Part shown: positions 1 to 64,000 of the stretch, piece after piece
Numbering within the stretch: position 1 is the first letter of the stretch
Layout: each line of letters begins with the position of its first letter
Assembly (NCBI GenBank): GCA_009836625.1
Contig: VXVC01000004.1
Location: 449,037-513,036 of the forward strand
DNA: 64,000 nt
Origin: Holophagales bacterium
GTDB lineage: Bacteria > Acidobacteriota > Thermoanaerobaculia > Multivoradales > Multivoraceae
Direction of reading: 5' to 3'
Program-made: the position numbers and the translations under genes
Notes under the pieces: generated by a model
The model's database searches: none
Told to the model about the DNA's origin: nothing
Seen by the model: the letters and a program-made list of their open reading frames with translations, nothing else

Positions 1-1
1 G

Positions 2-535
2 AGTTTCCTTGCTCTCTTCCGCAAGGCCGCCCGGTTCAGCGACATCGGCAAGGCCGCGTCCGATCACCGTGCCGCTTCCCTGGCCGGGCTGTTTCAGGCC
101 GGTTACCTGGAGATCGACACGCAGATCAAGGCGCTGCGCGAGCCCCACGGAGACGACGAGAGCCTGCGCCTGCAATCGCTGATGGGCCTCGAGCGGACTC
201 TCCGCCGGGCTGCCAACGTCGAACTTCGGGTTCTCGCGCGCAACACTTCCTGGCTGGCCACGACCGCCGCGGCGGCGCCGTTCATCGGCCTGTTCGGCAC
301 GGTCTGGGGAATCATGATCGCGTTCAACGACATTGGAACCACCGGCACGGCCACGATCACCGCGGTGGCTCCCGGCATCGCCGAGGCGCTGGTGAACACG
401 GCAGCCGGCCTGGTGGCCGCGATTCCCGCCCTGGTCGGTTACAACTACCTGGCCACGAGGCTTCGCCAGTTGCGCGCCGAAATGGACGACTTCACGCTCG
501 AGTTCCTGAATCTGGCCGAACGCAACTTCGGCTGA
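2..535 (+). CDS. tolQ: Tol-Pal system protein TolQ (MotA/TolQ/ExbB proton channel), 5' truncated by the window edge
   Basis: The frame is open from position 2. The C-terminal TM helices (FIGLFGTVWGIMIAF, AVAPGIAEALVNTAAGLVAAIPALVGYN) are typical of TolQ/ExbB. It is followed by tolR-tolA-tolB-pal-cpoB. Confidence 0.85.
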   Translation, partial: SFLALFRKAARFSDIGKAASDHRAASLAGLFQAGYLEIDTQIKALREPHGDDESLRLQSLMGLERTLRRAANVELRVLARNTSWLATTAAAAPFIGLFGTVWGIMIAFNDIGTTGTATITAVAPGIAEALVNTAAGLVAAIPALVGYNYLATRLRQLRAEMDDFTLEFLNLAERNFG

Positions 536-557
536 TTCCGCTTCCGGAGGGAAGAGA

Positions 558-977
558 ATGGCGTTCTTCCAGGACACCGACAGCGACGATTCGGTCCTCG
601 CCGACATCAACGTGACGCCCCTGGTGGACGTCATGCTCGTCCTCCTCATCATCTTCATGATCGCGACGCCGATGCTCCACCAGGGTGTCGAAGTGACGCT
701 CCCGGAGATGGAGTCGCCCGCGTCGCTGGCAATCCGCGATGAGGATCCGCTGATTCTCACGATCGCCCAGAACGATCTCGTCTACATCAGGGACGAGCCG
801 GTAGCCACCGCGCTGCTGGTCGAGCGGCTGCTCCCGATGCTCGAATTGCGCGACTACGAGGCGGTCTTCGTCAAGGGAGACGAAGAGGTTCCCTACGGAA
901 GAATCATCAACGTGCTCGACGTTCTTGAGCGTGCGGACATCCATCGCGTGTCCCTCGTCGTAGAACCAGCGGATTGA
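558..977 (+). CDS. tolR: Tol-Pal system protein TolR (ExbD/TolR family)
   Basis: 139 aa. The N-terminal TM anchor motif INVTPLVDVMLVLLIIFM is typical of the ExbD/TolR biopolymer transport family. It lies immediately downstream of tolQ. Confidence 0.88.
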   Translation: MAFFQDTDSDDSVLADINVTPLVDVMLVLLIIFMIATPMLHQGVEVTLPEMESPASLAIRDEDPLILTIAQNDLVYIRDEPVATALLVERLLPMLELRDYEAVFVKGDEEVPYGRIINVLDVLERADIHRVSLVVEPAD

Positions 978-1765
978 GGCCTGAGGCAACCTTGCAGAAC
1001 CAGGACGACGGCACGCTTCCGCTCGAACGCGCTCTCGCGGGTCGGGAGCAGCGCGGCCTGGGACTGAACCGACCTTGCCTGGCGGCGTCGCTGACCCTGC
1101 ACATCGCCCTGATTGGCGGCCTCCTGTTCGGACCCGGGCTGTTCGCCGAGCGGACCCAACTGGAACGACAGCCGCTCGAGATCGTCCGCCTGCCGACCAT
1201 CCGGCCGGAGCCCATACCGCCTCCACCTCCCCAGGATGAGTCGCAGCCGGAACCGGAGCCCGTTCCCGAGCCCGAGCCGGAACCGGAGCCCGAAGAGACG
1301 CCTCCCGACGTTCCGACGCTCGCCCCCGAAGAGCCCGAACCGGAACCCGAGCCCGAGCCGCCGCCGCCTGAGCCGGAACCCGAACCGGAACCCGAGCGCC
1401 CCCGGCTGGACCGGCCGTTCGAGCCCACACGCACCGTTGATGACGCGCTGGCCGGCACCGACGATGCCGAAGCGCCCGTGGTCGGCTACGACAGCGAGGA
1501 CTTCACTTACGCCTACTACACATCCCGGCTGATAGCCGCGATCAAGGCCCGTTGGACCAGGCCCCCGATCGAGGGCGTGGAGGCCGTGGTCTTCTTCCGG
1601 ATAGGGACCGACGGCACCGTCAGCGACCTGGAACTCCTCCAGTCCTCCGGGGTCACGCGATTCGACAGCGCCGGCTTGCGGGCGATCGAGCTGGCGTCGC
1701 CGGTGCCGCCGCTTCCGCGGAGCTTCCGGAAGCCCAGCCTGGGTGTCACGATGACGATCCGGTGA
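974..1765 (+). CDS. tolA: TonB-family C-terminal domain protein (TolA functional analogue) with a Pro/Glu-rich spacer
   Basis: TTG start overlapping the tolR stop (TTGA). It has a single N-terminal TM helix (LTLHIALIGGLLFGPGLF), a PEPEPEP spacer, and a C-terminal TonB-like domain (AIKARWTRPPIEGVEAVVFFRIGTDGTVSDLELLQSSGVTRFDSAGLRAI). It sits between tolR and tolB. Confidence 0.75.
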   Translation: MRPEATLQNQDDGTLPLERALAGREQRGLGLNRPCLAASLTLHIALIGGLLFGPGLFAERTQLERQPLEIVRLPTIRPEPIPPPPPQDESQPEPEPVPEPEPEPEPEETPPDVPTLAPEEPEPEPEPEPPPPEPEPEPEPERPRLDRPFEPTRTVDDALAGTDDAEAPVVGYDSEDFTYAYYTSRLIAAIKARWTRPPIEGVEAVVFFRIGTDGTVSDLELLQSSGVTRFDSAGLRAIELASPVPPLPRSFRKPSLGVTMTIR

Positions 1766-1781
1766 TGACGAGGAGCAGAAG

Positions 1782-3164
1782 ATGAGAGTTCCAGCCCTTT
1801 CCATCCTGGCGCTGTCGGCCGCACCCTGGCTCCTTGCCGTGGCTCCCGCGCAAGCGCAGACGGGACCTGAAGCGGCCGCAGTCGATTCCCCCCGGAGCCC
1901 CTCGGACCTCGAGCTCGTTCTCGAACCCGATGCGGCGGTGCGAATGAACCTCGCCGTGCCCCGCGCCGGGCGCCCCCCCGGCGCGAGACCGGAGTTCCTC
2001 GACGCGATGGACGAGCTCGAACAGACGCTCCGCGCGGATCTGGCCTTCACCCAACTCTTCGATGTCCAGGGTCCGGAGATTCTCTCGGTCATCCGCTTGA
2101 GTGGCGACCGCGCCAGGGACCTGGAGCAGTACCGCGCATACGGCAACGAAGTCGCTCTCCTGACGGAGTTCAAGCTGAACGGGGATCAGCTGATCCTCGA
2201 GGGGCGGGTCTACGACCTGGCGAGCGGTCAGTTCATCCTCGGCAAGCGGTTCAGCGGCGGTATCGACCTGGCGCGGCGCATCGCGCACGCCCTCTCCGAC
2301 GAGATCGTCCTCTACTTCACCGGTCGTCGCGGCATCGCGATGACCTCGATCGCCTTTGTCTCGGACCGCGAAGGCCAGGCGAGCAAGGAGATCTTCCTGA
2401 TGGACTACGACGGTCACGCCCAGCGCCGGATCACCGGCCACATCTCGACCAGCCTGTCGCCGGTCTGGGCCGTCGACGGCAGCGGGCTGGCCTACCTCTC
2501 GTACTTCCAGGGACGTCCCGGCGTCTACTGGGCGGACCTCACGACCGGCAGAAAGACGCCGATCGTCTTCGAGGAGCAGCCCGCGTACTCGCCCAGCGTC
2601 TGCCCGGACGGCGAGACGGTCCTCTTCTCCCGTCCGGTCCGCCGCAGTGGCAAGAGCAGCACGGAGGTCTTCTCCGTTGAGCGTGGAGGGGACACCCCCC
2701 GGCAGATCACCCGTTCGAGCGGGGAGGACACGAACCCCGAGTGTTCACCCGACGGCAGCCGGATCGCCTTTACGTCCAGCCGTTCCGGAACCCCGCAGAT
2801 CTACGTGATGGACATGGACGGCAGCGATCTTCAGCGGGTGACCTTCAAGGGCAGGTACAACGAAGGGGCTTCCTGGCACCCCGACGGCAGCAAGCTCGTG
2901 TACGCCCGGCGTACCGAGCGCGGCGACCGGTTCGACATCGCGGTCGTCGACCTGGTCACGGACCAGGATCAACTGCTGACAACCGGGCCCGGCAGCCACG
3001 AGTACCCGACGTTCTCACCCAATGGCGAGTGGGTCGTTTACGAGTCGCGCCAGCGGGGACGCGATCGCCAGATCTTCATCATGAGCGGAGACGGCCGCTA
3101 CACGCGCCAGGTGACCACGCGCGGGAACAACTACTCGCCTTCCTGGTCCGGCTACTTCGACTGA
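1782..3164 (+). CDS. tolB: Tol-Pal system beta-propeller periplasmic protein TolB
   Basis: Has a signal peptide, an N-terminal TolB domain and WD40-like repeats (e.g. ECSPDGSRIAFTSSRSGTPQIYVMDMDGS, PTFSPNGEWVVYESRQRGRDRQIFIMSGDG). An AGGAG-like ribosome-binding site lies upstream. Confidence 0.9.
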   Translation: MRVPALSILALSAAPWLLAVAPAQAQTGPEAAAVDSPRSPSDLELVLEPDAAVRMNLAVPRAGRPPGARPEFLDAMDELEQTLRADLAFTQLFDVQGPEILSVIRLSGDRARDLEQYRAYGNEVALLTEFKLNGDQLILEGRVYDLASGQFILGKRFSGGIDLARRIAHALSDEIVLYFTGRRGIAMTSIAFVSDREGQASKEIFLMDYDGHAQRRITGHISTSLSPVWAVDGSGLAYLSYFQGRPGVYWADLTTGRKTPIVFEEQPAYSPSVCPDGETVLFSRPVRRSGKSSTEVFSVERGGDTPRQITRSSGEDTNPECSPDGSRIAFTSSRSGTPQIYVMDMDGSDLQRVTFKGRYNEGASWHPDGSKLVYARRTERGDRFDIAVVDLVTDQDQLLTTGPGSHEYPTFSPNGEWVVYESRQRGRDRQIFIMSGDGRYTRQVTTRGNNYSPSWSGYFD

Positions 3165-3275
3165 CGTGTTGAAGAAGACCCCGGGAGAATCCGCTGTTGC
3201 CGCCCGAGCACTGCTCTGGTAGTGTCCCTACAACCGAAACGAACCAAGTTTCCAGGCTTTAGGAGTAGTCCCGGT

Positions 3276-3851
3276 ATGTTGGCCAGAAGGTTCTCTGCAC
3301 TCTTCCTGTCGGCTCTCGTCCTGCTGGCCATCGGGGCCTGCAAGAAGGCGGAACCCGAACCGCCGCCGCCACCACCGCCGCCACCCGCGGCCGAACCGCC
3401 GCCGCCGGAACCCGTGCCGCCGCCACCGGAACCCCCGGTCGAGCCGGCCTACGTTTCGCCGTGGTCCGAGGACATCGTGGAAGCGAACGAGGAGGTCCAT
3501 GAGAAGGGCCTCCTGGGCGACGTCTACTTCGAGTTCGACAAGGCGACCCTGACCGACGCGACCCGGTCTCAACTCGGCAAGAACGCGGACTTCCTCAAGA
3601 GCCAGGACGGCGAGGACTTCGTCATCACGATCGAAGGTCACTGCGACGAGAGGGGCACGAACGACTACAACCTGGCCCTTGGCGACCGCAGAGCGAACTC
3701 GGCTCGCGACTACCTCACCTCTCTCGGCATTTCCGGCGATCGCCTGAAGACGATCAGCTACGGAGAGGAGCGGCCACAGTGCGAGGAGTCGAACGAGGAC
3801 TGCTGGCAACTGAACCGGCGCGCCTACTTCCGCGTAACCGACCGCATGTGA
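3276..3851 (+). CDS. pal: Peptidoglycan-associated lipoprotein Pal (OmpA family)
   Basis: Lipobox LLAIGAC, a long Pro-rich linker, and an OmpA-like domain (FEFDKATLTDATRSQLGKNADFL, ITIEGHCDERGTNDYNLALGDRRANSARDYL). An AGGAG sequence lies 10 nt upstream of the ATG at 3276. The track ORF at 3222 is probably over-extended. Confidence 0.88.
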   Translation: MLARRFSALFLSALVLLAIGACKKAEPEPPPPPPPPPAAEPPPPEPVPPPPEPPVEPAYVSPWSEDIVEANEEVHEKGLLGDVYFEFDKATLTDATRSQLGKNADFLKSQDGEDFVITIEGHCDERGTNDYNLALGDRRANSARDYLTSLGISGDRLKTISYGEERPQCEESNEDCWQLNRRAYFRVTDRM

Positions 3852-4711
3852 CCCGGGGCCCGGCCCCCTGGCGATTTCTTCGCTGCAGCCTGGCGCAAGG
3901 ACGCGCCAGCCGGTTTCTGGCGGTTGTCTTCCTGGTGTCGGCGTCTGGCTGCACGTCGTCGACCCAGTTGACGGAGCTTGAGGCCGGAATGACCGCCCTC
4001 GAGCAGCAGATCGACACGCTTCGGTCACAGGCGCCCACCCGCGACGACCTGGCCGTCGTACTTCGTGCCGTCGAGGAACTGCTGGAGCGCGACGTCAGCG
4101 CCAGGGCGGACCTGAAGGAGGATCTCCGCCAGCTCATCGCCGAAGTCGAAGCCCTGCGAACCTCAACCCAGGAACAGGGACGGACACTCAACGCGTCGCT
4201 CGAGCGCATCGGGCAGATGAACGACGAGTTGGACCTCCTCCAGGGTCAGCTTGAACGCCAGGAGACGTACCTGGCCAACCTGGGTGAACTGCTGGAGGCC
4301 AGCCGCCAGACCACTCCCGCCGAGTCGGTTGAACCCAAGGCCCTGTACGACGCCGCCTACCAGAGCTACCTGAGCGGCGACTACGAACAGGCGGCGATCG
4401 GTTTCGAGAGCTACCTCGGCACATTCCCCAACGGCGAGGACGCTGACAACGCCCAGTACTGGCTCGGCGAGTCCTACATGGAACGGGGGCGGTTTCGCAC
4501 AGCGATCGAGGAACTCGGACGGGTCGCCGAACGCTACCCGGACAGCGACAAGGTCGCGAGTTCCATGCTGCGCATCGGAGTCGCGCACATCGAACTCGGC
4601 GAACGCGGGCAGGGCAACGAGATGTTGCTCCGCGTCAGGCAGGAGTACCCGGACTCGGACGAGGCTGTCCTGGCCCTGCAGCAACTCGACAACCCGGCCG
4701 ACCAACTGTAG
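3848..4711 (+). CDS. cpoB: Cell division coordinator CpoB (YbgF-like; coiled coil plus TPR)
   Basis: The candidate GTG start at 3848 overlaps the pal stop. The N-terminus is lipoprotein-like or signal-anchor-like (FLAVVFLVSASGC). It has a coiled-coil region and C-terminal TPRs (YDAAYQSYLSGDYEQAAIGFESYL, YWLGESYMERGRF). It is the last gene of the tol-pal cluster. Confidence 0.75.
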   Translation: MTRGPAPWRFLRCSLAQGRASRFLAVVFLVSASGCTSSTQLTELEAGMTALEQQIDTLRSQAPTRDDLAVVLRAVEELLERDVSARADLKEDLRQLIAEVEALRTSTQEQGRTLNASLERIGQMNDELDLLQGQLERQETYLANLGELLEASRQTTPAESVEPKALYDAAYQSYLSGDYEQAAIGFESYLGTFPNGEDADNAQYWLGESYMERGRFRTAIEELGRVAERYPDSDKVASSMLRIGVAHIELGERGQGNEMLLRVRQEYPDSDEAVLALQQLDNPADQL

Positions 4712-4789
4712 ACTGCGCCGCCGGCCGGGGGTCAGTCCCTGGCTCGGACAACGCGAACGTCACTGACCTGAGCCCAAAGAGAACACGAG

Positions 4790-5089
4790 ATGGCGAACAG
4801 CAAGCAGGCCGAGAAGCGCATCCGGCAGTCGATCATCCGGCGAGATCGCAACCGCGCCGCGATGTCCCGACTCCGCACGTCCATCAAACAGCTTCGCAGC
4901 GCCGCGGACAGCGACGTGACGAAGGCGCGTGAGCTTCTACCATCGACCCTCAGCATGATCGATGCAACGGCACGAAAGGGTGTGATCCACGCGAATGCGG
5001 CCGCCCGACGCAAGTCGCGCCTGACCAGGCTCGTGAATCGTCGCGCCGAGGCGGCCGGCGAGACGGCAGCCGCCGAATCCTCCGACTGA
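4790..5089 (+). CDS. rpsT: 30S ribosomal protein S20
   Basis: 99 aa; the sequence MANSKQAEKRIRQSIIRRDRNRAAMSRLRTSIKQL is typical of bS20. Confidence 0.9.
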   Translation: MANSKQAEKRIRQSIIRRDRNRAAMSRLRTSIKQLRSAADSDVTKARELLPSTLSMIDATARKGVIHANAAARRKSRLTRLVNRRAEAAGETAAAESSD

Positions 5090-5103
5090 CCTTTCGCGGT
5101 GCC

Positions 5104-5118
5104 GGGGTTCAGAACCCC
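5104..5118. terminator. Short GC hairpin (GGGGTTC-aga-ACCCC) between convergent rpsT and lptE; putative bidirectional terminator
   Basis: An inverted repeat is read directly at 5104-5118. It overlaps the lptE stop codon. There is no clear U-tract, so it is weak. Confidence 0.25.
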
Positions 5119-5660
5119 TCGAGCAAATCGGTCACCATCGTGTCGGCAAAGCGTTCGGCGCTATCTTCGATTGCCAGGTTCTCACGGTCGAAGAAGTCGC
5201 TGTCGGCGCTCTCGACCTCGTAACTCTGCCTGAACTGGTAGCGGTCGTTCGCCCAGATCACCTCGCCTTCCTCCCCGGTCGGCGAGGGAATCCGCCGGAA
5301 GGAGACGTCGGCGATGATCGCCAGCTCGTACTCCTGGGCACGCCCGTCGCTGGTGAAGGTGATCGGCGCCACGCGGAATGCGGTGACCGAGCCGCGAATC
5401 ACCGCGTCCGCCTCGCCCGCGGTCGCCACCAGTTCGAAGCGCGGCCGCGTGACCAGTTCGTCGGCGATCGCCTGGGTGAGGAACTGTTCGACCTCGACCC
5501 GAGTGGTCCGGTTCTCGAAGGGCTGCAGGAACACCCGCCGGATGTCCTCGGGGATGTTGGAGGCTCTGCCAACCAGCGTGTAGCCGCAGCCGCCCAGGGC
5601 CAGACCGGTGGCAAGTGCCGTAGCCACCGCCACGAGCCGCACCGGCCATGCCACCTTCAT
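5109..5660 (-). CDS. lptE: LPS-assembly lipoprotein LptE (RlpB family)
   Basis: Lipobox LALGGCGY followed by TL, and an LptE-like fold signature (FLQPFENRTTRVEVEQFLTQAIADEL). Confidence 0.7.
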   Translation of the reverse strand: MKVAWPVRLVAVATALATGLALGGCGYTLVGRASNIPEDIRRVFLQPFENRTTRVEVEQFLTQAIADELVTRPRFELVATAGEADAVIRGSVTAFRVAPITFTSDGRAQEYELAIIADVSFRRIPSPTGEEGEVIWANDRYQFRQSYEVESADSDFFDRENLAIEDSAERFADTMVTDLLEGF

Positions 5661-5681
5661 GGCCGCCAGCCTAGCAGCAGG

Positions 5682-6182
5682 TCAGCGGTTGGCATCCCGG
5701 CCCAGAGTGGCCAGGAGGGCATCGAGGATCCCGTTGACGAACCTCCCCGACTGCTCGGTCCCGAACTTCTTGGCCAGTTCGATCGCCTCGTCGATCACGA
5801 CGACCGCGGGTACGTCCGGCTGATAGCGGAGTTCGTAGACGGCAAGCCGCAGCACGTTCCGGTCGACCACCGGCATTCTCTCCAGACGCCAGTTCTCAGC
5901 CTGCTCATCGATCAATGAGTCAATCGACTCCTGGTTGACGAGGCTACCCTCCAGCAGGGTACGCGCGTAGACCAGCGCCAGCTTCGAGGCGTGCAGCGTA
6001 GCGCCGGCGGCAGCCGTCTCGGATCGGAATGAGTGGACATCGAACTCGCGGACTAACTGCCGCGGCTCCAGCCGCCCGATCTCTCGCTGGTAGAGCATCT
6101 GCAGCGCCATCTCGCGCGCCTGCCGGCGCTTTCCTGCCGGGCTTCGACGCACTTCGGTCGCCGCGGCTCCAGTCCTGGTCAT
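5682..6182 (-). CDS. nusB: Transcription antitermination factor NusB
   Basis: KRRQAREMALQMLYQ N-terminal motif and conserved ARTLLEG...IDEAIELAKKFG core. The start overlaps the ribH stop (ATGA), which is the classic ribH-nusB operon arrangement. Confidence 0.88.
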   Translation of the reverse strand: MTRTGAAATEVRRSPAGKRRQAREMALQMLYQREIGRLEPRQLVREFDVHSFRSETAAAGATLHASKLALVYARTLLEGSLVNQESIDSLIDEQAENWRLERMPVVDRNVLRLAVYELRYQPDVPAVVVIDEAIELAKKFGTEQSGRFVNGILDALLATLGRDANR

Positions 6183-6646
6183 GACTTCAACGACCGCAGA
6201 AGACAGGCCATTTCCAGGGCAGCTTCCGCGGCTTCCCGGCCCTTGTTCCCCGCCTTGCCTCCGGCTCTGGCTGCTGCCTGTTCCGCGTCATCGCAGGTCA
6301 GGACGCCGAATCCGACGGCGAGGCCGGTCCTTGCCGTGACTCGTGCACATCCCGCAGCGCACTCGCTGCAGATGTAGTCGAAGTGCGGCGTCTGTCCACG
6401 AATCACCGCTCCAAGCGCCACCAGGGCGTCGAATCTCCCGCTATCAGCCAGAGCGTCCAGAGCCGCCGGTACTTCCCAGGCGCCGGGGACCCGGACCAGC
6501 TCGATGTGCTCGTCCAGGACGCCGTGCTGCAGCAGGGTCTCCCACGCGCCGACGATCAGCCGTTCAACAATGTTGCCGTTGAACCGCGCCGCGACCAGCC
6601 CGAGCCGGAAGCCAGCCGCATCGAATGCGGTCTTCACGTCGTGCAC
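6179..6646 (-). CDS. ribH: 6,7-dimethyl-8-ribityllumazine synthase
   Basis: 155 aa; the motifs RLGLVAARFNGNIVERLIVGA...VRVPGAWEVP...GAVIRGQTPHFDYIC are typical of lumazine synthase. Confidence 0.9.
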   Translation of the reverse strand: MHDVKTAFDAAGFRLGLVAARFNGNIVERLIVGAWETLLQHGVLDEHIELVRVPGAWEVPAALDALADSGRFDALVALGAVIRGQTPHFDYICSECAAGCARVTARTGLAVGFGVLTCDDAEQAAARAGGKAGNKGREAAEAALEMACLLRSLKS

Positions 6647-6667
6647 TGGCGATCACAAGGGGATGGA

Positions 6668-6744
6668 TGGTCGGGACGGCGAGATTCGAACTCGCGACCC
6701 CCTGAACCCCATTCAGGTACGCTACCAGACTGCGCCACGTCCCG
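6668..6744 (-). tRNA. tRNA-Pro (anticodon GGG)
   Basis: Folded by hand as a 77-nt cloverleaf: acceptor CGGGACG/CGTCCCG, anticodon stem CCTGA/TCAGG with loop AUGGGGU, T-loop TTCGAAT, and an encoded CCA. Confidence 0.85.
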
Positions 6745-6836
6745 ACCGGAGGGCATTCTCTATTGGTTTGCGGCCCTTTGGCAAGACTCTGGCCGCACGG
6801 CGCAACTCGGCGGCTACGTGGTGGCGCCGCTTCGTG

Positions 6837-7340
6837 TCAGTCGCTTTCCGCGCCGGTTTCCGGCTTGAGTTCAGCGGCAAGCTGGCGGGCCTGAGCGACC
6901 AGCGCCGCGACTCCCCCTTCCAGCCGCTCGACCCGCCGGGCCAGGGCTCCGATGTCGCTCGTGTCGACAGGCGGAGCCTCGCCGACCGGCGCTTCCTCCC
7001 CCACCGCGTGTGTGGGCTCCTGATCGCCGTTCGCCCTGTCTCCCGTTGCGGGAATCATCGGGCGGCCGCGGAGCCGCCCGTCCTCCAGCTCCGCGGCGAG
7101 CTTCTTCTTGGCGCTTGCGATCGTGTAGCCCTCGTCGTAGAGGAGCTCCTTGATCCGACGGATCGTCTCCAGATCCTCGGCGTTGAAGTCACGACGGCCC
7201 CCGCCGGTCTTCCTCGAGGCCAGGGACGGAAACTCCGTCTGCCAGTAGCGCAGTACGTAGGGCTGGATGTCCAGCAACCGGCACGCATCGGCGATCTTGT
7301 ACTGCTTGGGAATGACGGGCCTCCCCGGGCTACGCGTCAA
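6837..7340 (-). CDS. MerR-family transcriptional regulator
   Basis: N-terminal HTH (YKIADACRLLDIQPYVLRYWQTEFPSL...FNAEDLETIRRIKELLYDEGYTIASAKKKL) plus a C-terminal coiled coil. A TTG start at 7340 is inferred. The track ORF to 7757 is over-extended into der. Confidence 0.65.
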   Translation of the reverse strand: MTRSPGRPVIPKQYKIADACRLLDIQPYVLRYWQTEFPSLASRKTGGGRRDFNAEDLETIRRIKELLYDEGYTIASAKKKLAAELEDGRLRGRPMIPATGDRANGDQEPTHAVGEEAPVGEAPPVDTSDIGALARRVERLEGGVAALVAQARQLAAELKPETGAESD

Positions 7341-7409
7341 TTGAACCCGAGCGCAACGGACGAAGGGGGGACGATGCCGGGCTGAAGTGCTGTGGGATAC
7401 GAGCTGAGG

Positions 7410-7415
7410 ATTATA
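7410..7415 (-). promoter_or_regulatory. Candidate sigma70 -10 hexamer (TATAAT) for the MerR-family gene
   Basis: A perfect TATAAT lies on the minus strand about 70 nt upstream of the inferred TTG start. It is in an otherwise 70% GC context and overlaps the der stop codon. Confidence 0.3.
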
Positions 7416-8748
7416 CGAAACGTGAAGATCCGCCGGCCGCGTCGGCGTCGCCGCGCCGCTCCCGCACCACGATGCGAAGCGGAACACCGTCGAGCTCGAA
7501 CGTCTGCCGGAGGTTGTTCTCCAGATACCTTCGGTAGTTGTGGCCACGCTTGAGACGCCGGTTCGCGAACAGGAGAAAGGTGGGAGGCGCTCCGGCCACC
7601 TGGGTCCCGTAGAAGAACCTCCAGGGTCGCCCCCGCTCCGCCGGCGGCTGGTGACGACCCACGATGCGTCGAACTTCGCGGTTGAGTTCGGACGTCGGCA
7701 CCCGCAGGCGATGCCGTTCAGCGACCCGGTCCAGCGCGGGCATGACACTCGCCACACCCCGGCCGGTCAGGGCGGAGACGTTGATTCGAGCCGGTTTGGC
7801 GAACAGTTCGGAAACCCGTTCCCAGCCCAGCTCCAGGCGCTCCCGCTTCTCCTCGTCCACCAGATCCCACTTGTTGCAGACCACGACGGCGGAGCGACCC
7901 GCCTGCCATGCGACGTCGGCGATCGCGAGGTCGCCGGCGGCGATGCCCTCGTTCGCGTCGACGACCAGAACCGCGAGTTCCGCCCGCTCTATCTGGCGGC
8001 GGGCGAGCATCACTGCCAACTCCTCAGGGGTGTCCTGGACCTGGGAACGGCGCCGAATGCCCGCCGTGTCCACGAGCAGGTAGTCCGGGCCGTCCTCTCG
8101 CTCCAGCAGACTGTCGATCGGGTCCCTGGTGGTCCCGGCCGTCGGAGAGACGAGCGTCCGTTCCCTGCCCAGCAGACGGTTGACCAGGGAGGACTTGCCG
8201 ACATTCGGCCGGCCCACGACCGCGACGGACGGCGCCGGCGGCAGGACCGCGGAGGAGGCCGCCGGAAGGTGCCCGGCGATCTCCATGTGCAAGGACTCGA
8301 AACCGGTGCCGTGCTCGGCTGACAGGAGCACCAGCGCGTCTCCCCCCAGGGCGTAGAACTCGTGGTGACCCTCCCTGGCGGCCCGGGTATCGGCCTTGTT
8401 GACGACCACGATGATCGGCCGGCCACGGGTCCGGAGACGCTCCATGACCTGTTCGTCCGCGGCCGCCAGCCCTTCCCGACCGTCCACGACCAGCAGCAGG
8501 AGGTCGCTCTCGGCGACCGCGAACTCGACCTGGGCGTTCAGGCCCAGCGGATCGGCGCCCGGGACCAGACCGCCCGTATCGATCAACTCAACGGTACCGT
8601 GACCCTCAAGATCGAAGCGCCCTACCAGCCGATCTCGCGTGACGCCGGGCGTACCGTGGACGATCGCTTGCCGGCGACCGATCAGCCGGTTGAAGAGCGT
8701 CGACTTGCCGACGTTGGGGCGACCGACGATGGCGATCGCGGCGGGCAT
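7411..8748 (-). CDS. der: Ribosome-associated GTPase Der/EngA (tandem GTPase domains)
   Basis: It has two G domains (IAIVGRPNVGKSTLFNRL and VAVVGRPNVGKSSLVNRL) and a KH-like C-terminus. The true start is the ATG at 8748 (MPAAIAIVG); the track ORF is extended. Confidence 0.9.
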   Translation of the reverse strand: MPAAIAIVGRPNVGKSTLFNRLIGRRQAIVHGTPGVTRDRLVGRFDLEGHGTVELIDTGGLVPGADPLGLNAQVEFAVAESDLLLLVVDGREGLAAADEQVMERLRTRGRPIIVVVNKADTRAAREGHHEFYALGGDALVLLSAEHGTGFESLHMEIAGHLPAASSAVLPPAPSVAVVGRPNVGKSSLVNRLLGRERTLVSPTAGTTRDPIDSLLEREDGPDYLLVDTAGIRRRSQVQDTPEELAVMLARRQIERAELAVLVVDANEGIAAGDLAIADVAWQAGRSAVVVCNKWDLVDEEKRERLELGWERVSELFAKPARINVSALTGRGVASVMPALDRVAERHRLRVPTSELNREVRRIVGRHQPPAERGRPWRFFYGTQVAGAPPTFLLFANRRLKRGHNYRRYLENNLRQTFELDGVPLRIVVRERRGDADAAGGSSRFV

Positions 8749-8768
8749 GGAGGAAGATGGCGGCGCTG

Positions 8769-9296
8769 CTAGGACTCGAACTGATGCTCGATGCGTCGAT
8801 CGATCACCATCCAGCCCTCGTCGCGGCGCTTGAACTGGTAGCGAACGCGGTAGCGATCCGTGCCGGACGACAGCAATCGGTCCGTGCCGCTCACCAGCGA
8901 GTCGATGTCCCACACCTCGATCGTCGTCACCGCCGCGTTCGAGTAGCGCCAGACGTTGATCCGTTCGATCTCGAAGCTCTTGAGCATCGGACGCAGGGTG
9001 CGGCTCGCCTCCATCTCGAGGTCGTGAACGCGCTTCCTGACCGTAGCGATCTCCTTGGGCACGGCGCACGAGGCCAGAGCGTCGAAGTCTCCGGTGGCGT
9101 AGGCGTTTCCGAGCTTGGGAAGGCAGTCAGCCAGCACGATCTCTATCGCCGTTCGATCCTCGTCCGAGGCGCCATCCGGCCCGGCCTCGGCGCAACCGGC
9201 CAGTCCACCGGCGAGCAAGACCGCGGCAACCACCGGAACCGGAGCGCGGCCCGTGGGGAAACGGAAAACCGAATACGAGGAGTTAGAACTGCTCAT
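8769..9296 (-). CDS. Hypothetical lipoprotein
   Basis: Signal/lipobox LLAGGLAGCAEA; there is no recognisable catalytic motif. It sits between der and tRNA-Leu. Confidence 0.5.
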   Translation of the reverse strand: MSSSNSSYSVFRFPTGRAPVPVVAAVLLAGGLAGCAEAGPDGASDEDRTAIEIVLADCLPKLGNAYATGDFDALASCAVPKEIATVRKRVHDLEMEASRTLRPMLKSFEIERINVWRYSNAAVTTIEVWDIDSLVSGTDRLLSSGTDRYRVRYQFKRRDEGWMVIDRRIEHQFES

Positions 9297-9357
9297 GCAG
9301 GGAGACTAGCAGCCTGCCGAGCGGGTAGAATGCCGGTCCGGCCTAAGGCCGCCGGGC

Positions 9358-9444
9358 GCGAAAGTGGCGGAATTGGTAGACGCGCAAGATTCAGGATCTT
9401 GTGGTAGCAATACCGTGGGGGTTCGAGTCCCCCCTTTCGCACCA
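9358..9444 (+). tRNA. tRNA-Leu (anticodon CAG), class II with long variable arm
   Basis: Hand-folded: acceptor GCGAAAG/CTTTCGC, anticodon stem CAAGA/TCTTG with loop UUCAGGA, long variable arm, T-loop TTCGAGT, and an encoded CCA. Confidence 0.85.
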
Positions 9445-9452
9445 GAGCCAGT

Positions 9453-10025
9453 TCAGGCATAGAAGGCCAGCGCACTGTCTCCGTAGCGCCTGGTCCGCCG
9501 CAACCTGAACCTCCCGGCTGCCGCCGGTGGAGCCTGCCGGCTGGCGTGTTCCAGGACGATCTCGCCCCCGTGCGCGACGGCGGAGGAAACGGCGTCAAGC
9601 AGCTCGCCAAGCCCGCAGTCATCGTAGGGCGGATCGATGAACACGAGGTCGAAGGCGGCCTCGCGCTTGACTGCCTCCTCAAGCCCCGCGGGCAGAACCG
9701 CCCTGACCAGGCGGAGATCGGCCGTCGCGAGAGTCTCGCGGCTCGCCTTCATGCAGGCCTGGGCGCGAGAGCTGCGATCGACCGCCAGGGCGAACCCGGC
9801 TCCGCGGGACAGGGCCTCGAACGAGACGGCTCCGGAGCCGGCGTAGAGCTCCAGGAGGCGGCTGCGGGAGACGCGATCGCCCCAGTGAGAGAAAAGGGCT
9901 TCGCGAACGCGCGCCTGCGTCGGACGAACGCCCGCCGGTACCGTGAGGCGCCGACCCCGCCAGCGGCCGCCAAGCACCCTCATCCCGCCCGGGCGCGTTC
10001 CCGAGCCGGTCTGGCGGCGACTCAT
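9453..10025 (-). CDS. rsmD: 16S rRNA (guanine966-N2)-methyltransferase RsmD
   Basis: MRVLGGRWRGRRL...RPTQARVREALFSHW...LELYAGSGAVSFEALSRGA...VFIDPPY motifs. The start overlaps the upstream stop (ATGA). Confidence 0.85.
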   Translation of the reverse strand: MSRRQTGSGTRPGGMRVLGGRWRGRRLTVPAGVRPTQARVREALFSHWGDRVSRSRLLELYAGSGAVSFEALSRGAGFALAVDRSSRAQACMKASRETLATADLRLVRAVLPAGLEEAVKREAAFDLVFIDPPYDDCGLGELLDAVSSAVAHGGEIVLEHASRQAPPAAAGRFRLRRTRRYGDSALAFYA

Positions 10026-11740
10026 CCGCCGGGCGGCGACGCCTGCTGCTGCCGGTAGGCGACCCGGCCGCCCAGGATCGTGTAGACGACCTGGGTGCCG
10101 GGAATCTCCTCCTCAGGGACGGTCATGATGTCCCGGGACAGAACCGTCATGTCCGCGAGCTTTCCGACCTCGAGACTCCCCTTCGATTCCTCCTCGAAGG
10201 CCGCGTAGGCAGCGTCGATCGTGTAGGAGCGCAGGGCCTCCTCCCGCGTCATTCGCTGGTCTCCAAAGAAGACCTCGCCGTTCGTCATGCGCCGGCTGAC
10301 GGAGGCATGGAACGACGCGATCGGGTCGACATCCTCGACCGGGGCGTCCGTGCCGTTGGTGACCACGGCGCCGGACTCGATCAGATCCCGCCAGACGTAG
10401 GCGCCTTCGGCACTGCGGTGCTCGCCGAGACGATCCGGCACCCAGGGTCCGTCCGACGTGCAGTGGACCGCCTGCATCGAGGCGATCACGCCGAGTTCCG
10501 CGAATCGCGGTATGTCGTCCGGATGCAGGTGCTGGGCGTGCTCGACACGCCAGCGCTTCGTCCGGTCGCCGGCAAGCGTCCGCTCGAACAGATCGAGCGT
10601 TTCGCGGTTGGCCCGATCGCCGATCGCATGAACGCAGAACTGGAAGTCGTGTTCACGCGCGAGCCTGGCGGTCTCTTCCATCACGTCCAGGCCCGTCGTG
10701 TTGAGCCCCGTCGACTGCGGCATGTCCTCGTAGGGATCCAGCAGCCAGGCGCCGTGCGAGCCCAGGGCGCCGTCGATCGACCGCTTGATCCCGCGGACAG
10801 TGAGGAAGCCGTCGCCATGATCGATCATGCGGTAGCTGCCGAGCGACTCGGCCATCGCTTCGTTGCTTTCGCGCACCATCACCCAGAGCCGCAACGGAAG
10901 GTCGCCCTCATCCGCCATTAGCCGGTAGACGTCGATCAGCCCGAAGCTGGAGCCCGCGTCCTGGAAGCTCGTGATGCCCTTGGCGAGACACTCTTCGCCC
11001 GCGAGCCGCACGACCTCGCGGGCGTGGTTCCACTCCAGCGACTCGGCTCGCAACCCGGCAACCAGATTCTCCGCCGTTTCCCGGAGGGCACCCGTCGGTT
11101 GACCATCCGCATCCCGCACGATCTCTCCGCCGTCCGGATCGGGCGTCGTTGCGTCGATGCCGGCCAGCTCCATCGCCCGTGCGTTCGCAAACGCCATGTG
11201 GCCGCTGGCATGGCCCAGCAGCACCGGATTCTCCGGCGACACCACGCTCAGCCCGTGGTGAGTCGGCAGGCCCTGGACGCTCGGGACCGGCGACTCGGTC
11301 CACTTCGACTGATGCCAGCCCCTGCCCAGGATCCATGTTCCCGGTTCAACGTCGGCCACGCCTTCGGCGACCTGGGCGACGATCTCGTCCCAGGTCCCGG
11401 CTTCCCCGAGCGCCAGTTGCAGCTTCGCCTCCCCAACACCCCAGAAGTGGCCATGCCCTTCGATGAACCCGGGAACAACCAGCCGCCCCTCCAGGTCGAG
11501 AACCTCCGTGTCGGAACCAATCCAGGAGCGCGCATCCTCGGTTGAGCCGACGAAGACGATCCGCCCGCCGGTGGCGGCCAGCGCCTCGGCCTCGGCCGGA
11601 GTCGCCAGGGTCACCAGGCGGCCATTCACGACGACCAGGTCCGCAACCCCCGCTCCCTCTCCCCCACAGCCGCCCAGAAGGAGTCCCAGCACGGCCGCGA
11701 GGACCGAGGCGTAGCGCGCACGGACCGGAAGCCGCATCAC
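10022..11740 (-). CDS. Amidohydrolase-family metallo-hydrolase (Amidohydro_3/YtcJ-like), lipoprotein
   Basis: Lipobox LLLGGCGG; a metal-binding HGH motif (FIEGHGHFWGVG) and C-terminal HxH/D residues of the amidohydrolase superfamily. Confidence 0.75.
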   Translation of the reverse strand: MMRLPVRARYASVLAAVLGLLLGGCGGEGAGVADLVVVNGRLVTLATPAEAEALAATGGRIVFVGSTEDARSWIGSDTEVLDLEGRLVVPGFIEGHGHFWGVGEAKLQLALGEAGTWDEIVAQVAEGVADVEPGTWILGRGWHQSKWTESPVPSVQGLPTHHGLSVVSPENPVLLGHASGHMAFANARAMELAGIDATTPDPDGGEIVRDADGQPTGALRETAENLVAGLRAESLEWNHAREVVRLAGEECLAKGITSFQDAGSSFGLIDVYRLMADEGDLPLRLWVMVRESNEAMAESLGSYRMIDHGDGFLTVRGIKRSIDGALGSHGAWLLDPYEDMPQSTGLNTTGLDVMEETARLAREHDFQFCVHAIGDRANRETLDLFERTLAGDRTKRWRVEHAQHLHPDDIPRFAELGVIASMQAVHCTSDGPWVPDRLGEHRSAEGAYVWRDLIESGAVVTNGTDAPVEDVDPIASFHASVSRRMTNGEVFFGDQRMTREEALRSYTIDAAYAAFEEESKGSLEVGKLADMTVLSRDIMTVPEEEIPGTQVVYTILGGRVAYRQQQASPPGG

Positions 11741-13575
11741 TCCGCTGGAATACGAAGCGTTTGCCCCACGACAATCCGGCTGCCCCGCAGGCCGTTCGCC
11801 CTCTGGATCTTCGCAGTGGACGTTCCGAACGTCCGCGCCAACTGGCTCAGGGTGTCGCCCCGCCGAACGCGGTAGACCACGTCCTTGCCACCCGCCGGGA
11901 TCCGCAGGCGTTGGCCGGCATGGATCAGCTCCGGGCGCCGTAGCTCATTCGCAGCCACCACGGCCGCCACCGTGACGCCGTACTTCCGGGCGATCCGATG
12001 CACCGACTCGCCGCTTCTCACGACGTGGACAATCTCGCTCGGAGTCTCTTGCGGCGAGTTCCGGGTTTCAGCCGCCGCAGTGCGTTCCTCGGGCGCCCTG
12101 ACCGCGGCACGCTGGACCGGTGGCGGCGCGGTCCGGCCGGAACCCTGCTGCGGGATTCGCAGCCGTTGACCGACGTAGATTCGATCCGCCCGCGGCAGGC
12201 GATTCGCGCGCTGGAGCTCGGACACGGACGATCCGAATCGGCGGGCAATGGCACCCAGCGTGTCGCCGCGCCGCACCCGGTAGCCGAACGCCGCCTGGCG
12301 ATCCGGCTTGCGCTCGGGCGACAGCGCGGCGTAGGCCTGCTCGAACCGCGGCGCGCTCCCCGCCGGCACGCGCAGGGGGTAGCGAGGTGGAACCAGCAGC
12401 GACCCGGCCAGGACCGACCGGTCGAGCGCCGGATTCAGCTCCGCCAGTTCGTCCATCTCCACCCCTGTGGCCGTTGCCAGGTCGGTCAGAGCCACATAGC
12501 GATCCCGGTCGACGACGTCGAACCGGATCTCGGGGAACGGTTCGACACCGGGGAAATGCCGGTCGCGATCGACGTAGACGATCACGGCGGCGAGAAACTC
12601 CGGGTAGAAGTTCCGTGAGGCGAAGCCGAACGTCCGCGACCGGTACTTTTCGGCGATCACGCCGATGTCCCGCGTGCCCAGCCGCCGTACTGCCCTCGCC
12701 ATACCGCCTGCACCGTGGTTGTACGCGGTCAGCGCCAATGGCCAGGCTTCAAGAGACTCGTAGTCCTGGCGGAGCTTGCGGGCAGCGCCTTCGGCGGCGA
12801 GCAGAACGTCCGACCGGGCGTCGACCGCCTCATCCATCTGCAGAAAGGCCCGGCCCGTCGAGGCCGTGAACTGCCACGCACCCGAAGCGCCGACCTTGGA
12901 GCGGGCGCGGTAGTTGAACATGGATTCAACGAACGGCAGGCAGCGGATCTCCGCGGGCAGTCCGTACTCCGCCAGGGTCCGCTGGATCCCCGGCATGAAC
13001 AGGCCCGAGATCTCGATCGCCTCTTCGAAACGGTCCCGGAGCCCGCGCTGCGAGCGAATCAGGCCCGCGGCACGCCGGTACTTCGTCCGCCCTCCCGCGA
13101 TGTTCTCCATCTGTGACGGTATCGACCGGCGATCCGGTGGCAGGTCCATTGCCGGCCGTCCCGCCGCCAGGTCGCGAAGAGCCTTCGCGATCCGGCTCAT
13201 CTCGGCCCGGACACGCCTGATGCGCGCCCGGTCGATCTGGAGTTCGGACGAACCGGTCGCCCGCAGGTCGCTCATGTCGACCACGCTGTAGACGACGTTC
13301 AGGTGGCGCTCGTCGTGCAGGATGACCTGATCGCTCGTGTAGGTAGCGAAGACATCCTTCCAGAACTCGACCGCCGCTGCCAGGTTCCCAGGTAGCGGGA
13401 ACACCTCGGGATCGAGCGCCGGGTGGTAGCGCTCCTGGGCAACCGCCCCCGAAGCCCCGAACGCCAGCAGCACCGTACAAACCGGGAGCAGCCCGGAGAG
13501 CCGGGGGCGATCGCATCGGTGATTCCGCATCGGGGCCCGTATCCTACTGAAAACCAAGGACTTATGCATCTCCAA
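11737..13575 (-). CDS. mltD: Membrane-bound lytic murein transglycosylase D-like (SLT domain plus three C-terminal LysM repeats)
   Basis: SLT motifs (ESMFNYRARSKVGASGAWQFTASTGRAF; AYNHGAGGMARAV) and three LysM motifs (YRVRRGDTLGAIARRFG, HVVRSGESVHRIARKYG, YRVRRGDTLSQLARTFG). Confidence 0.85.
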   Translation of the reverse strand: MEMHKSLVFSRIRAPMRNHRCDRPRLSGLLPVCTVLLAFGASGAVAQERYHPALDPEVFPLPGNLAAAVEFWKDVFATYTSDQVILHDERHLNVVYSVVDMSDLRATGSSELQIDRARIRRVRAEMSRIAKALRDLAAGRPAMDLPPDRRSIPSQMENIAGGRTKYRRAAGLIRSQRGLRDRFEEAIEISGLFMPGIQRTLAEYGLPAEIRCLPFVESMFNYRARSKVGASGAWQFTASTGRAFLQMDEAVDARSDVLLAAEGAARKLRQDYESLEAWPLALTAYNHGAGGMARAVRRLGTRDIGVIAEKYRSRTFGFASRNFYPEFLAAVIVYVDRDRHFPGVEPFPEIRFDVVDRDRYVALTDLATATGVEMDELAELNPALDRSVLAGSLLVPPRYPLRVPAGSAPRFEQAYAALSPERKPDRQAAFGYRVRRGDTLGAIARRFGSSVSELQRANRLPRADRIYVGQRLRIPQQGSGRTAPPPVQRAAVRAPEERTAAAETRNSPQETPSEIVHVVRSGESVHRIARKYGVTVAAVVAANELRRPELIHAGQRLRIPAGGKDVVYRVRRGDTLSQLARTFGTSTAKIQRANGLRGSRIVVGQTLRIPAE

Positions 13576-13607
13576 CGGCCGCTGCGCCGATACGGAACCG
13601 GAGTACG

Positions 13608-15146
<1,539 letters not shown>

Positions 15147-15198
15147 CGTTCAGGACCTCCCGGGAACTCCCGGATCCTCTGGCTTCCGCGCAGGGCTG

Positions 15199-16227
15199 TC
15201 AACCATGACCCCGGAGCCCCACGGCGTCGGCAAGCAGTTCGTAGGAGCGCAACCGAGCCTCGAAGCTCGGACAGATCGTCAGCACGACGAGTTCCGCTAC
15301 TCGCAGACGTTCCGCCAACTCCCGCGCCCGCGCGGCCACCGCATCCGGCGCTCCGACCAGACTGCGCGCCCGCATCTTCCGCTGCACGGCCCGGTCCGCC
15401 TCCGTGAAGTCGTAGGCTTCCGCCTCTTCCAGGCTCGGGAACGGGCCCGGCTGGCCCTGGGTCAGCCGGATCCACCACAGGAACCGGCTGAGCGACTGCC
15501 GGTTCGCCTCCTCGTCGGTTGGCGCGACCATCGCGCTGACGCCAACGCTCGCCCGCGGCTCGGGGTGACGGTCCGACGGACGGTACTCGTTGCGGTAGAG
15601 CTCGAGCGCGGCCTCGGCGTCGCGGGGCTGAATGAAGTGAGCGAAGCTGAAGGGACAGCCGAAGTAGGCGGCGAACCGCGCGGAACCGAGGCTCGAGCCC
15701 AGGAGCCACACCTCCGGTTGCGTATCTCCCAGGGGCATCGCCCGGACCCCGTTCAGCCGGTCGTCCTCGTGGCCCCGGCCCAGGTACCCGAGGAGGTCGG
15801 CGACCTGTTCCGGGTAGTGCTGCACACCGAGGCGGCCCGGCCCATGAGCAAGCAGGTGCGCCGTGAACCGGTCCGACCCCGGCGCCCTGCCGATCCCCAG
15901 GTCGATTCGACCCGGGTAGAGGGTCTCCAGCATGCGGAACACCTCGGCCACCTTGAGCGCGCTGTAGTGACTCAGCATGACGCCCCCGGAGCCCACCCGG
16001 ATGCGGCTGGTCGCCGCGGCGACCTGGCCGATCAGCGCCTCCGGCGCGGCGCAGGCGAGCGATTGCGAGTTGTGATGCTCCGCCAGCCAGTACCGCCGAT
16101 ACCCGAGGCGATCCGTCGCCCGCGCCAGCTGCACCGCCTCGCGGATCGCGTCCGCGGGAGTGCTTCCCGCCCGCACCGGGCACTGGTCGAGAACGCTGAG
16201 CGCCAGCGGGGACGCCGCCCCGGCCAC
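15199..16227 (-). CDS. LLM-class flavin-dependent oxidoreductase (luciferase-like monooxygenase)
   Basis: LSVLDQCPV...YRRYWLAEHHNSQSLACAAPEALIGQVAAATSRIRVGSGGVML is the typical LLM N-terminal TIM-barrel signature. Confidence 0.8.
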   Translation of the reverse strand: MAGAASPLALSVLDQCPVRAGSTPADAIREAVQLARATDRLGYRRYWLAEHHNSQSLACAAPEALIGQVAAATSRIRVGSGGVMLSHYSALKVAEVFRMLETLYPGRIDLGIGRAPGSDRFTAHLLAHGPGRLGVQHYPEQVADLLGYLGRGHEDDRLNGVRAMPLGDTQPEVWLLGSSLGSARFAAYFGCPFSFAHFIQPRDAEAALELYRNEYRPSDRHPEPRASVGVSAMVAPTDEEANRQSLSRFLWWIRLTQGQPGPFPSLEEAEAYDFTEADRAVQRKMRARSLVGAPDAVAARARELAERLRVAELVVLTICPSFEARLRSYELLADAVGLRGHG

Positions 16228-17112
16228 TCAGTATGCCGTGGAACGCCGGAAGCGCTCCACCACTTTGTCGTTCTCGCGCTCGGCGCGGGCCAGCAGACGC
16301 GCCGCCCACTCCTTGCGCTGCTCGTCCACAGCCTGCGGGTCGTAGCGGTCGACCATGGAACCGAACTGGCTGATGTGGGCCGCCGAGGCCCTTGCCTTCT
16401 TTCCCGCCACCGCCGTGATATCGACCGTGTAGTTCGGGTTGGCGCTGTAGTAGAAGAAGACGAGGGGCACGCTCCACGCCTCGAAGCCCTCGGCCTCCAG
16501 CTCCGGGAAGTACAGCCGCCAGCGAGCCGCGCGGATCGCGTCTACCGTGATGATCGCGCCCGAACGATGGTCCGACTTGTGGTACTGCTCGTAGGGCGAA
16601 CCGGGATCGACCGAGAACAGGGCATCGGGCTTGAACCGCCGTATCTCCCGGGCCACCTGACGGGTCAGGTCCCGGCGGTCGACGTACTCCAGCATGCCGT
16701 CGTCATGGCCCAGCCAGACGATGTTCTCCTTCGGAATGCCGAGGATGCGGCAGGCCTCTTCCTCTTCGGCCCGCCGGATCGCCTTCAGGCGGTCTTTCGT
16801 CATTTCCGGGTCACGGGAACCGGCATTGTCCGTCGTGTAGACGACGACCCGGATGTCGTTGCCGTTCGCCGCCAGAATCGCCAGTGTGCCGCCGGAGGTG
16901 AAGGTCTCGTCGTCCGGGTGCGGCGTCACGACCAGAATGCGACGCCCCGACCACTCTTCGATCCGGTCGGCGCCCGTGTACTCCGGTTCGGGGCGCGAGA
17001 CCTGGGCCTCGACCGAGCCCACGGCGACGACGGCGACGACCACGGTGGCAAGCAACATACCCGCCCCGGCCGGGAGTGCTGGAGCAAAGCCTCTCACGCC
17101 CGCCGTGACCAT
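16228..17112 (-). CDS. PIG-L/LmbE-family N-acetylglucosaminyl deacetylase, secreted
   Basis: A signal peptide and the PIG-L zinc motif ILVVTPHPDDETFTSGGTLA...HKSDHRSG. Confidence 0.75.
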   Translation of the reverse strand: MVTAGVRGFAPALPAGAGMLLATVVVAVVAVGSVEAQVSRPEPEYTGADRIEEWSGRRILVVTPHPDDETFTSGGTLAILAANGNDIRVVVYTTDNAGSRDPEMTKDRLKAIRRAEEEEACRILGIPKENIVWLGHDDGMLEYVDRRDLTRQVAREIRRFKPDALFSVDPGSPYEQYHKSDHRSGAIITVDAIRAARWRLYFPELEAEGFEAWSVPLVFFYYSANPNYTVDITAVAGKKARASAAHISQFGSMVDRYDPQAVDEQRKEWAARLLARAERENDKVVERFRRSTAY

Positions 17113-17132
17113 CGAGTCAGTATAGTGAATCC

Positions 17133-18917
17133 ATGGCTCCGACTCGCCGTTGCGGGCGACTCACCGCGGCTTTCCTCACGTTGCCCCTGGCCGCCGTCCC
17201 GGCCGGCGCTCAGCCGCCGGAAGGCCCGGACGTCCCGGCCGCGACGGTCGCTGAGCAGGTTGACGTGAACATCGTGAACATCGACGTACACGTGACGAAC
17301 CGCCGGGGCAGGCCGATCGCCGACCTCACCGCCGCCGACTTCGAGGTCTACGAGAACGGCGAGTTGGTCGAAGTCACCAACTTTCTGAACGCCGCCGCCC
17401 GTGAGGAGCTGGAATGGACCGATGGCGGCGAACTGGAGGCGGACACCGACGCCCCCTTGATGGTAGCGCTCTACGTCGACCGCTATCGCACCAGGCACGG
17501 CCACCTGCTTCGCATCGAAGACGACCTCGCCTCCTTCCTCAGCGCCCGCCGGGACCAGGGCGGCGGCATCCGCTTCCTGCTCGCCACGGGTGATCCGGAG
17601 CTGAACGTCCGGGTTCCCTTCACGGACGACCCGCGGGAACTTCTTGGGGCCCTGGAGCAACTGCGTGAGGAGCCGCGCTCCGGTCTCCATGACGACGACC
17701 TGCTGCGCAGACGCACCCTGGACGAGATCCGGACCACCTACGAGACGTGCATCCAGCCTCCCTCCAGCGACTTCAATCCCGGCTGTGTGCCATGCGTCGA
17801 CACCTGGCCCGCGCTCCTCGGCGCCGCCGGCCAGTACGCAGCGGAGATGCAAGCCCGGGCTGGGACCTCCCTGGCTTCGCTTGCCGAACTGGCGACTGCC
17901 CTCGGCGGTCTCCCGGGCCCCAAAGCGCTCGTCTACGTCAGTGACGGACTGCCCCAACGCCCCGGGGCCGACCTCTTCCACTATCTGGGCCAAATCTGCG
18001 TGGATCGGCAGTCGGAAGCGGACGCCCTCGACCGCGAATGGGACGACACGACCCGATTCAACCGCTTCAGCTCCTTCAGCAACGCGAATCGGGTCACCAT
18101 CTATCCTGTCGACGCCGGCGGCGTTCGGGCCTCGTCGGCCACCGATCCGACCCTCGCCGGCCCGGTCAGCGAGGTAGGCGACTTCGGAGGGACCAGAGAC
18201 TCACGGCTGTCGACCGTGCTCGTGCCCAGCACCGAGAACGACCGCCTGCGCGTCGACAACCTGCAGGCGACTCTCAGCCTTCTGGCGGACGAGACCGGAG
18301 GCCGCGCGGTCTTCAACCAGCCGAACCCTGCCGAAGCGCTCGAGGGGATTGCGTCGGACTTTGGTTCCTACTACTCCCTGGGCTATCGGGCGCCGCCCGA
18401 CCGCCGCCATCCGATTCGCCAGGTCGAAGTGCGTCTGACCAGGCAGGCAAAGGGCTGGCAGGTGCGGTACCGCCGCTCCTACATTCTGAAGTCGGCCGAT
18501 CAGCGACTGGCCGACCGTCTGTTTGCGGCGCTGAAGCTGGACGAACAGACCAATCCGCTCGCCGCAGACGTGACGTTCGGTGAAACCTCGCCCGGAACCG
18601 AAGCGGGCCGAAGGACGCTTCCCGTGGGGGTACGGGTTCCGGTTTCGGCCGTCACCCTGCTTCCCGGACCGTCGGGCGCCTCCGGAGCGGTGCGCATCTT
18701 CCTGGTCGCCGAAGGGGAAGACGGCCGTCGCACGCCGATGCGACAGAAGACCCTGACCTTGATGGAAGCGGAGTTGCCCGAGATCGGCCAGACCAAGACC
18801 GTTGTCGTGAACGTCGACCTGCCGCCGGGCAGGTTCTCGGTCGCGGTCGGGGTCCGGGACGAGGCCTCCGGGCGCGGCAGCTACCTCGTTCGGGACGTCG
18901 AGTTGCCTGCCGGCTAG
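17133..18917 (+). CDS. VWA domain-containing secreted protein (VWFA-related acidobacterial-type domain architecture)
   Basis: A signal peptide, a von Willebrand A region with a MIDAS-like DxSxS (YVSDGLPQ..., VDAGGVRAS), and a long C-terminal extension. It resembles the VWFA-related domain family common in Acidobacteria. Confidence 0.6.
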   Translation: MAPTRRCGRLTAAFLTLPLAAVPAGAQPPEGPDVPAATVAEQVDVNIVNIDVHVTNRRGRPIADLTAADFEVYENGELVEVTNFLNAAAREELEWTDGGELEADTDAPLMVALYVDRYRTRHGHLLRIEDDLASFLSARRDQGGGIRFLLATGDPELNVRVPFTDDPRELLGALEQLREEPRSGLHDDDLLRRRTLDEIRTTYETCIQPPSSDFNPGCVPCVDTWPALLGAAGQYAAEMQARAGTSLASLAELATALGGLPGPKALVYVSDGLPQRPGADLFHYLGQICVDRQSEADALDREWDDTTRFNRFSSFSNANRVTIYPVDAGGVRASSATDPTLAGPVSEVGDFGGTRDSRLSTVLVPSTENDRLRVDNLQATLSLLADETGGRAVFNQPNPAEALEGIASDFGSYYSLGYRAPPDRRHPIRQVEVRLTRQAKGWQVRYRRSYILKSADQRLADRLFAALKLDEQTNPLAADVTFGETSPGTEAGRRTLPVGVRVPVSAVTLLPGPSGASGAVRIFLVAEGEDGRRTPMRQKTLTLMEAELPEIGQTKTVVVNVDLPPGRFSVAVGVRDEASGRGSYLVRDVELPAG

Positions 18918-19903
18918 CGGGCCCTGAACGCCTCGACGTCTTCAGCGCTGGTCAACACGTCCAGACCGGTGTAGATCGGGTCCTCGACCGATCCGCCGCT
19001 CACCAGTTCCAGCAGCACCTCCATCGACCGGTAGCCCATGGCGTAGGGCCGCTGCCCGACCTGGCCGTGACTGAGCCCCTCGACCAGCAGGTCCAATTGC
19101 ATCGGCAGCACGTCGGCGCCAATGATCACGAGGTCCAGGGATTCGATCCTCTCCCGGTAGGGCTCGACCGCCTGCCGGTAGGCCTGGTCCACGAACTGCG
19201 GGAAGCCGCCCGTGATCGAGAACACGTCGAGGTCAGGCTCCGAGGCCAGCACATCGGCCATCTGCTGGACGGCGAGCGGGAAGTCGTCGTTCGTGTAGAG
19301 AGGGCAAGCCGCCACCTCCGTCCAGCCGTTTCGACCTTCGAGCCGCTCCCCCGGCGGTGCGGCCGATACGACGCCGGCCAGGGTGTCCCGGAGCCCCTGC
19401 ATCCGCTCATTGTGGTTCATCGCGGCGGCCCCGCCGGACTGAATGCAGATACTGCCCCCTTCCGGCTTCAGCTCCTGGAGCAGCTTCGCCTGCTCGACGC
19501 CCATCGCGCGGTTCTCGGTGCCGATGTAGGTGGTCCGCAGCCCGGCGTCCTCGGCCAGTAGATCGGAGTCCCAGGTGATCACCGGGATGCCGGAGTCCCG
19601 CGCCCGCACCAGCACCCTGGCCATCGCGACAGCGTTCGACGGAGACACGGCAACTCCGTCGACGCGGCGCGTGATCAGGTCTTCCACCACCTGGATCTGA
19701 TCCGCCTCCGTGTGCTCGCTCGGACCGATGTACAGGCACTCCACGCCGTCGAGATCCTCGGCCGCCTGCATGCAGCCGTCACGGGCGAAGTCGAAGAACG
19801 GGTTGTTCATGGCCTTGGGCACCAGTGCGAAGGTGTAGCCCGCTTCTTCCCGCGCGCAGCCAGCCACCGCCAGTAGCGAGAGGACAACGACCCCCGCCGG
19901 CAT
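18914..19903 (-). CDS. ABC transporter periplasmic sugar-binding lipoprotein (RbsB/LacI-type PBP fold)
   Basis: Lipobox LLAVAGCAREE and type I PBP motifs (VDGVAVSPSNAVAM, GIPVITWDSDL, YIGTENRAMG). The true ATG is at 19903. Confidence 0.8.
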   Translation of the reverse strand: MPAGVVVLSLLAVAGCAREEAGYTFALVPKAMNNPFFDFARDGCMQAAEDLDGVECLYIGPSEHTEADQIQVVEDLITRRVDGVAVSPSNAVAMARVLVRARDSGIPVITWDSDLLAEDAGLRTTYIGTENRAMGVEQAKLLQELKPEGGSICIQSGGAAAMNHNERMQGLRDTLAGVVSAAPPGERLEGRNGWTEVAACPLYTNDDFPLAVQQMADVLASEPDLDVFSITGGFPQFVDQAYRQAVEPYRERIESLDLVIIGADVLPMQLDLLVEGLSHGQVGQRPYAMGYRSMEVLLELVSGGSVEDPIYTGLDVLTSAEDVEAFRAR

Positions 19904-20011
19904 CCGGCAGTGTCCGCGGGTGCCTCGCCCGCTTCGCGGCTTCCTCTTCCAACTCACTTGTAACTCCCGTCGCACTGAAGCTCCCGAGCGAGCACGGGCC
20001 CCTTCCGGGCT

Positions 20012-20965
20012 TCAGCCAGCGGTCTGTCTGCCTCGTCGTACTCGCTCGACGAGCATAGCGACGATGATCGATCCGCCGACGAAGGCTCCCTGCCAGTAGG
20101 GATCCACGCCCAGCAGCAGCAGGCTGTTGCGGATCAGCTCGATCAGGGCCGCCCCGGCCACCGCGCCGAACGCACCCCCCTCACCTCCCATCAGGTTCGC
20201 GCCGCCGATCACCGCCGAGGCGATCACGCGCAGTTCGTAGCCCTGCCCGAGCGCGTTCGTGACCGCTCCCAACCAGCCGATCATCAGGATCGCCGATGCG
20301 CCGGCGAGAAGGGAGCTCAGGACGTAGACGGTGAGTTTGACCCGGGCTACCGGTATCCCCGCCAGGTGTGTCGAGACCTCGTTGCCGCCGACGGCGAGGA
20401 CGTAGCGTGCCAGGCGGCTGTACCGAAACCAGGCTGCGGCGCCGAGCGCCGCAACCAGCAGCAACCAGACCGGGTTTGCGAGCCCCAGGAAGCGCCCGCC
20501 GCCGAGAGCAAGCACGAGATCCTCGTCCGGACCGAAGTCATGGATCATCCTGTTGTTCGAGACCACCAGAGCCAGCGACCGGGCGATGCTCAGCATGCCG
20601 AGCGTGACGACGAACGGCGACAGCCGGAGATACCCCACGAGCGCGCCGTTCACGAGTCCACACAGGAGGGCACAGCCCAGGCCGGCGACCGCGGCCAGCG
20701 CCAAAGGCTGTCCCGAACCCAGAACGAGTCCGGTGACGATCCCCGCCAATCCCATGACTGAGCCGACCGAGAGGTCGATCCCGCCGGTCGCGATCACGGC
20801 CGTCTGGCCCAGGGCGATCAGCCCGATGAAGGCGAAGTTCCGGCTGACGTTGAAGAGATTGTCCGCGCTCGCGAACGGCTCCGAGACCAGGCTCATCACG
20901 CCGGCCAGGGCGGCGACCGTCAACATCACCCACAAGGACTGGGGAGTCCGACGGAGATTCCTCAC
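20012..20965 (-). CDS. ABC transporter permease (ribose/monosaccharide type, RbsC-like)
   Basis: About 10 TM helices and a conserved GGIDLSVGSVMGLAGIV permease motif. Confidence 0.8.
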   Translation of the reverse strand: MRNLRRTPQSLWVMLTVAALAGVMSLVSEPFASADNLFNVSRNFAFIGLIALGQTAVIATGGIDLSVGSVMGLAGIVTGLVLGSGQPLALAAVAGLGCALLCGLVNGALVGYLRLSPFVVTLGMLSIARSLALVVSNNRMIHDFGPDEDLVLALGGGRFLGLANPVWLLLVAALGAAAWFRYSRLARYVLAVGGNEVSTHLAGIPVARVKLTVYVLSSLLAGASAILMIGWLGAVTNALGQGYELRVIASAVIGGANLMGGEGGAFGAVAGAALIELIRNSLLLLGVDPYWQGAFVGGSIIVAMLVERVRRGRQTAG

Positions 20966-21696
20966 GCCGCCTCTATCGCTCCTGTGATCAGCGCGGTCGC
21001 TTCCTCGGCCGACGAGTCCGCCGTCGGCTTGTCCGCCACCTTGCGGCCGCGACGCAGGACGACGATGCGGTCGGCGACGGCGAATACATCCGACATGCGG
21101 TGCGAGATGAGCAGGATGCCGACGCCCTGCTGTTTGAGGCTGCGGATGAGCTCCAGCACCTCGGCGATCTGCCGAACGCTGATCGCGGCGGTCGGTTCGT
21201 CGAGCAGCATCAGCCGCGGAGCACTCAACCGCGCCCGGGCGATCGCCACCGCCTGCCGCTGACCGCCGGACATCTGCCGCACCAGGTCGTCCGCCCGGGT
21301 GTCCGAACCGAGTTCGGCGAACAGTTCAGTCGACTTCCTGCGCATCGCGGCGTGGTCCAGCACCGGCAGGACTCCAAACAGCCGTCGGCTCAACTCGCGG
21401 CCCAGGAACACGTTCGCGGCCGCTGAGAGGTTGTCGCACAGCGCGAGGTCCTGGTAGACGGCCTCGATGCCGAGTTCGCGGGCCGAGAGCGGCGAGAGAT
21501 CGACCCCCGCAGCGTCCCACAGCACCCGGCCTGACGTCGGGGCGAAGTTGCCCGCCACGATCTTGAGCAGCGTGGACTTGCCGGCGCCGTTGTCGCCCAT
21601 CAGGCCGACGACCTCGCCGGCGCCCAGTTCCAGGTCGACGTCGACGAGCGCCTCGACGGCGCCGAAGTGCATGCCGACCGATCGCAGCTCCAGCAT
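20962..21696 (-). CDS. ABC transporter ATP-binding protein
   Basis: Walker A GLMGDNGAGKST, signature LSGGQRQAVAIARA, and Walker B LLDEPTAA. The ATG at 21696 gives a start of MLELRSVGMHF. Confidence 0.85.
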   Translation of the reverse strand: MLELRSVGMHFGAVEALVDVDLELGAGEVVGLMGDNGAGKSTLLKIVAGNFAPTSGRVLWDAAGVDLSPLSARELGIEAVYQDLALCDNLSAAANVFLGRELSRRLFGVLPVLDHAAMRRKSTELFAELGSDTRADDLVRQMSGGQRQAVAIARARLSAPRLMLLDEPTAAISVRQIAEVLELIRSLKQQGVGILLISHRMSDVFAVADRIVVLRRGRKVADKPTADSSAEEATALITGAIEAA

Positions 21697-21713
21697 CGCC
21701 CGCCGGCCGTGAC

Positions 21714-23135
21714 TCAGCCGGCGAACCGCCCGAAGTACGACGGACCCTGGGTCCAGACGTACCAGGCCATGAAGCCGGTCAGAAAGAGAGTCACCGCGAC
21801 CATCCCGCCCCACCACAGCCAGCCCCGGGCGCCAGCCGGACGGTCGTCGCCCAGGTAGCCGCGGCTGCGCTGGAGCATGACGAAGCCGATGTAGGCGGCG
21901 GGCAGGAACAGGCCGCAGACGATGTTGGTCGGCACGGCCAGCCAGACCGCGATGTCACCCCAGAAGACCGGCCCGAGCACACCGGGCGCGGGAAGCAGCA
22001 TGGCCAGCCGGTGCTTCGCGCTGCCGAACTCCCAGCCGAACAACTCGCAGGCCACGAACCCGGTCGCCAGCATGTGCAGGGTGATCGTCGACAGGGCCAT
22101 GCCGAGAACGCCCAGGTCGAACACCACGCGCCCCACCGCCGGCCCCGCGACGGCCGCCAGGGACTGCGCGGCCTCGACCGGGCTGAGCCGCACGCCGTCG
22201 TAGGACGGATCGAGGTGAATCGTGTTCGCGGCGGCGATCACCATCAGACTCGCGGCCAGGACGTAGGGGACGAACGTCCCGGTCCACAGGTCGAACCGGG
22301 CCAGCGATCTGTGCTCCCTCGACCAGCCGCGGGCGAGCAGCGAGTAGGGATAGAGGAAGACCATGTTGATGCCGACCGCGGCCGACAGGCCGCTCAGAAT
22401 CACCGTCACTCCGAGCACGCCGTTCCGCTCGCCGGGAACCGCGAAGCTCGTGAAGCCGCGGATCAGCCCTCCCCAGTCCGAGATTCCCGTGCGGAAAACG
22501 ACCCAGGCGAAGCAGACGACGATTCCCCACACCATGTAGCGCAGGAGCCGCTCGTAGACGCGAATCAACTCGGGCCGCCGGCCGTAGAGCGACGAGATCA
22601 GTACGGCCCAGACAAGAACGACGAAGCCGAGCCCGGCCGCCGGCAACCCTTCGATCCCGGCCGCTTCGCCGAGGTCGACCAGGACTGCGGAAGCGAGCGC
22701 GTACTGCGGGAAGTGCCAGACGATCGACGCGATCAGCGCGCCCAGGGCCCAGCTCCAAGCCAGTGGCGCTCCCGCGAAGCGGCGCATCGCATCGAACGGC
22801 CGCAGGCCCGTCGACAGTGTCTGGTGGGCGACCGCGGAGAGCATGACCAGCCCCAGCAGCATCGCGAGCGGCGCGACCCACAGGAGCTGATAGCCGAACA
22901 CGGCGCCGGCGAACAGCGCGGAAGCGGCCGTGCCGCTGCCGAGCGTCATCGCGCTCTGCATGTAGCCCGGGCCGATCAGCCCGGCGAAGGAGCGCCAGCG
23001 CGCCGTTCTGGGCGCCTGCTCCAGGTCGGCCAGTTGCCGCCGCTCCGCGGCGAGAGCCGCCGGGTCGGGCGGGTGGGCCATCCGCCGGCCGACCCGCACG
23101 TCGTCCCGCTCGGCCGCGGCGAGCTGCTCCGGCAT
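21714..23135 (-). CDS. Nramp-related membrane transporter lacking the canonical DPGN metal-binding motif
   Basis: Has the Nramp TM1 signature GPGYMQS, but GSGT replaces DPGN. About 11 TM helices. It is 17 nt upstream of, and co-directional with, the ABC ATPase. Confidence 0.6.
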   Translation of the reverse strand: MPEQLAAAERDDVRVGRRMAHPPDPAALAAERRQLADLEQAPRTARWRSFAGLIGPGYMQSAMTLGSGTAASALFAGAVFGYQLLWVAPLAMLLGLVMLSAVAHQTLSTGLRPFDAMRRFAGAPLAWSWALGALIASIVWHFPQYALASAVLVDLGEAAGIEGLPAAGLGFVVLVWAVLISSLYGRRPELIRVYERLLRYMVWGIVVCFAWVVFRTGISDWGGLIRGFTSFAVPGERNGVLGVTVILSGLSAAVGINMVFLYPYSLLARGWSREHRSLARFDLWTGTFVPYVLAASLMVIAAANTIHLDPSYDGVRLSPVEAAQSLAAVAGPAVGRVVFDLGVLGMALSTITLHMLATGFVACELFGWEFGSAKHRLAMLLPAPGVLGPVFWGDIAVWLAVPTNIVCGLFLPAAYIGFVMLQRSRGYLGDDRPAGARGWLWWGGMVAVTLFLTGFMAWYVWTQGPSYFGRFAG

Positions 23136-23158
23136 GTCAGCTAGGCTACTCCACCGCG

Positions 23159-25459
23159 ATGCGCTGGCGAGTATCTCCTTTCATCGCGCTCGCCCTGTGC
23201 GCGGCGTCCCTGGCGGCCCAGCGAGGCGACCGCGAAGGTCACGTGATGGACCAAGTCTGGCGACGGTTCGCGGTACCGGAGGCGCCTCCCCTGGCCCCTG
23301 AGGAAGCGATGGCGACGCTGCGCGTCGCCCCCGGCTTTCGCGTCGAGCTGGTCGCAGCGGAGCCCCTCGTCGAGGACCCGGTGGCCATGGCCTGGGACGA
23401 GCGGGGACTCCTCTACGTCGTCGAGATGCGCGGCTTCATGCCGAACGTGGACGGCATCGGCGAGCAGGAGCCGGTCGGTCGCGTCGTCGTCCTGGAGGAC
23501 ACGGACGCGGACGGCGCGATGGACCGCCGCGGCGTCTACCTGGACGGCCTGGTCAGCCCGCGGGCGATCGCGGCTGTATCGGGCGGCATCCTGATCGGCG
23601 AACCGCCAAACCTCTGGCTGTGCCGAAGCGAAAACGCCGACGACGGACTGCCCCGATGCGGCAGCCGGGAGCGCCTGCTCGACTACGGCGACCCGGACCC
23701 CGACCTGCTCGAGCACACGGAGAACGGACTCCTCTGGGGCCTCGACAACTGGATCTACAACGCCAAGTCCGATCGGCGCTTCCGGCTGCGCCGGAGCGCT
23801 GAGGACGTGTCGATCGAGGTTGATCCGACCCTGTTCCGAGGCCAGTGGGGTATCGCCCAGGACGACGTCGGCCGCCTCTACTACAACACGAACTCCCGCT
23901 ACCTGTTCGCCGACCTGATTCCGGCCGACTACGCTCTCGCCAACCCGGAGCACCAGCCGCGAGGTGGCGGCATCGGCGCCAGCGAGCGGCTCGTGCTTGA
24001 CGAAACGGTTTACTCGATCCGCGTGAATCCGGGCATCAACCGCGGCTACGTGAACGGCATGCTCCGCAACGACGGCCGGCTCGCCGTGACGACTTCGGTG
24101 AGCGGCCTCGTGGTCTATCGGGGCGACCAGTTTCCGGCCACCTTCCGCGGCGATGTCTTTGTGCCGGAACCAGCCGGCAACGTGGTCGCCCACTTCGATC
24201 TCGCTCCCGGTCCGGTGGAGAACGGCATTCCGACCCTGGCCGCCGAGCACCGTCGCTACGGCGATCCGGACTGGGTCGAGCGCGAGTTCCTGGCCTCGAC
24301 GGATGAGCGCTTCCGCCCGGTCGATGCGAAAGTCGGGCCGGATGGCGCGCTGTACGTGATCGACATGTACCGCGGCATCCTCCAGCACGTGCGGTACGTG
24401 ACGACCTACCTCCGCGAGTACATCCTCGAGCACGGGCTCGACCGCCCGATCGGCATGGGCCGGATCTACCGCGTGGTCTGGGAGGGGGATGCCGAGAACC
24501 CCGCGACTGTCCGGCGCGAGGCGCCAGGCCTCGCAACCGCGGCCGACCGCATTGCCGCCCTGTCCCACGCGAACGGCTGGCAGCGCGATACGGCCCAGCG
24601 GCTACTGGTCGAGAACGAGCTCCACGACCCGGGCCGCGACGCCCTGCGCGAGCTTGCACGCTCGGGCGAGGACCCGCTCTCCCGGATCCACGCCCTGTGG
24701 ACGCTCCACGGCCGCGGCGAGCTGGACGACGCCACCGTGCAGACGGCACTCCGGGCCCGGGATCCCTGGCTCGTCGTCCAGGCGTTGCGCGCCGGCGAGG
24801 AGTCGCTGACCGGAAGCGCCACGGGCGAGACCGCGATCGCGGAACTGCTCGACTCGTCGTCGCCCCAGGTACGCACCCAGGCCCTCCTGACCGTCGGCGC
24901 AATGACCCGGCAGTCGCCCTGGGCGAGAAACGTCCTTGCCGAACGGATCGCCGAACATCCTGAGGATCGCTTCCACGGCCAGGTCGCCCTCGCCGCGAAC
25001 CTGGCTGGAACCACCACCGGCGCACCCCTGGACACACCGGCAGCGGCTCCCGCCCTCACCGCCGCGGAAGCCGCCCTGTTCAACCGTGGCCGCCGCCACT
25101 ACCGGGCCTGCCGCTCCTGCCACAACAACGACGGTCGGGGCCAGGAGGGCCTGGGGCCGAGTCTGGTCAACAGCCCGTGGGTTCTGGGATCACCCGAACG
25201 CCTGGTCGCCCTCGTCCTCCAGGGAATCGAAGGCCCGATCGAAGTCCACGGCGAAACCTGGGACGACCTGATGCCCGGCTTCGCCGCCGACCCCCGCCTC
25301 CCCGACACCGCCATCGCCGCCCTCCTGACCTACGTCCGCCGAAGCTGGGGCAACACCGCTGATCCGGTCTCTCCCGAACTCGTTACCGCAGTGCGCCAAC
25401 GGACCGATGGCCGCGTAGACCCCTGGACAGCCCCCGAACTCGTAGAGACCTTCCCCTAA
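23159..25459 (+). CDS. PVC-type putative membrane-bound dehydrogenase domain protein with HEAT repeats and a C-terminal cytochrome c (CXXCH)
   Basis: Has a signal peptide and a conserved N-terminal domain (LRVAPGFRVELVAAEPLVEDPVAMAWDERGLLYVVEM), HEAT-like repeats (IHALWTLHGRGELDD...DPWLVVQALRA), and a haem motif ACRSCH near the C-terminus. Confidence 0.75.
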   Translation: MRWRVSPFIALALCAASLAAQRGDREGHVMDQVWRRFAVPEAPPLAPEEAMATLRVAPGFRVELVAAEPLVEDPVAMAWDERGLLYVVEMRGFMPNVDGIGEQEPVGRVVVLEDTDADGAMDRRGVYLDGLVSPRAIAAVSGGILIGEPPNLWLCRSENADDGLPRCGSRERLLDYGDPDPDLLEHTENGLLWGLDNWIYNAKSDRRFRLRRSAEDVSIEVDPTLFRGQWGIAQDDVGRLYYNTNSRYLFADLIPADYALANPEHQPRGGGIGASERLVLDETVYSIRVNPGINRGYVNGMLRNDGRLAVTTSVSGLVVYRGDQFPATFRGDVFVPEPAGNVVAHFDLAPGPVENGIPTLAAEHRRYGDPDWVEREFLASTDERFRPVDAKVGPDGALYVIDMYRGILQHVRYVTTYLREYILEHGLDRPIGMGRIYRVVWEGDAENPATVRREAPGLATAADRIAALSHANGWQRDTAQRLLVENELHDPGRDALRELARSGEDPLSRIHALWTLHGRGELDDATVQTALRARDPWLVVQALRAGEESLTGSATGETAIAELLDSSSPQVRTQALLTVGAMTRQSPWARNVLAERIAEHPEDRFHGQVALAANLAGTTTGAPLDTPAAAPALTAAEAALFNRGRRHYRACRSCHNNDGRGQEGLGPSLVNSPWVLGSPERLVALVLQGIEGPIEVHGETWDDLMPGFAADPRLPDTAIAALLTYVRRSWGNTADPVSPELVTAVRQRTDGRVDPWTAPELVETFP

Positions 25460-25504
25460 CACTCTCCGTCCAGCGACGAAGTCCAGTCCTCTGCTGTGGA
25501 CGGC

Positions 25505-28500
25505 CTACGTAGCAGCGGCTTCGGCGACGGCCTCAGGGTCGACGTCGCGCTTGTGGAAGTCGAGCAGGAGGTAGAGCGCGGGGATCACGATCAGCGTCAG
25601 CAGCGTCGAGGTCAGCAGCCCGCCGACCACGGTCAGGGCCATCGGGGTCCTCAACTCCGCACCCTCCCCCACGCCCAGCGCCATCGGCAGCAGGCCCAGC
25701 ACGGTGGTCGAAGTCGTCATCAGAATCGGCCGCAGGCGGACCAGACAGGCCTCGCGCAGCGCCTCGACCTTGGCCTTGCCGGCCCGGCGCAGCCGATTCG
25801 TGTAGTCGATCAGGATGATCGCGTTGTTCACCACGATCCCTGCCAGGAGGATGCCGCCGATCAGGACGACGATGCTGACCGGCGTCCGCGTCAGGTAGAG
25901 GATGCCGATCGCGCCGATGATCGAGAACGGCACCGCGAACAGGATGACGAAGGGGTGCAGCAGCGATTCGAACTGCGAGGCCATGACCAGGTAGACCATG
26001 AACACGGCGAGCAGGATCGCCAGCCTCATGCTGTCGAAGGAGCGTTCCATCTCCTGGCGCTGGCCGCCGATCGAGTAGTCGAAGCCAACCGGGAACTGCG
26101 TCGACTCGAGGATGCCCTCGATGTCGTCGGAGACGCTGCCCAGATCCCGGCCGACGATGTTCGCCTCGATCAGCGCCACCCGGCCACCGTCGCTACGGCG
26201 GATCTCGGCGGGCCCCTCCGTCTCGATGACGTCCGCAACCGCCGACAGCGGCAGCGGCGTGGCGCCGCTCTGACGGATGTTCAGGTTGCGCAGATCGCGA
26301 ACCGAGTCGCGGTAGCCCTCGTCGGTCCGCAGCCTGACTTCGATGTTGCGGTCCTCGCGCACGATGTCCGTCGCGATATCGCCCTGCACCTTGGAGCGGA
26401 TGACGGCGCCGAGCTGGGCGACCGTGTAGTTCAACGTCGATAGCCGTTCCCGGTCGAAGATGATCTGCAGCTCCGGGTTGCCGCCTTCCGTTGAGGACTT
26501 CACGTCCACCAGACCTTCGACCCCGCGCATTCGCGACGCAACCTGATCGGCCAGCCTCTCCAGCAACGCCAGGTTGTGGCCGCGGATCTGCACCTCGACC
26601 GGGCTCCGGAAGCTGAAGTAGGTCGGACGGCCGAAGCGGTACTTCAGCGAGTCGTCCGCGACCACGGAGCCAGACACGAATCCGGCACCGGGAGGCACCA
26701 AGGCCGTACCCGCGACCGGAGGCGTCTGACCGGCGAAGGAGGAGTTGTTTTCGTCGATCCAGTTCCGGATCCGGCTCATCACCGCCTCCTCGCGCTCCAC
26801 GTCGACCGGGGGGTTCAACCGCACGTTGACCTGGCCGATGTTCTCGCGTCTTTCTCCCGCGGCGCCCCCCTGTTCGTTCGACGTGCCCACGACCATGTAG
26901 ACCGACTGCACCTCCTCCTCCAGTTGTTCCCGCACGAACCTGGCAACGGCCCCCAGGCGCCGGTCCGTCACCTCCAGGCGGCTGCCCGGCGCCAGCTCGG
27001 CGTCGACATAGAACTCGCCCTGAATGAGTTCCGGAACCAGTTCGCTGCCCAGCGAGCCGATGAGCTGGACACTGCCCGCGAGGAGCACGACGGCCGCCAG
27101 GACGACCAGCGCGGGGTGGCGAAGGGCCCCGCGAAGGACCCGGGCGTACACGGCCGTGATGCCGCGTAGCAATGCGTCGAAGGCCGCCAGCACCGGCCGG
27201 AGCAGGAACGACATGACGGTCGAGACGGCACGGAACACATGTTTGACGACCAGCGCGACGCCCACGCCGATTGCGTCGAAGAAGGCCGAGAGCGCACGGG
27301 TCACAGGGTTGGAACGCCCGACGTGTCGGACCTTCTCGACCGGTTCCCCGGCGGCGAAAAACTTCCGGGAGGCGAGCATCGGGATCACGGTCAGCGCGAC
27401 CCCCAGCGACACCAGCAGGGAGAACGTCACGGTCAGGGCCTGGTCACCGAACATCTGGCCCGCCACGCCCTCGACGAACACGATCGGTACGAACACGCAG
27501 ACGGTCGTGATCGTGCTCGCGATCACCGCCCGGCCGACCTCCGAGGCGCCGGCCCGGGCCGCTTCGACCACGCTCAGCCCCTGGTCGCGGCGGCGCTGGA
27601 TCGCTTCCAGGACGACGATCGAGTTGTCCAGCAGGAGACCGATTCCCAGGGTGATGCCGCCGAGCGACATGATGTTGAGCGACACGCCGGCGACATACAT
27701 CAGGAAGAACGTCGCCACCACCGAGACCGGAATCGAGATCCCGATGATCAGCGTCTTCGGCGCGCTCCGCAGGAACAGGAAGAGAACGACGATCGCGAGC
27801 GAACCGCCGATCAGGGCGGTCTCGATCACAGCCGACACCGAGTCGCGGATGTAACGGGACTGGTCGGTGAGGACGGTCAGTTCGAGCTGAGGATCGATCT
27901 GCCTGATCTCCTCCTCGAGCTCCTCCACCCGCTCGAGCACGGCGGAAGCGACCGTCACCGTGTTCGTGCCGCCCTCCTTGTAGACCGCGATCTCCACGGC
28001 CTCCCGGCCGTCGATCCGGGTGATCACCTCCCGTTCCCTGGCCCCCTGGTAGACCCGGGCAATGTCCTCGAGGCGCACGATCGCACCCTGGGAACGATCG
28101 ATCACGATCTCCCGCATCTCTTCCGGGCGGAGCAACTCGTTGATCGTTCGCACCAGGTAGTCGGTCTGGCCGTCACGCAGCCGACCGCCGGTCAGGTTCA
28201 CGTTCTCCTGCGCGAGGCGGGTCATCACCTGGTTCATCGTCAACCCGAGGCTGCTCAGGCGACGCTCGTCGATCTCGACCTGAATCTCCTCCTCCAGGCC
28301 GCCGCTGACGACGACGGCCGCCACGCCTTCGAGGCGCTCGAGCTTCCGCTTGAGATCCTCCTCGGCCAGCAGGCGCAACGCGATCAGGTCGCTGCCGCCG
28401 CCGGCGAGCCCCATGCGCAGGATCGGATCGAGGGAGGGGTCGTAGCGCAGCAGCACCGGCCGGTCGGCCTGGACCGGCAAGCGCACCTGATCCAGTCGCT

Positions 28501-28828
28501 CGCGCACGTCGAGCGACGCGAAGTCCATGTTCGTGCCCCAGGAGAACTCCAGGGTGACTTCGCTGATGTCCGCCCGGGAACTGGAAACGACCCGGTTGAC
28601 GCCGTTGACCACGCCGACCGCGTCCTCCACCGGCCGGGTGATCAGAGTCTCCATCTCGACCGGCGCGGCGCCCTCGTACCCGGTCTGAACGGTGAGCGAC
28701 GGGTACGTGATGTCCGGCAGCAGATCGACCGCCAGGTCGCGGAAGGCGACGCCGCCGAAGACCACCGCCGCCAGGGCGAAGATGAACACCGTGACCGGTC
28801 GCCGGGTGGCGAAGGAAACAACCCGCAT
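25505..28828 (-). CDS. RND efflux transporter permease (AcrB/CzcA superfamily), second RND of the operon
   Basis: 1107 aa with 12 TM helices. The N-terminus MRVVSFATRRPVTVFIFALAAVVFGGVAF and the LLLDNSIVVLEAI TM4 region are typical of RND permeases. Confidence 0.9.
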   Translation of the reverse strand: MRVVSFATRRPVTVFIFALAAVVFGGVAFRDLAVDLLPDITYPSLTVQTGYEGAAPVEMETLITRPVEDAVGVVNGVNRVVSSSRADISEVTLEFSWGTNMDFASLDVRERLDQVRLPVQADRPVLLRYDPSLDPILRMGLAGGGSDLIALRLLAEEDLKRKLERLEGVAAVVVSGGLEEEIQVEIDERRLSSLGLTMNQVMTRLAQENVNLTGGRLRDGQTDYLVRTINELLRPEEMREIVIDRSQGAIVRLEDIARVYQGAREREVITRIDGREAVEIAVYKEGGTNTVTVASAVLERVEELEEEIRQIDPQLELTVLTDQSRYIRDSVSAVIETALIGGSLAIVVLFLFLRSAPKTLIIGISIPVSVVATFFLMYVAGVSLNIMSLGGITLGIGLLLDNSIVVLEAIQRRRDQGLSVVEAARAGASEVGRAVIASTITTVCVFVPIVFVEGVAGQMFGDQALTVTFSLLVSLGVALTVIPMLASRKFFAAGEPVEKVRHVGRSNPVTRALSAFFDAIGVGVALVVKHVFRAVSTVMSFLLRPVLAAFDALLRGITAVYARVLRGALRHPALVVLAAVVLLAGSVQLIGSLGSELVPELIQGEFYVDAELAPGSRLEVTDRRLGAVARFVREQLEEEVQSVYMVVGTSNEQGGAAGERRENIGQVNVRLNPPVDVEREEAVMSRIRNWIDENNSSFAGQTPPVAGTALVPPGAGFVSGSVVADDSLKYRFGRPTYFSFRSPVEVQIRGHNLALLERLADQVASRMRGVEGLVDVKSSTEGGNPELQIIFDRERLSTLNYTVAQLGAVIRSKVQGDIATDIVREDRNIEVRLRTDEGYRDSVRDLRNLNIRQSGATPLPLSAVADVIETEGPAEIRRSDGGRVALIEANIVGRDLGSVSDDIEGILESTQFPVGFDYSIGGQRQEMERSFDSMRLAILLAVFMVYLVMASQFESLLHPFVILFAVPFSIIGAIGILYLTRTPVSIVVLIGGILLAGIVVNNAIILIDYTNRLRRAGKAKVEALREACLVRLRPILMTTSTTVLGLLPMALGVGEGAELRTPMALTVVGGLLTSTLLTLIVIPALYLLLDFHKRDVDPEAVAEAAAT

Positions 28829-28862
28829 TTCGGATTACCTGGTCAGGAGTCGAGTCCGCCGA

Positions 28863-30404
28863 TCAACCCGGCGGTCCACCCTGTTGCCTGCCCCGCGGTC
28901 CACCGGACGGTCTTCCCGGCGGCCCCTGCCCGCTCCGGATGCGCTCGATCATTTGGTCGATCTGCTCGTCGCTCATGCCCCGCTCCTTCATGCGGGCCCG
29001 CATCATCTCAATCCGCTCCGGGGTCATCTGACTCGGATCGAATCCTCCCGGCGGACCTCCACTGAAGCCTCCGGGACCGCCCGGCGGGCGAGCCTGCGGC
29101 GCAGCCCGCCCGGCCGCTGCCGCCCCGCCGGCGGCCGGCGCCGCTTGACCGGCAGCGAGCTGGGGTGAGCTTCCCGCGTCCGCAGCCGGAACCGACGTGA
29201 ACATCGTGGGCGCCGCGGCCGGTCCCTCCCGCTCATCGACCGAAATCGGCGTCAGATCGGAGAGACCGTCCTGGCCGACGATCACGACGTCCTCACCTTC
29301 GCGGAGGCCGGAAAGCACCTCCAGGCTGTCGCTCTCCTCGTAGCCGAGTTCGAGTTCACGGCGCCGCGCGACCGTGCCGCCCTCGCCGTCATCCACCGCC
29401 ACGTAAACCATGTCGGAGGTGCTCTCCAGGACAAGGGCCTGCTTCGGAACGACGATCGCGTTCTCGTGAACGTCCGTCTCGACAAACACGCTGGCGAACA
29501 TCCCGGGCCGCAGGCGGCCCTGAGCCTGCACCTCGAGGGTCACCTTGACCGTGCCGGTCGCCGGGTCGACGACCGGGCTGATCCGCAGCACCCGGGCGGG
29601 AAAGCGCACTCCGGGATAGGCCTCGACGGTAAGGTGCGCGGTCTGATCCAGCCTGAGCCGCGGCAGGTCCTTCTCGGGGAGCTGAATCGGGCAGAGCAAC
29701 GGGTCGAAGTCGGAGATCCGGAACAACCGCGCGTTGGTCGAGACGTGCTCGGCGTTCTTGATCACCCGCTCGATGATCAGGCCGTCGAAAGGCGCACGGA
29801 TCACCGTGTAATCCAGCAGGATCTCGGTGCCGACGATCTGGGCGGCCGCGGCCTCGAAGTTGGATTTGGCCAGGTCGTAGGCCTCCTGGCTGACCACCTC
29901 CGCCTGGAACGAATCCTGGGCGCGGTTCCAGGCCAGTTCCGCCTCCGCCAGGTTGACCCGGGCAATGCCGAGCTGCGCCTCGATTTCGGCGGCGTCGATG
30001 CGCGCCAGCACCCGACCGGCCCGTACGAAGTCGCCCTCCTCGACGTTCAGTTCGACGATCGGACCGGTGGTCCGGGCCACGATGTCGACTTCGTTCTCGG
30101 CCTCGAGCGAACCGTTCGTCTCCAGGTAGTCCGCGATGTCCCGGCGAATGGCGCTCGTCACCCTGACCGGGATCGCGGTAGTGGGGGCGCCGAAGCCCGG
30201 CATACCCCCCGGAAAACCTCCCGGAGGACCACCGCCGCGCCCTCCGGGCCGGCCGCCGCCTGGACCACCCTGGCCGGCGCGGGGGTTGTCGCCGCCCGCT
30301 TCGGCATTGGACTGCCCGCAGCCCATGCCCGCCGCGGCCACCGCCGCCATCAACAGAAGGGCGCCGGCCGACCGCGCCTTGCCCAAAGGTACCTTGAGTT
30401 TCAT
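28863..30404 (-). CDS. RND efflux periplasmic adaptor (membrane fusion protein, HlyD/AcrA family) with Gly/Pro-rich N- and C-terminal tails
   Basis: Lipobox AAGMGCGQ, an alpha-hairpin/lipoyl region (RIDAAEIEAQLGIARVNLAEAELAWNRAQDSF) and a beta-barrel region (TVIRAPFDGLIIERV). The true ATG at 30404 overlaps the upstream RND stop (ATGA). Confidence 0.85.
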   Translation of the reverse strand: MKLKVPLGKARSAGALLLMAAVAAAGMGCGQSNAEAGGDNPRAGQGGPGGGRPGGRGGGPPGGFPGGMPGFGAPTTAIPVRVTSAIRRDIADYLETNGSLEAENEVDIVARTTGPIVELNVEEGDFVRAGRVLARIDAAEIEAQLGIARVNLAEAELAWNRAQDSFQAEVVSQEAYDLAKSNFEAAAAQIVGTEILLDYTVIRAPFDGLIIERVIKNAEHVSTNARLFRISDFDPLLCPIQLPEKDLPRLRLDQTAHLTVEAYPGVRFPARVLRISPVVDPATGTVKVTLEVQAQGRLRPGMFASVFVETDVHENAIVVPKQALVLESTSDMVYVAVDDGEGGTVARRRELELGYEESDSLEVLSGLREGEDVVIVGQDGLSDLTPISVDEREGPAAAPTMFTSVPAADAGSSPQLAAGQAAPAAGGAAAAGRAAPQARPPGGPGGFSGGPPGGFDPSQMTPERIEMMRARMKERGMSDEQIDQMIERIRSGQGPPGRPSGGPRGRQQGGPPG

Positions 30405-33400
30405 GCCATCTTTCTCCGCGGAACGGTGACTGCCGCCCGCACAACCCGCTGGACGAAGAGCTTCACGTCGTCGACCAGGGAATAGACCGTCGGAATGACA
30501 AGCAGGGTCAGGAAAGTCGAAGTGGTCAGTCCGCCGAGGATCACCAGACCCACCGGCGCCCAGAACGCAGCCCGACCTTCGGGCTGGCCGAACACCTGGG
30601 GCAGGAAGAACGGCGCCACCATCGGCGACAGGCCGAGAATCGTCGTGACGGCCGTCATCAGGATGGGCCGCAGGCGGTTCTTGCCGCCGAGGACGATCGC
30701 CTTGTCGCGGGCAATGCCCTCTCGCCGCAGCCGGTTGATGTGATCGATCAGGACGATCGCGTTGTTCACCACGATCCCGGCCAGAATGAGCAGCCCCATG
30801 TTCGACGAGTCGGACCGCGGCTGGCCGGCGAGGTACATGATCAGGCCGACGCCGATGAAGGCGAAGGGAATCGACAGCATGATCGTGAACGGCTGCAGGA
30901 AGTCCTCGAACAGGGCCGCCATGATCATGTAGATCAACACCACGGCCAGGATCATCGCCAGTACGGCGCGGGACGCGTCCTCCTCGGCCTCCATGAACCG
31001 CCTGCCGAGAGACCATTCGTAGCCCGGCGGCAGCGGTACGTCGGCGAGGGCCATCTGGACCGGCCGCCGGAGCATGAAGCCCGGCGTGCCGCCAGCGGCC
31101 GTCACGTCGATCTCCACCTTGGAGCGGCGGTTCTCGCGCTCGACCTCGGACGGGCCGCTCTGCACGCGGAAGGAGGCCAGGCTCGAGATCGGCAAGGTCA
31201 CACCGGCGCCCTCGCCGTTCGGGTCCGCCACCTGAACCGGCATCTTCTTCAACTGATCGAGTGTCTCCCGGTCCTCCTCCCGGTACTGCATGACCATGCC
31301 GATCTCACGCTCCGCGGTCTTGAAGTACGCCAGCGAACGACTCGACAGAGCGCCATTGACCGTCATCGCCACCGCCTGGCTCGACAGACCGCCCTGGAGG
31401 GCGCGCTCACGATTCACCGACACCCGGATCTCGTCGTCGCCGCTCTCGAACGAGTTGTCGATGTCGCCCACGATGGGAATCTGACGCAACCGTTCGGTGA
31501 TCCGCGGCACGAGGAGCTCGAGAGTGCCGACATCGTCGCCGATCAGCTCCACGTCCATCCCGGATCTCCCGGAACCCGGAGGGCCGAACTCGGTGCGGGC
31601 AAGCTTGAACAGCACGCCGACCCGCCGCGGCATCGCCTCCCGGATGAGTTCCGTGACCTCGTCGGTGGACAGCTCCGAGACCTCCTCCGGCTTGAGATAG
31701 ACCTCGAAGCGGTTGCCGCCGCCGTATCCCCGGCTGCGGCCACCGCCCCGCCGCACCTGGTGGGCGATGTCGGCGATCTCCCACTCGTCGCGCCTGGAAT
31801 CGAGCATCGCGTAGACCTCGTCGTAGAGAGCCAGGCGCTCCTCCATTCCCATCTGCCGCGGCGTTTCGACGAACACGGTCAACGCCCTGCCCTGGGATGG
31901 CTGGTTGAAGCTCCGTTCGATGCTGTTGTAGAGCACCCAGGAACCGTAGAGCAGCGCTCCGATGACCATCGTGAAGACGAAGCGGTGGCGGAGCGTGAAC
32001 CCCAAGGTTCGCCCGTAGAGCTCGTTCATTCGGTCGAGCAGCTTGAAGCGGCGCTTGCTCTCCGACCTCAGCAGGATCGCCGCGATCATCGGCACCACGG
32101 TCAGGGAGATGACCAGGGAGCCGAGCATGACCACGCAGACCGTTGTGCCGATGTCGCCCATGAAGCGCGAGAAGCTGCCCGGTCCGCCGCCGCCGCTGCC
32201 GAAGAAGATGAGCGGAACGAACACGCACATCGTGGTCATCGTCGAGCAGATGATGGGCATCGCCACGTCGCTGGCGCCGCCCAGGGCGGCGTACTTGGCG
32301 TTCGCGCCGAGTTCCTGGCGGTGCCGGAAGATCGACTCGATCACCACGATCGAATTGTCGAGCAGCATTCCGATCGCCAGCATCAATCCCATCAGGCTCA
32401 TCACGTTCAGCGTGATTTCGGTGACGCCTGCCTGACGACCGAGGTACATCATCACGAAGGTCATGACCAGCGACAGCGGTACCGCCAGCGCCACCAGCAG
32501 CGTGGTGCGGAACTTGCGCAGGAACAGGAACATGAAGACGATCGCCAGGCCGCCTCCGATCAGGCCGCTGCGACCCAGTTCGGTCAGCCCCTGGCGCACG
32601 TCGACCGAGGTGTCGTGGAAGTGGCGGAACTCGAGGCCTTCACCTTCGGGCGTCTGCTGAATCGCCGCCAGCTCGGTCTTGACCCGGTTGACGACCTCCA
32701 GCAGGTTGGCGTCCGAGGCCTTGTTCACGCTCAGGTTGATCGCTTCCGTGCCGTTCAGGAAGTTGTACTCGTACTTGTCCGGATAGCCGAACTTGACGTC
32801 GGCGACATCGCCCACGCGCAAGCCGTCGCCTCGGATCGGCAGATCCCGGATCTCGTCCGGTGCCCGAAACTCGCCCACGGTGCGAACCAGCAGACGGCGG
32901 CTGCCCTCGCGCAGGTAACCGCCCGAGACGTTCACATGGTTGTCCTGCAGGGTCTGGCGCAACTCCCGCACATCCACGCCGTGGGCCGCCATGCGGTCGG
33001 GCAGCAGCTCGATCCGCAGCTCCCGGCTCAGCATGCCCCAGACTTCCGCCTGCGCCACGCCCTCCAGCCGCTCGATCCGCGGCAGGAGCACGTCCTCGAC
33101 GAAGTCGTTCAGCTCGTCCTGGTCCCACGGCGCGCTGAGACTGCTGCGGAGGACCGGAATGTCCGTGCTCTCGAAACGACGGACGTAGATCTGTTCCACG
33201 TCGCTCGGCAGTTCGTTGCGCACCCGGTCGATCCGGTCCCGCACGTCGACGGCCGCCAGCTCCATGTCCGTCCCGTCCTGGAACTCGATGTCCACCGAGG
33301 CGGAGCTGCCGCTCGCCCGCGAGCGGAGTAGCCGAACGCCGTTGATCGTTCCCAGGCTGTCCTCCAGCGGCCAGATGATCGACCGCGCGATCTCCTCCGG

Positions 33401-33676
33401 CGACGAGGACTGATAGGGGACCCGCACCGAGATGTTGGACGACTGGAACAGGGGCAGGAACTCCAGCGGCAGGCGCGTCAGCGACAGCCAGCCGAGCACC
33501 AGGACGCCGAGCGTTGCCATGAACATGGTCACCCGCCGCTCGACGGCGAAGCGGATCAGCGGATGGACGGGAACGTGTGCCGCCGCCTCCTGGAGCGCCG
33601 CCTCCTGCTCCTCGGGCCCCGCGCGCAGGCCGGCTTCCTGCGATTCCATCCCGACCTCCTTTTCGTCGGCGCTCAC
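30401..33676 (-). CDS. RND efflux transporter permease (AcrB/CzcA superfamily), first RND of the operon
   Basis: 1091 aa and a paralogue of the 25505-28828 gene (GMLLDNSIVVIESI; conserved periplasmic loops). It has an N-terminal extension of about 40 aa. Its start overlaps the stop of the LTXXQ gene. Confidence 0.9.
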   Translation of the reverse strand: MSADEKEVGMESQEAGLRAGPEEQEAALQEAAAHVPVHPLIRFAVERRVTMFMATLGVLVLGWLSLTRLPLEFLPLFQSSNISVRVPYQSSSPEEIARSIIWPLEDSLGTINGVRLLRSRASGSSASVDIEFQDGTDMELAAVDVRDRIDRVRNELPSDVEQIYVRRFESTDIPVLRSSLSAPWDQDELNDFVEDVLLPRIERLEGVAQAEVWGMLSRELRIELLPDRMAAHGVDVRELRQTLQDNHVNVSGGYLREGSRRLLVRTVGEFRAPDEIRDLPIRGDGLRVGDVADVKFGYPDKYEYNFLNGTEAINLSVNKASDANLLEVVNRVKTELAAIQQTPEGEGLEFRHFHDTSVDVRQGLTELGRSGLIGGGLAIVFMFLFLRKFRTTLLVALAVPLSLVMTFVMMYLGRQAGVTEITLNVMSLMGLMLAIGMLLDNSIVVIESIFRHRQELGANAKYAALGGASDVAMPIICSTMTTMCVFVPLIFFGSGGGGPGSFSRFMGDIGTTVCVVMLGSLVISLTVVPMIAAILLRSESKRRFKLLDRMNELYGRTLGFTLRHRFVFTMVIGALLYGSWVLYNSIERSFNQPSQGRALTVFVETPRQMGMEERLALYDEVYAMLDSRRDEWEIADIAHQVRRGGGRSRGYGGGNRFEVYLKPEEVSELSTDEVTELIREAMPRRVGVLFKLARTEFGPPGSGRSGMDVELIGDDVGTLELLVPRITERLRQIPIVGDIDNSFESGDDEIRVSVNRERALQGGLSSQAVAMTVNGALSSRSLAYFKTAEREIGMVMQYREEDRETLDQLKKMPVQVADPNGEGAGVTLPISSLASFRVQSGPSEVERENRRSKVEIDVTAAGGTPGFMLRRPVQMALADVPLPPGYEWSLGRRFMEAEEDASRAVLAMILAVVLIYMIMAALFEDFLQPFTIMLSIPFAFIGVGLIMYLAGQPRSDSSNMGLLILAGIVVNNAIVLIDHINRLRREGIARDKAIVLGGKNRLRPILMTAVTTILGLSPMVAPFFLPQVFGQPEGRAAFWAPVGLVILGGLTTSTFLTLLVIPTVYSLVDDVKLFVQRVVRAAVTVPRRKMA

Positions 33677-34263
33677 CGGCAGTCACCCGGCGAGTCGCCG
33701 TCACCGTGGCGCCCGCGACCACGGCCATCGTGGTCTCGGTCTCCGTGCCGCCGACTCCGGTCCCACAGGTCACGACGCATCTCGTCGAAGCGAACCGCCT
33801 GATCCGGGCGCAGCAACTCCCCCACCTGGCGGTGGAACTCTCTCTGCAGGGCGCAGAACTCGTCGCGGGCCCCGGTCCAGTAGAGGCGGCCTCGCACCAT
33901 CGCCTCGCCGACGATCGGCTCGAGCGCCGCGATCTGCTCCGGATCGAGTTCGAGGTGTCGCGCCATGCGCCGAGTCACCTTCGCCCTGTACTCGGCGTCC
34001 TCCTCCGAACGGGCCGCATCGGCAGGCGCTTCCGGCGTCGAACTCGCCGTCGCGTCACCCGAACCTTCCTCCGAGTCGCGGCAGTCGAAGTGGAACGTCG
34101 ACGGCGCGGGAGGGTGTGCTTCCGTTCGCGTTTCCTGCTTCTTGTCGGCGGCACGACGCTCCGGCAGCAGCCGGTCCGCCACCAGGCCGGCCGACAGGCC
34201 CACGACCAGCACGGAGCCCAGCGCGACACCCATCCACAGCTTCGTGGGACCGTTCGACATCAC
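33673..34263 (-). CDS. Periplasmic LTXXQ-motif (Spy/CpxP/ZraP-like) stress protein with a His/Asp/Arg-rich C-terminal tail
   Basis: A signal anchor, an LELDPEQIAALEPIV (LTXXQ-like) motif, predicted helical repeats, and a tail RSRRHGDRDHDGRGRGRHGDGDSPGDC. It is ATGA-coupled on both sides. Confidence 0.55.
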   Translation of the reverse strand: MMSNGPTKLWMGVALGSVLVVGLSAGLVADRLLPERRAADKKQETRTEAHPPAPSTFHFDCRDSEEGSGDATASSTPEAPADAARSEEDAEYRAKVTRRMARHLELDPEQIAALEPIVGEAMVRGRLYWTGARDEFCALQREFHRQVGELLRPDQAVRFDEMRRDLWDRSRRHGDRDHDGRGRGRHGDGDSPGDCR

Positions 34264-34718
34264 CGCGTCCCCAGCGGCTCGTAGAGAACGGCCAGCAGTT
34301 CGTAGCCGGCGTCATCGTCGCTCATCGCCACGGTCGCCACGCCGGCCTCTTCCAGCCCGGCGACGAACGGATCCGGATACTCCGCGGTCACCGGTGCTTC
34401 CGGAATGGTCTCCGAAGCCATGGGCTGCGTGCCGGAACCGAGCGTCGTGACCAGCGCGGCCCCGGCCGCGAGCGCGCCGACGGGCGACAGGCGCAGGGCC
34501 AGCAGCCGCCACGGCGCGGCCTGGTCCCGGCGCTCCAGCCAGGCGTCGCGACGGGCTCCGAAGCCCGCCAGGAACGCCGGCGCAGCGGGCGGCGCCGCGC
34601 ACTCCTCACGCATCCCCTCGAACAGCGCGTCGAGCTTCCCGACCTCCTCCGGTCGGTCCGACCCGATGCGCCGAGTGTCGGTGCGCCGGCCTTCCGGCCG
34701 GCTCTTCTCCTCCCTCAT
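34260..34718 (-). CDS. Putative anti-sigma factor (single-pass membrane protein)
   Basis: 152 aa with a central TM helix (WRLLALRLSPVGALAAGAALVTTLG). Its start ATG overlaps the ECF sigma stop (ATGA). There is no zinc-finger motif, so assignment is by position only. Confidence 0.5.
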   Translation of the reverse strand: MREEKSRPEGRRTDTRRIGSDRPEEVGKLDALFEGMREECAAPPAAPAFLAGFGARRDAWLERRDQAAPWRLLALRLSPVGALAAGAALVTTLGSGTQPMASETIPEAPVTAEYPDPFVAGLEEAGVATVAMSDDDAGYELLAVLYEPLGTR

Positions 34719-35392
34719 CACGTACCTCCCCCTCCCCTGGAGTCCGGCTCGCCGAGCCGGCGCCGGAGCTTCTGCCGGCCCCGATGCACCCGGATCTGCG
34801 CCGTGCCGATCGGACAGCCCAGACACTCCGCGATCTCAACGTACTTCATTCCCACCACATCCTTCAGCACGACCGCCGTTCGCTGGCTCTTCGGCAAACG
34901 CGCCAGCTCGCGCACGAGAGCGCGCCGCAGCAGCCGCGACTCCACGGCCGACTCCGCTCCGGCCGCCGGCAGTTCGGCGAGCGCTTCATCCCCGACGTTC
35001 CGGTCCAGCCGCTTGCCCCAGCGCGCCGACCGGCGCAGCTCGTCGTGGGCCCGGTTGATCGCGATCCGGTAGAGCCAGCTCTTGAACGCGGCCGACTCTC
35101 CCAGGTCCCCGAGCTTCCGGTAGGCCAGCAGGAAGGCGTCCTGGGCCACGTCCTCGGCGACCTCCCAGTTGAGTACGTAGCCGTAGACCAGCTTGCGGAG
35201 CGGTATCTCGTACCGAAGCACAAGGGCCTCGAACGCCGTGGCGTCTCCCGCCGACGCCCGTCGAACGAGTTCGACATCCTCGGAAGGGCCGGTCGACCCG
35301 AGGATCGATTCCCGGTCGGACGCTTTCTGAGCTGGCAAGTCATCATCCTCTCGGTGCAGGGACGACCCGCCGGCGACCCTTGTTTCGCTCAT
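34718..35392 (-). CDS. ECF-family RNA polymerase sigma factor (sigma-70 regions 2 and 4)
   Basis: Region 2 (FEALVLRYEIPLRKLVYGYVLNWEVAEDVAQDAFLLAYRKL) and region 4 (RTAVVLKDVVGMKYVEIAECLGCPIGTAQIRVHRGRQKLR). Start is the ATG at 35392; an alternative GTG at 35416 overlaps the cca stop. Confidence 0.85.
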   Translation of the reverse strand: MSETRVAGGSSLHREDDDLPAQKASDRESILGSTGPSEDVELVRRASAGDATAFEALVLRYEIPLRKLVYGYVLNWEVAEDVAQDAFLLAYRKLGDLGESAAFKSWLYRIAINRAHDELRRSARWGKRLDRNVGDEALAELPAAGAESAVESRLLRRALVRELARLPKSQRTAVVLKDVVGMKYVEIAECLGCPIGTAQIRVHRGRQKLRRRLGEPDSRGGGGT

Positions 35393-35412
35393 CCGGCCGC
35401 TCGGGGAACCGC

Positions 35413-36846
35413 TCACGATTCCGTACCGCCGGAGTTGCCAGGTCCTAGCCCGGCGACAGCCCGGCGCCGGAGCAGCGAATCGAGGAAGCGCAGGCCCGCG
35501 GTCCTCCCCTCGAAAGCGCCGTCCAACTGTGCCTGGTAGCAGCGATCGACGAGAACGCCAATCTCGGGACCGGGCGAAAGACCACGGGCGATCAGGTCGC
35601 GTCCGAGCACGAGCCGGGTCGGCGCCTGGTCCCTGATCCTCAGAGCTTCCGCCCGCGAAAGCAGCCAGTCGCAGTCCTCGCAGTCCGCTGGCGGCAGCGG
35701 CGGACGGCCCCTGGCGTCGGCGCGCGCGACCCGCACCAGACGGTCGATCCGTTTCACCCGGTGGGCCAACCGGCGAACGGCGGCGTCCCCGGCGCCCCCC
35801 TGATAGAGCTGCCGCGGCTTGAGGTGGTCGACGACGAGCCGCACCACGTCGTCAACCAGCCCGCGCTGGTTCGTGAGCCGGGCCATGAAGCTCCGGGTGG
35901 GCCCCTCGCCGGCCGCCTCATGGCCGCGGGAACGCAGTCGGCCGTCGACGAATCTGGTCGTCGCGGGCTTGCCCAGGTCGTGGCAGACGCAGGCCAGTCC
36001 GACCACCAGGTCCTCCTCCTCGTCGCCCAGGCGCTCGGTCGCGAAGGCGTCCAGAACGTGCCCCGTATGGCTCCAGACGTCGCCTTCGGGATGCCATTCC
36101 GGATCCTGTTCGCAGCCGACCGTGGCCTGGAGTTCGGGGTAGCCCTGAAGCCACCCGCTCGCCTCCAGGAACCGCAGGCCGCGGCCGATCTCGATTCCCT
36201 GAAGGAGGAGTTTCCGCCACTCGTCGAAGACCCGCTCGACGCTCAGTTCCCGCCAGCCGATCCCGGAACAGAGACGGACGGTGTCCGGGTCCGGTTCGAG
36301 CCCCAGCCGGGCTGTGAGCTGCATCCCGCGCAACACGCGGAGCGGATCCTCCGGGAACCGGTGCGAGGCGTGACGCAACCGCCCGCGCTTGAGGTCCGCC
36401 CTGCCTCCGAGAGGATCCTCGACCCGGCCGGCCAGCGGTTCGTACGAGATCGCGTTGATCGTGAAGTCTCGGCGCTCAGCGGCCTGTCCGACGGTCATGT
36501 CCGGGTCGGCGTCAACGAGGAAGTCGCTGTGACCGGCTCCGACGCTGACCTCACGACGCGGCAGGGCAACGTCGACGGGAACGCCGCGCAGCTTGACGAC
36601 CGAGAAGGCGCGTCCGACCCGGTCGACCCGCAGGCCCAGGTCCTCCAGCATTCGGTCGAGGTCCTTCGGCTCGATCCGGAAGGCCTCGAGGTCGAACTCG
36701 GTGAACGGCCGATCGAGCATCGCGTCCCGCACCGAGCCCCCCACCACGCGGACACAACCGCCCCGCTCCGCCGCGGCCCGGCAGATCTGCAGCACCTTCG
36801 GCCAGGCCGGATGGCGCGCGAGGCGAGAGCCAGGATCCGCAACCAC
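35413..36846 (-). CDS. cca: CCA tRNA nucleotidyltransferase with C-terminal HD domain
   Basis: Pol-beta nucleotidyltransferase head (VVGGSVRDAMLDRP...DFTINAI) and an HD motif (GHVLDAF...CVCHDLGKP). Confidence 0.8.
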   Translation of the reverse strand: MVADPGSRLARHPAWPKVLQICRAAAERGGCVRVVGGSVRDAMLDRPFTEFDLEAFRIEPKDLDRMLEDLGLRVDRVGRAFSVVKLRGVPVDVALPRREVSVGAGHSDFLVDADPDMTVGQAAERRDFTINAISYEPLAGRVEDPLGGRADLKRGRLRHASHRFPEDPLRVLRGMQLTARLGLEPDPDTVRLCSGIGWRELSVERVFDEWRKLLLQGIEIGRGLRFLEASGWLQGYPELQATVGCEQDPEWHPEGDVWSHTGHVLDAFATERLGDEEEDLVVGLACVCHDLGKPATTRFVDGRLRSRGHEAAGEGPTRSFMARLTNQRGLVDDVVRLVVDHLKPRQLYQGGAGDAAVRRLAHRVKRIDRLVRVARADARGRPPLPPADCEDCDWLLSRAEALRIRDQAPTRLVLGRDLIARGLSPGPEIGVLVDRCYQAQLDGAFEGRTAGLRFLDSLLRRRAVAGLGPGNSGGTES

Positions 36847-36916
36847 GGCTCTGTTATTCTAAAGAGCCTGCGCCTGGAGATTCCGCCATGAGCCCGTGCG
36901 GCCGAAGGAGGAGACG

Positions 36917-37993
36917 ATGAAGCCGACTTGCGAACCGTGGACCCTGGAGCAGCCGGTGCGGCCCGGACTCTTCGCTGCCGCCCTCTGCATCTTCCTTTCT
37001 CTCGCGCTCGTCGCGCCGGCAGCGGCGCAACTCCCGGGCACCGTATGGGGACAGATTTTCGACGCCACGACCGGAGACACCCTCGAGGGCGTGGAGATCA
37101 TCTTCACGAACCCCGAAGCGCCCACGTTCCGGGAGGTGCACTACTCCGGGAGGAACGGACGGTTCCGGATCATGATCAAGAACGTCGTCACGCACGAGCG
37201 CGGCGGCTTCACCGTCGAGTTGAAGAAGGAAGGCTACGTGACCCGGCGGGTGGGCAACGTCCGCATCCCCGCCCGCAACGAGACGAGGCTCAGCCAGCTC
37301 CCGGGAGGCGGCGACTGGAACCTGACCTCCGAGGAGGAGGCGCTGAAGCAGCAGGCGGCGCAGTTCGAGGCCGCCGGCATCCCGCAGCCGTCCGAGCAGG
37401 TGGACCTGGAAGCGGAGGCCCGCGGCAGCGCGATCAAGCTCTACAACCAGGGCAGCAACGCGTTGAATTCGGGCGACTACGAGACGGCCGAGTTCATGTT
37501 CCAGGAAGCGCTGTCGAAGAAGGCGGACCTGACCTCGGCGATGGGCGGACTTGCCCGCATCTACTCCTTCCGGGGCGACCATGTCCGGGCGGTGGAGTAC
37601 GCCGAACAGGTGGCGGCCGAGGGCGAAGACCTGGAGAACATGAACCAGATCCTCTACGCCGGCTACAACGCGCTGGGTATGGACGACAAGGCCGAGGCCG
37701 CCCTGGCCTCCCTCCAGAGCACGGATCCCGAGAAAGCCGCCAAGAACCTGTACAACGAGGCAGCGGACCTGTACAACGCCGGCAGCATCGCCGAGGCCCT
37801 GACGAAACTGGAGCAGGTCGTGGGGTTCAATCCGAATCATCCCGAGGCGCTCAACATGCTTGGCCTCTGTTACGCCGCGCAGTCGGAGAACGACAAGGCC
37901 CTCGAGACCTTCAGGAAGTTCCTGGAGGTGGCCCCCGACCATCCGGAAGCGGCCACTGCCCAGGCGATGATCGAGTACTTCGAGTCCCTGTAG
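36917..37993 (+). CDS. Secreted TPR-repeat protein with N-terminal carboxypeptidase-regulatory-like beta domain
   Basis: AGGAGGAG ribosome-binding site directly upstream, a signal peptide, an N-terminal beta-sandwich-like region (GQIFDATTGDTLEGVEIIF), then at least 4 TPRs (LYNQGSNALNSGDYETAEFMFQEAL, etc.). Confidence 0.7.
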   Translation: MKPTCEPWTLEQPVRPGLFAAALCIFLSLALVAPAAAQLPGTVWGQIFDATTGDTLEGVEIIFTNPEAPTFREVHYSGRNGRFRIMIKNVVTHERGGFTVELKKEGYVTRRVGNVRIPARNETRLSQLPGGGDWNLTSEEEALKQQAAQFEAAGIPQPSEQVDLEAEARGSAIKLYNQGSNALNSGDYETAEFMFQEALSKKADLTSAMGGLARIYSFRGDHVRAVEYAEQVAAEGEDLENMNQILYAGYNALGMDDKAEAALASLQSTDPEKAAKNLYNEAADLYNAGSIAEALTKLEQVVGFNPNHPEALNMLGLCYAAQSENDKALETFRKFLEVAPDHPEAATAQAMIEYFESL

Positions 37994-37997
37994 CAGC

Positions 37998-40502
37998 TTG
38001 CCCGTTCGACCGCTCGCGGTAGCCCTGGCCGCGGGCCTGCTCCTGCCCGTCCTTCCCCTCCGGGCCCAGGACGACGTCACTCTCGAACGGATCATGGCCC
38101 ATCCGGACTGGCTGGGTCGCCAGCCGGAGCGGCCGTACTGGAGCAGCGACGGCGACAGCGTCTACTTCCAGCGCAAGCGGGAGGGCGAGGAGACCCGCGA
38201 TCTCTACCGTATCGACCTCGAAGGGCCGGAAACGGTCCGGGTCTCCGACCGCGACCGCGCCGGCGCGGAAGCCGCGGGCGGCAACTGGGACCGCGAACGG
38301 CGCCGCCGGGTCTTCGTTAAGGCGGGCGACGTCTTCATCCGCGACCTGGACCGTGACGACAGTCTGATCCAGATCACCCGGACCGCCACAACGGAAGCCA
38401 CGCCCTTCTTCACCGCCGGCGGCGATGTCGCCTTCCGCCGGGCCGGCGTGTGGTTCGTGCGGGAGCGGGAGACCGGCCTGCTCAGACAGCCTTTCGACGT
38501 CCGGGCGGAAGACGAGCCCGAACAGGCGCGCTCCGAGCAGGACCTCAAGGCCGGCTACCTGGAGCGCCAGCAGCCGCGACTGCTCGAGATCGTCCGGCAG
38601 CGGCGCCAGCGCGAGGAACGAAGCCTGGAGGTTTCCAGGGAACGCCAGGCAGGCGACCCCAGCCGGTCGGCCCTGCCCCACTACCTGGGCAGGGAAGTGG
38701 AAGTGGCCGGCTCAGCCCTGTCGCCGGCCCTTGACCGCCTGGTCCTGCGCACCCGTCCGAAGGAGCGCGACGAGGGGCTCCGCGACAGGATGCCGAACTA
38801 CGTCACCGCCACCGGCATGGTCGAGGTCGAAGAGGTCCGCATGAAGGTCGGCACGGCGGAAACGGCCGGCGAAGCGCTGCTCCTGCTGCGCGCCGGAGAC
38901 GCGGAGCCAGTGACGCTCGACCTCTCCGTGCTGCCGGGCATCACGGACGATCCGCTGGCCGACCTGCGTGAGGTGGCACGCCAACGGAAGAAGGACCGGG
39001 AAGCCGCGGCGAAGGAGACCGGCGGCGGCGAGGACGCGGCCGATACCGAAGCGAAGTCGATCGAGCAGAAGGACGAGGACGCCGGTGAGGAGGAAGCCAA
39101 CGACAAGGAGCCCGGGCCCCGGCCGGTTCGCTTCGGCCCGGTGTCTTTCAACCGGGACGGCTCGCGTGCCGTCGTGCAGGTCTACTCGGCCGACAACAAG
39201 GACCGCTGGATCGCCGGAATCGACCTCGAAGCCGGCGAACTGGGTCCCCTGCACCGGATGTCCGACCCGGCCTGGATCAACTACGCCTTTCGCGATCTGG
39301 GCTGGCTGCCGGACGACCGCACGATCTTCTTCCTGTCCGAGGAAACCGGCTACTCGCATCTCCACGTGATGGACACGGCGACCGGCGAACGACTTCAGGT
39401 CACGGAGGGCGACTTCGTCGTCCGTTCGCCACAGGTTTCGGCCGACGGCGCCTTCCTCTACTTCGAGGCGAACAGGAACCACTCCGGGGTCTTCGACGTC
39501 TTCCGCGCGCCGGTCTCGGAAGCAGGGACCGGCGTCGTCGAACAGGTCACCTCCCTCGGCGGCCTCAACTCCTACCGACTCTCGCCGAACGACGGTCACC
39601 TCCTGATCGTCCATTCCAGCGCCAATCGGCCGCCGGAACTCTGGCTCCAGGACGCATCGCCGGGCGCCGAGGCCATCCGGTTGACTGAGACGACGTCCTC
39701 GAACTTCCTCGCTGTCGACTGGGTCGCGCCCCGCTTCGTCGAGGTGCCCTCATCGCACGTGGAGCGACCGATCCACGCCCGCCTCTACCTGCCGCCCGGC
39801 CCCGCGGAGACTCCGCGGCCGGCGGTCGTCTTCGTCCATGGCGCCGGCTACCTCCAGAACGCCCACCAGGGCTGGTCCTCCTATTTCCGGGAGTTCATGT
39901 TCCATACCCTGCTCGCCCGCCGCGGCTACGTGGTGCTCGACATGGACTTCCGCGCCTCCGCCGGCTACGGCCGGGACTGGCGCACCGCGATCTACCGGCA
40001 GATGGGCACGCCCGAAGTCGAAGACCTGGCCGACGGCATCGACTACCTGGTCGCCGAGCAGGGCGTCGACCGGGAACGGATCGGCGTCTACGGTGGGTCC
40101 TACGGAGGCTTCGTGACGTTCATGGCGATGTTCCGCCACCCCGAACTGTTCGCAGCGGGAGCGGCCCTGCGCCCGGTGACCGACTGGGCCCACTACAACC
40201 ACGGCTACACGTCGAACATCCTGAACACGCCGGAACTCGACCCGGAGGCCTACGAACGCAGCTCGCCGATCGAGTTCGCCGAGGGTCTGCAGAAACCGCT
40301 CCTGATCTGCACGGGCATGCTGGACGACAACGTCCTGTTCCAGGACTCCGTTCGTCTCGTCCAGCGCCTCATCGAGCTGGGCAAGGAAGACTGGGAGCTA
40401 GCGGTCTATCCGGCCGAAGCCCACGGCTTCGTCGAGCCGTCAAGCTGGCTCGACGAGTACCGCCGCATCCTGAAGCTCTTCGAGACCCACCTCAAACCCT
40501 AG
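37998..40502 (+). CDS. S9-family serine peptidase (prolyl oligopeptidase/acylaminoacyl-peptidase type) with N-terminal beta-propeller
   Basis: Signal peptide; catalytic Ser motif GVYGGSYGGFVTF with C-terminal Asp/His region (CTGMLDDNVLFQD, AEAHGF); TTG start. Confidence 0.85.
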   Translation: MPVRPLAVALAAGLLLPVLPLRAQDDVTLERIMAHPDWLGRQPERPYWSSDGDSVYFQRKREGEETRDLYRIDLEGPETVRVSDRDRAGAEAAGGNWDRERRRRVFVKAGDVFIRDLDRDDSLIQITRTATTEATPFFTAGGDVAFRRAGVWFVRERETGLLRQPFDVRAEDEPEQARSEQDLKAGYLERQQPRLLEIVRQRRQREERSLEVSRERQAGDPSRSALPHYLGREVEVAGSALSPALDRLVLRTRPKERDEGLRDRMPNYVTATGMVEVEEVRMKVGTAETAGEALLLLRAGDAEPVTLDLSVLPGITDDPLADLREVARQRKKDREAAAKETGGGEDAADTEAKSIEQKDEDAGEEEANDKEPGPRPVRFGPVSFNRDGSRAVVQVYSADNKDRWIAGIDLEAGELGPLHRMSDPAWINYAFRDLGWLPDDRTIFFLSEETGYSHLHVMDTATGERLQVTEGDFVVRSPQVSADGAFLYFEANRNHSGVFDVFRAPVSEAGTGVVEQVTSLGGLNSYRLSPNDGHLLIVHSSANRPPELWLQDASPGAEAIRLTETTSSNFLAVDWVAPRFVEVPSSHVERPIHARLYLPPGPAETPRPAVVFVHGAGYLQNAHQGWSSYFREFMFHTLLARRGYVVLDMDFRASAGYGRDWRTAIYRQMGTPEVEDLADGIDYLVAEQGVDRERIGVYGGSYGGFVTFMAMFRHPELFAAGAALRPVTDWAHYNHGYTSNILNTPELDPEAYERSSPIEFAEGLQKPLLICTGMLDDNVLFQDSVRLVQRLIELGKEDWELAVYPAEAHGFVEPSSWLDEYRRILKLFETHLKP

Positions 40503-40539
40503 GTCCCGCGCTGGGTGCGCCGGCGGCCCCGCCGGCCGA

Positions 40540-43500
40540 CTAGCTACCGCGTAGCGCCGGCAGCAGGTCTTCCCGGGTAACCCGTCTTACCGCCGCAAGG
40601 CTCGCCAGCGTGCCGGCTGCCAGCACCAGCAGCAGGGTGAGTCCGAGCGACAGCCACGGCACCAGCGCGTGACCGCCGAGCAGGTGCGGGCTCACCGCGA
40701 CGAGCGCCGAGGCGGCGCCCACCGTGACGCCGGCCGCCAGGAGCAGGCTGTTCTCAGCCACCACCAGCCAGGCCAGGGCGCGCCGCCAGAAGCCGATCGC
40801 CTGCATCGTTGCCAGCTCGCCCCGCCGCTCCAGCAGGTTGCGCAGCAGCACCACCGAGAGGCCCAGCGTGCCGAGCAGCAAGCCGAGTCCGCCCAGGGTC
40901 TGGAAGGTGCCGAGGTAGGTGTTCTCGACCGCCTGGAACGCCTGTAGTCGCTGGGCGGTGGGGACGGCGTCGAAACCGAAGCCGGCCAGCGTCCGCTCGA
41001 GCTCCTGCATCGTCCGGTCCTGCTCGTCCGGTTCGGTTCGCAGCAGGAAGTAGGAAGCGCCCGTCCGGCTCGGGAAGTGCCTCGCCAGGTTCGCCTCGGA
41101 GATCACGAGTTCGCTCTGGAACACGCTCTTGCGCAGAAGCCCGACCAGCCGCAGTTCGATCGTCTCCCCACGCTCCGTCTCGACCTCGATGCCCTGACCG
41201 AGCCCCGAATGGAGAATCCACATGACGGAGTTGAAATCGCCGATCGCCGGAACGATGCCGGGGCCGAGGTCCTGCTCCAGCAGTACCCAGGGCGCCTCGC
41301 CCGCCTCGGAGATGAGCGACTGGAAGCGAAAGCCCCCGCGCTCTATGAACTCCGGCGGCGCGCCGAGCAGCCGCGGCCTCTCCGGCTGGAACAGGTTCAG
41401 GCAACTGATGTCGTCGCCGGGCACCGTCCGGAAGGCAACGATCTCGGCGCGTCCGACGAGATCGGAAGCCTCCTCGCCGAAGCCCAGCTCGTAGCGTCCC
41501 TCCACGCTTGTCATGTCCGCGAGAACGGAGACATCGGACTCCGCGACCAGATCGAAACCTCCGGCCCCCGAATCCAGACTCCTCGTCTCCTCGCCGAAAC
41601 GGAGTCCGTAGGCGCCGACGGCCACGATGACGAACGACGCGCTCGCCACCAGGGCGGCGCAGAGCAGGCTCCGCCCCGGATTGAGCGAGGCGTTGGCCGC
41701 CGCCATGCTGGAGCCGGCGCGCCAGGACCAGCTCCGGAGCGGGGCTTCCGGCCGCCGGCGCAGCCAAAGTGTAAAACCGGCAAGTCCGGCGATCAGGAGG
41801 CAGGCGCCGCCGGAGAAGAACAGATAGGCGGCCGACGACGCCGGGGCAGCAGCCGACCCGCCGAGCAGGGCGACAGCGAGACCGCCGGCGATCCCCCTGG
41901 TCCAGCGCGCCCTGCGTCCCGGCGCTGACACCGCCGCCGGTCGCTCGGTGGTCTCTCCCCGCAGCAACCGGATGGGCGACACGGCCGCCAGCCGGCCGAC
42001 AGCGCCCCGGATCGCGAAGAACACGACGAGGAGCGAACCGGCGCCGCCCAGGGCCAGCGTCAGAGGCTCGACGTGGAGGTAGAGATGACTCGAACCGACG
42101 GCGGAGCGCCACAGGGTCCGGAGCGCGGCCATCATCGCGCCGGCATAGAGCACCGCTCCGCCCAGGCCGAGCAGGACACCCGCCCCGCCGAGCAGGGCGC
42201 CTTCGACCAGGAAACGCCGCCGAACCCGCTTGATGCCGTGGCCGAGCGCCAGCAGCAGGCCCATCTCGTTGGCGCGGCTCTCGGTTCCCAGACGGAAGAA
42301 CAGGCCCACCAGCAACGCTGCGGAGACGATCAGAAACAGGCTGAAACCAATGAACAGACCCCCGAAGTCGGTGGCGCCGGTGGCGCCCCGCAGGCCCGCG
42401 GCCTTGACCGCCTCGACCGCCAGACCCGCCGCGTGCAGCTCGACGCGTTCCGGCGCCTCTCCCTCGAGAGCGGCCCGGAGTTGACCCGGCGAGTCTCCGT
42501 CCGCGGGCAGCAGCCGGAACGAGGTGAGAAGACCGAAGCGGCTGGACCAGAGCTCGGCGCCGTACTCAAGGGAGACGAACAGCTTCGGGGTTGCCCGATG
42601 TTCATCCCAGTAGGCCTCGTCCTGGTCCCTGATCCGGCTGAGATCGACCGGGAAGGTCGGGTCCCAGTCGCTCATGTTGTCGGCGTCGGCTACGCCGGGA
42701 AAGTCCGGCGTCAGGGTGCGATCCGCAGCCCAGCCCGTCATCTCGACCACGCCCGCCACGGTGGCCTGAACCGGCCGCTCGACCAACTGTTCGCGATCGC
42801 CGATCACGAAGTAGTCGATCGTCAGCCGGTCGCCCTCACCGACCCCAAGGTCCTCCGCTAGGAAGGTGTTGACGAGCACCTCGCCAGGCGCGAGCGCCGG
42901 CGCCGGCCGACCGTCGGCCAGCCGCAGCACGCCGAGCTCGCCGGCCCTCCCCGTATCGAGCGCGGCGATCGTCGAGTAGGGAGCCGCGGCGCCGTTCTCC
43001 GCGCCGGTCCGGTTGGCGAGATAGGTCGAGACGCCGATCGCCTCAACACCCTGGTCCCGCGCCAGGACCTCCACCGCCCCGGCGAGCTCCTCGCCGAAGA
43101 CGATCTGGGAACTGGTGATGCGCAGGTGATCTTCCGCCTCGGCGAACGCCAGGCTGAAGTCGGCCGCCTGAGCATGGGAGCGAATCCGGCGCTCGAGATC
43201 CAGCGCCGCGGCTTCGGGTTCGCCGGCCTCCCCGAGCTCGCCCACGAGCAACGCGTTCGCCAGACCGCGCCGATCAAGCTCCCGCTGCAGGTCGCGAAGC
43301 CGCACGTAGCCGACCAGGGGCTGGCTCTGGTGGGGTGACAGCTGGAAGCGGCCGGGGCCCTCGTCCTCGAGCACGGAGACCACGCTCAGCCGCATGCTCT
43401 CCAACTGGTCCTCGGGGTCCTTCTCCCCCATCAGGCTCGCCCGCGGCGCCTCGCTCGGCCGCTCGAGGTAGAGCACGACGGAGTCGCCGGTCTCGACCGC

Positions 43501-43965
43501 CAGGGCCTCCGCAAGCGAGCGGTTGACCGCCAGCGAAGCGAAGAGCTGGCCATCGCGCCGGGACAGGTCGAGCTGCTCCGCGGCGCTCGGGAAGAAGGAG
43601 CCGAACCCGTCGTCGATCCCCTGGACGTTCACCCGGGCGGCGCGCCGGCCACTCTCCGGTTCGACGACGCTGCCCTGCATCAGGATCGCGGCCGACACCG
43701 GACCGTAACGGGCAGTGAAGGCGGCGTCGCCGGCCAGTTCGTTCCGCAGTTGCTCGCGGAAAAAGCCGGCGCCGAGAAGCGCGTGATCGATGCCGCCCAG
43801 GCGGTCGAGTGTGAGTTGGCGCAGACTTCCCCGCACCGAGTCTCCGACCATCAGGGCGCCGGTCAGTACCGAGGCCGCGACCGCCGCGGTCAGCACCACC
43901 GCGACGTTCGAGCGCCAGTAGTGACGGAGACTCGGCAAGGGGCCGGAAGGGCGAGCAACAACCAC
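40540..43965 (-). CDS. ABC transporter permease with duplicated FtsX domains (MacB-like, 1141 aa)
   Basis: Two 4-TM FtsX modules, each preceded by a large periplasmic domain. It lies 4 nt downstream of the MacB/LolD-type ATPase. Confidence 0.8.
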   Translation of the reverse strand: MVVARPSGPLPSLRHYWRSNVAVVLTAAVAASVLTGALMVGDSVRGSLRQLTLDRLGGIDHALLGAGFFREQLRNELAGDAAFTARYGPVSAAILMQGSVVEPESGRRAARVNVQGIDDGFGSFFPSAAEQLDLSRRDGQLFASLAVNRSLAEALAVETGDSVVLYLERPSEAPRASLMGEKDPEDQLESMRLSVVSVLEDEGPGRFQLSPHQSQPLVGYVRLRDLQRELDRRGLANALLVGELGEAGEPEAAALDLERRIRSHAQAADFSLAFAEAEDHLRITSSQIVFGEELAGAVEVLARDQGVEAIGVSTYLANRTGAENGAAAPYSTIAALDTGRAGELGVLRLADGRPAPALAPGEVLVNTFLAEDLGVGEGDRLTIDYFVIGDREQLVERPVQATVAGVVEMTGWAADRTLTPDFPGVADADNMSDWDPTFPVDLSRIRDQDEAYWDEHRATPKLFVSLEYGAELWSSRFGLLTSFRLLPADGDSPGQLRAALEGEAPERVELHAAGLAVEAVKAAGLRGATGATDFGGLFIGFSLFLIVSAALLVGLFFRLGTESRANEMGLLLALGHGIKRVRRRFLVEGALLGGAGVLLGLGGAVLYAGAMMAALRTLWRSAVGSSHLYLHVEPLTLALGGAGSLLVVFFAIRGAVGRLAAVSPIRLLRGETTERPAAVSAPGRRARWTRGIAGGLAVALLGGSAAAPASSAAYLFFSGGACLLIAGLAGFTLWLRRRPEAPLRSWSWRAGSSMAAANASLNPGRSLLCAALVASASFVIVAVGAYGLRFGEETRSLDSGAGGFDLVAESDVSVLADMTSVEGRYELGFGEEASDLVGRAEIVAFRTVPGDDISCLNLFQPERPRLLGAPPEFIERGGFRFQSLISEAGEAPWVLLEQDLGPGIVPAIGDFNSVMWILHSGLGQGIEVETERGETIELRLVGLLRKSVFQSELVISEANLARHFPSRTGASYFLLRTEPDEQDRTMQELERTLAGFGFDAVPTAQRLQAFQAVENTYLGTFQTLGGLGLLLGTLGLSVVLLRNLLERRGELATMQAIGFWRRALAWLVVAENSLLLAAGVTVGAASALVAVSPHLLGGHALVPWLSLGLTLLLVLAAGTLASLAAVRRVTREDLLPALRGS

Positions 43966-43969
43966 CGCG

Positions 43970-44671
43970 TCAGCCTCCGGCCGCCGGTTCTGGCGAGACC
44001 TCCCGAATCAGGCCGGCGCGCAGCTCCACCCGGCGCGGCAACCTCGCGGCCAGCTCCAGGCTGTGCGTCACGACGATCAGGGCGCTCTCCTCATCGCCGT
44101 GGAGTTCGAGCAGCAGGTCGGCTACCGAACCCGCCGTCTCTCCGTCCAGGTTGCCCGTGGGCTCATCGCACAGGACCAGACTCGGCCGGTTGATCACCGC
44201 GCGCACGATCGCCGCCCGCTGCCGCTCACCACCCGACAACTGGGCGGGCCGATGATCGATGCGGGCACCCAGGCCAACGCGCTCCAGCAGCGCCCGCGCG
44301 CGCCCTTCCGCGTCGCTCTCTCCGTTCCCGGCGGCCACGGTCGGGAGCAGGACGTTCTGCAGCATCGTGTACTGCGGCAGCAGGTAGTGATCCTGGAACA
44401 CCAGGCCGACGCGGCGGCTCCTGAAGCCCGCCAGTTCGCGCTCGGGCAGATCGTGTGCCGCCTCGCCGCCGATCCGGATGCTGCCCGAAGTCGGCGTCTC
44501 GAGAGTCGCGGCAAGATGCAGCAAGGTGCTCTTGCCGCTGCCGGACGGACCCGTGACCGCCATCGCTTCACCCGAATCGAGAGAGAAGGAGATGCCCCGC
44601 AGCACCTCGACGGCGCCCGCCTCGGTGCCGTAGGACTTCGTGACCTGCTCGAAGCGAAGGGCCTCAGCCAT
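43970..44671 (-). CDS. ABC transporter ATP-binding protein (MacB/LolD family)
   Basis: Walker A GPSGSGKST, signature LSGGERQRAAIVRA, Walker B LVLCDEPTGNLD, H-loop VVTHS. Confidence 0.9.
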   Translation of the reverse strand: MAEALRFEQVTKSYGTEAGAVEVLRGISFSLDSGEAMAVTGPSGSGKSTLLHLAATLETPTSGSIRIGGEAAHDLPERELAGFRSRRVGLVFQDHYLLPQYTMLQNVLLPTVAAGNGESDAEGRARALLERVGLGARIDHRPAQLSGGERQRAAIVRAVINRPSLVLCDEPTGNLDGETAGSVADLLLELHGDEESALIVVTHSLELAARLPRRVELRAGLIREVSPEPAAGG

Positions 44672-46028
44672 GACCGGCCGATGCTAGCGCCGGCCCGGCG
44701 ACGCCGCTTCCGCGACTAGCCAGTCCGCGCCGGTACGACGCGAGGGTTTCCGCGGCCATCAGCCCCGCCGCGTAGTGGCGGCGCACGCCCGCGATGCCGG
44801 ACCGGCCCAGGTGGCGCCGGCGTTCGGCGTCGCCCGCCAACTGCTCGACGGCGTCCGCGAGTGCCGACGGATCGCCGGCCGGCACCAGCGTGCCGCCTCC
44901 CGTCCGCTCGAGCATCTCCGGGAACGCGCCGTGGTCGGGCAGCACGGCGGGGACGCCGTTCGCCATCGCCTCGAGCGCCGGCAATCCCTTCGCCTCCCGG
45001 TAGACCGTCGGCAGCAGGAGAGCGTGCAGGCTGCACAGCAGCTCGATCTTCTGCTCGCGGGTGACCTCTCCCAGCCAGTCGAAGTGGGGCTCGAGACCCC
45101 AGTCGGTGATCCGTTGCCGTTGCTCCTCGAAGTACTTCCGGTCGCGGCCGCCGAGATAGCCCGCCGCGCGAAGACGCACCTGGCCCGGCCCCAGACGCTC
45201 GCTCAGCGCCTTGAAGGCCTCGACGGCAAGATGAAACCCCTTCTCCGGGCACATCCGCGCCAGGTAACCGATGATCAGGGGCGAATCCGGAGGTTCCGCA
45301 TCGCGACCACCGTGCCCCTCGAGCTCGATGCCCAGCCGCGCGACATCGATGCCGGCCGCCGGCAACTCGAGCAGTTCGGCCATCGTCTCCGCGTAGTAGT
45401 CGTTCGGCGCCACCAGGACGTCGACTTCGCGTACCCGCTTCCGCATCTCCTCGACCACCAGGGACTTGTGCGGCTCGTCCAGGTCCTGGAGGAAGATGTC
45501 CTCGCCCTGGAGGCCGCAAACGACCAGCGCCTCCGGAAGCGCCTCACGGAGCCGGTGGACCATCCCCACCAGCATCGAGTTCGTCAGGTGGACGACGTCG
45601 GGCCGGAACTCGCCGGCGAGCCATCTCGAGAGGCTCTGAAGCTCCGCCAGTTGACGCCCCTCCTCGCCCCGCACCATGGACAACGCGAGTTCTCCGAGTT
45701 CGCGGGCGTCGGTAGCCGACGCCGACCGTGCGACCCGGGCCAGCAACGCGGGGTTGTCCAGCAACCGGCGGATCGCCGCCGGCGCCCGACTCCACAGCGG
45801 CAGCTTCTGCTCAAGGTAGATGTTGACCGCGCCGTAGAAGACCCGGCCGTAGCTCACGTTCTCCTCGTCCGTCCGGAGAGGGGTGTAGATGGGCAGCAGC
45901 AGCGCGTTGTGCCCGCGGTGCTGGAGTTCGCGCACCAGGGTGTTGTCGTGGATGCAACTGCCGCAGAGCATGCCGCCGGCGCCAGCCGCCAGGTAGGCGA
46001 TGCGGAGCGGCTGGTCCGTACCGTTCAT
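44664..46028 (-). CDS. Glycosyltransferase family 4 (GT-B fold)
   Basis: GT4 C-terminal EX7E-type region (EAKGLPALEAMANGVPAV) and an N-terminal CGSC-containing domain. The true ATG at 46028 overlaps the symporter stop (ATGA); the 3' end overlaps the ATPase start by 8 nt. Confidence 0.75.
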   Translation of the reverse strand: MNGTDQPLRIAYLAAGAGGMLCGSCIHDNTLVRELQHRGHNALLLPIYTPLRTDEENVSYGRVFYGAVNIYLEQKLPLWSRAPAAIRRLLDNPALLARVARSASATDARELGELALSMVRGEEGRQLAELQSLSRWLAGEFRPDVVHLTNSMLVGMVHRLREALPEALVVCGLQGEDIFLQDLDEPHKSLVVEEMRKRVREVDVLVAPNDYYAETMAELLELPAAGIDVARLGIELEGHGGRDAEPPDSPLIIGYLARMCPEKGFHLAVEAFKALSERLGPGQVRLRAAGYLGGRDRKYFEEQRQRITDWGLEPHFDWLGEVTREQKIELLCSLHALLLPTVYREAKGLPALEAMANGVPAVLPDHGAFPEMLERTGGGTLVPAGDPSALADAVEQLAGDAERRRHLGRSGIAGVRRHYAAGLMAAETLASYRRGLASRGSGVAGPALASAGHG

Positions 46029-47482
46029 GGGATAAACCGGGCTACCCGCTCGGGCGTGGGCGGGCTGCTCAACAGGGAGCCGACGATCATGGCCAGGGTG
46101 GAACCCGCGAAGACGACGGCGACCGGCATGACGCCGGTGCCGCCGACGCTGTAGTCCGCATCGCCGATGCCGCGAACGAAGAACCAGGTCCAGAGCGCGA
46201 TCACCGTGAGGATCGACGCGCCCGCGCCCGCCGCCGTGCTCCGTCGCCAGTAGAGCGCCGCGACCACGACCGGCAGCAGGGAGGCGAAGCCCGTGAACGA
46301 CCACACCGAGAGCGCGAAGATGCTGCGCTCGGCGACCAGGGACAGCAGGAACACCGTCCCCACGACCCCGACGACGAACAGCCGGCCGAGCCGCACCTGG
46401 CGCGCCTCGTCCAGGTCGCCGCCCCAACGGTAGTGTCGGACGACGTCCTGGGTGAACATCGTGCCCAGGGAAAGCGACTGGGAGTCAAGCGAGGACATGA
46501 TGGCGGCGAAGACGCCCGCCCCCAGAAGGCCCGCGAGCAGCTCCGGCGCGTAGAGAGCGATCATCCGAACCAGGACGGAGTTCGAGGCCGCACCGTCGAG
46601 TCCTGGAAAGTCGATGTTCCCGAACAGCCCAAGCAGCACGCTGGGGATCCACACGACGGCGATGCAGACCGGATAGAGGACGACCGGCGCCTTGAAGGTC
46701 GCCGCCCGCTTCGCCGACAGCCAGTGCGCGAAGATGTGGGGAAAGGTCCCCACTGACAGGGGGATCAGCGTGTAGCTGAGCAGTCGCAGCGGGTGGATCG
46801 CGTCACCGCGAACCAGAAGCTCCGGCCGGCTCTCCGCGACCCGGTCGAGGGCCTGGCCTACGCCCCCGAGGCTGGTGACGATCAGGATCGCCGTCACCGC
46901 CCCGAGCAGCATGAACATCGCGGTCTGGAACGTGTTCACCCAGGCCGTGCCGCGAAGTCCCCCGCTCGTCACGTAGCCGATCACGACCCCCGACACGAGA
47001 AGACTGCCGAGCCACGACGGCGCCGCCCCGTCCGTGATCTGCCCCAGCACCACGCCGCCTCCCATGACGCCGATCAACAGATAGGGCAGGAGCAACAGGA
47101 CGAGCACGACGAAGAGCAGGAGGCCGATGCCGTCAGAGCCCCAGCGGGCGCGAACGAACTGCACCTGAGTCAGGAACCCGAGGCGTCTCCCCACGGCCCA
47201 GACGCGCGTGCCGACGAAGAAGAAGACGATCGGCACCATCAGGGCCGACGACGACGCCATCAGGGAGAAGACGCCGATGCCGATCCGGTAGGACTCCGCC
47301 GAAGCGCCGAGCAGGGCGAACGAGGTCATGTGCGTGCCGAACAGGGTCATCAGCAGCACGAACGGACCGATGGTCCGGCCGGCGACAAAGAAATCCTCGC
47401 CGGTCGCGGCCAGCCGGCGGTTGCTCCAGACTCCGATCACCAGAACCGCCGCAAGGTAGGCGAAGATGACGGTGAGAGTCAC
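46025..47482 (-). CDS. Sodium:solute symporter family (SSS) transporter
   Basis: 13 predicted TM helices; SSF signature region (FFVAGRTIGPFVLLMTLFGTHMTSFALLGASAESYRIGI). Confidence 0.8.
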   Translation of the reverse strand: MTLTVIFAYLAAVLVIGVWSNRRLAATGEDFFVAGRTIGPFVLLMTLFGTHMTSFALLGASAESYRIGIGVFSLMASSSALMVPIVFFFVGTRVWAVGRRLGFLTQVQFVRARWGSDGIGLLLFVVLVLLLLPYLLIGVMGGGVVLGQITDGAAPSWLGSLLVSGVVIGYVTSGGLRGTAWVNTFQTAMFMLLGAVTAILIVTSLGGVGQALDRVAESRPELLVRGDAIHPLRLLSYTLIPLSVGTFPHIFAHWLSAKRAATFKAPVVLYPVCIAVVWIPSVLLGLFGNIDFPGLDGAASNSVLVRMIALYAPELLAGLLGAGVFAAIMSSLDSQSLSLGTMFTQDVVRHYRWGGDLDEARQVRLGRLFVVGVVGTVFLLSLVAERSIFALSVWSFTGFASLLPVVVAALYWRRSTAAGAGASILTVIALWTWFFVRGIGDADYSVGGTGVMPVAVVFAGSTLAMIVGSLLSSPPTPERVARFIP

Positions 47483-47727
47483 CTCCGGTCCACCCCGTCG
47501 TCATCGACCTCACCGGCCAACTCGTCGAGCACATCGCCGGGCCAGGCGACCCGCACGAGCCGCCACATCGCCAGGACGACCACGGCCGAGAACAGGACGT
47601 GGTACGACAGGCCGACCGGCAAACCCAGGAACCGGCCCGGATCGTCCCAGAACCACAGGTCGTTATGCAGCAGGTACAGCGCCGGCAGCGCGGCGTAGGC
47701 CGTGACCCGGGCTGCTCCAGCCGCCAT
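47479..47727 (-). CDS. DUF3311-like small membrane protein (typical companion of SSS symporters)
   Basis: 82 aa with two TM helices and the motif LYLLHNDLWFWDDP. It overlaps the symporter start by 4 nt. Confidence 0.6.
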   Translation of the reverse strand: MAAGAARVTAYAALPALYLLHNDLWFWDDPGRFLGLPVGLSYHVLFSAVVVLAMWRLVRVAWPGDVLDELAGEVDDDGVDRR

Positions 47728-47751
47728 CGGAATCGCCCGACGACTTCCGGC

Positions 47752-49053
47752 TCAGGTGGCCTGGAGCGGCTGCGGAGTTGCCGCTGTGACCGCCTCGGGC
47801 ACATCCATCGCCCTGCCGCCGCCGGCGGCCGCGAAGGTCGCCATGTCCTCGAACATGGACGTGAAGTCCAGTTCGAACACGTCGCCGATCAGGATGCGGG
47901 TGACCTTGCTCTGATGTTGCGGGTAGAGCCGGAGGAAGGCGCCGACACTGAAGTTCCGGTCGTAGAAGACGTTGACCAGTTGCCGCACGGCCTCGACGCC
48001 GCGCATCAGCAGCGGCTGGAACGCGCCCAGGCGCTCGCCCGAGAGGTCGTCCGAGGCGATCGCCCCGATCGCGGCTTCGGCAGCCATCTCGCCCGACTTG
48101 AGCGCCAGGAAGACGCCGGACGAGTAGACCGGATCGATGAACGAGAACGCGTCGCCGATCGCGATCCAGCCGTCGCCCGCCATCTTCTCGATCCGGTAGG
48201 AGAAGTCCTTCATGACGGACACCGGGCGGCACTGATGAGCCGGCGCAATGCGCCGCTCGATCTCGCCGCAGTTCCTGACCTCCTCGAAGAAGATCTCGTG
48301 CGGCCTACCGTCGCGCTTCCTGATCAGCGCGTCCATCGGCCCGACCACCCCGACGCTCACTACGTTCCCGGCCAGCGGGATGTACCAGAACCAGCACTCT
48401 CCGGACTTCGTATGCAGGATCAGGGTCGCCCCTTCGTCCTTCCCCTCGTCCCGGATCGCACCTCGGAAGTGCGTGTAGATCGAGGCATGCCGCAGGCCGT
48501 AGTCGACCCGGCCGAGATCGAGCCGTCGCGCGAGCAAGGCGCTCTGACCCGTGGCGTCGATCACGACCCGGCTGAGGAGCTCCATCGGCCCGCCGTTGTT
48601 CGCCGCCGCGGCGCGCACGCCGACCGCACGGCCGTCCTCGAACAACACGTCGCGGACGTTGACGCCGCGGTGAACCTCCGCGCCCTGCCCTGCCGCCGTC
48701 TCCATCAAGAGCTCATCGAACTCGGAACGGCGCACCTGCCAGGTGCGGGCGCTGTCGTCGCCCGGCCGCTCCTTGTCGAAGTAGAACGGCATGGACGCCT
48801 TGCCTGTCTTCGTGAAGAACTGGACGGAGTGCTTCTCGACGAAGTGGCTCTCCTGCATCGCGCGGAGCGCTCCCATCTTCTCGAACACGCCGTGGGTGTC
48901 CGGCATCAGCGATTCGCCGATCTTGAACACCGGCGTGGCCTCGCGCTCGAGCAGCAGCGTCCGCAGGCCGCCACGTGCGGCGATCGCCGCGGCCGCCGAG
49001 CCGCCCGGGCCGGCGCCGACAACGATCACGTCGTAGGAGGACGCGGCAAACAT
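47752..49053 (-). CDS. FAD-dependent halogenase-like oxidoreductase (tryptophan-halogenase/geranylgeranyl-reductase superfamily)
   Basis: GxGxxG (VVGAGPGGSAAAAIA), a WxWxIP motif (ECWFWYIPL), and a GDAFSFIDPVYSSG FAD motif. Confidence 0.65.
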   Translation of the reverse strand: MFAASSYDVIVVGAGPGGSAAAAIAARGGLRTLLLEREATPVFKIGESLMPDTHGVFEKMGALRAMQESHFVEKHSVQFFTKTGKASMPFYFDKERPGDDSARTWQVRRSEFDELLMETAAGQGAEVHRGVNVRDVLFEDGRAVGVRAAAANNGGPMELLSRVVIDATGQSALLARRLDLGRVDYGLRHASIYTHFRGAIRDEGKDEGATLILHTKSGECWFWYIPLAGNVVSVGVVGPMDALIRKRDGRPHEIFFEEVRNCGEIERRIAPAHQCRPVSVMKDFSYRIEKMAGDGWIAIGDAFSFIDPVYSSGVFLALKSGEMAAEAAIGAIASDDLSGERLGAFQPLLMRGVEAVRQLVNVFYDRNFSVGAFLRLYPQHQSKVTRILIGDVFELDFTSMFEDMATFAAAGGGRAMDVPEAVTAATPQPLQAT

Positions 49054-49210
49054 CGGGGGGAGTCTACGGCAGGGAATCGACGCCGACCACCGGCAACCTG
49101 AGAGGCCTCGGGTGCGTAGTGCATATGTTGTAGCCTGCGCGCCTTACTTGCTCCTGTCGGGCTCGAGTCCTTCGAGTCTCGCTATCCGCAGCCTCGAGAG
49201 GTATTTGCCG

Positions 49211-51598
49211 ATGCGCTTCACTCCTGCCCCGTTTCTGACCGTCAGCCTTCCACTGGCCCTCATTGCCGGCGCCGCATCGGCGCAGGATCCCGATGACCCG
49301 GCCGATGTCGTGACGGACGAGATCACCGTTACGGCGCAGCGGATCGAGGAGTCGCTGCAGGATGTGCCGATCTCGGTCGTCGCCGTCTCCGGCGAGGAAC
49401 TGGAGCAGCAGGCGATCCTCGACGTTCAGGGGCTTGCCGGCGCGGCGCCGGGCGTCGTCGTTTCGAGTCAGAGTTCGACAACCGGAGAAGTCTCCCTGGT
49501 CATCCGCGGGATCGGCTCGAACACGTTCGGGCTGGGCACGGAGTCGACAGTCGGCTACTACATCGATGGCGCCTACCTGCCGCGGCCGCAGGGTTTCGTC
49601 AACCCCTTCCTCGACCTGGAGCGGGTGGAGATCCTGCGCGGACCGCAAGGCACGCTTTGGGGCCGCAACTCGACCGGCGGCGCGATCAACCTCGTTACCC
49701 GCGCCCCGGAGGGCCAGTTCAAGGGCCGTCTCTTCGCCTCGGCGAGCGACTTCGCGGCGCCCGAGAGCGCTTCCGGCCAGCGCTACGGACTGTCGCTGAC
49801 CGGGCCGCTGACCGAGAAGGTCTGGGCGCGGGCATCCGCCTCCGCGACGACGATCGACGACGCGACATGGAACGACCATCTTGGCCAGGGCAGCGACGCG
49901 AACGACGGTCTCTCCTTCCGGACCGGTTTGACGTTTCTTCCCTCCGACACGCTGACGTTCACGCTGCGGGCGGACGGCACGGACGACGACAGCCACGGCA
50001 ACTTCCATCTGAAGCCGGGCGACGTGTCGCCGCTGAGCCTCGTCGGCACGCTCAGCCGGTTCTACGGCTTCGAGAACCCGCTCGACGTCCACCGGATCGC
50101 GGCCAACATCGCTCCGCTGTCCCCTTACGAGGAGAACGGGTTCTCGCTCCATGTGGACAAGGTGCTGAGCGGCGGCGCGGCGAACCTGACCTCGATCAGC
50201 AGTTGGCGGGACTTCGCTTCCAGCCGCCGGGCCGACGTGGACGCGATGCCGGTCGATTTCGTCGAGAACGTCGGGGATTACGAATCCGAGTGGTGGTCGC
50301 AGGAGTTCCAGGTGAGCGGCGACCGCGACCGGGCGCGCTGGATCGCCGGTCTCTACGCCTTCGGCGAAGAAGCGAACGCAGCGACCGACACGCGCACGGA
50401 TTCCGCCCTTTTCGCGGTCTGGCTGTTCGCCAACAACCCGGGCATCTTCCTGTTCAATCCCGCCGACTTCTGCTCGCTCGGCTTCTTCGCCCCGCCGACG
50501 CTCTGCGGTCCGGCCTACTACGGCGCCGTGGCCCCCTTCCTCGGCCTGCCCTTGCCCGGGACGGTGGCTTCCGCCAACGTGTTCAACACCGTGCTCGACA
50601 GTTCGTCCTGGGCCGGCTACGGCCAGGTCGACTGGCGTCTCGGCGAGCGCACCACTCTCACCACGGGCCTCCGCTACACCAGCGACACGAAGGAACACAG
50701 CCAGACGACGATCGATTTCGTCACCTTTCAGCCCGCCACCGAGACGCTGGAGGACTCCTGGAGCGCCTTGACGCCCAAGCTCGGCCTGGAGTTTCGGCCC
50801 CGCGACGGCATGATGCTCTACGGCGCGGTGACCACCGGCTACAAGAGCGGCGGCTTCAACTCCATCTCGCTCCAGCCGTCCTTCGAAGAGGAGACGATCA
50901 CCAGCTACGAGGTCGGCGTCAAATCCCGTTCCTCGGGCGGCGTCACCTTCAACGCATCGGCGTTCAGCTACGACTACGACGACCTCCAGGTCTCCGTGCT
51001 CTTTCCCGACCGTTCCACGGTCGAGAACGCGGCGAGCGCCAGGATCCGCGGCCTGGACGTCGAACTGCTGCTGCGGCCGAATCCGCGTTTCGGCTTCGAC
51101 CTCACCTTCGAGGTCCTGGACGACGAGTTTCGTGAGTTCACCTCCCAGAACCCGACCGACGTGGCCTCGCTTCAGGACCGGTTTCTCGAAGCCGGCACGC
51201 TGGACGTGACGACCCTATTGGGAGCGGGCTACCTGATCGAGCCCACGGATCAGACCGGCAAGGGGCTGCCGCGCGCGCCCGACTTTTCCGCCGTCGCCGC
51301 GATTCGCTACGCGTTCGACCTGGGGCCCGCGGGGTCGCTCCTCGCCCGTGCCGAGTACCAGTACACGGACGACCTGGCGTTCGATCCCTTCGAGAACTTC
51401 GTCCAGCCGTCACACGGCTTGCTGCACGCCCAACTGCGCTGGACGGCGCCGAGCTCGCAGCTGTTCGTCGGTCTTTACGGGCGCAATCTCGGCGACGAGG
51501 AGTACAGCCTCACCGAGTTCTTCACCACCTACACGGGTTCCCTGCGCGTCTGGGCGCCGCCGCGAGAGGTCGGTGTCCAGCTCGGCTTCGACTTCTAG
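49211..51598 (+). CDS. TonB-dependent outer membrane receptor
   Basis: Signal peptide, TonB box (DEITVTAQR), plug (VEILRGPQGTLWGRNSTGGAINLVT), beta-barrel, and a C-terminal aromatic (…QLGFDF). The ATG at 49211 fits better than the track start. Confidence 0.88.
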   Translation: MRFTPAPFLTVSLPLALIAGAASAQDPDDPADVVTDEITVTAQRIEESLQDVPISVVAVSGEELEQQAILDVQGLAGAAPGVVVSSQSSTTGEVSLVIRGIGSNTFGLGTESTVGYYIDGAYLPRPQGFVNPFLDLERVEILRGPQGTLWGRNSTGGAINLVTRAPEGQFKGRLFASASDFAAPESASGQRYGLSLTGPLTEKVWARASASATTIDDATWNDHLGQGSDANDGLSFRTGLTFLPSDTLTFTLRADGTDDDSHGNFHLKPGDVSPLSLVGTLSRFYGFENPLDVHRIAANIAPLSPYEENGFSLHVDKVLSGGAANLTSISSWRDFASSRRADVDAMPVDFVENVGDYESEWWSQEFQVSGDRDRARWIAGLYAFGEEANAATDTRTDSALFAVWLFANNPGIFLFNPADFCSLGFFAPPTLCGPAYYGAVAPFLGLPLPGTVASANVFNTVLDSSSWAGYGQVDWRLGERTTLTTGLRYTSDTKEHSQTTIDFVTFQPATETLEDSWSALTPKLGLEFRPRDGMMLYGAVTTGYKSGGFNSISLQPSFEEETITSYEVGVKSRSSGGVTFNASAFSYDYDDLQVSVLFPDRSTVENAASARIRGLDVELLLRPNPRFGFDLTFEVLDDEFREFTSQNPTDVASLQDRFLEAGTLDVTTLLGAGYLIEPTDQTGKGLPRAPDFSAVAAIRYAFDLGPAGSLLARAEYQYTDDLAFDPFENFVQPSHGLLHAQLRWTAPSSQLFVGLYGRNLGDEEYSLTEFFTTYTGSLRVWAPPREVGVQLGFDF

Positions 51599-51613
51599 CG
51601 CCGGCGCCCGTTG

Positions 51614-52999
51614 CTACGTGTAGCGGGCGCCGCGGTACTGCTCGTCGTAGAAGCGCGGCAGTAGCTGGTCGACGCGCAGAAGGCCGCCCTCGCTGAGTTC
51701 CACCCGTTCCGGGCCGACCGTGGCCAGTCCCTGCTCGGTCAGGCTGCCGAAGGCCTCGGCGTAGTCCTCCACGACGTCGACTCCGAACTTCCGCTCGAAG
51801 GCGCCCCGTTCCAGCCAGCCCTGCTTCAACTGCAGGATGACTTCGCGGGTCAGCCGCTCGCGCGCCGTCGTGACCAGGGCCCGGCGCGTGGCAAGACCGC
51901 CCGCGTCGATCGCAGCCAGGTAGCCGTTCCAGCGATCGTGGTTCTGCATGTGGACACCGCCCATGTGGCCGAAAGACGAGACGCCGATCGGGATCATGTC
52001 GGCGCCGCTCCATACCTCGCGGGCGTAGACGAACTTGCAGCCCCGGTCCCTCCGCATCATCGTGTAGGCACTCCAGCGCTCGAAGCCGGCGCGTTCGAAC
52101 TGCTCGAAGGCGTAGGCGTGCCACTCGCGCTTCGTGCGCCAGTCGGCGAACGCCGGTACGTCCTCGTCGCCGCGCAGCCTGGCTTTCGAGTACACCGTGT
52201 TGAAGGGCAGTTCCATCTGGTAGAGCGTGATCGAGTCCGGGTCGTAGTCGATCGTCAGTTCGACCGTCCGCTTCCAGGTCTCCCAGGTTTCGCCGACCAT
52301 GCCGGCGATCAGGTCGACGTTCAACTGTCGGAAGTCGTGCTCCCGAATCCAGTCGCGTACCCGGTAGATCTCCTTCGACACATGGGCGCGCCCATTCTCC
52401 TGGAGGATCTCGTCGTCGAAGTTCTCGATGCCGAGGCTCAGCCGGGTGACGCCGATACTGCGAATCGCTTCCAGTTTGGACCGGGTCAGCGTCCCTGGCT
52501 CGCACTCGAACGCCACCTCCTCGGCGCCGTCCCAGGAGATCACGCCCTGTAACCGCTCGGCCAGCGGAATCAACTGCTTGGCCGCGATGTAAGACGGCGT
52601 GCCGCCGCCAAAGTAGACGAAGTCGAGCTTCCGACCCCTGATCGCGGCTTTCTCCGCGAGGCGTTCGATCTCCACCCCCAGGGCGTCCAGGTAGCGGCCG
52701 ATCTGCTCGTGGTTCTTGTCGATGTACACGCGGAAGTAGCAGAACTTGCAGCGCTTGCGGCAGAACGGAATGTGGATGTAGAGGCCGAGTGAGGTGTCGG
52801 CGTCGGGCGCCCGATCGAGCGCCTCGAACGCCGCCGGGACCGCCGCTTCGTTCCAGGCCGAGTACGGCGGGTAGTTCGAGACGAAGACGGAACCGATATC
52901 CGTCGCCTCGAGATCGAGCAATCCGGTCGCAGGCTCGGGCCTGACGAGGTCGGGCCCGGCCAAGCTCGGCGGGGCGCTATGCGGTGCCTTCTGGTGCAT
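51614..52999 (-). CDS. HemN/HemW-family radical SAM protein (coproporphyrinogen dehydrogenase-like or haem chaperone)
   Basis: CX3CX2C radical SAM motif in HIPFCRKRCKFCYF; the 4th Cys of HemN is replaced by Phe/Tyr. A HemN-like N-terminal extension (NYPPYSAW) and HemN C-terminal domain are present. Confidence 0.75.
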   Translation of the reverse strand: MHQKAPHSAPPSLAGPDLVRPEPATGLLDLEATDIGSVFVSNYPPYSAWNEAAVPAAFEALDRAPDADTSLGLYIHIPFCRKRCKFCYFRVYIDKNHEQIGRYLDALGVEIERLAEKAAIRGRKLDFVYFGGGTPSYIAAKQLIPLAERLQGVISWDGAEEVAFECEPGTLTRSKLEAIRSIGVTRLSLGIENFDDEILQENGRAHVSKEIYRVRDWIREHDFRQLNVDLIAGMVGETWETWKRTVELTIDYDPDSITLYQMELPFNTVYSKARLRGDEDVPAFADWRTKREWHAYAFEQFERAGFERWSAYTMMRRDRGCKFVYAREVWSGADMIPIGVSSFGHMGGVHMQNHDRWNGYLAAIDAGGLATRRALVTTARERLTREVILQLKQGWLERGAFERKFGVDVVEDYAEAFGSLTEQGLATVGPERVELSEGGLLRVDQLLPRFYDEQYRGARYT

Positions 53000-53011
53000 C
53001 CAGCCGCTCCC

Positions 53012-54184
53012 CTAGCCGAAGCAGTACAGAATGCCGTCCAGACTGCCGATGACCAGGCGCTCCGAGGCCACGGCCGGCGAGGCCATGATCGCCGACCCGG
53101 TGTCGAACTCCCAGACCGGCTCTCCCGTCGCCTTGTCCAGGGCGAGGACGGGCCCCCGCTTGGAACCCAGGAAGATCCGATCGCCCACGATCACCGGCGA
53201 GGAGTCGAGCCGCGCGCCGCTGTTCCACTCCCACTTTCGCTCGCCGGTCGCGGGGTCGAGGGCGTGGACGATCTTGTCCCGCCCGCCGATGACGACGATC
53301 TCGTCGTCGGCCGCGGCGGAGGCGTAGAAGGGGAACTTCCGGATCTCGTGCTCGTAGGCCCAGGCGACCTGGCGTTTCTCGAGGTCGATTCCCAGCACTT
53401 CGTTCTCGTACGTCGCGACGTAAGCCATGTTGCCGACCACAGCCGGACTCGAGGCCGCCTGCCCGCGGAGATCGATCTTGTGGATCGTCTCACCCGTCTC
53501 GATGTCGATCAGCCACATGAAACCGTCGCAGCCGGACACGGTCGTCAGTCCGTCGGCGACTGCCGGCGTGCCGTGGACGTAGCCGTCCGTCTCCACCTGC
53601 CACAGCTTCTCGCCGTTCGTCCGGTTCAGACAGTAGAGCGAGTTGTCGTAGGAGCCGACCAGCAGCCGCTCCCCTCCCTCCGGCGACTCGTGCAGCGAGA
53701 CGCCGGCGTAGATCTCCCCCAGCGTCTCGAACTTCCACTTCTGCTCGCCGGTACCGGCGTCAAGGGCGTAGACGAAGCCGTACTCGTCGCCGACGTAGAC
53801 GACATCGTCGAACACGGAGACCGGCGCCTTGATCGGCGTGCCGGCTTCGAACCGCCACAACTCCCTGCCGTCGGCCAGGGTCAGCGCGTAGACGCGACCC
53901 TCGTAGTCGCCGATGTAGACCACCCCGCCGACGATCGCCGCCGTGCTTTCGATCTCGCTCTCCGTGTCGAAGGCCCACAGCAGCTCTGGATTCTCGGGCA
54001 AGGTCGTGCCGGCAACGCCGGTGCCGAGCAGGTTCCCCCGGAACACCGGCCACGCATCGGCGGCCGGCCGGAACAGCGACGCCGCCGATGCCGCCTCCTG
54101 GTCCTCGCCGTCGCCGGCCGCCCCTTCGGAGGCCATGAGGAAGGGCGAGGCGAGCAGAAACGAAAGGCTGAGCAGAAGTCTCAC
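53012..54184 (-). CDS. Secreted PQQ-like beta-propeller repeat protein (BamB-like fold)
   Basis: GTG start with signal peptide RLLLSLSFLLASPFLMA; repeated motifs of the form VYxGSxDGxLYALDAxTGxxxW (e.g. GRVYALTLADGRELWRF, GFVYALDAGTGEQKWKF). Confidence 0.7.
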   Translation of the reverse strand: MRLLLSLSFLLASPFLMASEGAAGDGEDQEAASAASLFRPAADAWPVFRGNLLGTGVAGTTLPENPELLWAFDTESEIESTAAIVGGVVYIGDYEGRVYALTLADGRELWRFEAGTPIKAPVSVFDDVVYVGDEYGFVYALDAGTGEQKWKFETLGEIYAGVSLHESPEGGERLLVGSYDNSLYCLNRTNGEKLWQVETDGYVHGTPAVADGLTTVSGCDGFMWLIDIETGETIHKIDLRGQAASSPAVVGNMAYVATYENEVLGIDLEKRQVAWAYEHEIRKFPFYASAAADDEIVVIGGRDKIVHALDPATGERKWEWNSGARLDSSPVIVGDRIFLGSKRGPVLALDKATGEPVWEFDTGSAIMASPAVASERLVIGSLDGILYCFG

Positions 54185-54212
54185 GGCGCTGGGTTCCGGG
54201 GTGGCGAAGGCC

Positions 54213-55445
54213 TCAGAACGCCGCCCGGTAGAGGGCGAGCATATCGGAGGCGGAAGCCGAGCGCGGGTTGAACTGCGCGGTCCACTGTTCGGCCGCCTGG
54301 GACGAGAGGAGGTCCAGATCCGCCTCCAGAACCCCCAGATCCCGCAGCCTGGCGGCGACACCGGCGCTGTCGCGGAGGTCGCCCCACAGCTTCGCGAGCC
54401 GCTCGCTGGCGACGCCGTTTCCCGCGGCGCCGCCGAAGGCGAGTTGGACCAGTCCTCCATAGCCGGTACCCCCGGCCGCACCGTTGAACCGCATGACGTG
54501 ATCCAGCATCACTGCCACCGCCACACCGTGCGTGATGTCGTAGCGCGCGGTCAAGGGGTTGGCGAGACCGTGGGCGGCGCCCAGCATGGAAGCCTCGATG
54601 GCGGCGCCCGCAAGATGGGCGCCCAGCAGCATCTCGCCCCAGAGTTCGACCATCTCGGCTTCACTTCTGTTTGCGCCACTCGTCGCCTGCGCATCGACCA
54701 CGGCGTCGAACCCCCTCAGCAGACGCGCGAAGCCTTCTGAGGCGAACATGCGCGAGTACGGGTTGGCCGCCGTGCAGACGAAGCTCTCCAGGGCGTGCGA
54801 CAGGGCGTCCAGGCCGGTCGCGGCCATCACTTCGGAGGGAGCCGTGCGGACCACTTCCGGGTCCAGCAGGGTAGCCACGAAGCGCGCCTTCGGGTCGCCG
54901 CAGGCCATTTTTCGGTGGTCGTCCTCCCGCGAAATGACGGCGAATGACTGCGCTTCGCTACCCGTACCCGCCGTGCAGGGCACGCCGATCGAAGGGAGCA
55001 TCGGCTTCCCCGCCTTGCCGAAACCCCAGTAGTGCTCCATCCGGCCGCCATTCGTGAACACGAAGTTCGCGCCCTTGGCGCAGTCCATCGCCGAGCCGCC
55101 GCCCAGGCCGATCAGGAAGTCGGCTTCGTGAGCCCGCGCCGCCGCAGCCGCGGCCGCCACGTTGCGCTCGCCGGGATTCTCCTCGACGCCGTAGAACACG
55201 GCGACCTTGAGGTCGGCGCCGCGGAGGGCCACGGACGCCCTATGGACATGGCCGGCGGCGGCCACCCCGGGATCGGCGACCACCAGTACCCGCTGGCCGC
55301 CGAACTCCTGCACGAGCTCACCGATCAGGTCGATGACGCCGGCGCCATAGAGGACCCGGCCCGGAGCCGTGTCGATGCTCCAGGAGTCGCTCGTTTCGAG
55401 CGGTCGCTGGCCTCGCTTGATCGGCACCGCCCCGGTAGAGCGCAA
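54213..55445 (-). CDS. Iron-containing alcohol dehydrogenase
   Basis: Fe-ADH signatures GGGSAMDCAK and the metal-binding His cluster (LDALSHALESFV, HGVAVAVMLDHV). Confidence 0.85.
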   Translation of the reverse strand: MRSTGAVPIKRGQRPLETSDSWSIDTAPGRVLYGAGVIDLIGELVQEFGGQRVLVVADPGVAAAGHVHRASVALRGADLKVAVFYGVEENPGERNVAAAAAAARAHEADFLIGLGGGSAMDCAKGANFVFTNGGRMEHYWGFGKAGKPMLPSIGVPCTAGTGSEAQSFAVISREDDHRKMACGDPKARFVATLLDPEVVRTAPSEVMAATGLDALSHALESFVCTAANPYSRMFASEGFARLLRGFDAVVDAQATSGANRSEAEMVELWGEMLLGAHLAGAAIEASMLGAAHGLANPLTARYDITHGVAVAVMLDHVMRFNGAAGGTGYGGLVQLAFGGAAGNGVASERLAKLWGDLRDSAGVAARLRDLGVLEADLDLLSSQAAEQWTAQFNPRSASASDMLALYRAAF

Positions 55446-55451
55446 AGCGCC

Positions 55452-56891
55452 CTAGTCGGAACCGATGGCGAACACGTCCGAGCGTGTCGCCACGTAGATT
55501 CTCCCGTCCTCCGCGACCGGCGTCGTGTAAACGGCCGAACCCATGTTGTGCTCGGCGATCACCTTCTCCTCGCGGCCGGCCTCCAGGACGACGATGTCGC
55601 CGTCCTCGTCGCCGAGATAGACCTTGCCGTCCGCGACGAAGGCCGAACCCCAGACCGCCGCGAAGGTGTCGTGCGTCCAGAGATGCTCACCGGTCTCCAC
55701 GTCCAGGACGTAGAGGAAGCCGCTCAGGTCCGGGATGTAGAGCAGGCCGTCGGAGATCGCCGCGGTCGAGATCGTCCGGTTGAAGTCCTCGTTGCCGAAG
55801 TGCCAGACGGCAGCACTGCCGGTCGCGTCTCCCTCGACGTTGGCGTCCATGGCGTACAAGTGGCCCGGGCCTTCTCCGTGCTCGGGGTCCTGGCCGACTC
55901 CGAGGTAGAAGCGGTTGTTGTAGAAGACCGGCGTCGAGATGATGTTGTTGCGGGTACCGGCGCCGCCGAGTTCCCAGATCGAGTCCTTGGGGTTGAGATC
56001 GAACTTCCACAGCAGGTTGCCGGTCGCCGGTTCGTAAGTGTAGAGCCAGCCGTCGCCGCCCGGGAAGGCGATCTGCGGCTGGCCGTCGACCACGCCGTAG
56101 CCCGGGTTCGACCAGGAGCCGTGAAGAACCGCGTCGCTGCTGTCGAGGCTTTCCCACACCAGCTCGCCCGTGTTCTTGTCCAGCGCGATGAAGGCCGGCG
56201 AAGCCGGCGAAGGCAGGTTGATGTGCCCCTCGTCGACGCCGGCGCCGGTGACGGTGAACAGGAGGTCGCCGACGACCAGGGGCGATCCGGCAGCCAGGTT
56301 GTGCGGGAACACGTCGAGCTCGCCGATCATGTCGTACTCCCACACGATGTCGGCATCGAGCTCCTGCCTGTACTGCTCGTCCGTCATGCCGTCGTTCACG
56401 CCGTCCCGGAAGCCGTCCACGTCGACGGCCACGACCGTCGCGCGGTTGGACACGTAGTAGACCCGTTCGTCCTCCACGTACGGAGTCGAGCAGATGCCCT
56501 GTAGCGGCCAGTCGTTGACGCGCCCGGCCCCCAGCTTGTCGTGCGTGGCCTGCCAGAGAAGTGCGCCCGTCTCCTTGTCGAGCGCGATCAGGACCCCCTT
56601 GTCCCCTTCGATGCCGGGCCGGCGGAGCCCCTCGTTGTTCGTGCCGGCGTACACCCGGCCGCCGTGGATCACCGGGCCGGCGTAGGTCTGCGAACCGACC
56701 TTGGCCCGCCAGACGATGTTCTCGCCGGATCGGACGTCCCATTCGGTGGGCAGGTTGCTGGCGTCGGACACCATGTTCCGGGCCGGCGTGTTGCCGAACA
56801 TCGCCGGCGGCTCGTTCGCCGCCGCGACCGCGGCGGCCCCGATCAGGGCCGCCAGGGCGAGTCGGAGGGGAAGGGAGATTCGGGTCTTCAT
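55452..56891 (-). CDS. Secreted PQQ-like 8-bladed beta-propeller protein (paralogue A)
   Basis: Signal peptide; a conserved N-terminus shared with the next gene (NLPTEWDV...IVWRAKVGSQTYAGPVIHGGRVYAGTNNE); repeated GxLYALDxxTGxxLW blades. Confidence 0.75.
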   Translation of the reverse strand: MKTRISLPLRLALAALIGAAAVAAANEPPAMFGNTPARNMVSDASNLPTEWDVRSGENIVWRAKVGSQTYAGPVIHGGRVYAGTNNEGLRRPGIEGDKGVLIALDKETGALLWQATHDKLGAGRVNDWPLQGICSTPYVEDERVYYVSNRATVVAVDVDGFRDGVNDGMTDEQYRQELDADIVWEYDMIGELDVFPHNLAAGSPLVVGDLLFTVTGAGVDEGHINLPSPASPAFIALDKNTGELVWESLDSSDAVLHGSWSNPGYGVVDGQPQIAFPGGDGWLYTYEPATGNLLWKFDLNPKDSIWELGGAGTRNNIISTPVFYNNRFYLGVGQDPEHGEGPGHLYAMDANVEGDATGSAAVWHFGNEDFNRTISTAAISDGLLYIPDLSGFLYVLDVETGEHLWTHDTFAAVWGSAFVADGKVYLGDEDGDIVVLEAGREEKVIAEHNMGSAVYTTPVAEDGRIYVATRSDVFAIGSD

Positions 56892-56927
56892 GAGCGTGAT
56901 CCGTGGCTGTCAGGGGGGCCGTCGCTG

Positions 56928-58295
56928 TCAGGCGTCCGCGCCGCCGCCCGATGCCCGGGCAACCAGCGCGTAGAGTGTCTCGCTGGTCGCCAGGTAGACG
57001 ACCGAGCCATCCGTGGACGGCGAAGTGTACACCGGCCGCGGCATCGGGATCTCGGCCAGAACCTCGAGCGTTCGGCCATGCCTCAGCACCGCGACATCGC
57101 CCTCCGTGTCGGCGGCATAGACCTTGCCGTCGGCGACCAGTGGCGAGCTCCAGAACGGCGACAGCGCGTCGTAGACCCAGAGTTTCTCGCCGCCCTCCGC
57201 GTCGAGCGCGAACAGAAAGCCGTTCAGATCCGCTGCGTAGACGATGCCGTCATGCACCGCCACGGTGGCGATCGCGCGGCCGAAGTCCCGATCCTCGAAC
57301 CGCCACCGCGTCCCGCTCGCCGTCACGTCGCCACTGCCCCCGGCCTCGACCGCCCACAGGACGCCGGCCCGAAGCGACGCCTCGGGATCCCGGCCAGCCG
57401 CGATATAGACGGTGTCTTCGAGCAGTACCGGCGTGGCCACGAAGACGTGCCGCGACCCGACTTGTTCCAACGCGTCAGCGGCGAGCGCCGAGTTGCCGTC
57501 GAAACGCCAGAGCGCCCGTCCCGTCGCCGGCTCGAAGGCGTAGAGCCAGCCGTCGCCGGCCGGGAAGACGACCTGGGCTCCGTCGCCGGCGCGACCGTGG
57601 GACGGGCTCCCCCATTGACCGTCGATCAGCCCGGCGCCGGGGCTGCCGTCGCGCCAAACCGGCCGGCCCGTCGTGCGCTCGAAGGCCGCGAAGCTGGGCG
57701 CCTCCGGCGCGGGTACCCGCCCATCGTCGGTAACTCCGTTGCTGGTCGACACGAAGACGAGCTCACCCGCGACCAGCGGCGTCGAAGCCGCCATGTGCTT
57801 CGGAAAGACCCCCCACTCGCCGACCATGTCGAACGACCAGTCGACGACACCGTCGACGTCGGCAACGACGAGCTCGCCCCGGTTCGAGACGTAGTAGAGC
57901 CGTTCGCCATCGAACGAGGGCGTCGAGCAGACCCCCTGCAGCGGCCAGTCGTTCGCGTCCCCGGCCTCCAGCTTCTCGTGGGTGATCTGCCAGCGGAAGC
58001 TGCCGTCACGGCGGTCGAAGGCCATGACCACGCCCCGGTCTCCGGTCGCGGCCGGATCACGGGGACGTTCGTTGTTCGTGCCGACGACGATCAGATCGCC
58101 GGCGATCGTCGGACCGCCGTAGGTCACCGTACCGAGTTCGGCCGACCACAGCACGCCCTCACCCGAGGCGACGTCCCAGGTCGCGGGCAGGTTCTCCGCC
58201 GTCGCTACCCGGTTGCGCCCCGGATTCGGATCGTCGGCCCGAAGCGGACCGCTCCACAACAGGGCGAAGACGGGGGCGGCGACGAAAGCCCTCAT
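56928..58295 (-). CDS. Secreted PQQ-like 8-bladed beta-propeller protein (paralogue B)
   Basis: The ATG at 58295 gives MRAFVAAPVFALLWSGPLRA. It is collinear with the 55452-56891 product (NLPATWDV...VLWSAELGTVTYGGPTIAGDLIVVGTNNE). Confidence 0.75.
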   Translation of the reverse strand: MRAFVAAPVFALLWSGPLRADDPNPGRNRVATAENLPATWDVASGEGVLWSAELGTVTYGGPTIAGDLIVVGTNNERPRDPAATGDRGVVMAFDRRDGSFRWQITHEKLEAGDANDWPLQGVCSTPSFDGERLYYVSNRGELVVADVDGVVDWSFDMVGEWGVFPKHMAASTPLVAGELVFVSTSNGVTDDGRVPAPEAPSFAAFERTTGRPVWRDGSPGAGLIDGQWGSPSHGRAGDGAQVVFPAGDGWLYAFEPATGRALWRFDGNSALAADALEQVGSRHVFVATPVLLEDTVYIAAGRDPEASLRAGVLWAVEAGGSGDVTASGTRWRFEDRDFGRAIATVAVHDGIVYAADLNGFLFALDAEGGEKLWVYDALSPFWSSPLVADGKVYAADTEGDVAVLRHGRTLEVLAEIPMPRPVYTSPSTDGSVVYLATSETLYALVARASGGGADA

Positions 58296-58320
58296 TGACC
58301 CTTGGCTCCCCTGACCGCGC

Positions 58321-59424
58321 TCAGGCCCTCCGCAACCGCGGCTCGATGATGCCCAGCTCGATCGATGTCTCCACGACCGCGCGGATCGTGTCCTCGACCG
58401 GTCGGAGGGTGGCGCCCAGCACCGACTCCGCCTTGCGGCTGTGGTTGATCGCCGCGGGTGGCGGCGGACCGCCGTCTTCCGGAACCGGGGCCTCGCCGAC
58501 CACGAAGGACGGGAAGGCCTCGCGGATGATGTCGGCCACTTCCGTACCGAACCGCAGCGCCGAACGGCCGCCGCTTCCGTGCAGGATGTAGCGGCTGCCG
58601 CCATTGGTGGCCCGGTGATCGACATCCGACTCCGCCGCCAGCCGCTCCGCCTGCACGAGGTCCCGCACGTCGATGATGTTGTAGTACATGTCGTACGGCG
58701 TCGGCCACGAGGGCTCCAGTCCCGCGGCGAGCCGCCCGATCTGCTCGATCCACTGGCCGACCTGGGCCTTGAACAGGATGGGGCCGCAGATCATCGCCGG
58801 GTTCATCGTGACCACGTCCCAGCGGTCGCCGCTGTCGTCCGCGGCCTGGTTCAGCAGGCGCTCCGTGTCCACCTTGCTGCGGGCATAGGACATCCGCGGG
58901 TGGTTCCACACCTCCTCCGGGAAGTTGCTGGAAGCCCAGTCCGTCTCCGTCCACGCGTAGCCCGGAGGCATCGCCGGCGCCCCCAGGCCCGCGACGGCCG
59001 CCAGGGAACTCGTGTAGACGACGCGCTTCACGCTGTCGCTCCGGTTGACCGCGTCGATCACGTTCCGCGTCCCGGCCATGCCGCCTTCGTAGACGTCCGT
59101 CGAGACGTTGCCGGAGCCGAGCGGCTGGGACTTGCCGTCAGCCGAGTTGCCGAGCACCGCGGCGACGTGGAACACGCCTGAACAACCCGCGAACGCCTCG
59201 TCGTACGAGCCCGGCACGAACAGGTCGCAACCGTCCACGATCTCCACGTTCGGCAGCCGGTTCAGGTACTCCACGCAGTCCCTGCCCCGCCAGGAAGTGG
59301 CGTCCCGGATGCAGGCGCGGACCCGGTAGCCGTGAATCACCAGCTCGCGGACCATGTGGCCGCCGGTGAAGCCGGAGCAGCCGGTGACGGCAACCGGGCT
59401 GTCGTTGGGAGAGATGGCGGTCAT
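58321..59424 (-). CDS. NAD(P)-dependent SDR-family reductase (aldehyde/cinnamoyl-CoA/dihydroflavonol-reductase-like, extended SDR)
   Basis: The ATG at 59424 gives MTAISP...VAVTGCSGFTGGHMV (Rossmann TGxxGxxG) and a catalytic YxxxK (YARSK). Confidence 0.75.
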   Translation of the reverse strand: MTAISPNDSPVAVTGCSGFTGGHMVRELVIHGYRVRACIRDATSWRGRDCVEYLNRLPNVEIVDGCDLFVPGSYDEAFAGCSGVFHVAAVLGNSADGKSQPLGSGNVSTDVYEGGMAGTRNVIDAVNRSDSVKRVVYTSSLAAVAGLGAPAMPPGYAWTETDWASSNFPEEVWNHPRMSYARSKVDTERLLNQAADDSGDRWDVVTMNPAMICGPILFKAQVGQWIEQIGRLAAGLEPSWPTPYDMYYNIIDVRDLVQAERLAAESDVDHRATNGGSRYILHGSGGRSALRFGTEVADIIREAFPSFVVGEAPVPEDGGPPPPAAINHSRKAESVLGATLRPVEDTIRAVVETSIELGIIEPRLRRA

Positions 59425-59474
59425 CGTGATGGCTCCTCGTTGGCCCCCCGGCAGTGGAAGCCAGGGCTTCCCCG

Positions 59475-59894
59475 CTACTCCTGCGGCGGTGCGTACACCA
59501 GCATCCAGTTGATGCCGTAGCGGTCGACGCACATGCCGAAGTAGGCGCCCCAGAACTGGTCCTCCATCGGCAGCGTCACCGCACCGCCATCCGACAGCTT
59601 CGCCTGCAGTTCGTCCGCGTGCTCCCGGCTCTCGGCCTCGACCGAGATCGAGAAGTTGTTGCCGACCTCGAGCGGCGGCCCGAAGGTCGTGCTGTCGCTC
59701 CCCATCAGCACGCTGTCGCCGACCGCCAGGGACACGTGCATGATCTGGTCTTCCTGGCCCTCGGCCAACGGCAGCCCCTCGGGACCTTCGCCGAAGGTGG
59801 TGAGGTCGGAGAACTCGCCGCCGAAGACGGACCGGTAGAACTCGAACGCCTCGCGACAGTTGCCGTCGAAGGTCAGGTAGGTGCTGAGGGCCAT
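59475..59894 (-). CDS. VOC-family (glyoxalase/PhnB-like) protein
   Basis: 139 aa; MALSTYLTFDGNCREAFEFYRSVFGG...QFWGAYFGMCVDRYGINWML is typical of PhnB/3-demethylubiquinone-like VOC proteins. Confidence 0.75.
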   Translation of the reverse strand: MALSTYLTFDGNCREAFEFYRSVFGGEFSDLTTFGEGPEGLPLAEGQEDQIMHVSLAVGDSVLMGSDSTTFGPPLEVGNNFSISVEAESREHADELQAKLSDGGAVTLPMEDQFWGAYFGMCVDRYGINWMLVYAPPQE

Positions 59895-59993
59895 TGATGT
59901 TCTCCTTGAGTCAGATCGGCGCGGGAATGACGTGCAGTTGTCCAGCCGCGGGGCGGCGGCGAGCTTACGTCAAGGCCGAGAACCCAGGTTGAC

Positions 59994-60950
59994 CTAGCCC
60001 GGCGCCAGCGCGCGGATCGTCTCTCGCAGATCGTCCCCCGGATGCATGATCTGAATCGCCGGGGTATGTACGCCCGCCTCGATGTACTCCTGGATCCTTT
60101 CGCGGCACTTGCCCGGCGAGCCGATGATCAGGATGTCGCGCAGCGCCTCCTCGGGAATGACCTCGAGCGCCTTCTTTCGGTCGCCGGCGGCCCAGGCGTC
60201 CCACATGGGGCCAAGTACGTCACGGCGGCCGAGCCAGTCGTGGAAGGCGGCGTAGACCGGGACGTTCAGGTAGGCCGCCATCGACCGCCGGCCGACGAAG
60301 TCGATCACGCCCTTGTCTTCGGTAGCCAGCACGAAGATCCGGGCCGCGATCTCCTTGCCGGGGCCGGCCTGGTGGACGTAGGGGACGACCGTCTTCACGT
60401 CGCCGGGCGACAGCCAGTTGAGGATCGCGCCATCGCCTTCGCGGCCGGCCATGCGCAGCATGCCCTGGCGGAGCGCCGCCACCAGGATCGGCGGACATTC
60501 CTTGAGCGGCCGGCCCATGCGGAATCCGCGCACGTTGAAGGTCTCGAACTCCTCGTCGATCCGGTCGCCGGTCAGCGCCTTCTTGAGGAAACGCACCATG
60601 TCCCGGGTCTTGTAGTACGGCCGCTCGAACGGGATGTCGTTCCACTGCTCGACGATCACGTTCGACGAGGTGCCGACGCCCATGACGAAACGGCCGGGGG
60701 CAGCCTCCGCCATCGCGCCCACCGTCATCGCCATCAGCGCCGGCCCGCGCGTGTACGCGGGGATGATCGCGATCCCCAGTCGCGCGGTCGGCGCCCAGAT
60801 CGAGGCCTGGACGAGCGGCGTGAACCCGTCTGAGCCGTTCGACTCGGACGACCAGAAGTCCGTGTACCCGAGGTCGACCATCTCCTTGATCAGATCCTCC
60901 TGCTCGGCCAGCGGGAGGCCGAACGGGATTGTCATTCCGTATCGCTGCAT
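59994..60950 (-). CDS. LLM-class oxidoreductase (luciferase-like, possibly F420-dependent Rv3520c-type)
   Basis: The ATG at 60950 gives MQRYGMTIPFGL. LLM TIM-barrel motifs (FWSSESNGSDGF, RFVMGVGTSS). The track ORF is over-extended upstream. Confidence 0.7.
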   Translation of the reverse strand: MQRYGMTIPFGLPLAEQEDLIKEMVDLGYTDFWSSESNGSDGFTPLVQASIWAPTARLGIAIIPAYTRGPALMAMTVGAMAEAAPGRFVMGVGTSSNVIVEQWNDIPFERPYYKTRDMVRFLKKALTGDRIDEEFETFNVRGFRMGRPLKECPPILVAALRQGMLRMAGREGDGAILNWLSPGDVKTVVPYVHQAGPGKEIAARIFVLATEDKGVIDFVGRRSMAAYLNVPVYAAFHDWLGRRDVLGPMWDAWAAGDRKKALEVIPEEALRDILIIGSPGKCRERIQEYIEAGVHTPAIQIMHPGDDLRETIRALAPG

Positions 60951-61103
60951 GGTTGGAGGCTCTCCCATGGCGCGTCCCCTTAGGGCCGCGTCCGGCTGAA
61001 TCCGCGGGTCTGAAGCGACCGGATTGTACGGCAGGTCGGAGCGGCCGCGTCTCCTATACTGCCGGCCCGACTCAGAGCCAAACCGCACCTGGAGATACCG
61101 AAC

Positions 61104-62234
61104 ATGGGACCACTCGACGGCTACCGAATTCTCGAGATCGCCGGCATCGGACCGGGGCCGTTCTGCGCCATGGTGCTGTCCGACCTCGGCGCCGAGGTCG
61201 TGCGCATCGATCGCAAGGCCTATGCGGGCCGAGGCTCGAAGTTCGACGTCCTGAACCGCGGCCGCCGTTCCCTCGCCATGGATCTCAAGCAGCCGGAGGC
61301 GGTCAACGCCGTCCTCGACATGGTGGAGAAAGCCGACGGCCTGATCGAGGGTTTTCGCCCGGGGGTCATGGAGCGGCTCGGACTCGGCCCCGACGTCTGC
61401 CTGGAGCGGAACCCGAAGCTCGTCTTCGGCCGCATGACCGGCTGGGGCCAGACCGGCACGATCGCCCATGCCGCCGGCCACGACATCAACTACATCGCCC
61501 TGTCGGGGGTGCTGCACTCGATCGGCAACAACGGCGGCAGACCGGTGCCCCCGCTCAACCTGGTCGGTGACTTCGGCGGCGGCGGCATGCTGCTCGCCCT
61601 GGGCGTCGTGGCCGGCCTGCTGGAGGCGCAGAAGTCAGGCAAGGGTCAGGTCGTCGACGCCGCGATGACCGACGGTTCGGCCCTGCTGCTGGCCGCCGTC
61701 GTCGGCATGCACAGCGCCGGCGTATGGAAGGACGAGCGCGGCTCGAACATGCTGGACAGCGGCTCCCACTTCTACGACACGTACGAGTGCGCGGACGGCG
61801 AGTACGTCTCCATCGGCTCGATCGAGCCGCAGTTCTACGCCCTGCTGCTCGAGAAGACCGGCCTCGACGGCACCGAGTGGGAGGGACATCTCCAGAACCG
61901 GGACCGCTGGCCGGAGCTCAAGGCGAAGCTGGCCGAGGTGTTCCGGACGAAGACGCGCGACGAGTGGTGCGAGATCATGGAGGGCAGCGACATCTGCTTC
62001 GCCCCGGTGCTCCGCATCGGCGAGGCGATTGAGCATCCGCACAACCAGTCCCGCCAGACCTTCGTCGAAGTCGACGGCGTGGCCCAGCCGGCGCCGGCGC
62101 CCCGCTTCAGCCGCACACCGGTCGCCGTGCAGGGTCCGCCGCCAAAGGCCGGAGAGCACAGCGACGCCGTCCTCGCCGACTGGGGCTTCGCCAGTGAGAG
62201 AATCGACGCGATGCGAGAGGCGGGGGCGATCTGA
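61104..62234 (+). CDS. Family III CoA-transferase (CaiB/BaiF), alpha-methylacyl-CoA racemase-like
   Basis: [33 protein letters not shown]-terminal signature, and catalytic Asp region ([16 protein letters not shown]). Confidence 0.85.
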
Positions 62235-62292
62235 AGCCGCTCGAAGACGTGAGGTCGGCTGGCCGACACGGATACACAGGAGGATTGAAACC

Positions 62293-63744
62293 ATGAAGAG
62301 AGTGCGCGACCTGCTCACCCTGCTCGCCATTGGATTGCTGCTTCTCGGCTGCGCCGCCGGCGGGGATTCCGCGGCCACCGATCCCGACGTCTCCGCTGAG
62401 CCCGCGCCCGGCGACATCCTCCAGAACTACGTGGACACTCCCGATCCGGCCTACGGCTGGACCCTGGTGAACAGCGAACCCGGCGACGGCTACACGCTGC
62501 ACACGATCGAGATGACGAGTCAGACCTGGCTCACCGAGGCGGAGGTCGACCGGCCGCTGTGGACCCACTGGCTGATGGTGGTCGAACCCGACGAAGTCTC
62601 AAGCGGCCACGGCTTCCTCTACATCTCGGGGGGTCGGAACGGCGGCGACCCGCCGGAACAGGCCAATCCGCTGACCCTCCAGCCGGCCCTCGCGACCGGT
62701 TCGTTCACGGCCGAGCTGCGGATGGTGCCGAACCAGCCGCTCAACTTCGTCGGCGACGACTACGGCGAGCGCGTCGAGGACGAGTTGATCGCCTACGGCT
62801 GGGACAAGTTCCTGCGGGGCGAGGACGCGATCTGGCTCGCCCGGCTGCCGATGACCAAGGCCGCGGTGCGGGCGATGGACACGATGACCGCTTTCGCGGC
62901 CTCCGAGGACGGCGGCGGGAGCGACGTGAACCGGTTCGTCGTCGCCGGCGGTTCCAAGCGCGGATGGACCACCTGGACGACGGCGATGGTCGACGACCGG
63001 GTGGTCGCGATCGCGCCGATCGTGATCGACCTCCTGAACCTGGAACCGTCCTTCGAGCACCACTGGAAGGCCTACGGCTTCTGGGCGCCGGCCATCGGCG
63101 ACTACGTGTACGAGGGGATCACGGACTGGTTCGGTACTCCCGAGTACCTGGAACTCCAGAAGATCGTCGAGCCCTACAACCACCTCGACAAGCTCACGAT
63201 GCCGAAGTACCTGATCAACGCGACCGGCGACCAGTTCTTCCTGCCCGACTCGGCCCAGTTCTACTTCGACGACCTGCTCGGCGAGAAGCACCTGCGCTAC
63301 GTGCCGAACACCGAACACTCCCTGGGCGGGAGCGACGCGGCGGTCGGTTTCCTCGCCTTCTACCAGGCCATTCTGGATGACGTGGAGCGCCCGGACGTCG
63401 ACTGGTCGATCGAGACCGACGATTCGGGCGGCGCGGCAATCACCGCCTGGGTGGCGAACGAAATGGAGCCGAGTCAGGTTCTCCTGTGGCAAGCCACGAA
63501 TCCGGAGACGCGCGACCTTCGGGTCGACACGATCGGCCGTTCGTGGACCAGCACCGCCGTCGAACCGGGCGAGGACGGCAGGTGGATCGGCGCCGTCCCC
63601 GCGCCGGAACGCGGCTGGACCGGCTTCTACCTCGAGTTCGAGTTCCCCGGCCCCGGCGAGGCGCCGTTCCAGTTCTCGACCGAGATCAAGGTGGTGCCGG
63701 AGGACCTGCCGTTCGGCTGGCCGCCGGAGACGCCGAGCGAGTAG
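62293..63744 (+). CDS. PhoPQ-activated pathogenicity-related (PqaA-type) family lipoprotein, alpha/beta-hydrolase-like
   Basis: AGGAGG ribosome-binding site before the ATG at 62293; lipobox LLLLGCAAG; GGSKRGWTTWTTA nucleophile-elbow-like motif. Family assignment is from recall of the motif. Confidence 0.5.
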   Translation: MKRVRDLLTLLAIGLLLLGCAAGGDSAATDPDVSAEPAPGDILQNYVDTPDPAYGWTLVNSEPGDGYTLHTIEMTSQTWLTEAEVDRPLWTHWLMVVEPDEVSSGHGFLYISGGRNGGDPPEQANPLTLQPALATGSFTAELRMVPNQPLNFVGDDYGERVEDELIAYGWDKFLRGEDAIWLARLPMTKAAVRAMDTMTAFAASEDGGGSDVNRFVVAGGSKRGWTTWTTAMVDDRVVAIAPIVIDLLNLEPSFEHHWKAYGFWAPAIGDYVYEGITDWFGTPEYLELQKIVEPYNHLDKLTMPKYLINATGDQFFLPDSAQFYFDDLLGEKHLRYVPNTEHSLGGSDAAVGFLAFYQAILDDVERPDVDWSIETDDSGGAAITAWVANEMEPSQVLLWQATNPETRDLRVDTIGRSWTSTAVEPGEDGRWIGAVPAPERGWTGFYLEFEFPGPGEAPFQFSTEIKVVPEDLPFGWPPETPSE

Positions 63745-63794
63745 ACCGCCTCGGGCCACGCCCAGCGCGTCATACTCTGCTCCAGAGGAGCAAG

Positions 63795-64000
63795 AGTGTC
63801 TCTTCGCCTATCGATGCCCGTCGCTCTATCGGCATTGCTCTTCACGAGCGGTGCCATCGCCGATCCTTCCAAGATCGACTTCTGGGATGAGCAGCGCAAG
63901 GGAGCCAATCAACAGAACGCGCAACACCGTCCCGAATGGTACGTTGCAGCGGGGAAACTGGGCTTGGAGTATGTGCGCATCTTGCCCGATGCATGGCCCA
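63795..64000 (+). CDS. Hypothetical secreted protein, 3' truncated by the window end
   Basis: GTG start with AGGAG upstream, a signal peptide (MPVALSALLFTSGAIA), and an open frame to the window edge. GC is slightly lower here. Confidence 0.3.

Follow-up and report, generated by a model that had tools for sequence, protein, structure and literature searches.

A six-gene row of ECF sigma factor, putative anti-sigma factor, probable LTXXQ-superfamily protein and RND-MFP-RND pump in Thermoanaerobaculia

Gene layout, promoter and conservation of the locus

The window, that is the whole 64-kb stretch of DNA analysed here, contains a row of six genes on the minus strand, as read from gene content and junctions. 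These are an ECF sigma factor (34718-35338), a putative anti-sigma factor (34260-34718), a protein X linked through profiles to the LTXXQ/Metal_resist superfamily (33673-34263), an RND permease (RND-a, 30401-33649), an adaptor (MFP, 28863-30404), and a second permease (RND-b, 25505-28828). Next to them on the same strand lies cca (35413-36846), whose product carries PolyA_pol and HD domains, belongs to the CCA-adding enzyme / poly(A) polymerase family of nucleotidyltransferases and scores below the NCBIfam equivalog cutoffs. Together with cca, the ORF calls give seven co-directional ORFs. For five of these seven, the gene families assigned in the preliminary description are borne out by Pfam, which finds Sigma70_r2 and Sigma70_r4_2, ACR_tran twice, HlyD_D23, and PolyA_pol with HD. 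At its 3' end the row abuts a convergent gene on the plus strand (23159-25459), and Rfam reports two tRNAs only, both distant from the operon. The source genome is of the sponge-type Acidobacteriota.

Within the row all junctions are overlaps or gaps of at most 34 nt. Direct reading gives TGATG (GTGATGA) at 34716-34721 between the sigma and anti-sigma genes, GTGATG at 34258-34263 between the anti-sigma gene and X, and ATGA at 30401-30404 between RND-a and MFP, and the start-stop overlaps described earlier for these three junctions are seen again. MFP and RND-b are separated by 34 nt. For X and RND-a the outcome depends on the start codon. A GTG at 33676 would extend RND-a to 1091 residues and overlap the X stop, and the overlap noted earlier is indeed there, as GTGA, but the ATG at 33649, which follows AAGGAGG and lies 23 nt from the X stop, is the likelier start and gives 1082 residues.

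An ECF-type promoter, GAAAC-N17-CGTC, lies at 35361-35386 on the minus strand, with its -35 element at 35386-35382 and its -10 element at 35364-35361. It was recognised in a multi-locus alignment, after scanning for ECF promoters with a plain regular expression had turned up nothing. The motif keeps its position upstream of the sigma gene in about 40 loci of the clade, although the surrounding DNA diverges, and every clade locus holding the region has it. It also precedes the sigma gene in four loci from outside the clade (L050, L051, L052 and L055), whereas three loci without the cassette of sigma factor, anti-sigma factor and X (L053, L054 and L056) do not have it ahead of their pump genes. 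Elsewhere in the window there is a single chance-level match at 50770, with 1.07 expected (about one per 64 kb on both strands). The preliminary description had suggested looking for a conserved ECF promoter motif by the sigma gene; one is present, and presumably it is read by the operon's own sigma factor.

The conserved promoter sits in the 74 non-coding nucleotides that separate the stop codon of cca from the sigma gene, which places the start of the sigma factor at the TTG at 35338 and makes cca merely a neighbour. This TTG is the first in-frame start past the promoter, is conserved in relatives, has GAGAGGA 7 nt upstream and yields 206 residues. The ORF as first called ran from 34718 to 35416; its candidate starts, GTG at 35416 and ATG at 35392, are both unconserved in close relatives, which have frame-breaking indels there. 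The coupling of cca to the sigma gene through a GTGA overlap, as proposed before, is contradicted by these indels and by the promoter. A functional role for cca in the operon was considered and rejected, given the intervening promoter and the fact that L052 and L055 lack cca while L054 has a divergent version of it. Transcriptional read-through from cca into the sigma operon is possible. Of the seven-gene coupled module in the preliminary description, the row itself with its co-directional ORFs is real, but it comprises six genes and cca stands outside; the span given for it, 28863-35416, omits RND-b and cca, both of which its text included.

Consensus scans of the operon found neither a sigma-70-like promoter nor a convincing terminator above chance within the row, and a second ECF-type motif was not found inside it. 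The genes from sigma factor to RND-b would form one transcription unit, as part of the autoregulated-operon model laid out in the last section.

How far does this arrangement reach beyond the clade? The 20-kb neighbourhood is collinear across all clade loci, which makes synteny within the clade uninformative on functional linkage, and out-of-clade relatives of RND-a were therefore sampled. The trio of RND-a, MFP and RND-b occurs in all seven of these contexts, with no gene for an outer-membrane factor (OMF) nearby in any. The order sigma, anti-sigma, X, RND, MFP, RND recurs with different flanks in the four loci that share the promoter, and the trio stands without sigma factor, anti-sigma factor and X in the three others. 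All loci sampled from Thermoanaerobaculia contain the two permease paralogues, and the six-gene layout is common in this class of bacteria. Conservation of the anti-sigma gene and X in orthologous loci, on which the earlier operon proposal hinged, is what we find. Its core also stands in these conserved loci: the genes for an ECF sigma factor, a putative anti-sigma factor of the membrane and a protein linked to the LTXXQ superfamily are firmly joined to those for an RND/MFP/RND pump, again with no OMF gene.

The two permeases and their adaptor

That two divergent RND paralogues flank a single MFP was stated before and is upheld by ACR_tran matches in RND-a (4e-205) and RND-b (1107 residues, 1e-243), with HlyD_D23 in the product encoded between them. 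The permeases are about 33% identical to each other (30% by BLASTP, 34% by MAFFT), and MdtB is the best solved relative of both. In a neighbour-joining tree they group together outside MdtB/MdtC while their orthologues form separate clades. RND-a and RND-b are ancient paralogues, duplicated independently of MdtB/MdtC.

The relay positions are altered. In AcrB numbering they read D407/N408/N940/R971/T978, and this D-N-N-R-T pattern is found in 13 of 13 sampled members from both paralogue groups; the D407-D408-K940-R971-T978 relay of HAE-1 pumps is found in neither permease, and the scores for NF033617, NF000282 and TIGR00915 stay under the respective cutoffs. Differing relay residues in the two permeases were considered and rejected. 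Since the pattern is common to both, neither paralogue looks like a degenerate subunit. TM4 reads GxLLDNSIVV, and HME signatures are found in neither permease: the CusA methionine triad and relay as well as the acidic TM4 pattern are missing, just two CusA methionine positions coincide (M486 and M391, in RND-a), and the score for TIGR00914 (HME) is below cutoff. The metal-efflux reading proposed earlier thus finds no footing in the permeases. A match to an HMA domain on P0302, a homologue of RND-a, was faint and was dropped.

The adaptor is a lipoprotein of 513 residues, with a conserved, lipoprotein-like Cys after the signal sequence, a Gly/Pro-rich N-terminal linker, and clear family matches (TIGR01730, 230 bits against a cutoff of 95; HlyD_D23, 1e-28). 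It ends in a conserved C-terminal helical extension, whose motif is kept in L050-L053 and which has LTXXQ-like motifs with a weak match to Metal_resist (E = 0.016). The absence of an OMF gene, part of the preliminary description, stands: two OMF queries run by tblastn had no match in the 64-kb window, nor within 10 kb on either side in about 50 related loci, none is adjacent in any relative, and Pfam found no OEP domain among 10 candidate ORFs.

Two RND permeases that form heterotrimers are known from MdtABC of E. coli, MuxABC-OpmB of P. aeruginosa and SmeIJK of S. maltophilia (PMC10872679, PMC7015380). The present locus resembles all three in having two paralogous permeases and one adaptor in one operon, and MdtABC also in that the OMF gene is not linked. 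MdtABC and SmeIJK are moreover tied to envelope-stress regulons (BaeSR/Cpx and sigmaE). An MdtBC-like heteromultimer of RND-a and RND-b is plausible. There are also differences. MdtBC-type pairs are encoded in tandem (MFP-RND-RND), are about 50% identical, carry a D-D-K relay, and go back to a single proteobacterial duplication within HAE-1 clade B, whereas here the order is RND-MFP-RND, identity is about 33%, the relay is D-N-N, the duplication was a separate one, and the host belongs to Acidobacteriota.

The sigma factor, its putative partner and X

The sigma factor matches Sigma70_r2 (9.5e-14) and Sigma70_r4_2 (1.9e-14), with no Pfam match to region 1 or region 3, and reaches 82 bits against a cutoff of 43 for TIGR02937. 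The putative anti-sigma factor, whose start overlaps the sigma stop, is a single-pass membrane protein of 152 residues with no Pfam match, no zf-HC2 domain and no HxxxCxxC motif. Its sequence can be aligned to zf-HC2 anti-sigma factors from L050, L052 and L055, with the zinc-finger region deleted and the anti-sigma domain thus truncated; the shared block, DPxFxxRFRxRR...WRxLAxRLxP, covers the juxtamembrane and TM part. This homology to the +1 proteins of the three loci suggests that the zinc finger is ancestral and was lost in this clade. The earlier designation as anti-sigma factor is supported in its ancestry, but the protein escapes Pfam and has lost the zinc finger, which makes its binding of the sigma factor an assumption.

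X, of 196 residues, carries a TM helix at its N terminus, LxxxQ motifs at Q110 and Q155, and the Cys pair C61/C137. Its exact sequence has no match in the assembly collection, and neither Pfam nor NCBIfam matches it directly. The LTXXQ protein of the preliminary description consequently holds only through profile evidence, by a transitive link. A profile of the X family gathers 496 proteins, and of its 62 top remote hits 41 belong to PF07813 and 20 to PF13801. A broader joint profile (A2) reaches Spy (3oeo, E = 1e-7) in an alignment that takes in both motifs; the narrower family profile gave no match against PDB sequences, and three fold searches with X gave none to Spy, CpxP or CnrX. The AF2 model consists of three long helices (pLDDT 87). 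The TM helix is unusually conserved, with M11, A14, S17, L19, G22, A25, G26, L27 and R31 invariant. We infer a periplasmic location for X; in our own reading of the sequence, the positive-inside rule leaves the topology ambiguous. Across the 62 remote homologues both cysteines are present in 22, both absent in 29 and mixed in 11, a covariation that fits a periplasmic disulfide.

With which half of the operon does X belong? It is absent wherever the sigma and anti-sigma factors are absent (L053, L054 and L056), and in L045 and L046 the cassette of sigma factor, anti-sigma factor and X adjoins MacB-type transporters. For the +2 proteins of L055 and L046, the matches to PF13801 (5e-4 and 2e-4, respectively) stay under the gathering score. 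Because X goes with the sigma and anti-sigma factors and not with the pump, it is probably a signalling partner, by analogy with CnrX. The same distribution argues against X as an accessory of the pump with no part in signalling, such as a CusF-like periplasmic carrier of substrate or an assembly factor for RND-a: the trio occurs without X, and X-like proteins accompany sigma and anti-sigma factors next to non-RND transporters. The close spacing of the X stop and the RND-a start and the LTXXQ-like extension of the adaptor, which hints at a shared mode of interaction, would favour such an accessory, but we regard it as very improbable.

X shares with Spy, CpxP and ZraP of E. coli the two LxxxQ motifs on long helices, both covered by the Spy profile match, and a link to envelope-stress signalling. 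Alternatively, X would be an effector: like Spy, it would act in the periplasm as an ATP-independent chaperone, induced along with the pump and protecting envelope proteins, with the anti-sigma factor sensing alone. There is precedent in E. coli, where BaeSR co-induces spy and mdtABC. Spy structures are the sole solved relatives that the X profile reaches, and LTXXQ is the commonest Pfam family among its remote relatives. We consider this unlikely, however. Spy is soluble, whereas the highly conserved TM helix of X suggests a specific partner in the membrane; the core of X is shorter and lacks the 28-residue segment that Spy has between the two motifs; and X always accompanies the sigma and anti-sigma factors, whichever transporter adjoins. 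X differs from Spy, CpxP and ZraP also in its Cys pair and in being encoded in an ECF operon and not in a two-component regulon.

Does X, as a signalling partner, sense metal? If it did so through His, Asp and Cys, the operon could be an HME-type heavy-metal resistance system like cnr, ncc and czc. Besides H58, C61, C137 and H144, the clade's X has a His/Asp tail and a Cys at the C terminus, and some of its relatives match PF13801, named for heavy-metal resistance; ECF281 and ECF290 have also been proposed to respond to heavy-metal stress (PMC7826278), a link that for ECF281 was drawn from the Pfam name and not from experiment. The His/Asp-rich tail of the preliminary description does exist, the final 30 residues including 3 His and 7 Asp, but this His/Asp/Arg tail is restricted to the clade, and in out-of-clade orthologues the Cys pair alone is kept. 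Nothing conserved in the X family corresponds to the metal ligands of CnrX (His42, His46, Glu63, His119 and Met123; PMC6851896), and H58 and H144 are specific to the clade. Together with permeases that lack HME features and are closest to the multidrug-type MdtB, this makes a metal-resistance operon quite unlikely.

A proposed envelope-efflux operon and its counterparts

In the model that we favour, and which taken as a whole we rate as probable, the six genes would be a positively autoregulated envelope-efflux operon. At rest, the single-pass anti-sigma factor would keep the sigma factor bound at the inner membrane, with the membrane-anchored, periplasmic X as its sensing partner, much as CnrX acts with CnrY. 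A periplasmic signal, be it damage to the envelope, a metal or some toxic compound, would free the sigma factor, and this would read GAAAC-N17-CGTC upstream of its own gene and yield all six genes as one transcript. Both paralogous permeases would then assemble with the lipoprotein adaptor into an efflux complex of inner membrane and periplasm, with the outer-membrane channel supplied from elsewhere in the genome. Recognition of this promoter by the sigma factor, signalling of X through the anti-sigma factor, and use of an unlinked OMF are the inferred steps.

From experiment, the pairing of an RND pump with a periplasmic sensor and an ECF sigma factor is known in CnrYXH-CnrCBA (PMC6851896); CnrYXH-CnrCBAT of Cupriavidus metallidurans CH34 represents ECF291 (PMC6851896, PMC7826278). 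The two systems share an ECF sigma factor, a single-pass anti-sigma factor (putative here) whose cytoplasmic domain is short, a membrane-anchored protein that is periplasmic and of the LTXXQ/Metal_resist superfamily in Cnr and probably so here, and an adjacent RND efflux pump, with autoregulation and control of the pump known for Cnr and proposed here. They differ in gene order (Y-X-H in Cnr; sigma, anti-sigma, X here) and in the anti-sigma factor, which is of class II in CnrY and derives from the zf-HC2 type here. The Cnr pump is moreover of the HME type and comes with a separate promoter and a dedicated OMF (CnrC), whereas here one promoter would serve two non-HME permeases with no OMF gene.

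Another counterpart is ECF281, a computationally defined group with a zf-HC2 anti-sigma factor at +1 and a PF13801 protein at +2 of the sigma factor (Casas-Pastor et al. 2021, PMC7826278). The cassettes of L050, L052 and L055 fit this published context; the clade of the window has lost the zinc finger and its X lies below Pfam thresholds, and the likeness is one of gene context. The term RND does not occur in the main text of that paper (PMC7826278). The preliminary description had taken the whole for an undescribed operon type, which does not hold for the regulatory half given the ECF281 context and, compare, CnrYXH (PMC6851896). This half is of a known kind, and the pump half alone looks new.

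All parts are of known kinds and current understanding is not overturned. According to a 2024 survey, however, all known two-permease RND pumps belong to one proteobacterial lineage with tandem genes (PMC10872679), and a layout of RND-MFP-RND would escape a search for tandem genes. The presence of both paralogues in every sampled Thermoanaerobaculia locus, together with the altered relay, points to an independent case. A more far-reaching proposal, which we put forward tentatively and with less than even confidence, is that RND-a and RND-b form an obligate heterotrimer of an origin other than that of MdtBC, MuxBC and SmeJK, with a non-canonical D-N/N relay, an adaptor with an LTXXQ-like tail and, in many Thermoanaerobaculia, control by a CnrX-like ECF cassette of three proteins. 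If the heterotrimer reading is true, RND pumps with two permeases would have been invented a second time, by convergence, and this one would serve as a model of their connection to envelope sensing outside Proteobacteria.

The trio allows one to ask why some pumps need two permeases and how transport is energised without the D-D-K triad. For the ECF281-type cassette, in turn, promoter and target operon are now defined, which makes it easy to test. The host lineage comprises abundant sponge symbionts, and efflux of host or microbial metabolites is a plausible function there.

Six genes behind a probable promoter

In this G+C-rich window (~68%), the minus strand bears seven ORFs in a row at 25505–36846, all rich in GC at the third codon position. 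Pfam and NCBIfam identify a PolyA_pol and HD nucleotidyltransferase (cca-like, 35413–36846), an ECF sigma factor (Sigma70_r2 and r4_2 in Pfam; TIGR02937 above cutoff in NCBIfam), an ACR_tran permease (RND-a, 30401–33649), an RND adaptor (MFP, TIGR01730 above cutoff) and a second ACR_tran permease (RND-b, 25505–28828). The two remaining ORFs, a putative anti-sigma factor and a protein termed X here (33673–34263), have no family match in either collection. As read in the sequence, a TGATG overlap joins the sigma stop to the anti-sigma start, GTGATG the anti-sigma stop to the X start and ATGA the RND-a stop to the MFP start; 34 nt separate MFP and RND-b. At X/RND-a, where the preliminary description read an overlap, ATG 33649, preceded by AAGGAGG, is a better start than the GTG overlapping X.

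The same description counted cca as part of a seven-gene module and started the sigma gene at GTG 35416 or ATG 35392. In an alignment of ~40 related loci around the cca stop, neither codon is conserved among close relatives; the block CGAAACAAGG...GTCGTC is constant, and its surroundings vary, with indels of lengths not divisible by three. By its sequence, this block reads as a typical ECF-type promoter (GAAAC-N17-CGTC, 35386–35361, minus strand). In all related loci that hold the region it stands at the same position 5' of the sigma gene, as it does in four out-of-clade loci with unrelated flanks (L050, L051, L052, L055). The pattern has only two matches in the 64-kb window, with 1.07 expected by chance; the second (GAAAY-N17-CGTC, 50770–50795, minus strand) runs antisense within ORF 49112–51598 and is consistent with chance. 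The first in-frame start after the promoter is TTG 35338, with GAGAGGA 7 nt before it, both conserved, and this start leaves 74 non-coding bases, including the promoter, between cca and the sigma gene. The L052 and L055 contexts lack cca, and its copy in L054 is divergent. The unit thus comprises six genes and excludes cca. An Rfam scan of the window returned two tRNA genes, 6671–6744 (minus) and 9358–9441 (plus), and no other RNA family.

Distribution of the unit

X has 66 close relatives, of which the named ones are all Acidobacteriota MAGs; a genome scan assigns them to Thermoanaerobaculia ('Candidatus Multivorans' and Multivoraceae). The isolate names of several of these MAGs resemble those of what we take to be sponge-metagenome bins. 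Throughout this clade the 20-kb neighbourhood is collinear, and flanking genes (36896–46427 and 23159–25459) keep the same order in all loci, making the region collinear core genome rather than an island. These flanking genes encode a TPR/CarboxypepD_reg protein, an S9 peptidase, an FtsX-type permease of 1141 aa accompanied by an ABC ATPase, and a DUF7133 cytochrome c protein.

Since such collinearity renders synteny within the clade uninformative, seven out-of-clade RND-a homologues (55–65% identity) were sampled. The gene order RND-a, MFP, RND-b is found in all seven loci. Directly 5' of the pump, four (L050, L051, L052, L055) carry sigma, anti-sigma and a small X-like protein in otherwise unrelated flanks, and from the other three (L053, L054, L056) all three regulatory genes are absent together: X goes with the signalling half. 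The named RND-a homologues are all Acidobacteriota, mostly Thermoanaerobaculia, in which the combination of both halves is widespread. Its parts are of known kinds, and the literature searched held no experimental study of the combination. In L051 (5864–16930) an extra, recent RND-a copy, 76% identical, gives the order RND-a', RND-a, MFP, RND-b.

The lack of an outer-membrane factor gene, noted from the start, was confirmed: tblastn with two such queries found no match in the window or any clade locus, and none of the seven out-of-clade loci has an OEP gene within 8–10 kb.

The signalling half and protein X

The window anti-sigma (34260–34718) aligns with the zf-HC2 anti-sigmas of L050 (7966–8496), L052 (8018–8479) and L055 (7084–7548) over a conserved juxtamembrane and TM block. 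The N-terminal HxxxCxxC segment, kept in orthologues, is deleted in the window clade and L051. Despite this zinc-finger loss the juxtamembrane block DPxFxxRFRxRR...WRxLAxRLxP is invariant. The window protein would still bind the sigma factor. Its median identity within the clade is 74%; X, at 63%, evolves faster than any other gene of the row, and in L012, where RND-a is 100% identical to the window copy, X is only 78% identical.

The preliminary description named X an LTXXQ protein. Direct Pfam and NCBIfam matches are lacking, as stated, and the superfamily assignment is supported by family profiles. In the family alignment an N-terminal TM helix is strongly conserved, two L-x-x-x-Q motifs (LELDPEQ, LLRPDQ) contain the invariant Q110 and Q155, C61 and C137 are invariant, and the tail is His/Asp/Arg-rich with a terminal Cys. 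The family profile, run against 1.8 billion representatives, retrieved 496 proteins; among the best 62 remote relatives, 41 match PF07813 (LTXXQ) and 20 PF13801 (Metal_resist). A joint profile matches E. coli Spy (3oeo, E = 1e-7) with both motifs aligned. AF2 predicts a core of three long helices (pLDDT 87), fold searches returned nothing specific, and so only sequence profiles back membership of the superfamily. The His-rich tail, H58 and H144 are clade-specific. Unlike them, the Cys pair is more widespread: both residues are present in 22 of the 62 relatives, both absent in 29 and mixed in 11. This covariation fits a C61/C137 disulfide and, with it, a periplasmic X.

ECF281, an ECF group that goes back to the former CnrH-like group ECF20, has a published context in which a zf-HC2 anti-sigma (+1) and a PF13801 protein (+2) follow the sigma gene (0) (PMC7826278). 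The regulatory half, part of a unit that the preliminary description did not recognise as a described operon type, is probably a member or close relative of this computationally described context. The experimentally studied analogue of the cassette is CnrYXH, where CnrX, a sensor anchored in the membrane, modulates CnrY, the anti-sigma; CnrH is thereby set free to transcribe its own cnrYXH genes along with those of the cnrCBAT pump (PMC6851896). By analogy, we propose that the regulatory half may work likewise.

In two distant genomes (L045, L046) a sigma/single-pass protein/X-like triple adjoins MacB-type transporters. The middle protein of L046 has a clear HxxxCxxC, and an OEP gene is adjacent. 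In L045, from Acidobacteriota, a MacB/FtsX-type permease follows the cassette, and directly 5' of the sigma gene lies another small LTXXQ-like protein, whose tail is His-rich (GEHGEHGQHGQHEGGGHQ, 8486–8884).

The two-permease pump

RND-a and RND-b share 30% (BLASTP) to 34% (MAFFT) identity. In a tree of orthologues from five lineages with MdtB/MdtC and AcrB, all RND-a form one clade and all RND-b another, and the two join before MdtB/MdtC or AcrB. The paralogues thus go back to an old duplication that has stayed stable and happened independently of the one behind MdtB/MdtC. Of solved structures, MdtB is closest to both. Median clade identities of 94% (RND-a) and 89% (RND-b) place both under strong constraint.

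All 13 sampled members of both groups carry D407, N408, N940, R971 and T978 (AcrB numbering), in contrast to the D-D-K-R-T relay of HAE-1; the D-D-K of AcrB, MdtB and MdtC is replaced in both paralogues, which poses the question of what energises transport. With these residues shared, neither paralogue resembles a degenerate subunit. Neither has the CusA methionine sites or the HME-type TM4 pattern. The permeases lend no support to the metal-efflux reading, which drew mainly on the Pfam family name and the clade-specific residues of X.

The permeases might form one mixed trimer, or two homotrimers with a common adaptor; because both paralogues always co-occur, a joint function is slightly favoured. 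Permease tandem repeats were confined to HAE-1 clade B in a 2024 survey, which listed MdtBC, MuxBC and SmeJK as known heterotrimers (PMC10872679). A tandem-gene search would miss permease genes that have the adaptor gene between them. The pump half may work in the way of MdtABC-type pumps but does not belong to that lineage. In the proposed mechanism, an autoregulated ECF switch of sigma, anti-sigma and a periplasmic LTXXQ-type partner would drive a single transcript encoding the two-permease pump, which would work with an unlinked outer-membrane channel.

The C-terminal ~120 residues of MFP (28863–29230) carry a Gly/Pro/Ala-rich linker and, after it, a conserved helical motif of ~40 residues (FDPSQMTPERIEMMRARMKERGMSDEQIDQMIERIRSG) that contains two LTXXQ-like repeats and gives a weak Metal_resist match (E = 0.016). 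Out-of-clade MFPs retain this motif, even that of L053, where X is missing.

Follow-up and report, generated by a model that had tools for sequence, protein, structure and literature searches.

Closest described systems

Type VII ABC machines act on substrates of the membrane or the periplasm, not on cytoplasmic solutes carried across the bilayer (summarized from PMC12646458). MctP, a pyruvate/monocarboxylate symporter co-regulated with a DUF3311 gene in Sinorhizobium fredii (PMC9100948), is the sole characterized pair of a DUF3311 protein and a sodium:solute symporter (SSS) that we found. A 2026 preprint lists orphan 'Halo_AMP' gene clusters of sponge microbiomes, assigns no product to them, and matches to BrtI are reported in related sponge clusters (bioRxiv 10.64898/2026.08.03.742642). 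According to the preliminary description of the locus studied here, no characterized operon with this architecture was known, and our literature search likewise found none.

Organization of the operon

The window, that is, the whole stretch of DNA analyzed, comprises 64,000 nucleotides of contig VXVC01000004.1 from a Holophagales bacterium. Five genes lie on its minus strand exactly where the preliminary description had placed them. They encode a DUF3311-family small hydrophobic membrane protein of 82 aa (47479..47727), an SSS family transporter of 485 aa (46025..47482), a cytoplasmic GT4-family glycosyltransferase of the GT-B type with 454 aa (44664..46028), an ABC ATPase of the LolD/YbbA/FtsE/MacB type with 233 aa (43970..44671), and a ten-TM double-FtsX permease of 1141 aa with YbbP-like architecture (40540..43965). 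These identities are supported by profile matches, and every coordinate and junction proved correct on re-reading. DUF3311 and SSS genes share a GTGA overlap at 47479-47482, SSS and GT4 genes an ATGA overlap at 46025-46028, and GT4 and ATPase genes the 8-nt overlap ATGGCTGA at 44664-44671; a 4-nt gap (43966-43969) separates the ATPase stop from the permease GTG.

The coupling of these five genes stands, but their number has to be raised. A gene for a flavin-dependent-halogenase-like FAD enzyme of 433 aa (47752..49053, minus strand) comes first in the unit and stops 24 nt short of the DUF3311 ATG. The operon is genuine and tightly coupled, and it consists of six genes. Short gene overlaps are ordinary in bacterial operons; the arrangement stands above chance because it is conserved across phyla, not because of the overlaps.

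The halogenase-like enzyme matches Pfam Trp_halogenase (E=2.8e-18). In the PDB sequence search its best matches are halogenases (8zop, 1.9e-57; Bmp2, about 1e-50), with PltA, Mpy16, CndH, CmlS and RadH also matched, and a geranylgeranyl reductase was far weaker (1.8e-16). Among these near matches, we take Bmp2, PltA, CndH and RadH to be pyrrole or phenol halogenases. All 14 cluster-linked orthologues keep the four hallmark motifs, namely GxGxxG, WFWYIP, FxDPxYSSG and the Lys of xKHSVQF, and this Lys aligns with the sole Lys of Bmp2 and 8zop in the corresponding stretch.

Symporter pair and glycosyltransferase

The DUF3311 protein of the window falls under the Pfam cut-off (20.8 against 30 bits, E=4e-4), but nine out of ten orthologues match the family (best E=1.7e-10). 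Such a protein is the usual companion of this SSS. A hydropathy scan found a hydrophobic stretch at residues 36-62, and our reading of the sequence suggests a second, N-terminal one. The SSS is a clear member of Pfam SSF (130.8 bits, cut-off 22.8), with relatives in other phyla that are 62-72% identical. Scores against the NCBIfam models PanF, PutP, MctP and ActP (112, 97, 57 and 52 bits) are all far under the cut-offs; it belongs to none of these subfamilies as modelled and is nearest to PanF/PutP.

The glycosyltransferase is assigned by Pfam and NCBIfam matches (Glycos_transf_1, 94.6 bits, cut-off 26.4). Its longest mechanical ORF reaches 46427, and the start at 46028 is backed by 20 aligned homologues. 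The N-terminal CGSC motif of the preliminary description is C22-G-S-C25, at a place where a Gly-rich loop is usual for GT4 enzymes. Both of its cysteines are invariant in the alignment of homologues, together with C171, C260, R258, K263 and E353; E345 is nearly so and forms an EX7E motif with E353. The AlphaFold2 model (pLDDT 83) has a GT-B fold whose N-terminal domain carries a helical insert of about 90 aa, and the two strongest amphipathic segments, both cationic, lie in this insert; the hydropathy scan detected no TM segment. The best Foldseek matches are GlgM, MshA, BshA, SPS and LmbT at 14-20% identity, besides a BH4 glucosyltransferase. These nearest structures mostly use small soluble acceptors, which fit poorly with a membrane-embedded substrate and count against the explanation preferred below.

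ABC ATPase and permease

The ATPase matches ABC_tran with 115 bits, and among NCBIfam models LolD (242 bits, cut-off 307.75), YbbA (199.5 bits, cut-off 336) and FtsE (193.5 bits). The permease, noted earlier for its unusual size and duplicated FtsX, does have two FtsX stretches in its 1141 aa. A scan of its membrane segments and loops gave ten TM helices and two domains in the periplasm. The first, of about 500 aa, is much larger than the periplasmic domains of LolC, LolE and MacB in the PDB (203-226 residues), and the second has about 237 aa. Full length is kept in the family at 43-54% identity among the more distant relatives, some of them named Thermoanaerobaculia, KSB1 and Poribacteria. 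Its AlphaFold2 model (pLDDT 77) matches E. coli YbbAP best (9ge7, E=1.6e-15), ahead of LolCDE, BceAB, HrtBA and MacB.

The name 'MacB-type exporter' given earlier is correct for the superfamily, with MacB_PCD matched by 8 of 25 permease family members, but is too specific for a system with a separate ATPase, ten TM helices and YbbAP as best fold match. Among NCBIfam models, DevA and DevC gave weak matches and the permease itself matched ADOP and DevC alone, both weakly. A fused LolCDE-like lipoprotein release system, with the GT4 modifying the lipoprotein cargo, is very improbable: LolD is the best model for the ATPase, several permease homologues are named 'ABC-type lipoprotein release transport system permease subunit' by JGI, and LolC and LolE periplasmic domains occur among the Foldseek matches, but the ATPase stays under the LolD cut-off, the permease matches no LolC/LolE model, ten fused TM helices with so large a first periplasmic domain are unlike LolC/E, and the patchy distribution ill suits an essential housekeeping system.

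Conservation of the cluster

Relatives of the GT4 were found in more than 581 genomes. Synteny was counted in the 80 best GT4 loci, over 78 loci upstream, 72 downstream and 69 for both sides. The DUF3311-SSS pair lies immediately upstream of the GT4 gene in 52/78, usually within 100 nt, an ATPase and a permease of about 1,100 aa follow downstream in 33/72, and both flanks are present in 25/69. The cluster occurs in at least five phyla (Acidobacteriota, Poribacteria, Latescibacterota, Gemmatimonadota and KSB1), and a search started from the permease finds the same cluster. The preliminary description was to be refuted if synteny was not conserved in related genomes; the arrangement is in fact kept well beyond Acidobacteriota, so that this refutation does not hold. 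Record titles show that the GT4 family is enriched in sponge symbionts, with the cluster also present in soil and groundwater genomes.

In its fullest order the cluster encodes a radical SAM enzyme, a beta-propeller, a TonB receptor, the halogenase, DUF3311, SSS, GT4, a hotdog thioesterase (4HBT), ATPase, permease and a second beta-propeller. All of these lie on one strand in locus L087, where a propeller gene overlaps the permease stop codon. The six-gene unit is one half of this conserved neighbourhood of 11-12 genes. In most lineages a YbgC-type thioesterase (YbgC/FadM-like) and a small 5-TM protein are encoded between GT4 and ATPase, and some carry a PaaK/FlxY/BagE-like ligase. The clade of the window has neither the thioesterase nor the 5-TM protein, and an AMP-binding gene for the PaaK-like ligase is absent from the window. 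Direct overlap of GT4 and ATPase genes is restricted to the closest relatives of the window, four with 87-94% GT4 identity; near relatives have a gene for a 1201-aa secreted protein inserted between GT4 and ATPase. The comparison of loci revealed no conserved PKS, NRPS, ketosynthase or carrier protein and no membrane-fusion adaptor gene near the cluster.

The cluster is also found in parts. One genome carries the two halves as separate operons, roughly 60-80 kb apart on the same contig, and the adjacency of halogenase, SSS and GT4 genes is interchangeable among loci. Many Poribacteria loci have a GT4 with neither SSS nor ABC genes within 10 kb, an SSS relative of 63% identity stands alone in an unrelated context (L089), 4HBT-ABC-FtsX genes occur without a GT4 in L086, and in L090 the same SSS is followed by a glycosyltransferase of a different class (PMT_2).

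Wider neighbourhood in the window

A TonB-dependent receptor with plug and barrel domains is encoded divergently from the operon (49112..51598, plus strand), with 58 bp between the start codons. It scores 147.7 bits against the NCBIfam siderophore-receptor subfamily (cut-off 223.5), a cut-off that the receptor of the canonical cluster passes with 230 bits, and is only 27% identical to the latter over the plug. The window receptor occupies the place of the co-directional, siderophore-type canonical receptor but is not its orthologue.

Further genes follow on the minus strand. The HemN-like radical SAM enzyme of 461 aa (51614..52999), with Radical_SAM and HemN_C domains, reaches 176-184 bits against the HutW, HemN and STM4012 models, all under the cut-offs, and is a conserved member of the wider cluster, encoded upstream in 18/87 loci. 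A secreted PQQ_2/BamB-like beta-propeller (53012..54184; Beta-prop_ACSF4, 226.9 bits, and PQQ_2) also belongs to a conserved family (c10); its longest ORF reaches 54481, and a GTG at 54184 gives a signal-peptide-like N-terminus. An ErcA-like, iron-containing alcohol dehydrogenase family protein (54213..55445; Pfam Fe-ADH, E=6e-43) stays under the NCBIfam ErcA cut-off (243 against 550 bits); its family (c18) is conserved in the wider cluster and found in 7/24 loci. Two more secreted propellers of the PQQ_2/BamB-like kind, both with a signal-peptide-like N-terminus, are encoded at 55452..56891 (479 aa; PQQ_2, E=1.4e-26) and at 56928..58295 (candidate ATG at 58295; 75.5 bits against the BamB model, under its cut-off).

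Possible function

We tentatively favour a pathway in which a small amphiphilic molecule is tailored, being halogenated and glycosylated, and is moved through the envelope. With similar, less than even confidence, the six genes may form the fused core of a conserved envelope system of two modules that makes, tailors and moves such an amphiphile, with an aryl or acyl carboxylate derivative as the likeliest candidate. To import, glycosylate and export in this order is a reasonable candidate reading of the gene content.

The Na+-coupled DUF3311-SSS pair would import a small polar precursor into the cytoplasm, where the halogenase-like enzyme, judging by its motif set, may modify it. The YbgC-type thioesterase of most lineages would release the molecule from a CoA thioester, which the PaaK-like ligase of some lineages would make first. 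The GT4, with its motifs and fold, could then transfer a sugar from a nucleotide sugar to a putative acceptor at the inner face of the membrane. Two ATPases and one ten-TM permease would extract the product from the inner membrane or the periplasm and pass it to a partner, as has been proposed for YbbAP, with ATP-driven movements of the large periplasmic domains powering this step; the secreted beta-propellers of the cluster are candidate receivers. This pathway is incomplete in the window because its clade has no thioesterase, 5-TM protein or ligase, and the source of the aglycone is not accounted for because no scaffold-building enzyme is conserved in the cluster. A flippase was not identified in the window either, though a type VII ABC machine depends on a substrate located in the outer leaflet or the periplasm.

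The siderophore-type receptor of the canonical cluster points to uptake and not production, which counts against the amphiphile pathway. Its passing of the subfamily cut-off and its position immediately before the genes for halogenase, DUF3311 and SSS fit, instead, a shuttle for metals or scarce nutrients, in which a small chelator-like compound, made or recycled by the cytoplasmic enzymes, would be secreted by the ABC machine and recovered in loaded form through the TonB receptor and then the DUF3311-SSS pair. We consider such a shuttle unlikely. Siderophore loci typically combine import and export systems in one cluster, hotdog thioesterases such as EntH occur in catecholate siderophore pathways, and the PaaK-like ligase is similar to BagE/FevW from the pathway of the iron-binding ferroverdin. 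However, the conserved families include no NRPS, NIS synthetase, siderophore-interacting reductase or esterase, and SSS transporters are not known to us as siderophore importers. Moreover, the window receptor has the opposite orientation to the canonical one and is not its orthologue, and a receptor is absent nearby in most Poribacteria loci.

Slightly less likely than the shuttle is uptake followed by detoxification, in which an organic acid or phenol from outside, such as a host-derived or halogenated one, would enter through the receptor and the SSS, be conjugated with a sugar by the GT4 and be expelled by the ABC machine, as in conjugate-and-export handling of xenobiotics. The order of receptor and SSS genes upstream of those for conjugation and export conforms to this, as do the TRAP-type DctM permease adjoining the SSS in some Poribacteria and the enrichment in sponge symbionts, whose surroundings contain brominated phenolics; the ligase and 4HBT pair recalls the 4-chlorobenzoate pathway. 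Nevertheless, active import of a toxin is not normal for a cell, the motif set of the flavoenzyme is that of a halogenase and not of a dehalogenase or monooxygenase, and soil and groundwater genomes carry the cluster too.

The lone SSS relative and the Poribacteria GT4 loci without SSS and ABC genes also count against the amphiphile pathway. Together with the split halves, the 4HBT-ABC-FtsX genes without a GT4 and the inserted secreted-protein gene, they would suit chance adjacency, in which a general nutrient importer stands beside a GT4 and ABC machine for envelope glycolipid or lipoprotein maintenance, no substrate is shared, and the overlaps reflect genome compaction only. This is about as improbable as detoxification: the SSS directly precedes the GT4 in 52/78 loci from several phyla, usually at short distance, the split halves still share a contig, and the link between symporter and glycosylation recurs because a PMT_2 enzyme follows the same SSS in L090.

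Comparison with known systems

MacAB-TolC belongs to the same ABC superfamily and shares FtsX-type TM helices and, in those family members with MacB_PCD, a MacB-like periplasmic core. MacB, however, is an ATPase fused to a 4-TM permease and functions, as a dimer, together with its adaptor MacA and TolC, whereas the window system has a separate ATPase, a 10-TM permease and no conserved adaptor gene. YbbAP-TesA (PDB 9GE6-9GE8; PMC12646458) is closer, with its separate ATPase, single 10-TM permease of two FtsX modules, periplasmic domains between TM1-2 and TM7-8, and linkage of the ABC genes to a thioesterase gene. It differs in identity (14-15%, with the ATPase under the YbbA equivalog cut-off), in its thioesterase, since TesA is periplasmic and that of the cluster a cytoplasmic hotdog enzyme absent from the window, and in the coupling of the window ABC genes to GT4 and symporter. 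MctP shares the co-regulated, adjoining DUF3311 gene (PMC9100948), but the window SSS, nearer to PanF/PutP, is remote from the MctP equivalog cut-off of 625 bits.

With the retaining GT4 enzymes MshA, BshA, GlgM and sucrose-phosphate synthase, the window GT4 has in common the GT-B fold, the donor-binding C-terminal domain, the EX7E motif and the R/K phosphate-binding motif. At such low identity, sequences align only over the C-terminal domain, and the window enzyme adds CGSC, two further invariant cysteines and the helical insert. The likeness to the Halo_AMP clusters was drawn at the level of gene classes (flavin-dependent halogenase, PaaK-like AMP-binding enzyme, PQQ-like propellers, GT, TE, rSAM, TonB receptor and ABC) and of phyla, which overlap in Acidobacteriota, Latescibacterota and Poribacteria. 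Membership of that class requires a halogenase plus an AMP-binding enzyme, so that its rule would miss the window cluster, which has no AMP-binding gene, and the main text of the preprint does not mention a symporter, DUF3311 or FtsX (bioRxiv 10.64898/2026.08.03.742642).

A likeness of logic finally links the locus to DevBCA-HgdD with HglT, which serve cyanobacterial heterocyst glycolipid export, and to the bartoloside brt cluster for halogenated glycolipids with its Dev-like exporter. They differ from the window cluster in having a membrane-fusion protein and polyketide or fatty-acid synthases and in lacking a symporter. The shared logic is that an amphiphile arises through a glycosyltransferase, in some cases together with a halogenating step, and that a MacB-family ABC system moves it outward.

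Gene organization of the operon

The five minus-strand ORFs of the preliminary description, encoding DUF3311, the sodium:solute symporter (SSS), the GT4 glycosyltransferase, the ABC ATPase and the FtsX permease, were found at exactly the coordinates it had assigned, and its account of the junctions was reproduced. DUF3311 and SSS share a GTGA overlap of stop and start (47479-47482), SSS and GT4 share ATGA (46025-46028), the stop of GT4 and the start of the ATPase overlap by ATGGCTGA (44664-44671), and 4 nt lie between the ATPase stop and the permease GTG at 43965. The gene identities conform to Pfam matches with SSF (130.8 bits, residues 31-424), Glycos_transf_1 (94.6 bits, cut-off 26.4) and ABC_tran (115 bits). 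The GT4 start at 46028 is backed by 20 aligned homologues, against a longer ORF reaching 46427.

The five genes are as first described, but a sixth had been missed. An FAD enzyme of 433 aa resembling flavin-dependent halogenases is encoded upstream on the same strand (47752-49053, minus strand), with its stop 24 nt before the DUF3311 start. On its other side, 58 bp separate its start from that of a divergently transcribed TonB-dependent receptor gene. At the downstream end of the operon a convergent S9 peptidase gene follows, leaving 37 nt between its end and the permease stop. None of the six operon proteins reaches an NCBIfam equivalog cut-off. The promoter and terminator scan, uninformative at 70% G+C, gave no promoter-like site and no terminator-like sites above shuffled sequences. 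Rfam searches of the window and three full clusters at gathering thresholds detected two tRNAs only, and no riboswitch that would reveal a ligand.

Conservation and modularity across genomes

Homologues of the GT4 protein are abundant, with 49-94% identity and coverage above 90%. The scan for GT4 relatives took one genome per species and yielded more than 581 genomes, from which the best 80 loci were analyzed in detail. These 80 are distributed among Acidobacteriota (Thermoanaerobaculia/'Ca. Multivorans'), Poribacteria, Latescibacterota, Gemmatimonadota and KSB1. Many sources of GT4 loci are sponge symbionts, and some are soil or rock fractures. The preliminary description had named a lack of synteny in related genomes as a refutation of its proposal, and gene order is conserved in several phyla. 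When the best 80 loci were searched with the window proteins by tblastn, SSS proved to be the gene immediately preceding GT4 in 52 of 78 evaluable loci, in most of them no more than 100 nt away. The ATPase and an approximately 1,100-aa permease follow GT4 in 33 of 72, and SSS and ABC genes are both present in 25 of 69. A search seeded with the permease recovers the same cluster as the one seeded with GT4.

When the ORFs of 24 diverse loci were all clustered, further conserved families emerged. A YbgC/FadM-type hotdog thioesterase (4HBT) is located directly before the ATPase in 24 loci, and the halogenase-like enzyme family is present in 27. A small protein with five transmembrane (TM) segments, c11, directly follows GT4 in 61 of 87 loci, in up to three tandem copies, and has no match in Pfam, NCBIfam or PDB. 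In four Poribacteria loci (L003, L019, L041 and L060) c11 is about 160 aa long and occurs in one to three tandem copies directly after GT4. The other conserved families are a radical SAM enzyme (rSAM), an Fe-alcohol dehydrogenase (Fe-ADH), secreted propellers and a siderophore-type TonB receptor; clusters of Latescibacterota and Gemmatimonadota also contain a PaaK-like aryl-CoA ligase.

The arrangement of these genes is modular. A compact version, L087, is encoded almost without gaps on one strand in the order rSAM, propeller, TonB receptor, halogenase, DUF3311, SSF, GT4, 4HBT, ABC, FtsX, propeller. One 6.8-Mb genome carries the system as two operons on one contig, the first (L088) composed of propeller, Fe-ADH, propeller, rSAM, receptor, halogenase, DUF3311 and SSS, and the second (L002) of GT4, 4HBT, ABC and FtsX. 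Poribacteria often possess DUF3311-SSS-GT4-c11, or GT4-c11 alone. The set 4HBT-ABC-FtsX is found without GT4 at L086, and the DUF3311-SSS pair stands by itself at L089. In a 9.3-Mb genome (L090, 9755-11368), a PMT_2 (GT-C) glycosyltransferase replaces GT4 after rSAM, propeller, receptor, halogenase, DUF3311 and SSS. The clade of the window (L005-L015) has neither thioesterase nor c11, and the overlap between GT4 and ATPase is confined to the closest relatives, with 87-94% GT4 identity. The operon in the window thus fuses the tail of one module to the other module in reduced form.

Insertions were observed in close relatives. At L009 (11395-15000), as well as L010 and L011, with 80-82% GT4 identity, an inserted gene of the same orientation separates GT4 from the ATPase; it encodes a secreted protein of 1201 aa that contains internal repeats and a motif resembling HExxH. 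At L007 (12035-15742), an insertion of about 3.7 kb separates the ATPase from the permease.

Surrounding genes in the window

Upstream on the operon strand, five minus-strand genes are tightly packed into one block, 6-36 nt apart (51614-58295). They encode a secreted PQQ_2/BamB-like propeller (56928-58295), a second secreted propeller (55452-56891), an ErcA-like protein of the Fe-alcohol-dehydrogenase family (54213-55445), a third secreted propeller (53012-54184) and a HemN-like rSAM enzyme (51614-52999). The same block adjoins the halogenase-SSS genes in several phyla. The TonB-dependent receptor gene (49112-51598, plus strand) is inverted relative to the canonical cluster, and its product shares 27% identity, in the plug domain only, with the co-directional siderophore-type receptor of other phyla; judged by this comparison, it looks like a non-orthologous replacement. 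A tblastn search of the 64-kb window detected neither a thioesterase gene nor c11 nor a PaaK-like gene.

Two other assignments for the neighbourhood were rejected. The rSAM enzyme and the receptor do not constitute a ChuW/HutW heme-degradation pair, since the match to HutW, at 184 bits, falls short of the cut-off of 400 and a heme ABC importer is absent. A RiPP cluster was dismissed because family clustering of ORFs of at least 70 aa gave no conserved small precursor ORF. Outside the cluster, and not conserved with it, translated sequences resemble an RND efflux pump (30401-33676, minus strand), an ECF sigma factor (34718-35416, minus strand), an NAD-dependent epimerase/dehydratase (58321-59532, minus strand) and a family III CoA-transferase (61104-62234, plus strand).

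The halogenase-like enzyme and the symporter pair

Among PDB sequences, the best match of the sixth gene product is 8zop (1.9e-57), followed by Bmp2 (about 1e-50) and then PltA, Mpy16, CndH, CmlS and RadH; a literature search for the code 8ZOP was without result. The best non-halogenase match is an archaeal geranylgeranyl reductase at 1.8e-16. An assignment as geranylgeranyl or archaeal-lipid reductase was rejected, because halogenases match at E-57 to E-33 and the reductase at E-16, and because the motifs of halogenases are intact. The hallmarks of flavin-dependent halogenases (GxGxxG, WxWxIP, FxxPxxSxG and a Lys) are all present. GxGxxG, xK(H/Y)SVQF, WFW(Y/F)IP and FxDPxYS(S/T)G are all retained in 14 orthologues from cluster-bearing loci, and the halogenase motif set is therefore full. 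The Lys of xK(H/Y)SVQF aligns with the sole Lys in the matching stretch of Bmp2 and 8zop, which we take to be their catalytic Lys. By this motif set the protein is a putative flavin-dependent halogenase. No gene for a flavin reductase partner was recognised in the cluster.

The SSS protein belongs to the sodium:solute symporter family (TC 2.A.21) and is unusually highly conserved, with 62-72% identity across phyla. Its scores against NCBIfam equivalogs all miss the cut-offs: PanF 111.6 (328), PutP 97.3 (515), MctP 56.9 (625) and ActP 52 bits (750). By these scores it is nearest to PanF and then PutP, yet far below every equivalog cut-off, and represents an uncharacterised subfamily. The 82-aa protein encoded before it matches Pfam DUF3311 (PF11755) at 20.8 bits and E=4e-4, under the cut-off of 30; nine of ten orthologues match this model, down to E=1.7e-10. 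The DUF3311-SSS pairing has a characterised precedent in the pyruvate/monocarboxylate symporter MctP (PMC9100948). In the Poribacteria loci L003, L019, L041 and L060, a fused TRAP-type DctM permease is encoded directly upstream of DUF3311-SSS (e.g. L003 6495-8348; L041 11276-12777).

The GT4 glycosyltransferase

Assignment to the GT4 family held: besides the Glycos_transf_1 match, the protein has a GT-B fold, modelled confidently by AlphaFold2 (pLDDT 83), and an EX7E motif, with R258, K263 and E345-x7-E353 intact. Placement in a named subfamily did not, as all 19 matches to named equivalogs (EpsE, BshA, MshA, PelF, WcaL, GlcNAc-PG synthase and others) are below the NCBIfam cut-offs, the best being EpsE with 89.7 bits against 400. 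Sequence alignment to solved GT4 enzymes covers the C-terminal domain only. Foldseek neighbours, with 14-20% identity, are GlgM, MshA, BshA, SPS, LmbT and the BH4 glucosyltransferase, mostly enzymes with small soluble acceptors.

The CGSC motif of the preliminary description corresponds to C22-G-S-C25, and both cysteines are invariant in aligned homologues. Together with C171 and C260, four cysteines are invariant across the subfamily; judged by typical GT4 motifs, they presumably lie in loops of the active-site cleft and could constitute a metal site or a redox switch. This Cys-rich GT4 subfamily, which also carries an LQGED motif, is uncharacterised. Hydropathy analysis gave no TM segment. 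A helical insert of 90 aa, at about residues 55-140, is poorly modelled and contains the two segments of the protein with the strongest amphipathic character, both of them cationic. These segments and the constant c11 neighbour hint that GT4 may be associated with the membrane.

The ABC transporter

The permease of 1141 aa has about ten TM segments. By hydropathy, TM1 is followed by a first periplasmic domain of about 500 aa (residues 40-536), then by three TM helices and by two further ones that act as a linker; TM7 leads into the second periplasmic domain, which spans about 237 aa (786-1022), and the last three TM helices come after it. A PDB sequence search gave marginal FtsX and YtrF matches only, and a fold search was needed. 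The best Foldseek match of the AlphaFold2 model (pLDDT 77) is E. coli YbbAP (9ge7, E=1.6e-15), followed by LolCDE, BceAB, HrtBA and MacB. A MacB_PCD match was found in 8 of 25 members of the permease family. The duplicated FtsX reported earlier stands as two Pfam stretches and in the model, but the N-terminal and C-terminal halves have no significant similarity by BLASTP (best E=0.7), so that the duplication is visible in Pfam and the model only.

The ATPase, a separate protein of 233 aa, resembles LolD, YbbA and FtsE, and misses the cut-offs of all three. FtsX in two copies, a MacB-like periplasmic core and a LolD/MacB/FtsE-type ATPase place the system in the MacB superfamily (type VII ABC). 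The designation as a MacB-type exporter proved too narrow, because the ATPase is separate, the permease has about ten TM segments and an adaptor gene is not conserved. Membership in MacAB-TolC was rejected on the same grounds, as the ATPase is not fused to a 4-TM FtsX permease and no adaptor gene is conserved: a MacA/HlyD-type adaptor is absent from the Pfam-annotated neighbours of six related loci and from the conserved families of 24 loci.

Proposed function

We tentatively propose that a pathway for tailoring and moving a small amphiphilic molecule has this operon at its core. A small carboxylate-type precursor would be imported, halogenated and, in lineages other than the window clade, handled as a thioester; it would then be glycosylated at the inner face of the membrane and extracted from the membrane or periplasm by the ATP-driven YbbAP-like machine, with the propellers as candidate receivers of the product. 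Gene order and its conservation, the integrity of domains and motifs, and the transporter architecture are the established parts of this model. For all substrates, the direction of flow and the partnerships, we infer what the genes suggest. Counted against the tailoring pathway are the lack of a scaffold-forming enzyme and of any flippase identified in the window. Its weak points are the missing thioesterase and c11 in the window and the siderophore-type receptor of the canonical cluster.

The same receptor bears on a metallophore or nutrient shuttle, which we regard as unlikely. Lower still is the likelihood of uptake and detoxification, and adjacency without a shared substrate is equally improbable. 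More doubtful again is an unnamed multi-phylum envelope system without known counterpart, a self-contained line of uptake, halogenation, glycosylation and extraction that would make and release a halogenated glycoconjugate. Here the YbbAP-like type VII machine, with an extra periplasmic domain of about 280 aa, would work with the propellers and the Cys-rich GT4, and DUF3311-SSS would feed the halogenase directly with an organic precursor or with halide itself; the animal Na+/iodide symporter belongs to the SSS family. A Lol-like system is highly improbable; membership in LolCDE was rejected, with LolD at 242.3 bits against 307.75, no match to LolC/LolE models and a permease that is a single 10-TM protein.

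More than 581 genomes from at least five phyla carry the cluster, which is prominent in uncultured symbionts belonging to Poribacteria, Acidobacteriota and Latescibacterota. Such symbionts are suspected makers of the halogenated metabolites of sponges, for most of which few genes are known. The compact version of 10-11 genes at L087 provides a concrete, defined construct for heterologous expression.

Comparison with known systems

The preliminary description knew of no characterised operon with such an architecture, and our literature search agrees, including the combinations of halogenase, FtsX and glycosyltransferase and of halogenase and solute symporter. An August 2026 preprint describes, in its main text, orphan 'Halo_AMP' clusters of sponge microbiomes from Acidobacteriota, Latescibacterota and Poribacteria, with halogenase, AMP-binding enzyme, PQQ-like, GT, TE, rSAM, TonB receptor and ABC genes (bioRxiv 10.64898/2026.08.03.742642). 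Compared by gene classes rather than gene by gene, their repertoire and phyla overlap the neighbourhood reported here; that main text contains no mention of a symporter, DUF3311 or FtsX. The pairing of halogenase and AMP-binding enzyme by which Halo_AMP clusters are recognized is absent from the window, which has no PaaK-like gene, and present in the Latescibacterota/Gemmatimonadota versions (L076-L082) and in L084.

The ABC system is like YbbAP in having ten TM segments, with periplasmic domains between TM1-2 and TM7-8 (hydropathy and AlphaFold2 model). The YbbAP-TesA study reported this 10-TM topology and an ATPase:permease ratio of 2:1 (PMC12646458). The present system differs from YbbAP in that the ATPase misses the YbbA equivalog NF007879 (199.5 bits against 336) and the permease is 14-15% identical to YbbP; no TesA-like periplasmic hydrolase is listed among the annotated neighbours. 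The first periplasmic domain far exceeds the LolC, LolE and MacB periplasmic domains in PDB, which have 203-226 residues. By analogy and without orthology, the system may work like YbbAP, and the secreted beta-propellers are candidate partners. To our knowledge, type VII ABC machines obtain their function from partners, and few partnerships are known: EnvC, LolA, MacA-TolC, BceS and TesA. What is new here are the partners of a type VII ABC system, besides uncharacterised subfamilies of GT4 and SSS. This YbbAP-like machine is tied by conserved gene order to three kinds of enzyme (glycosyltransferase, thioesterase and halogenase-like), to a symporter and to secreted propellers, a partnership that is new and can be tested.
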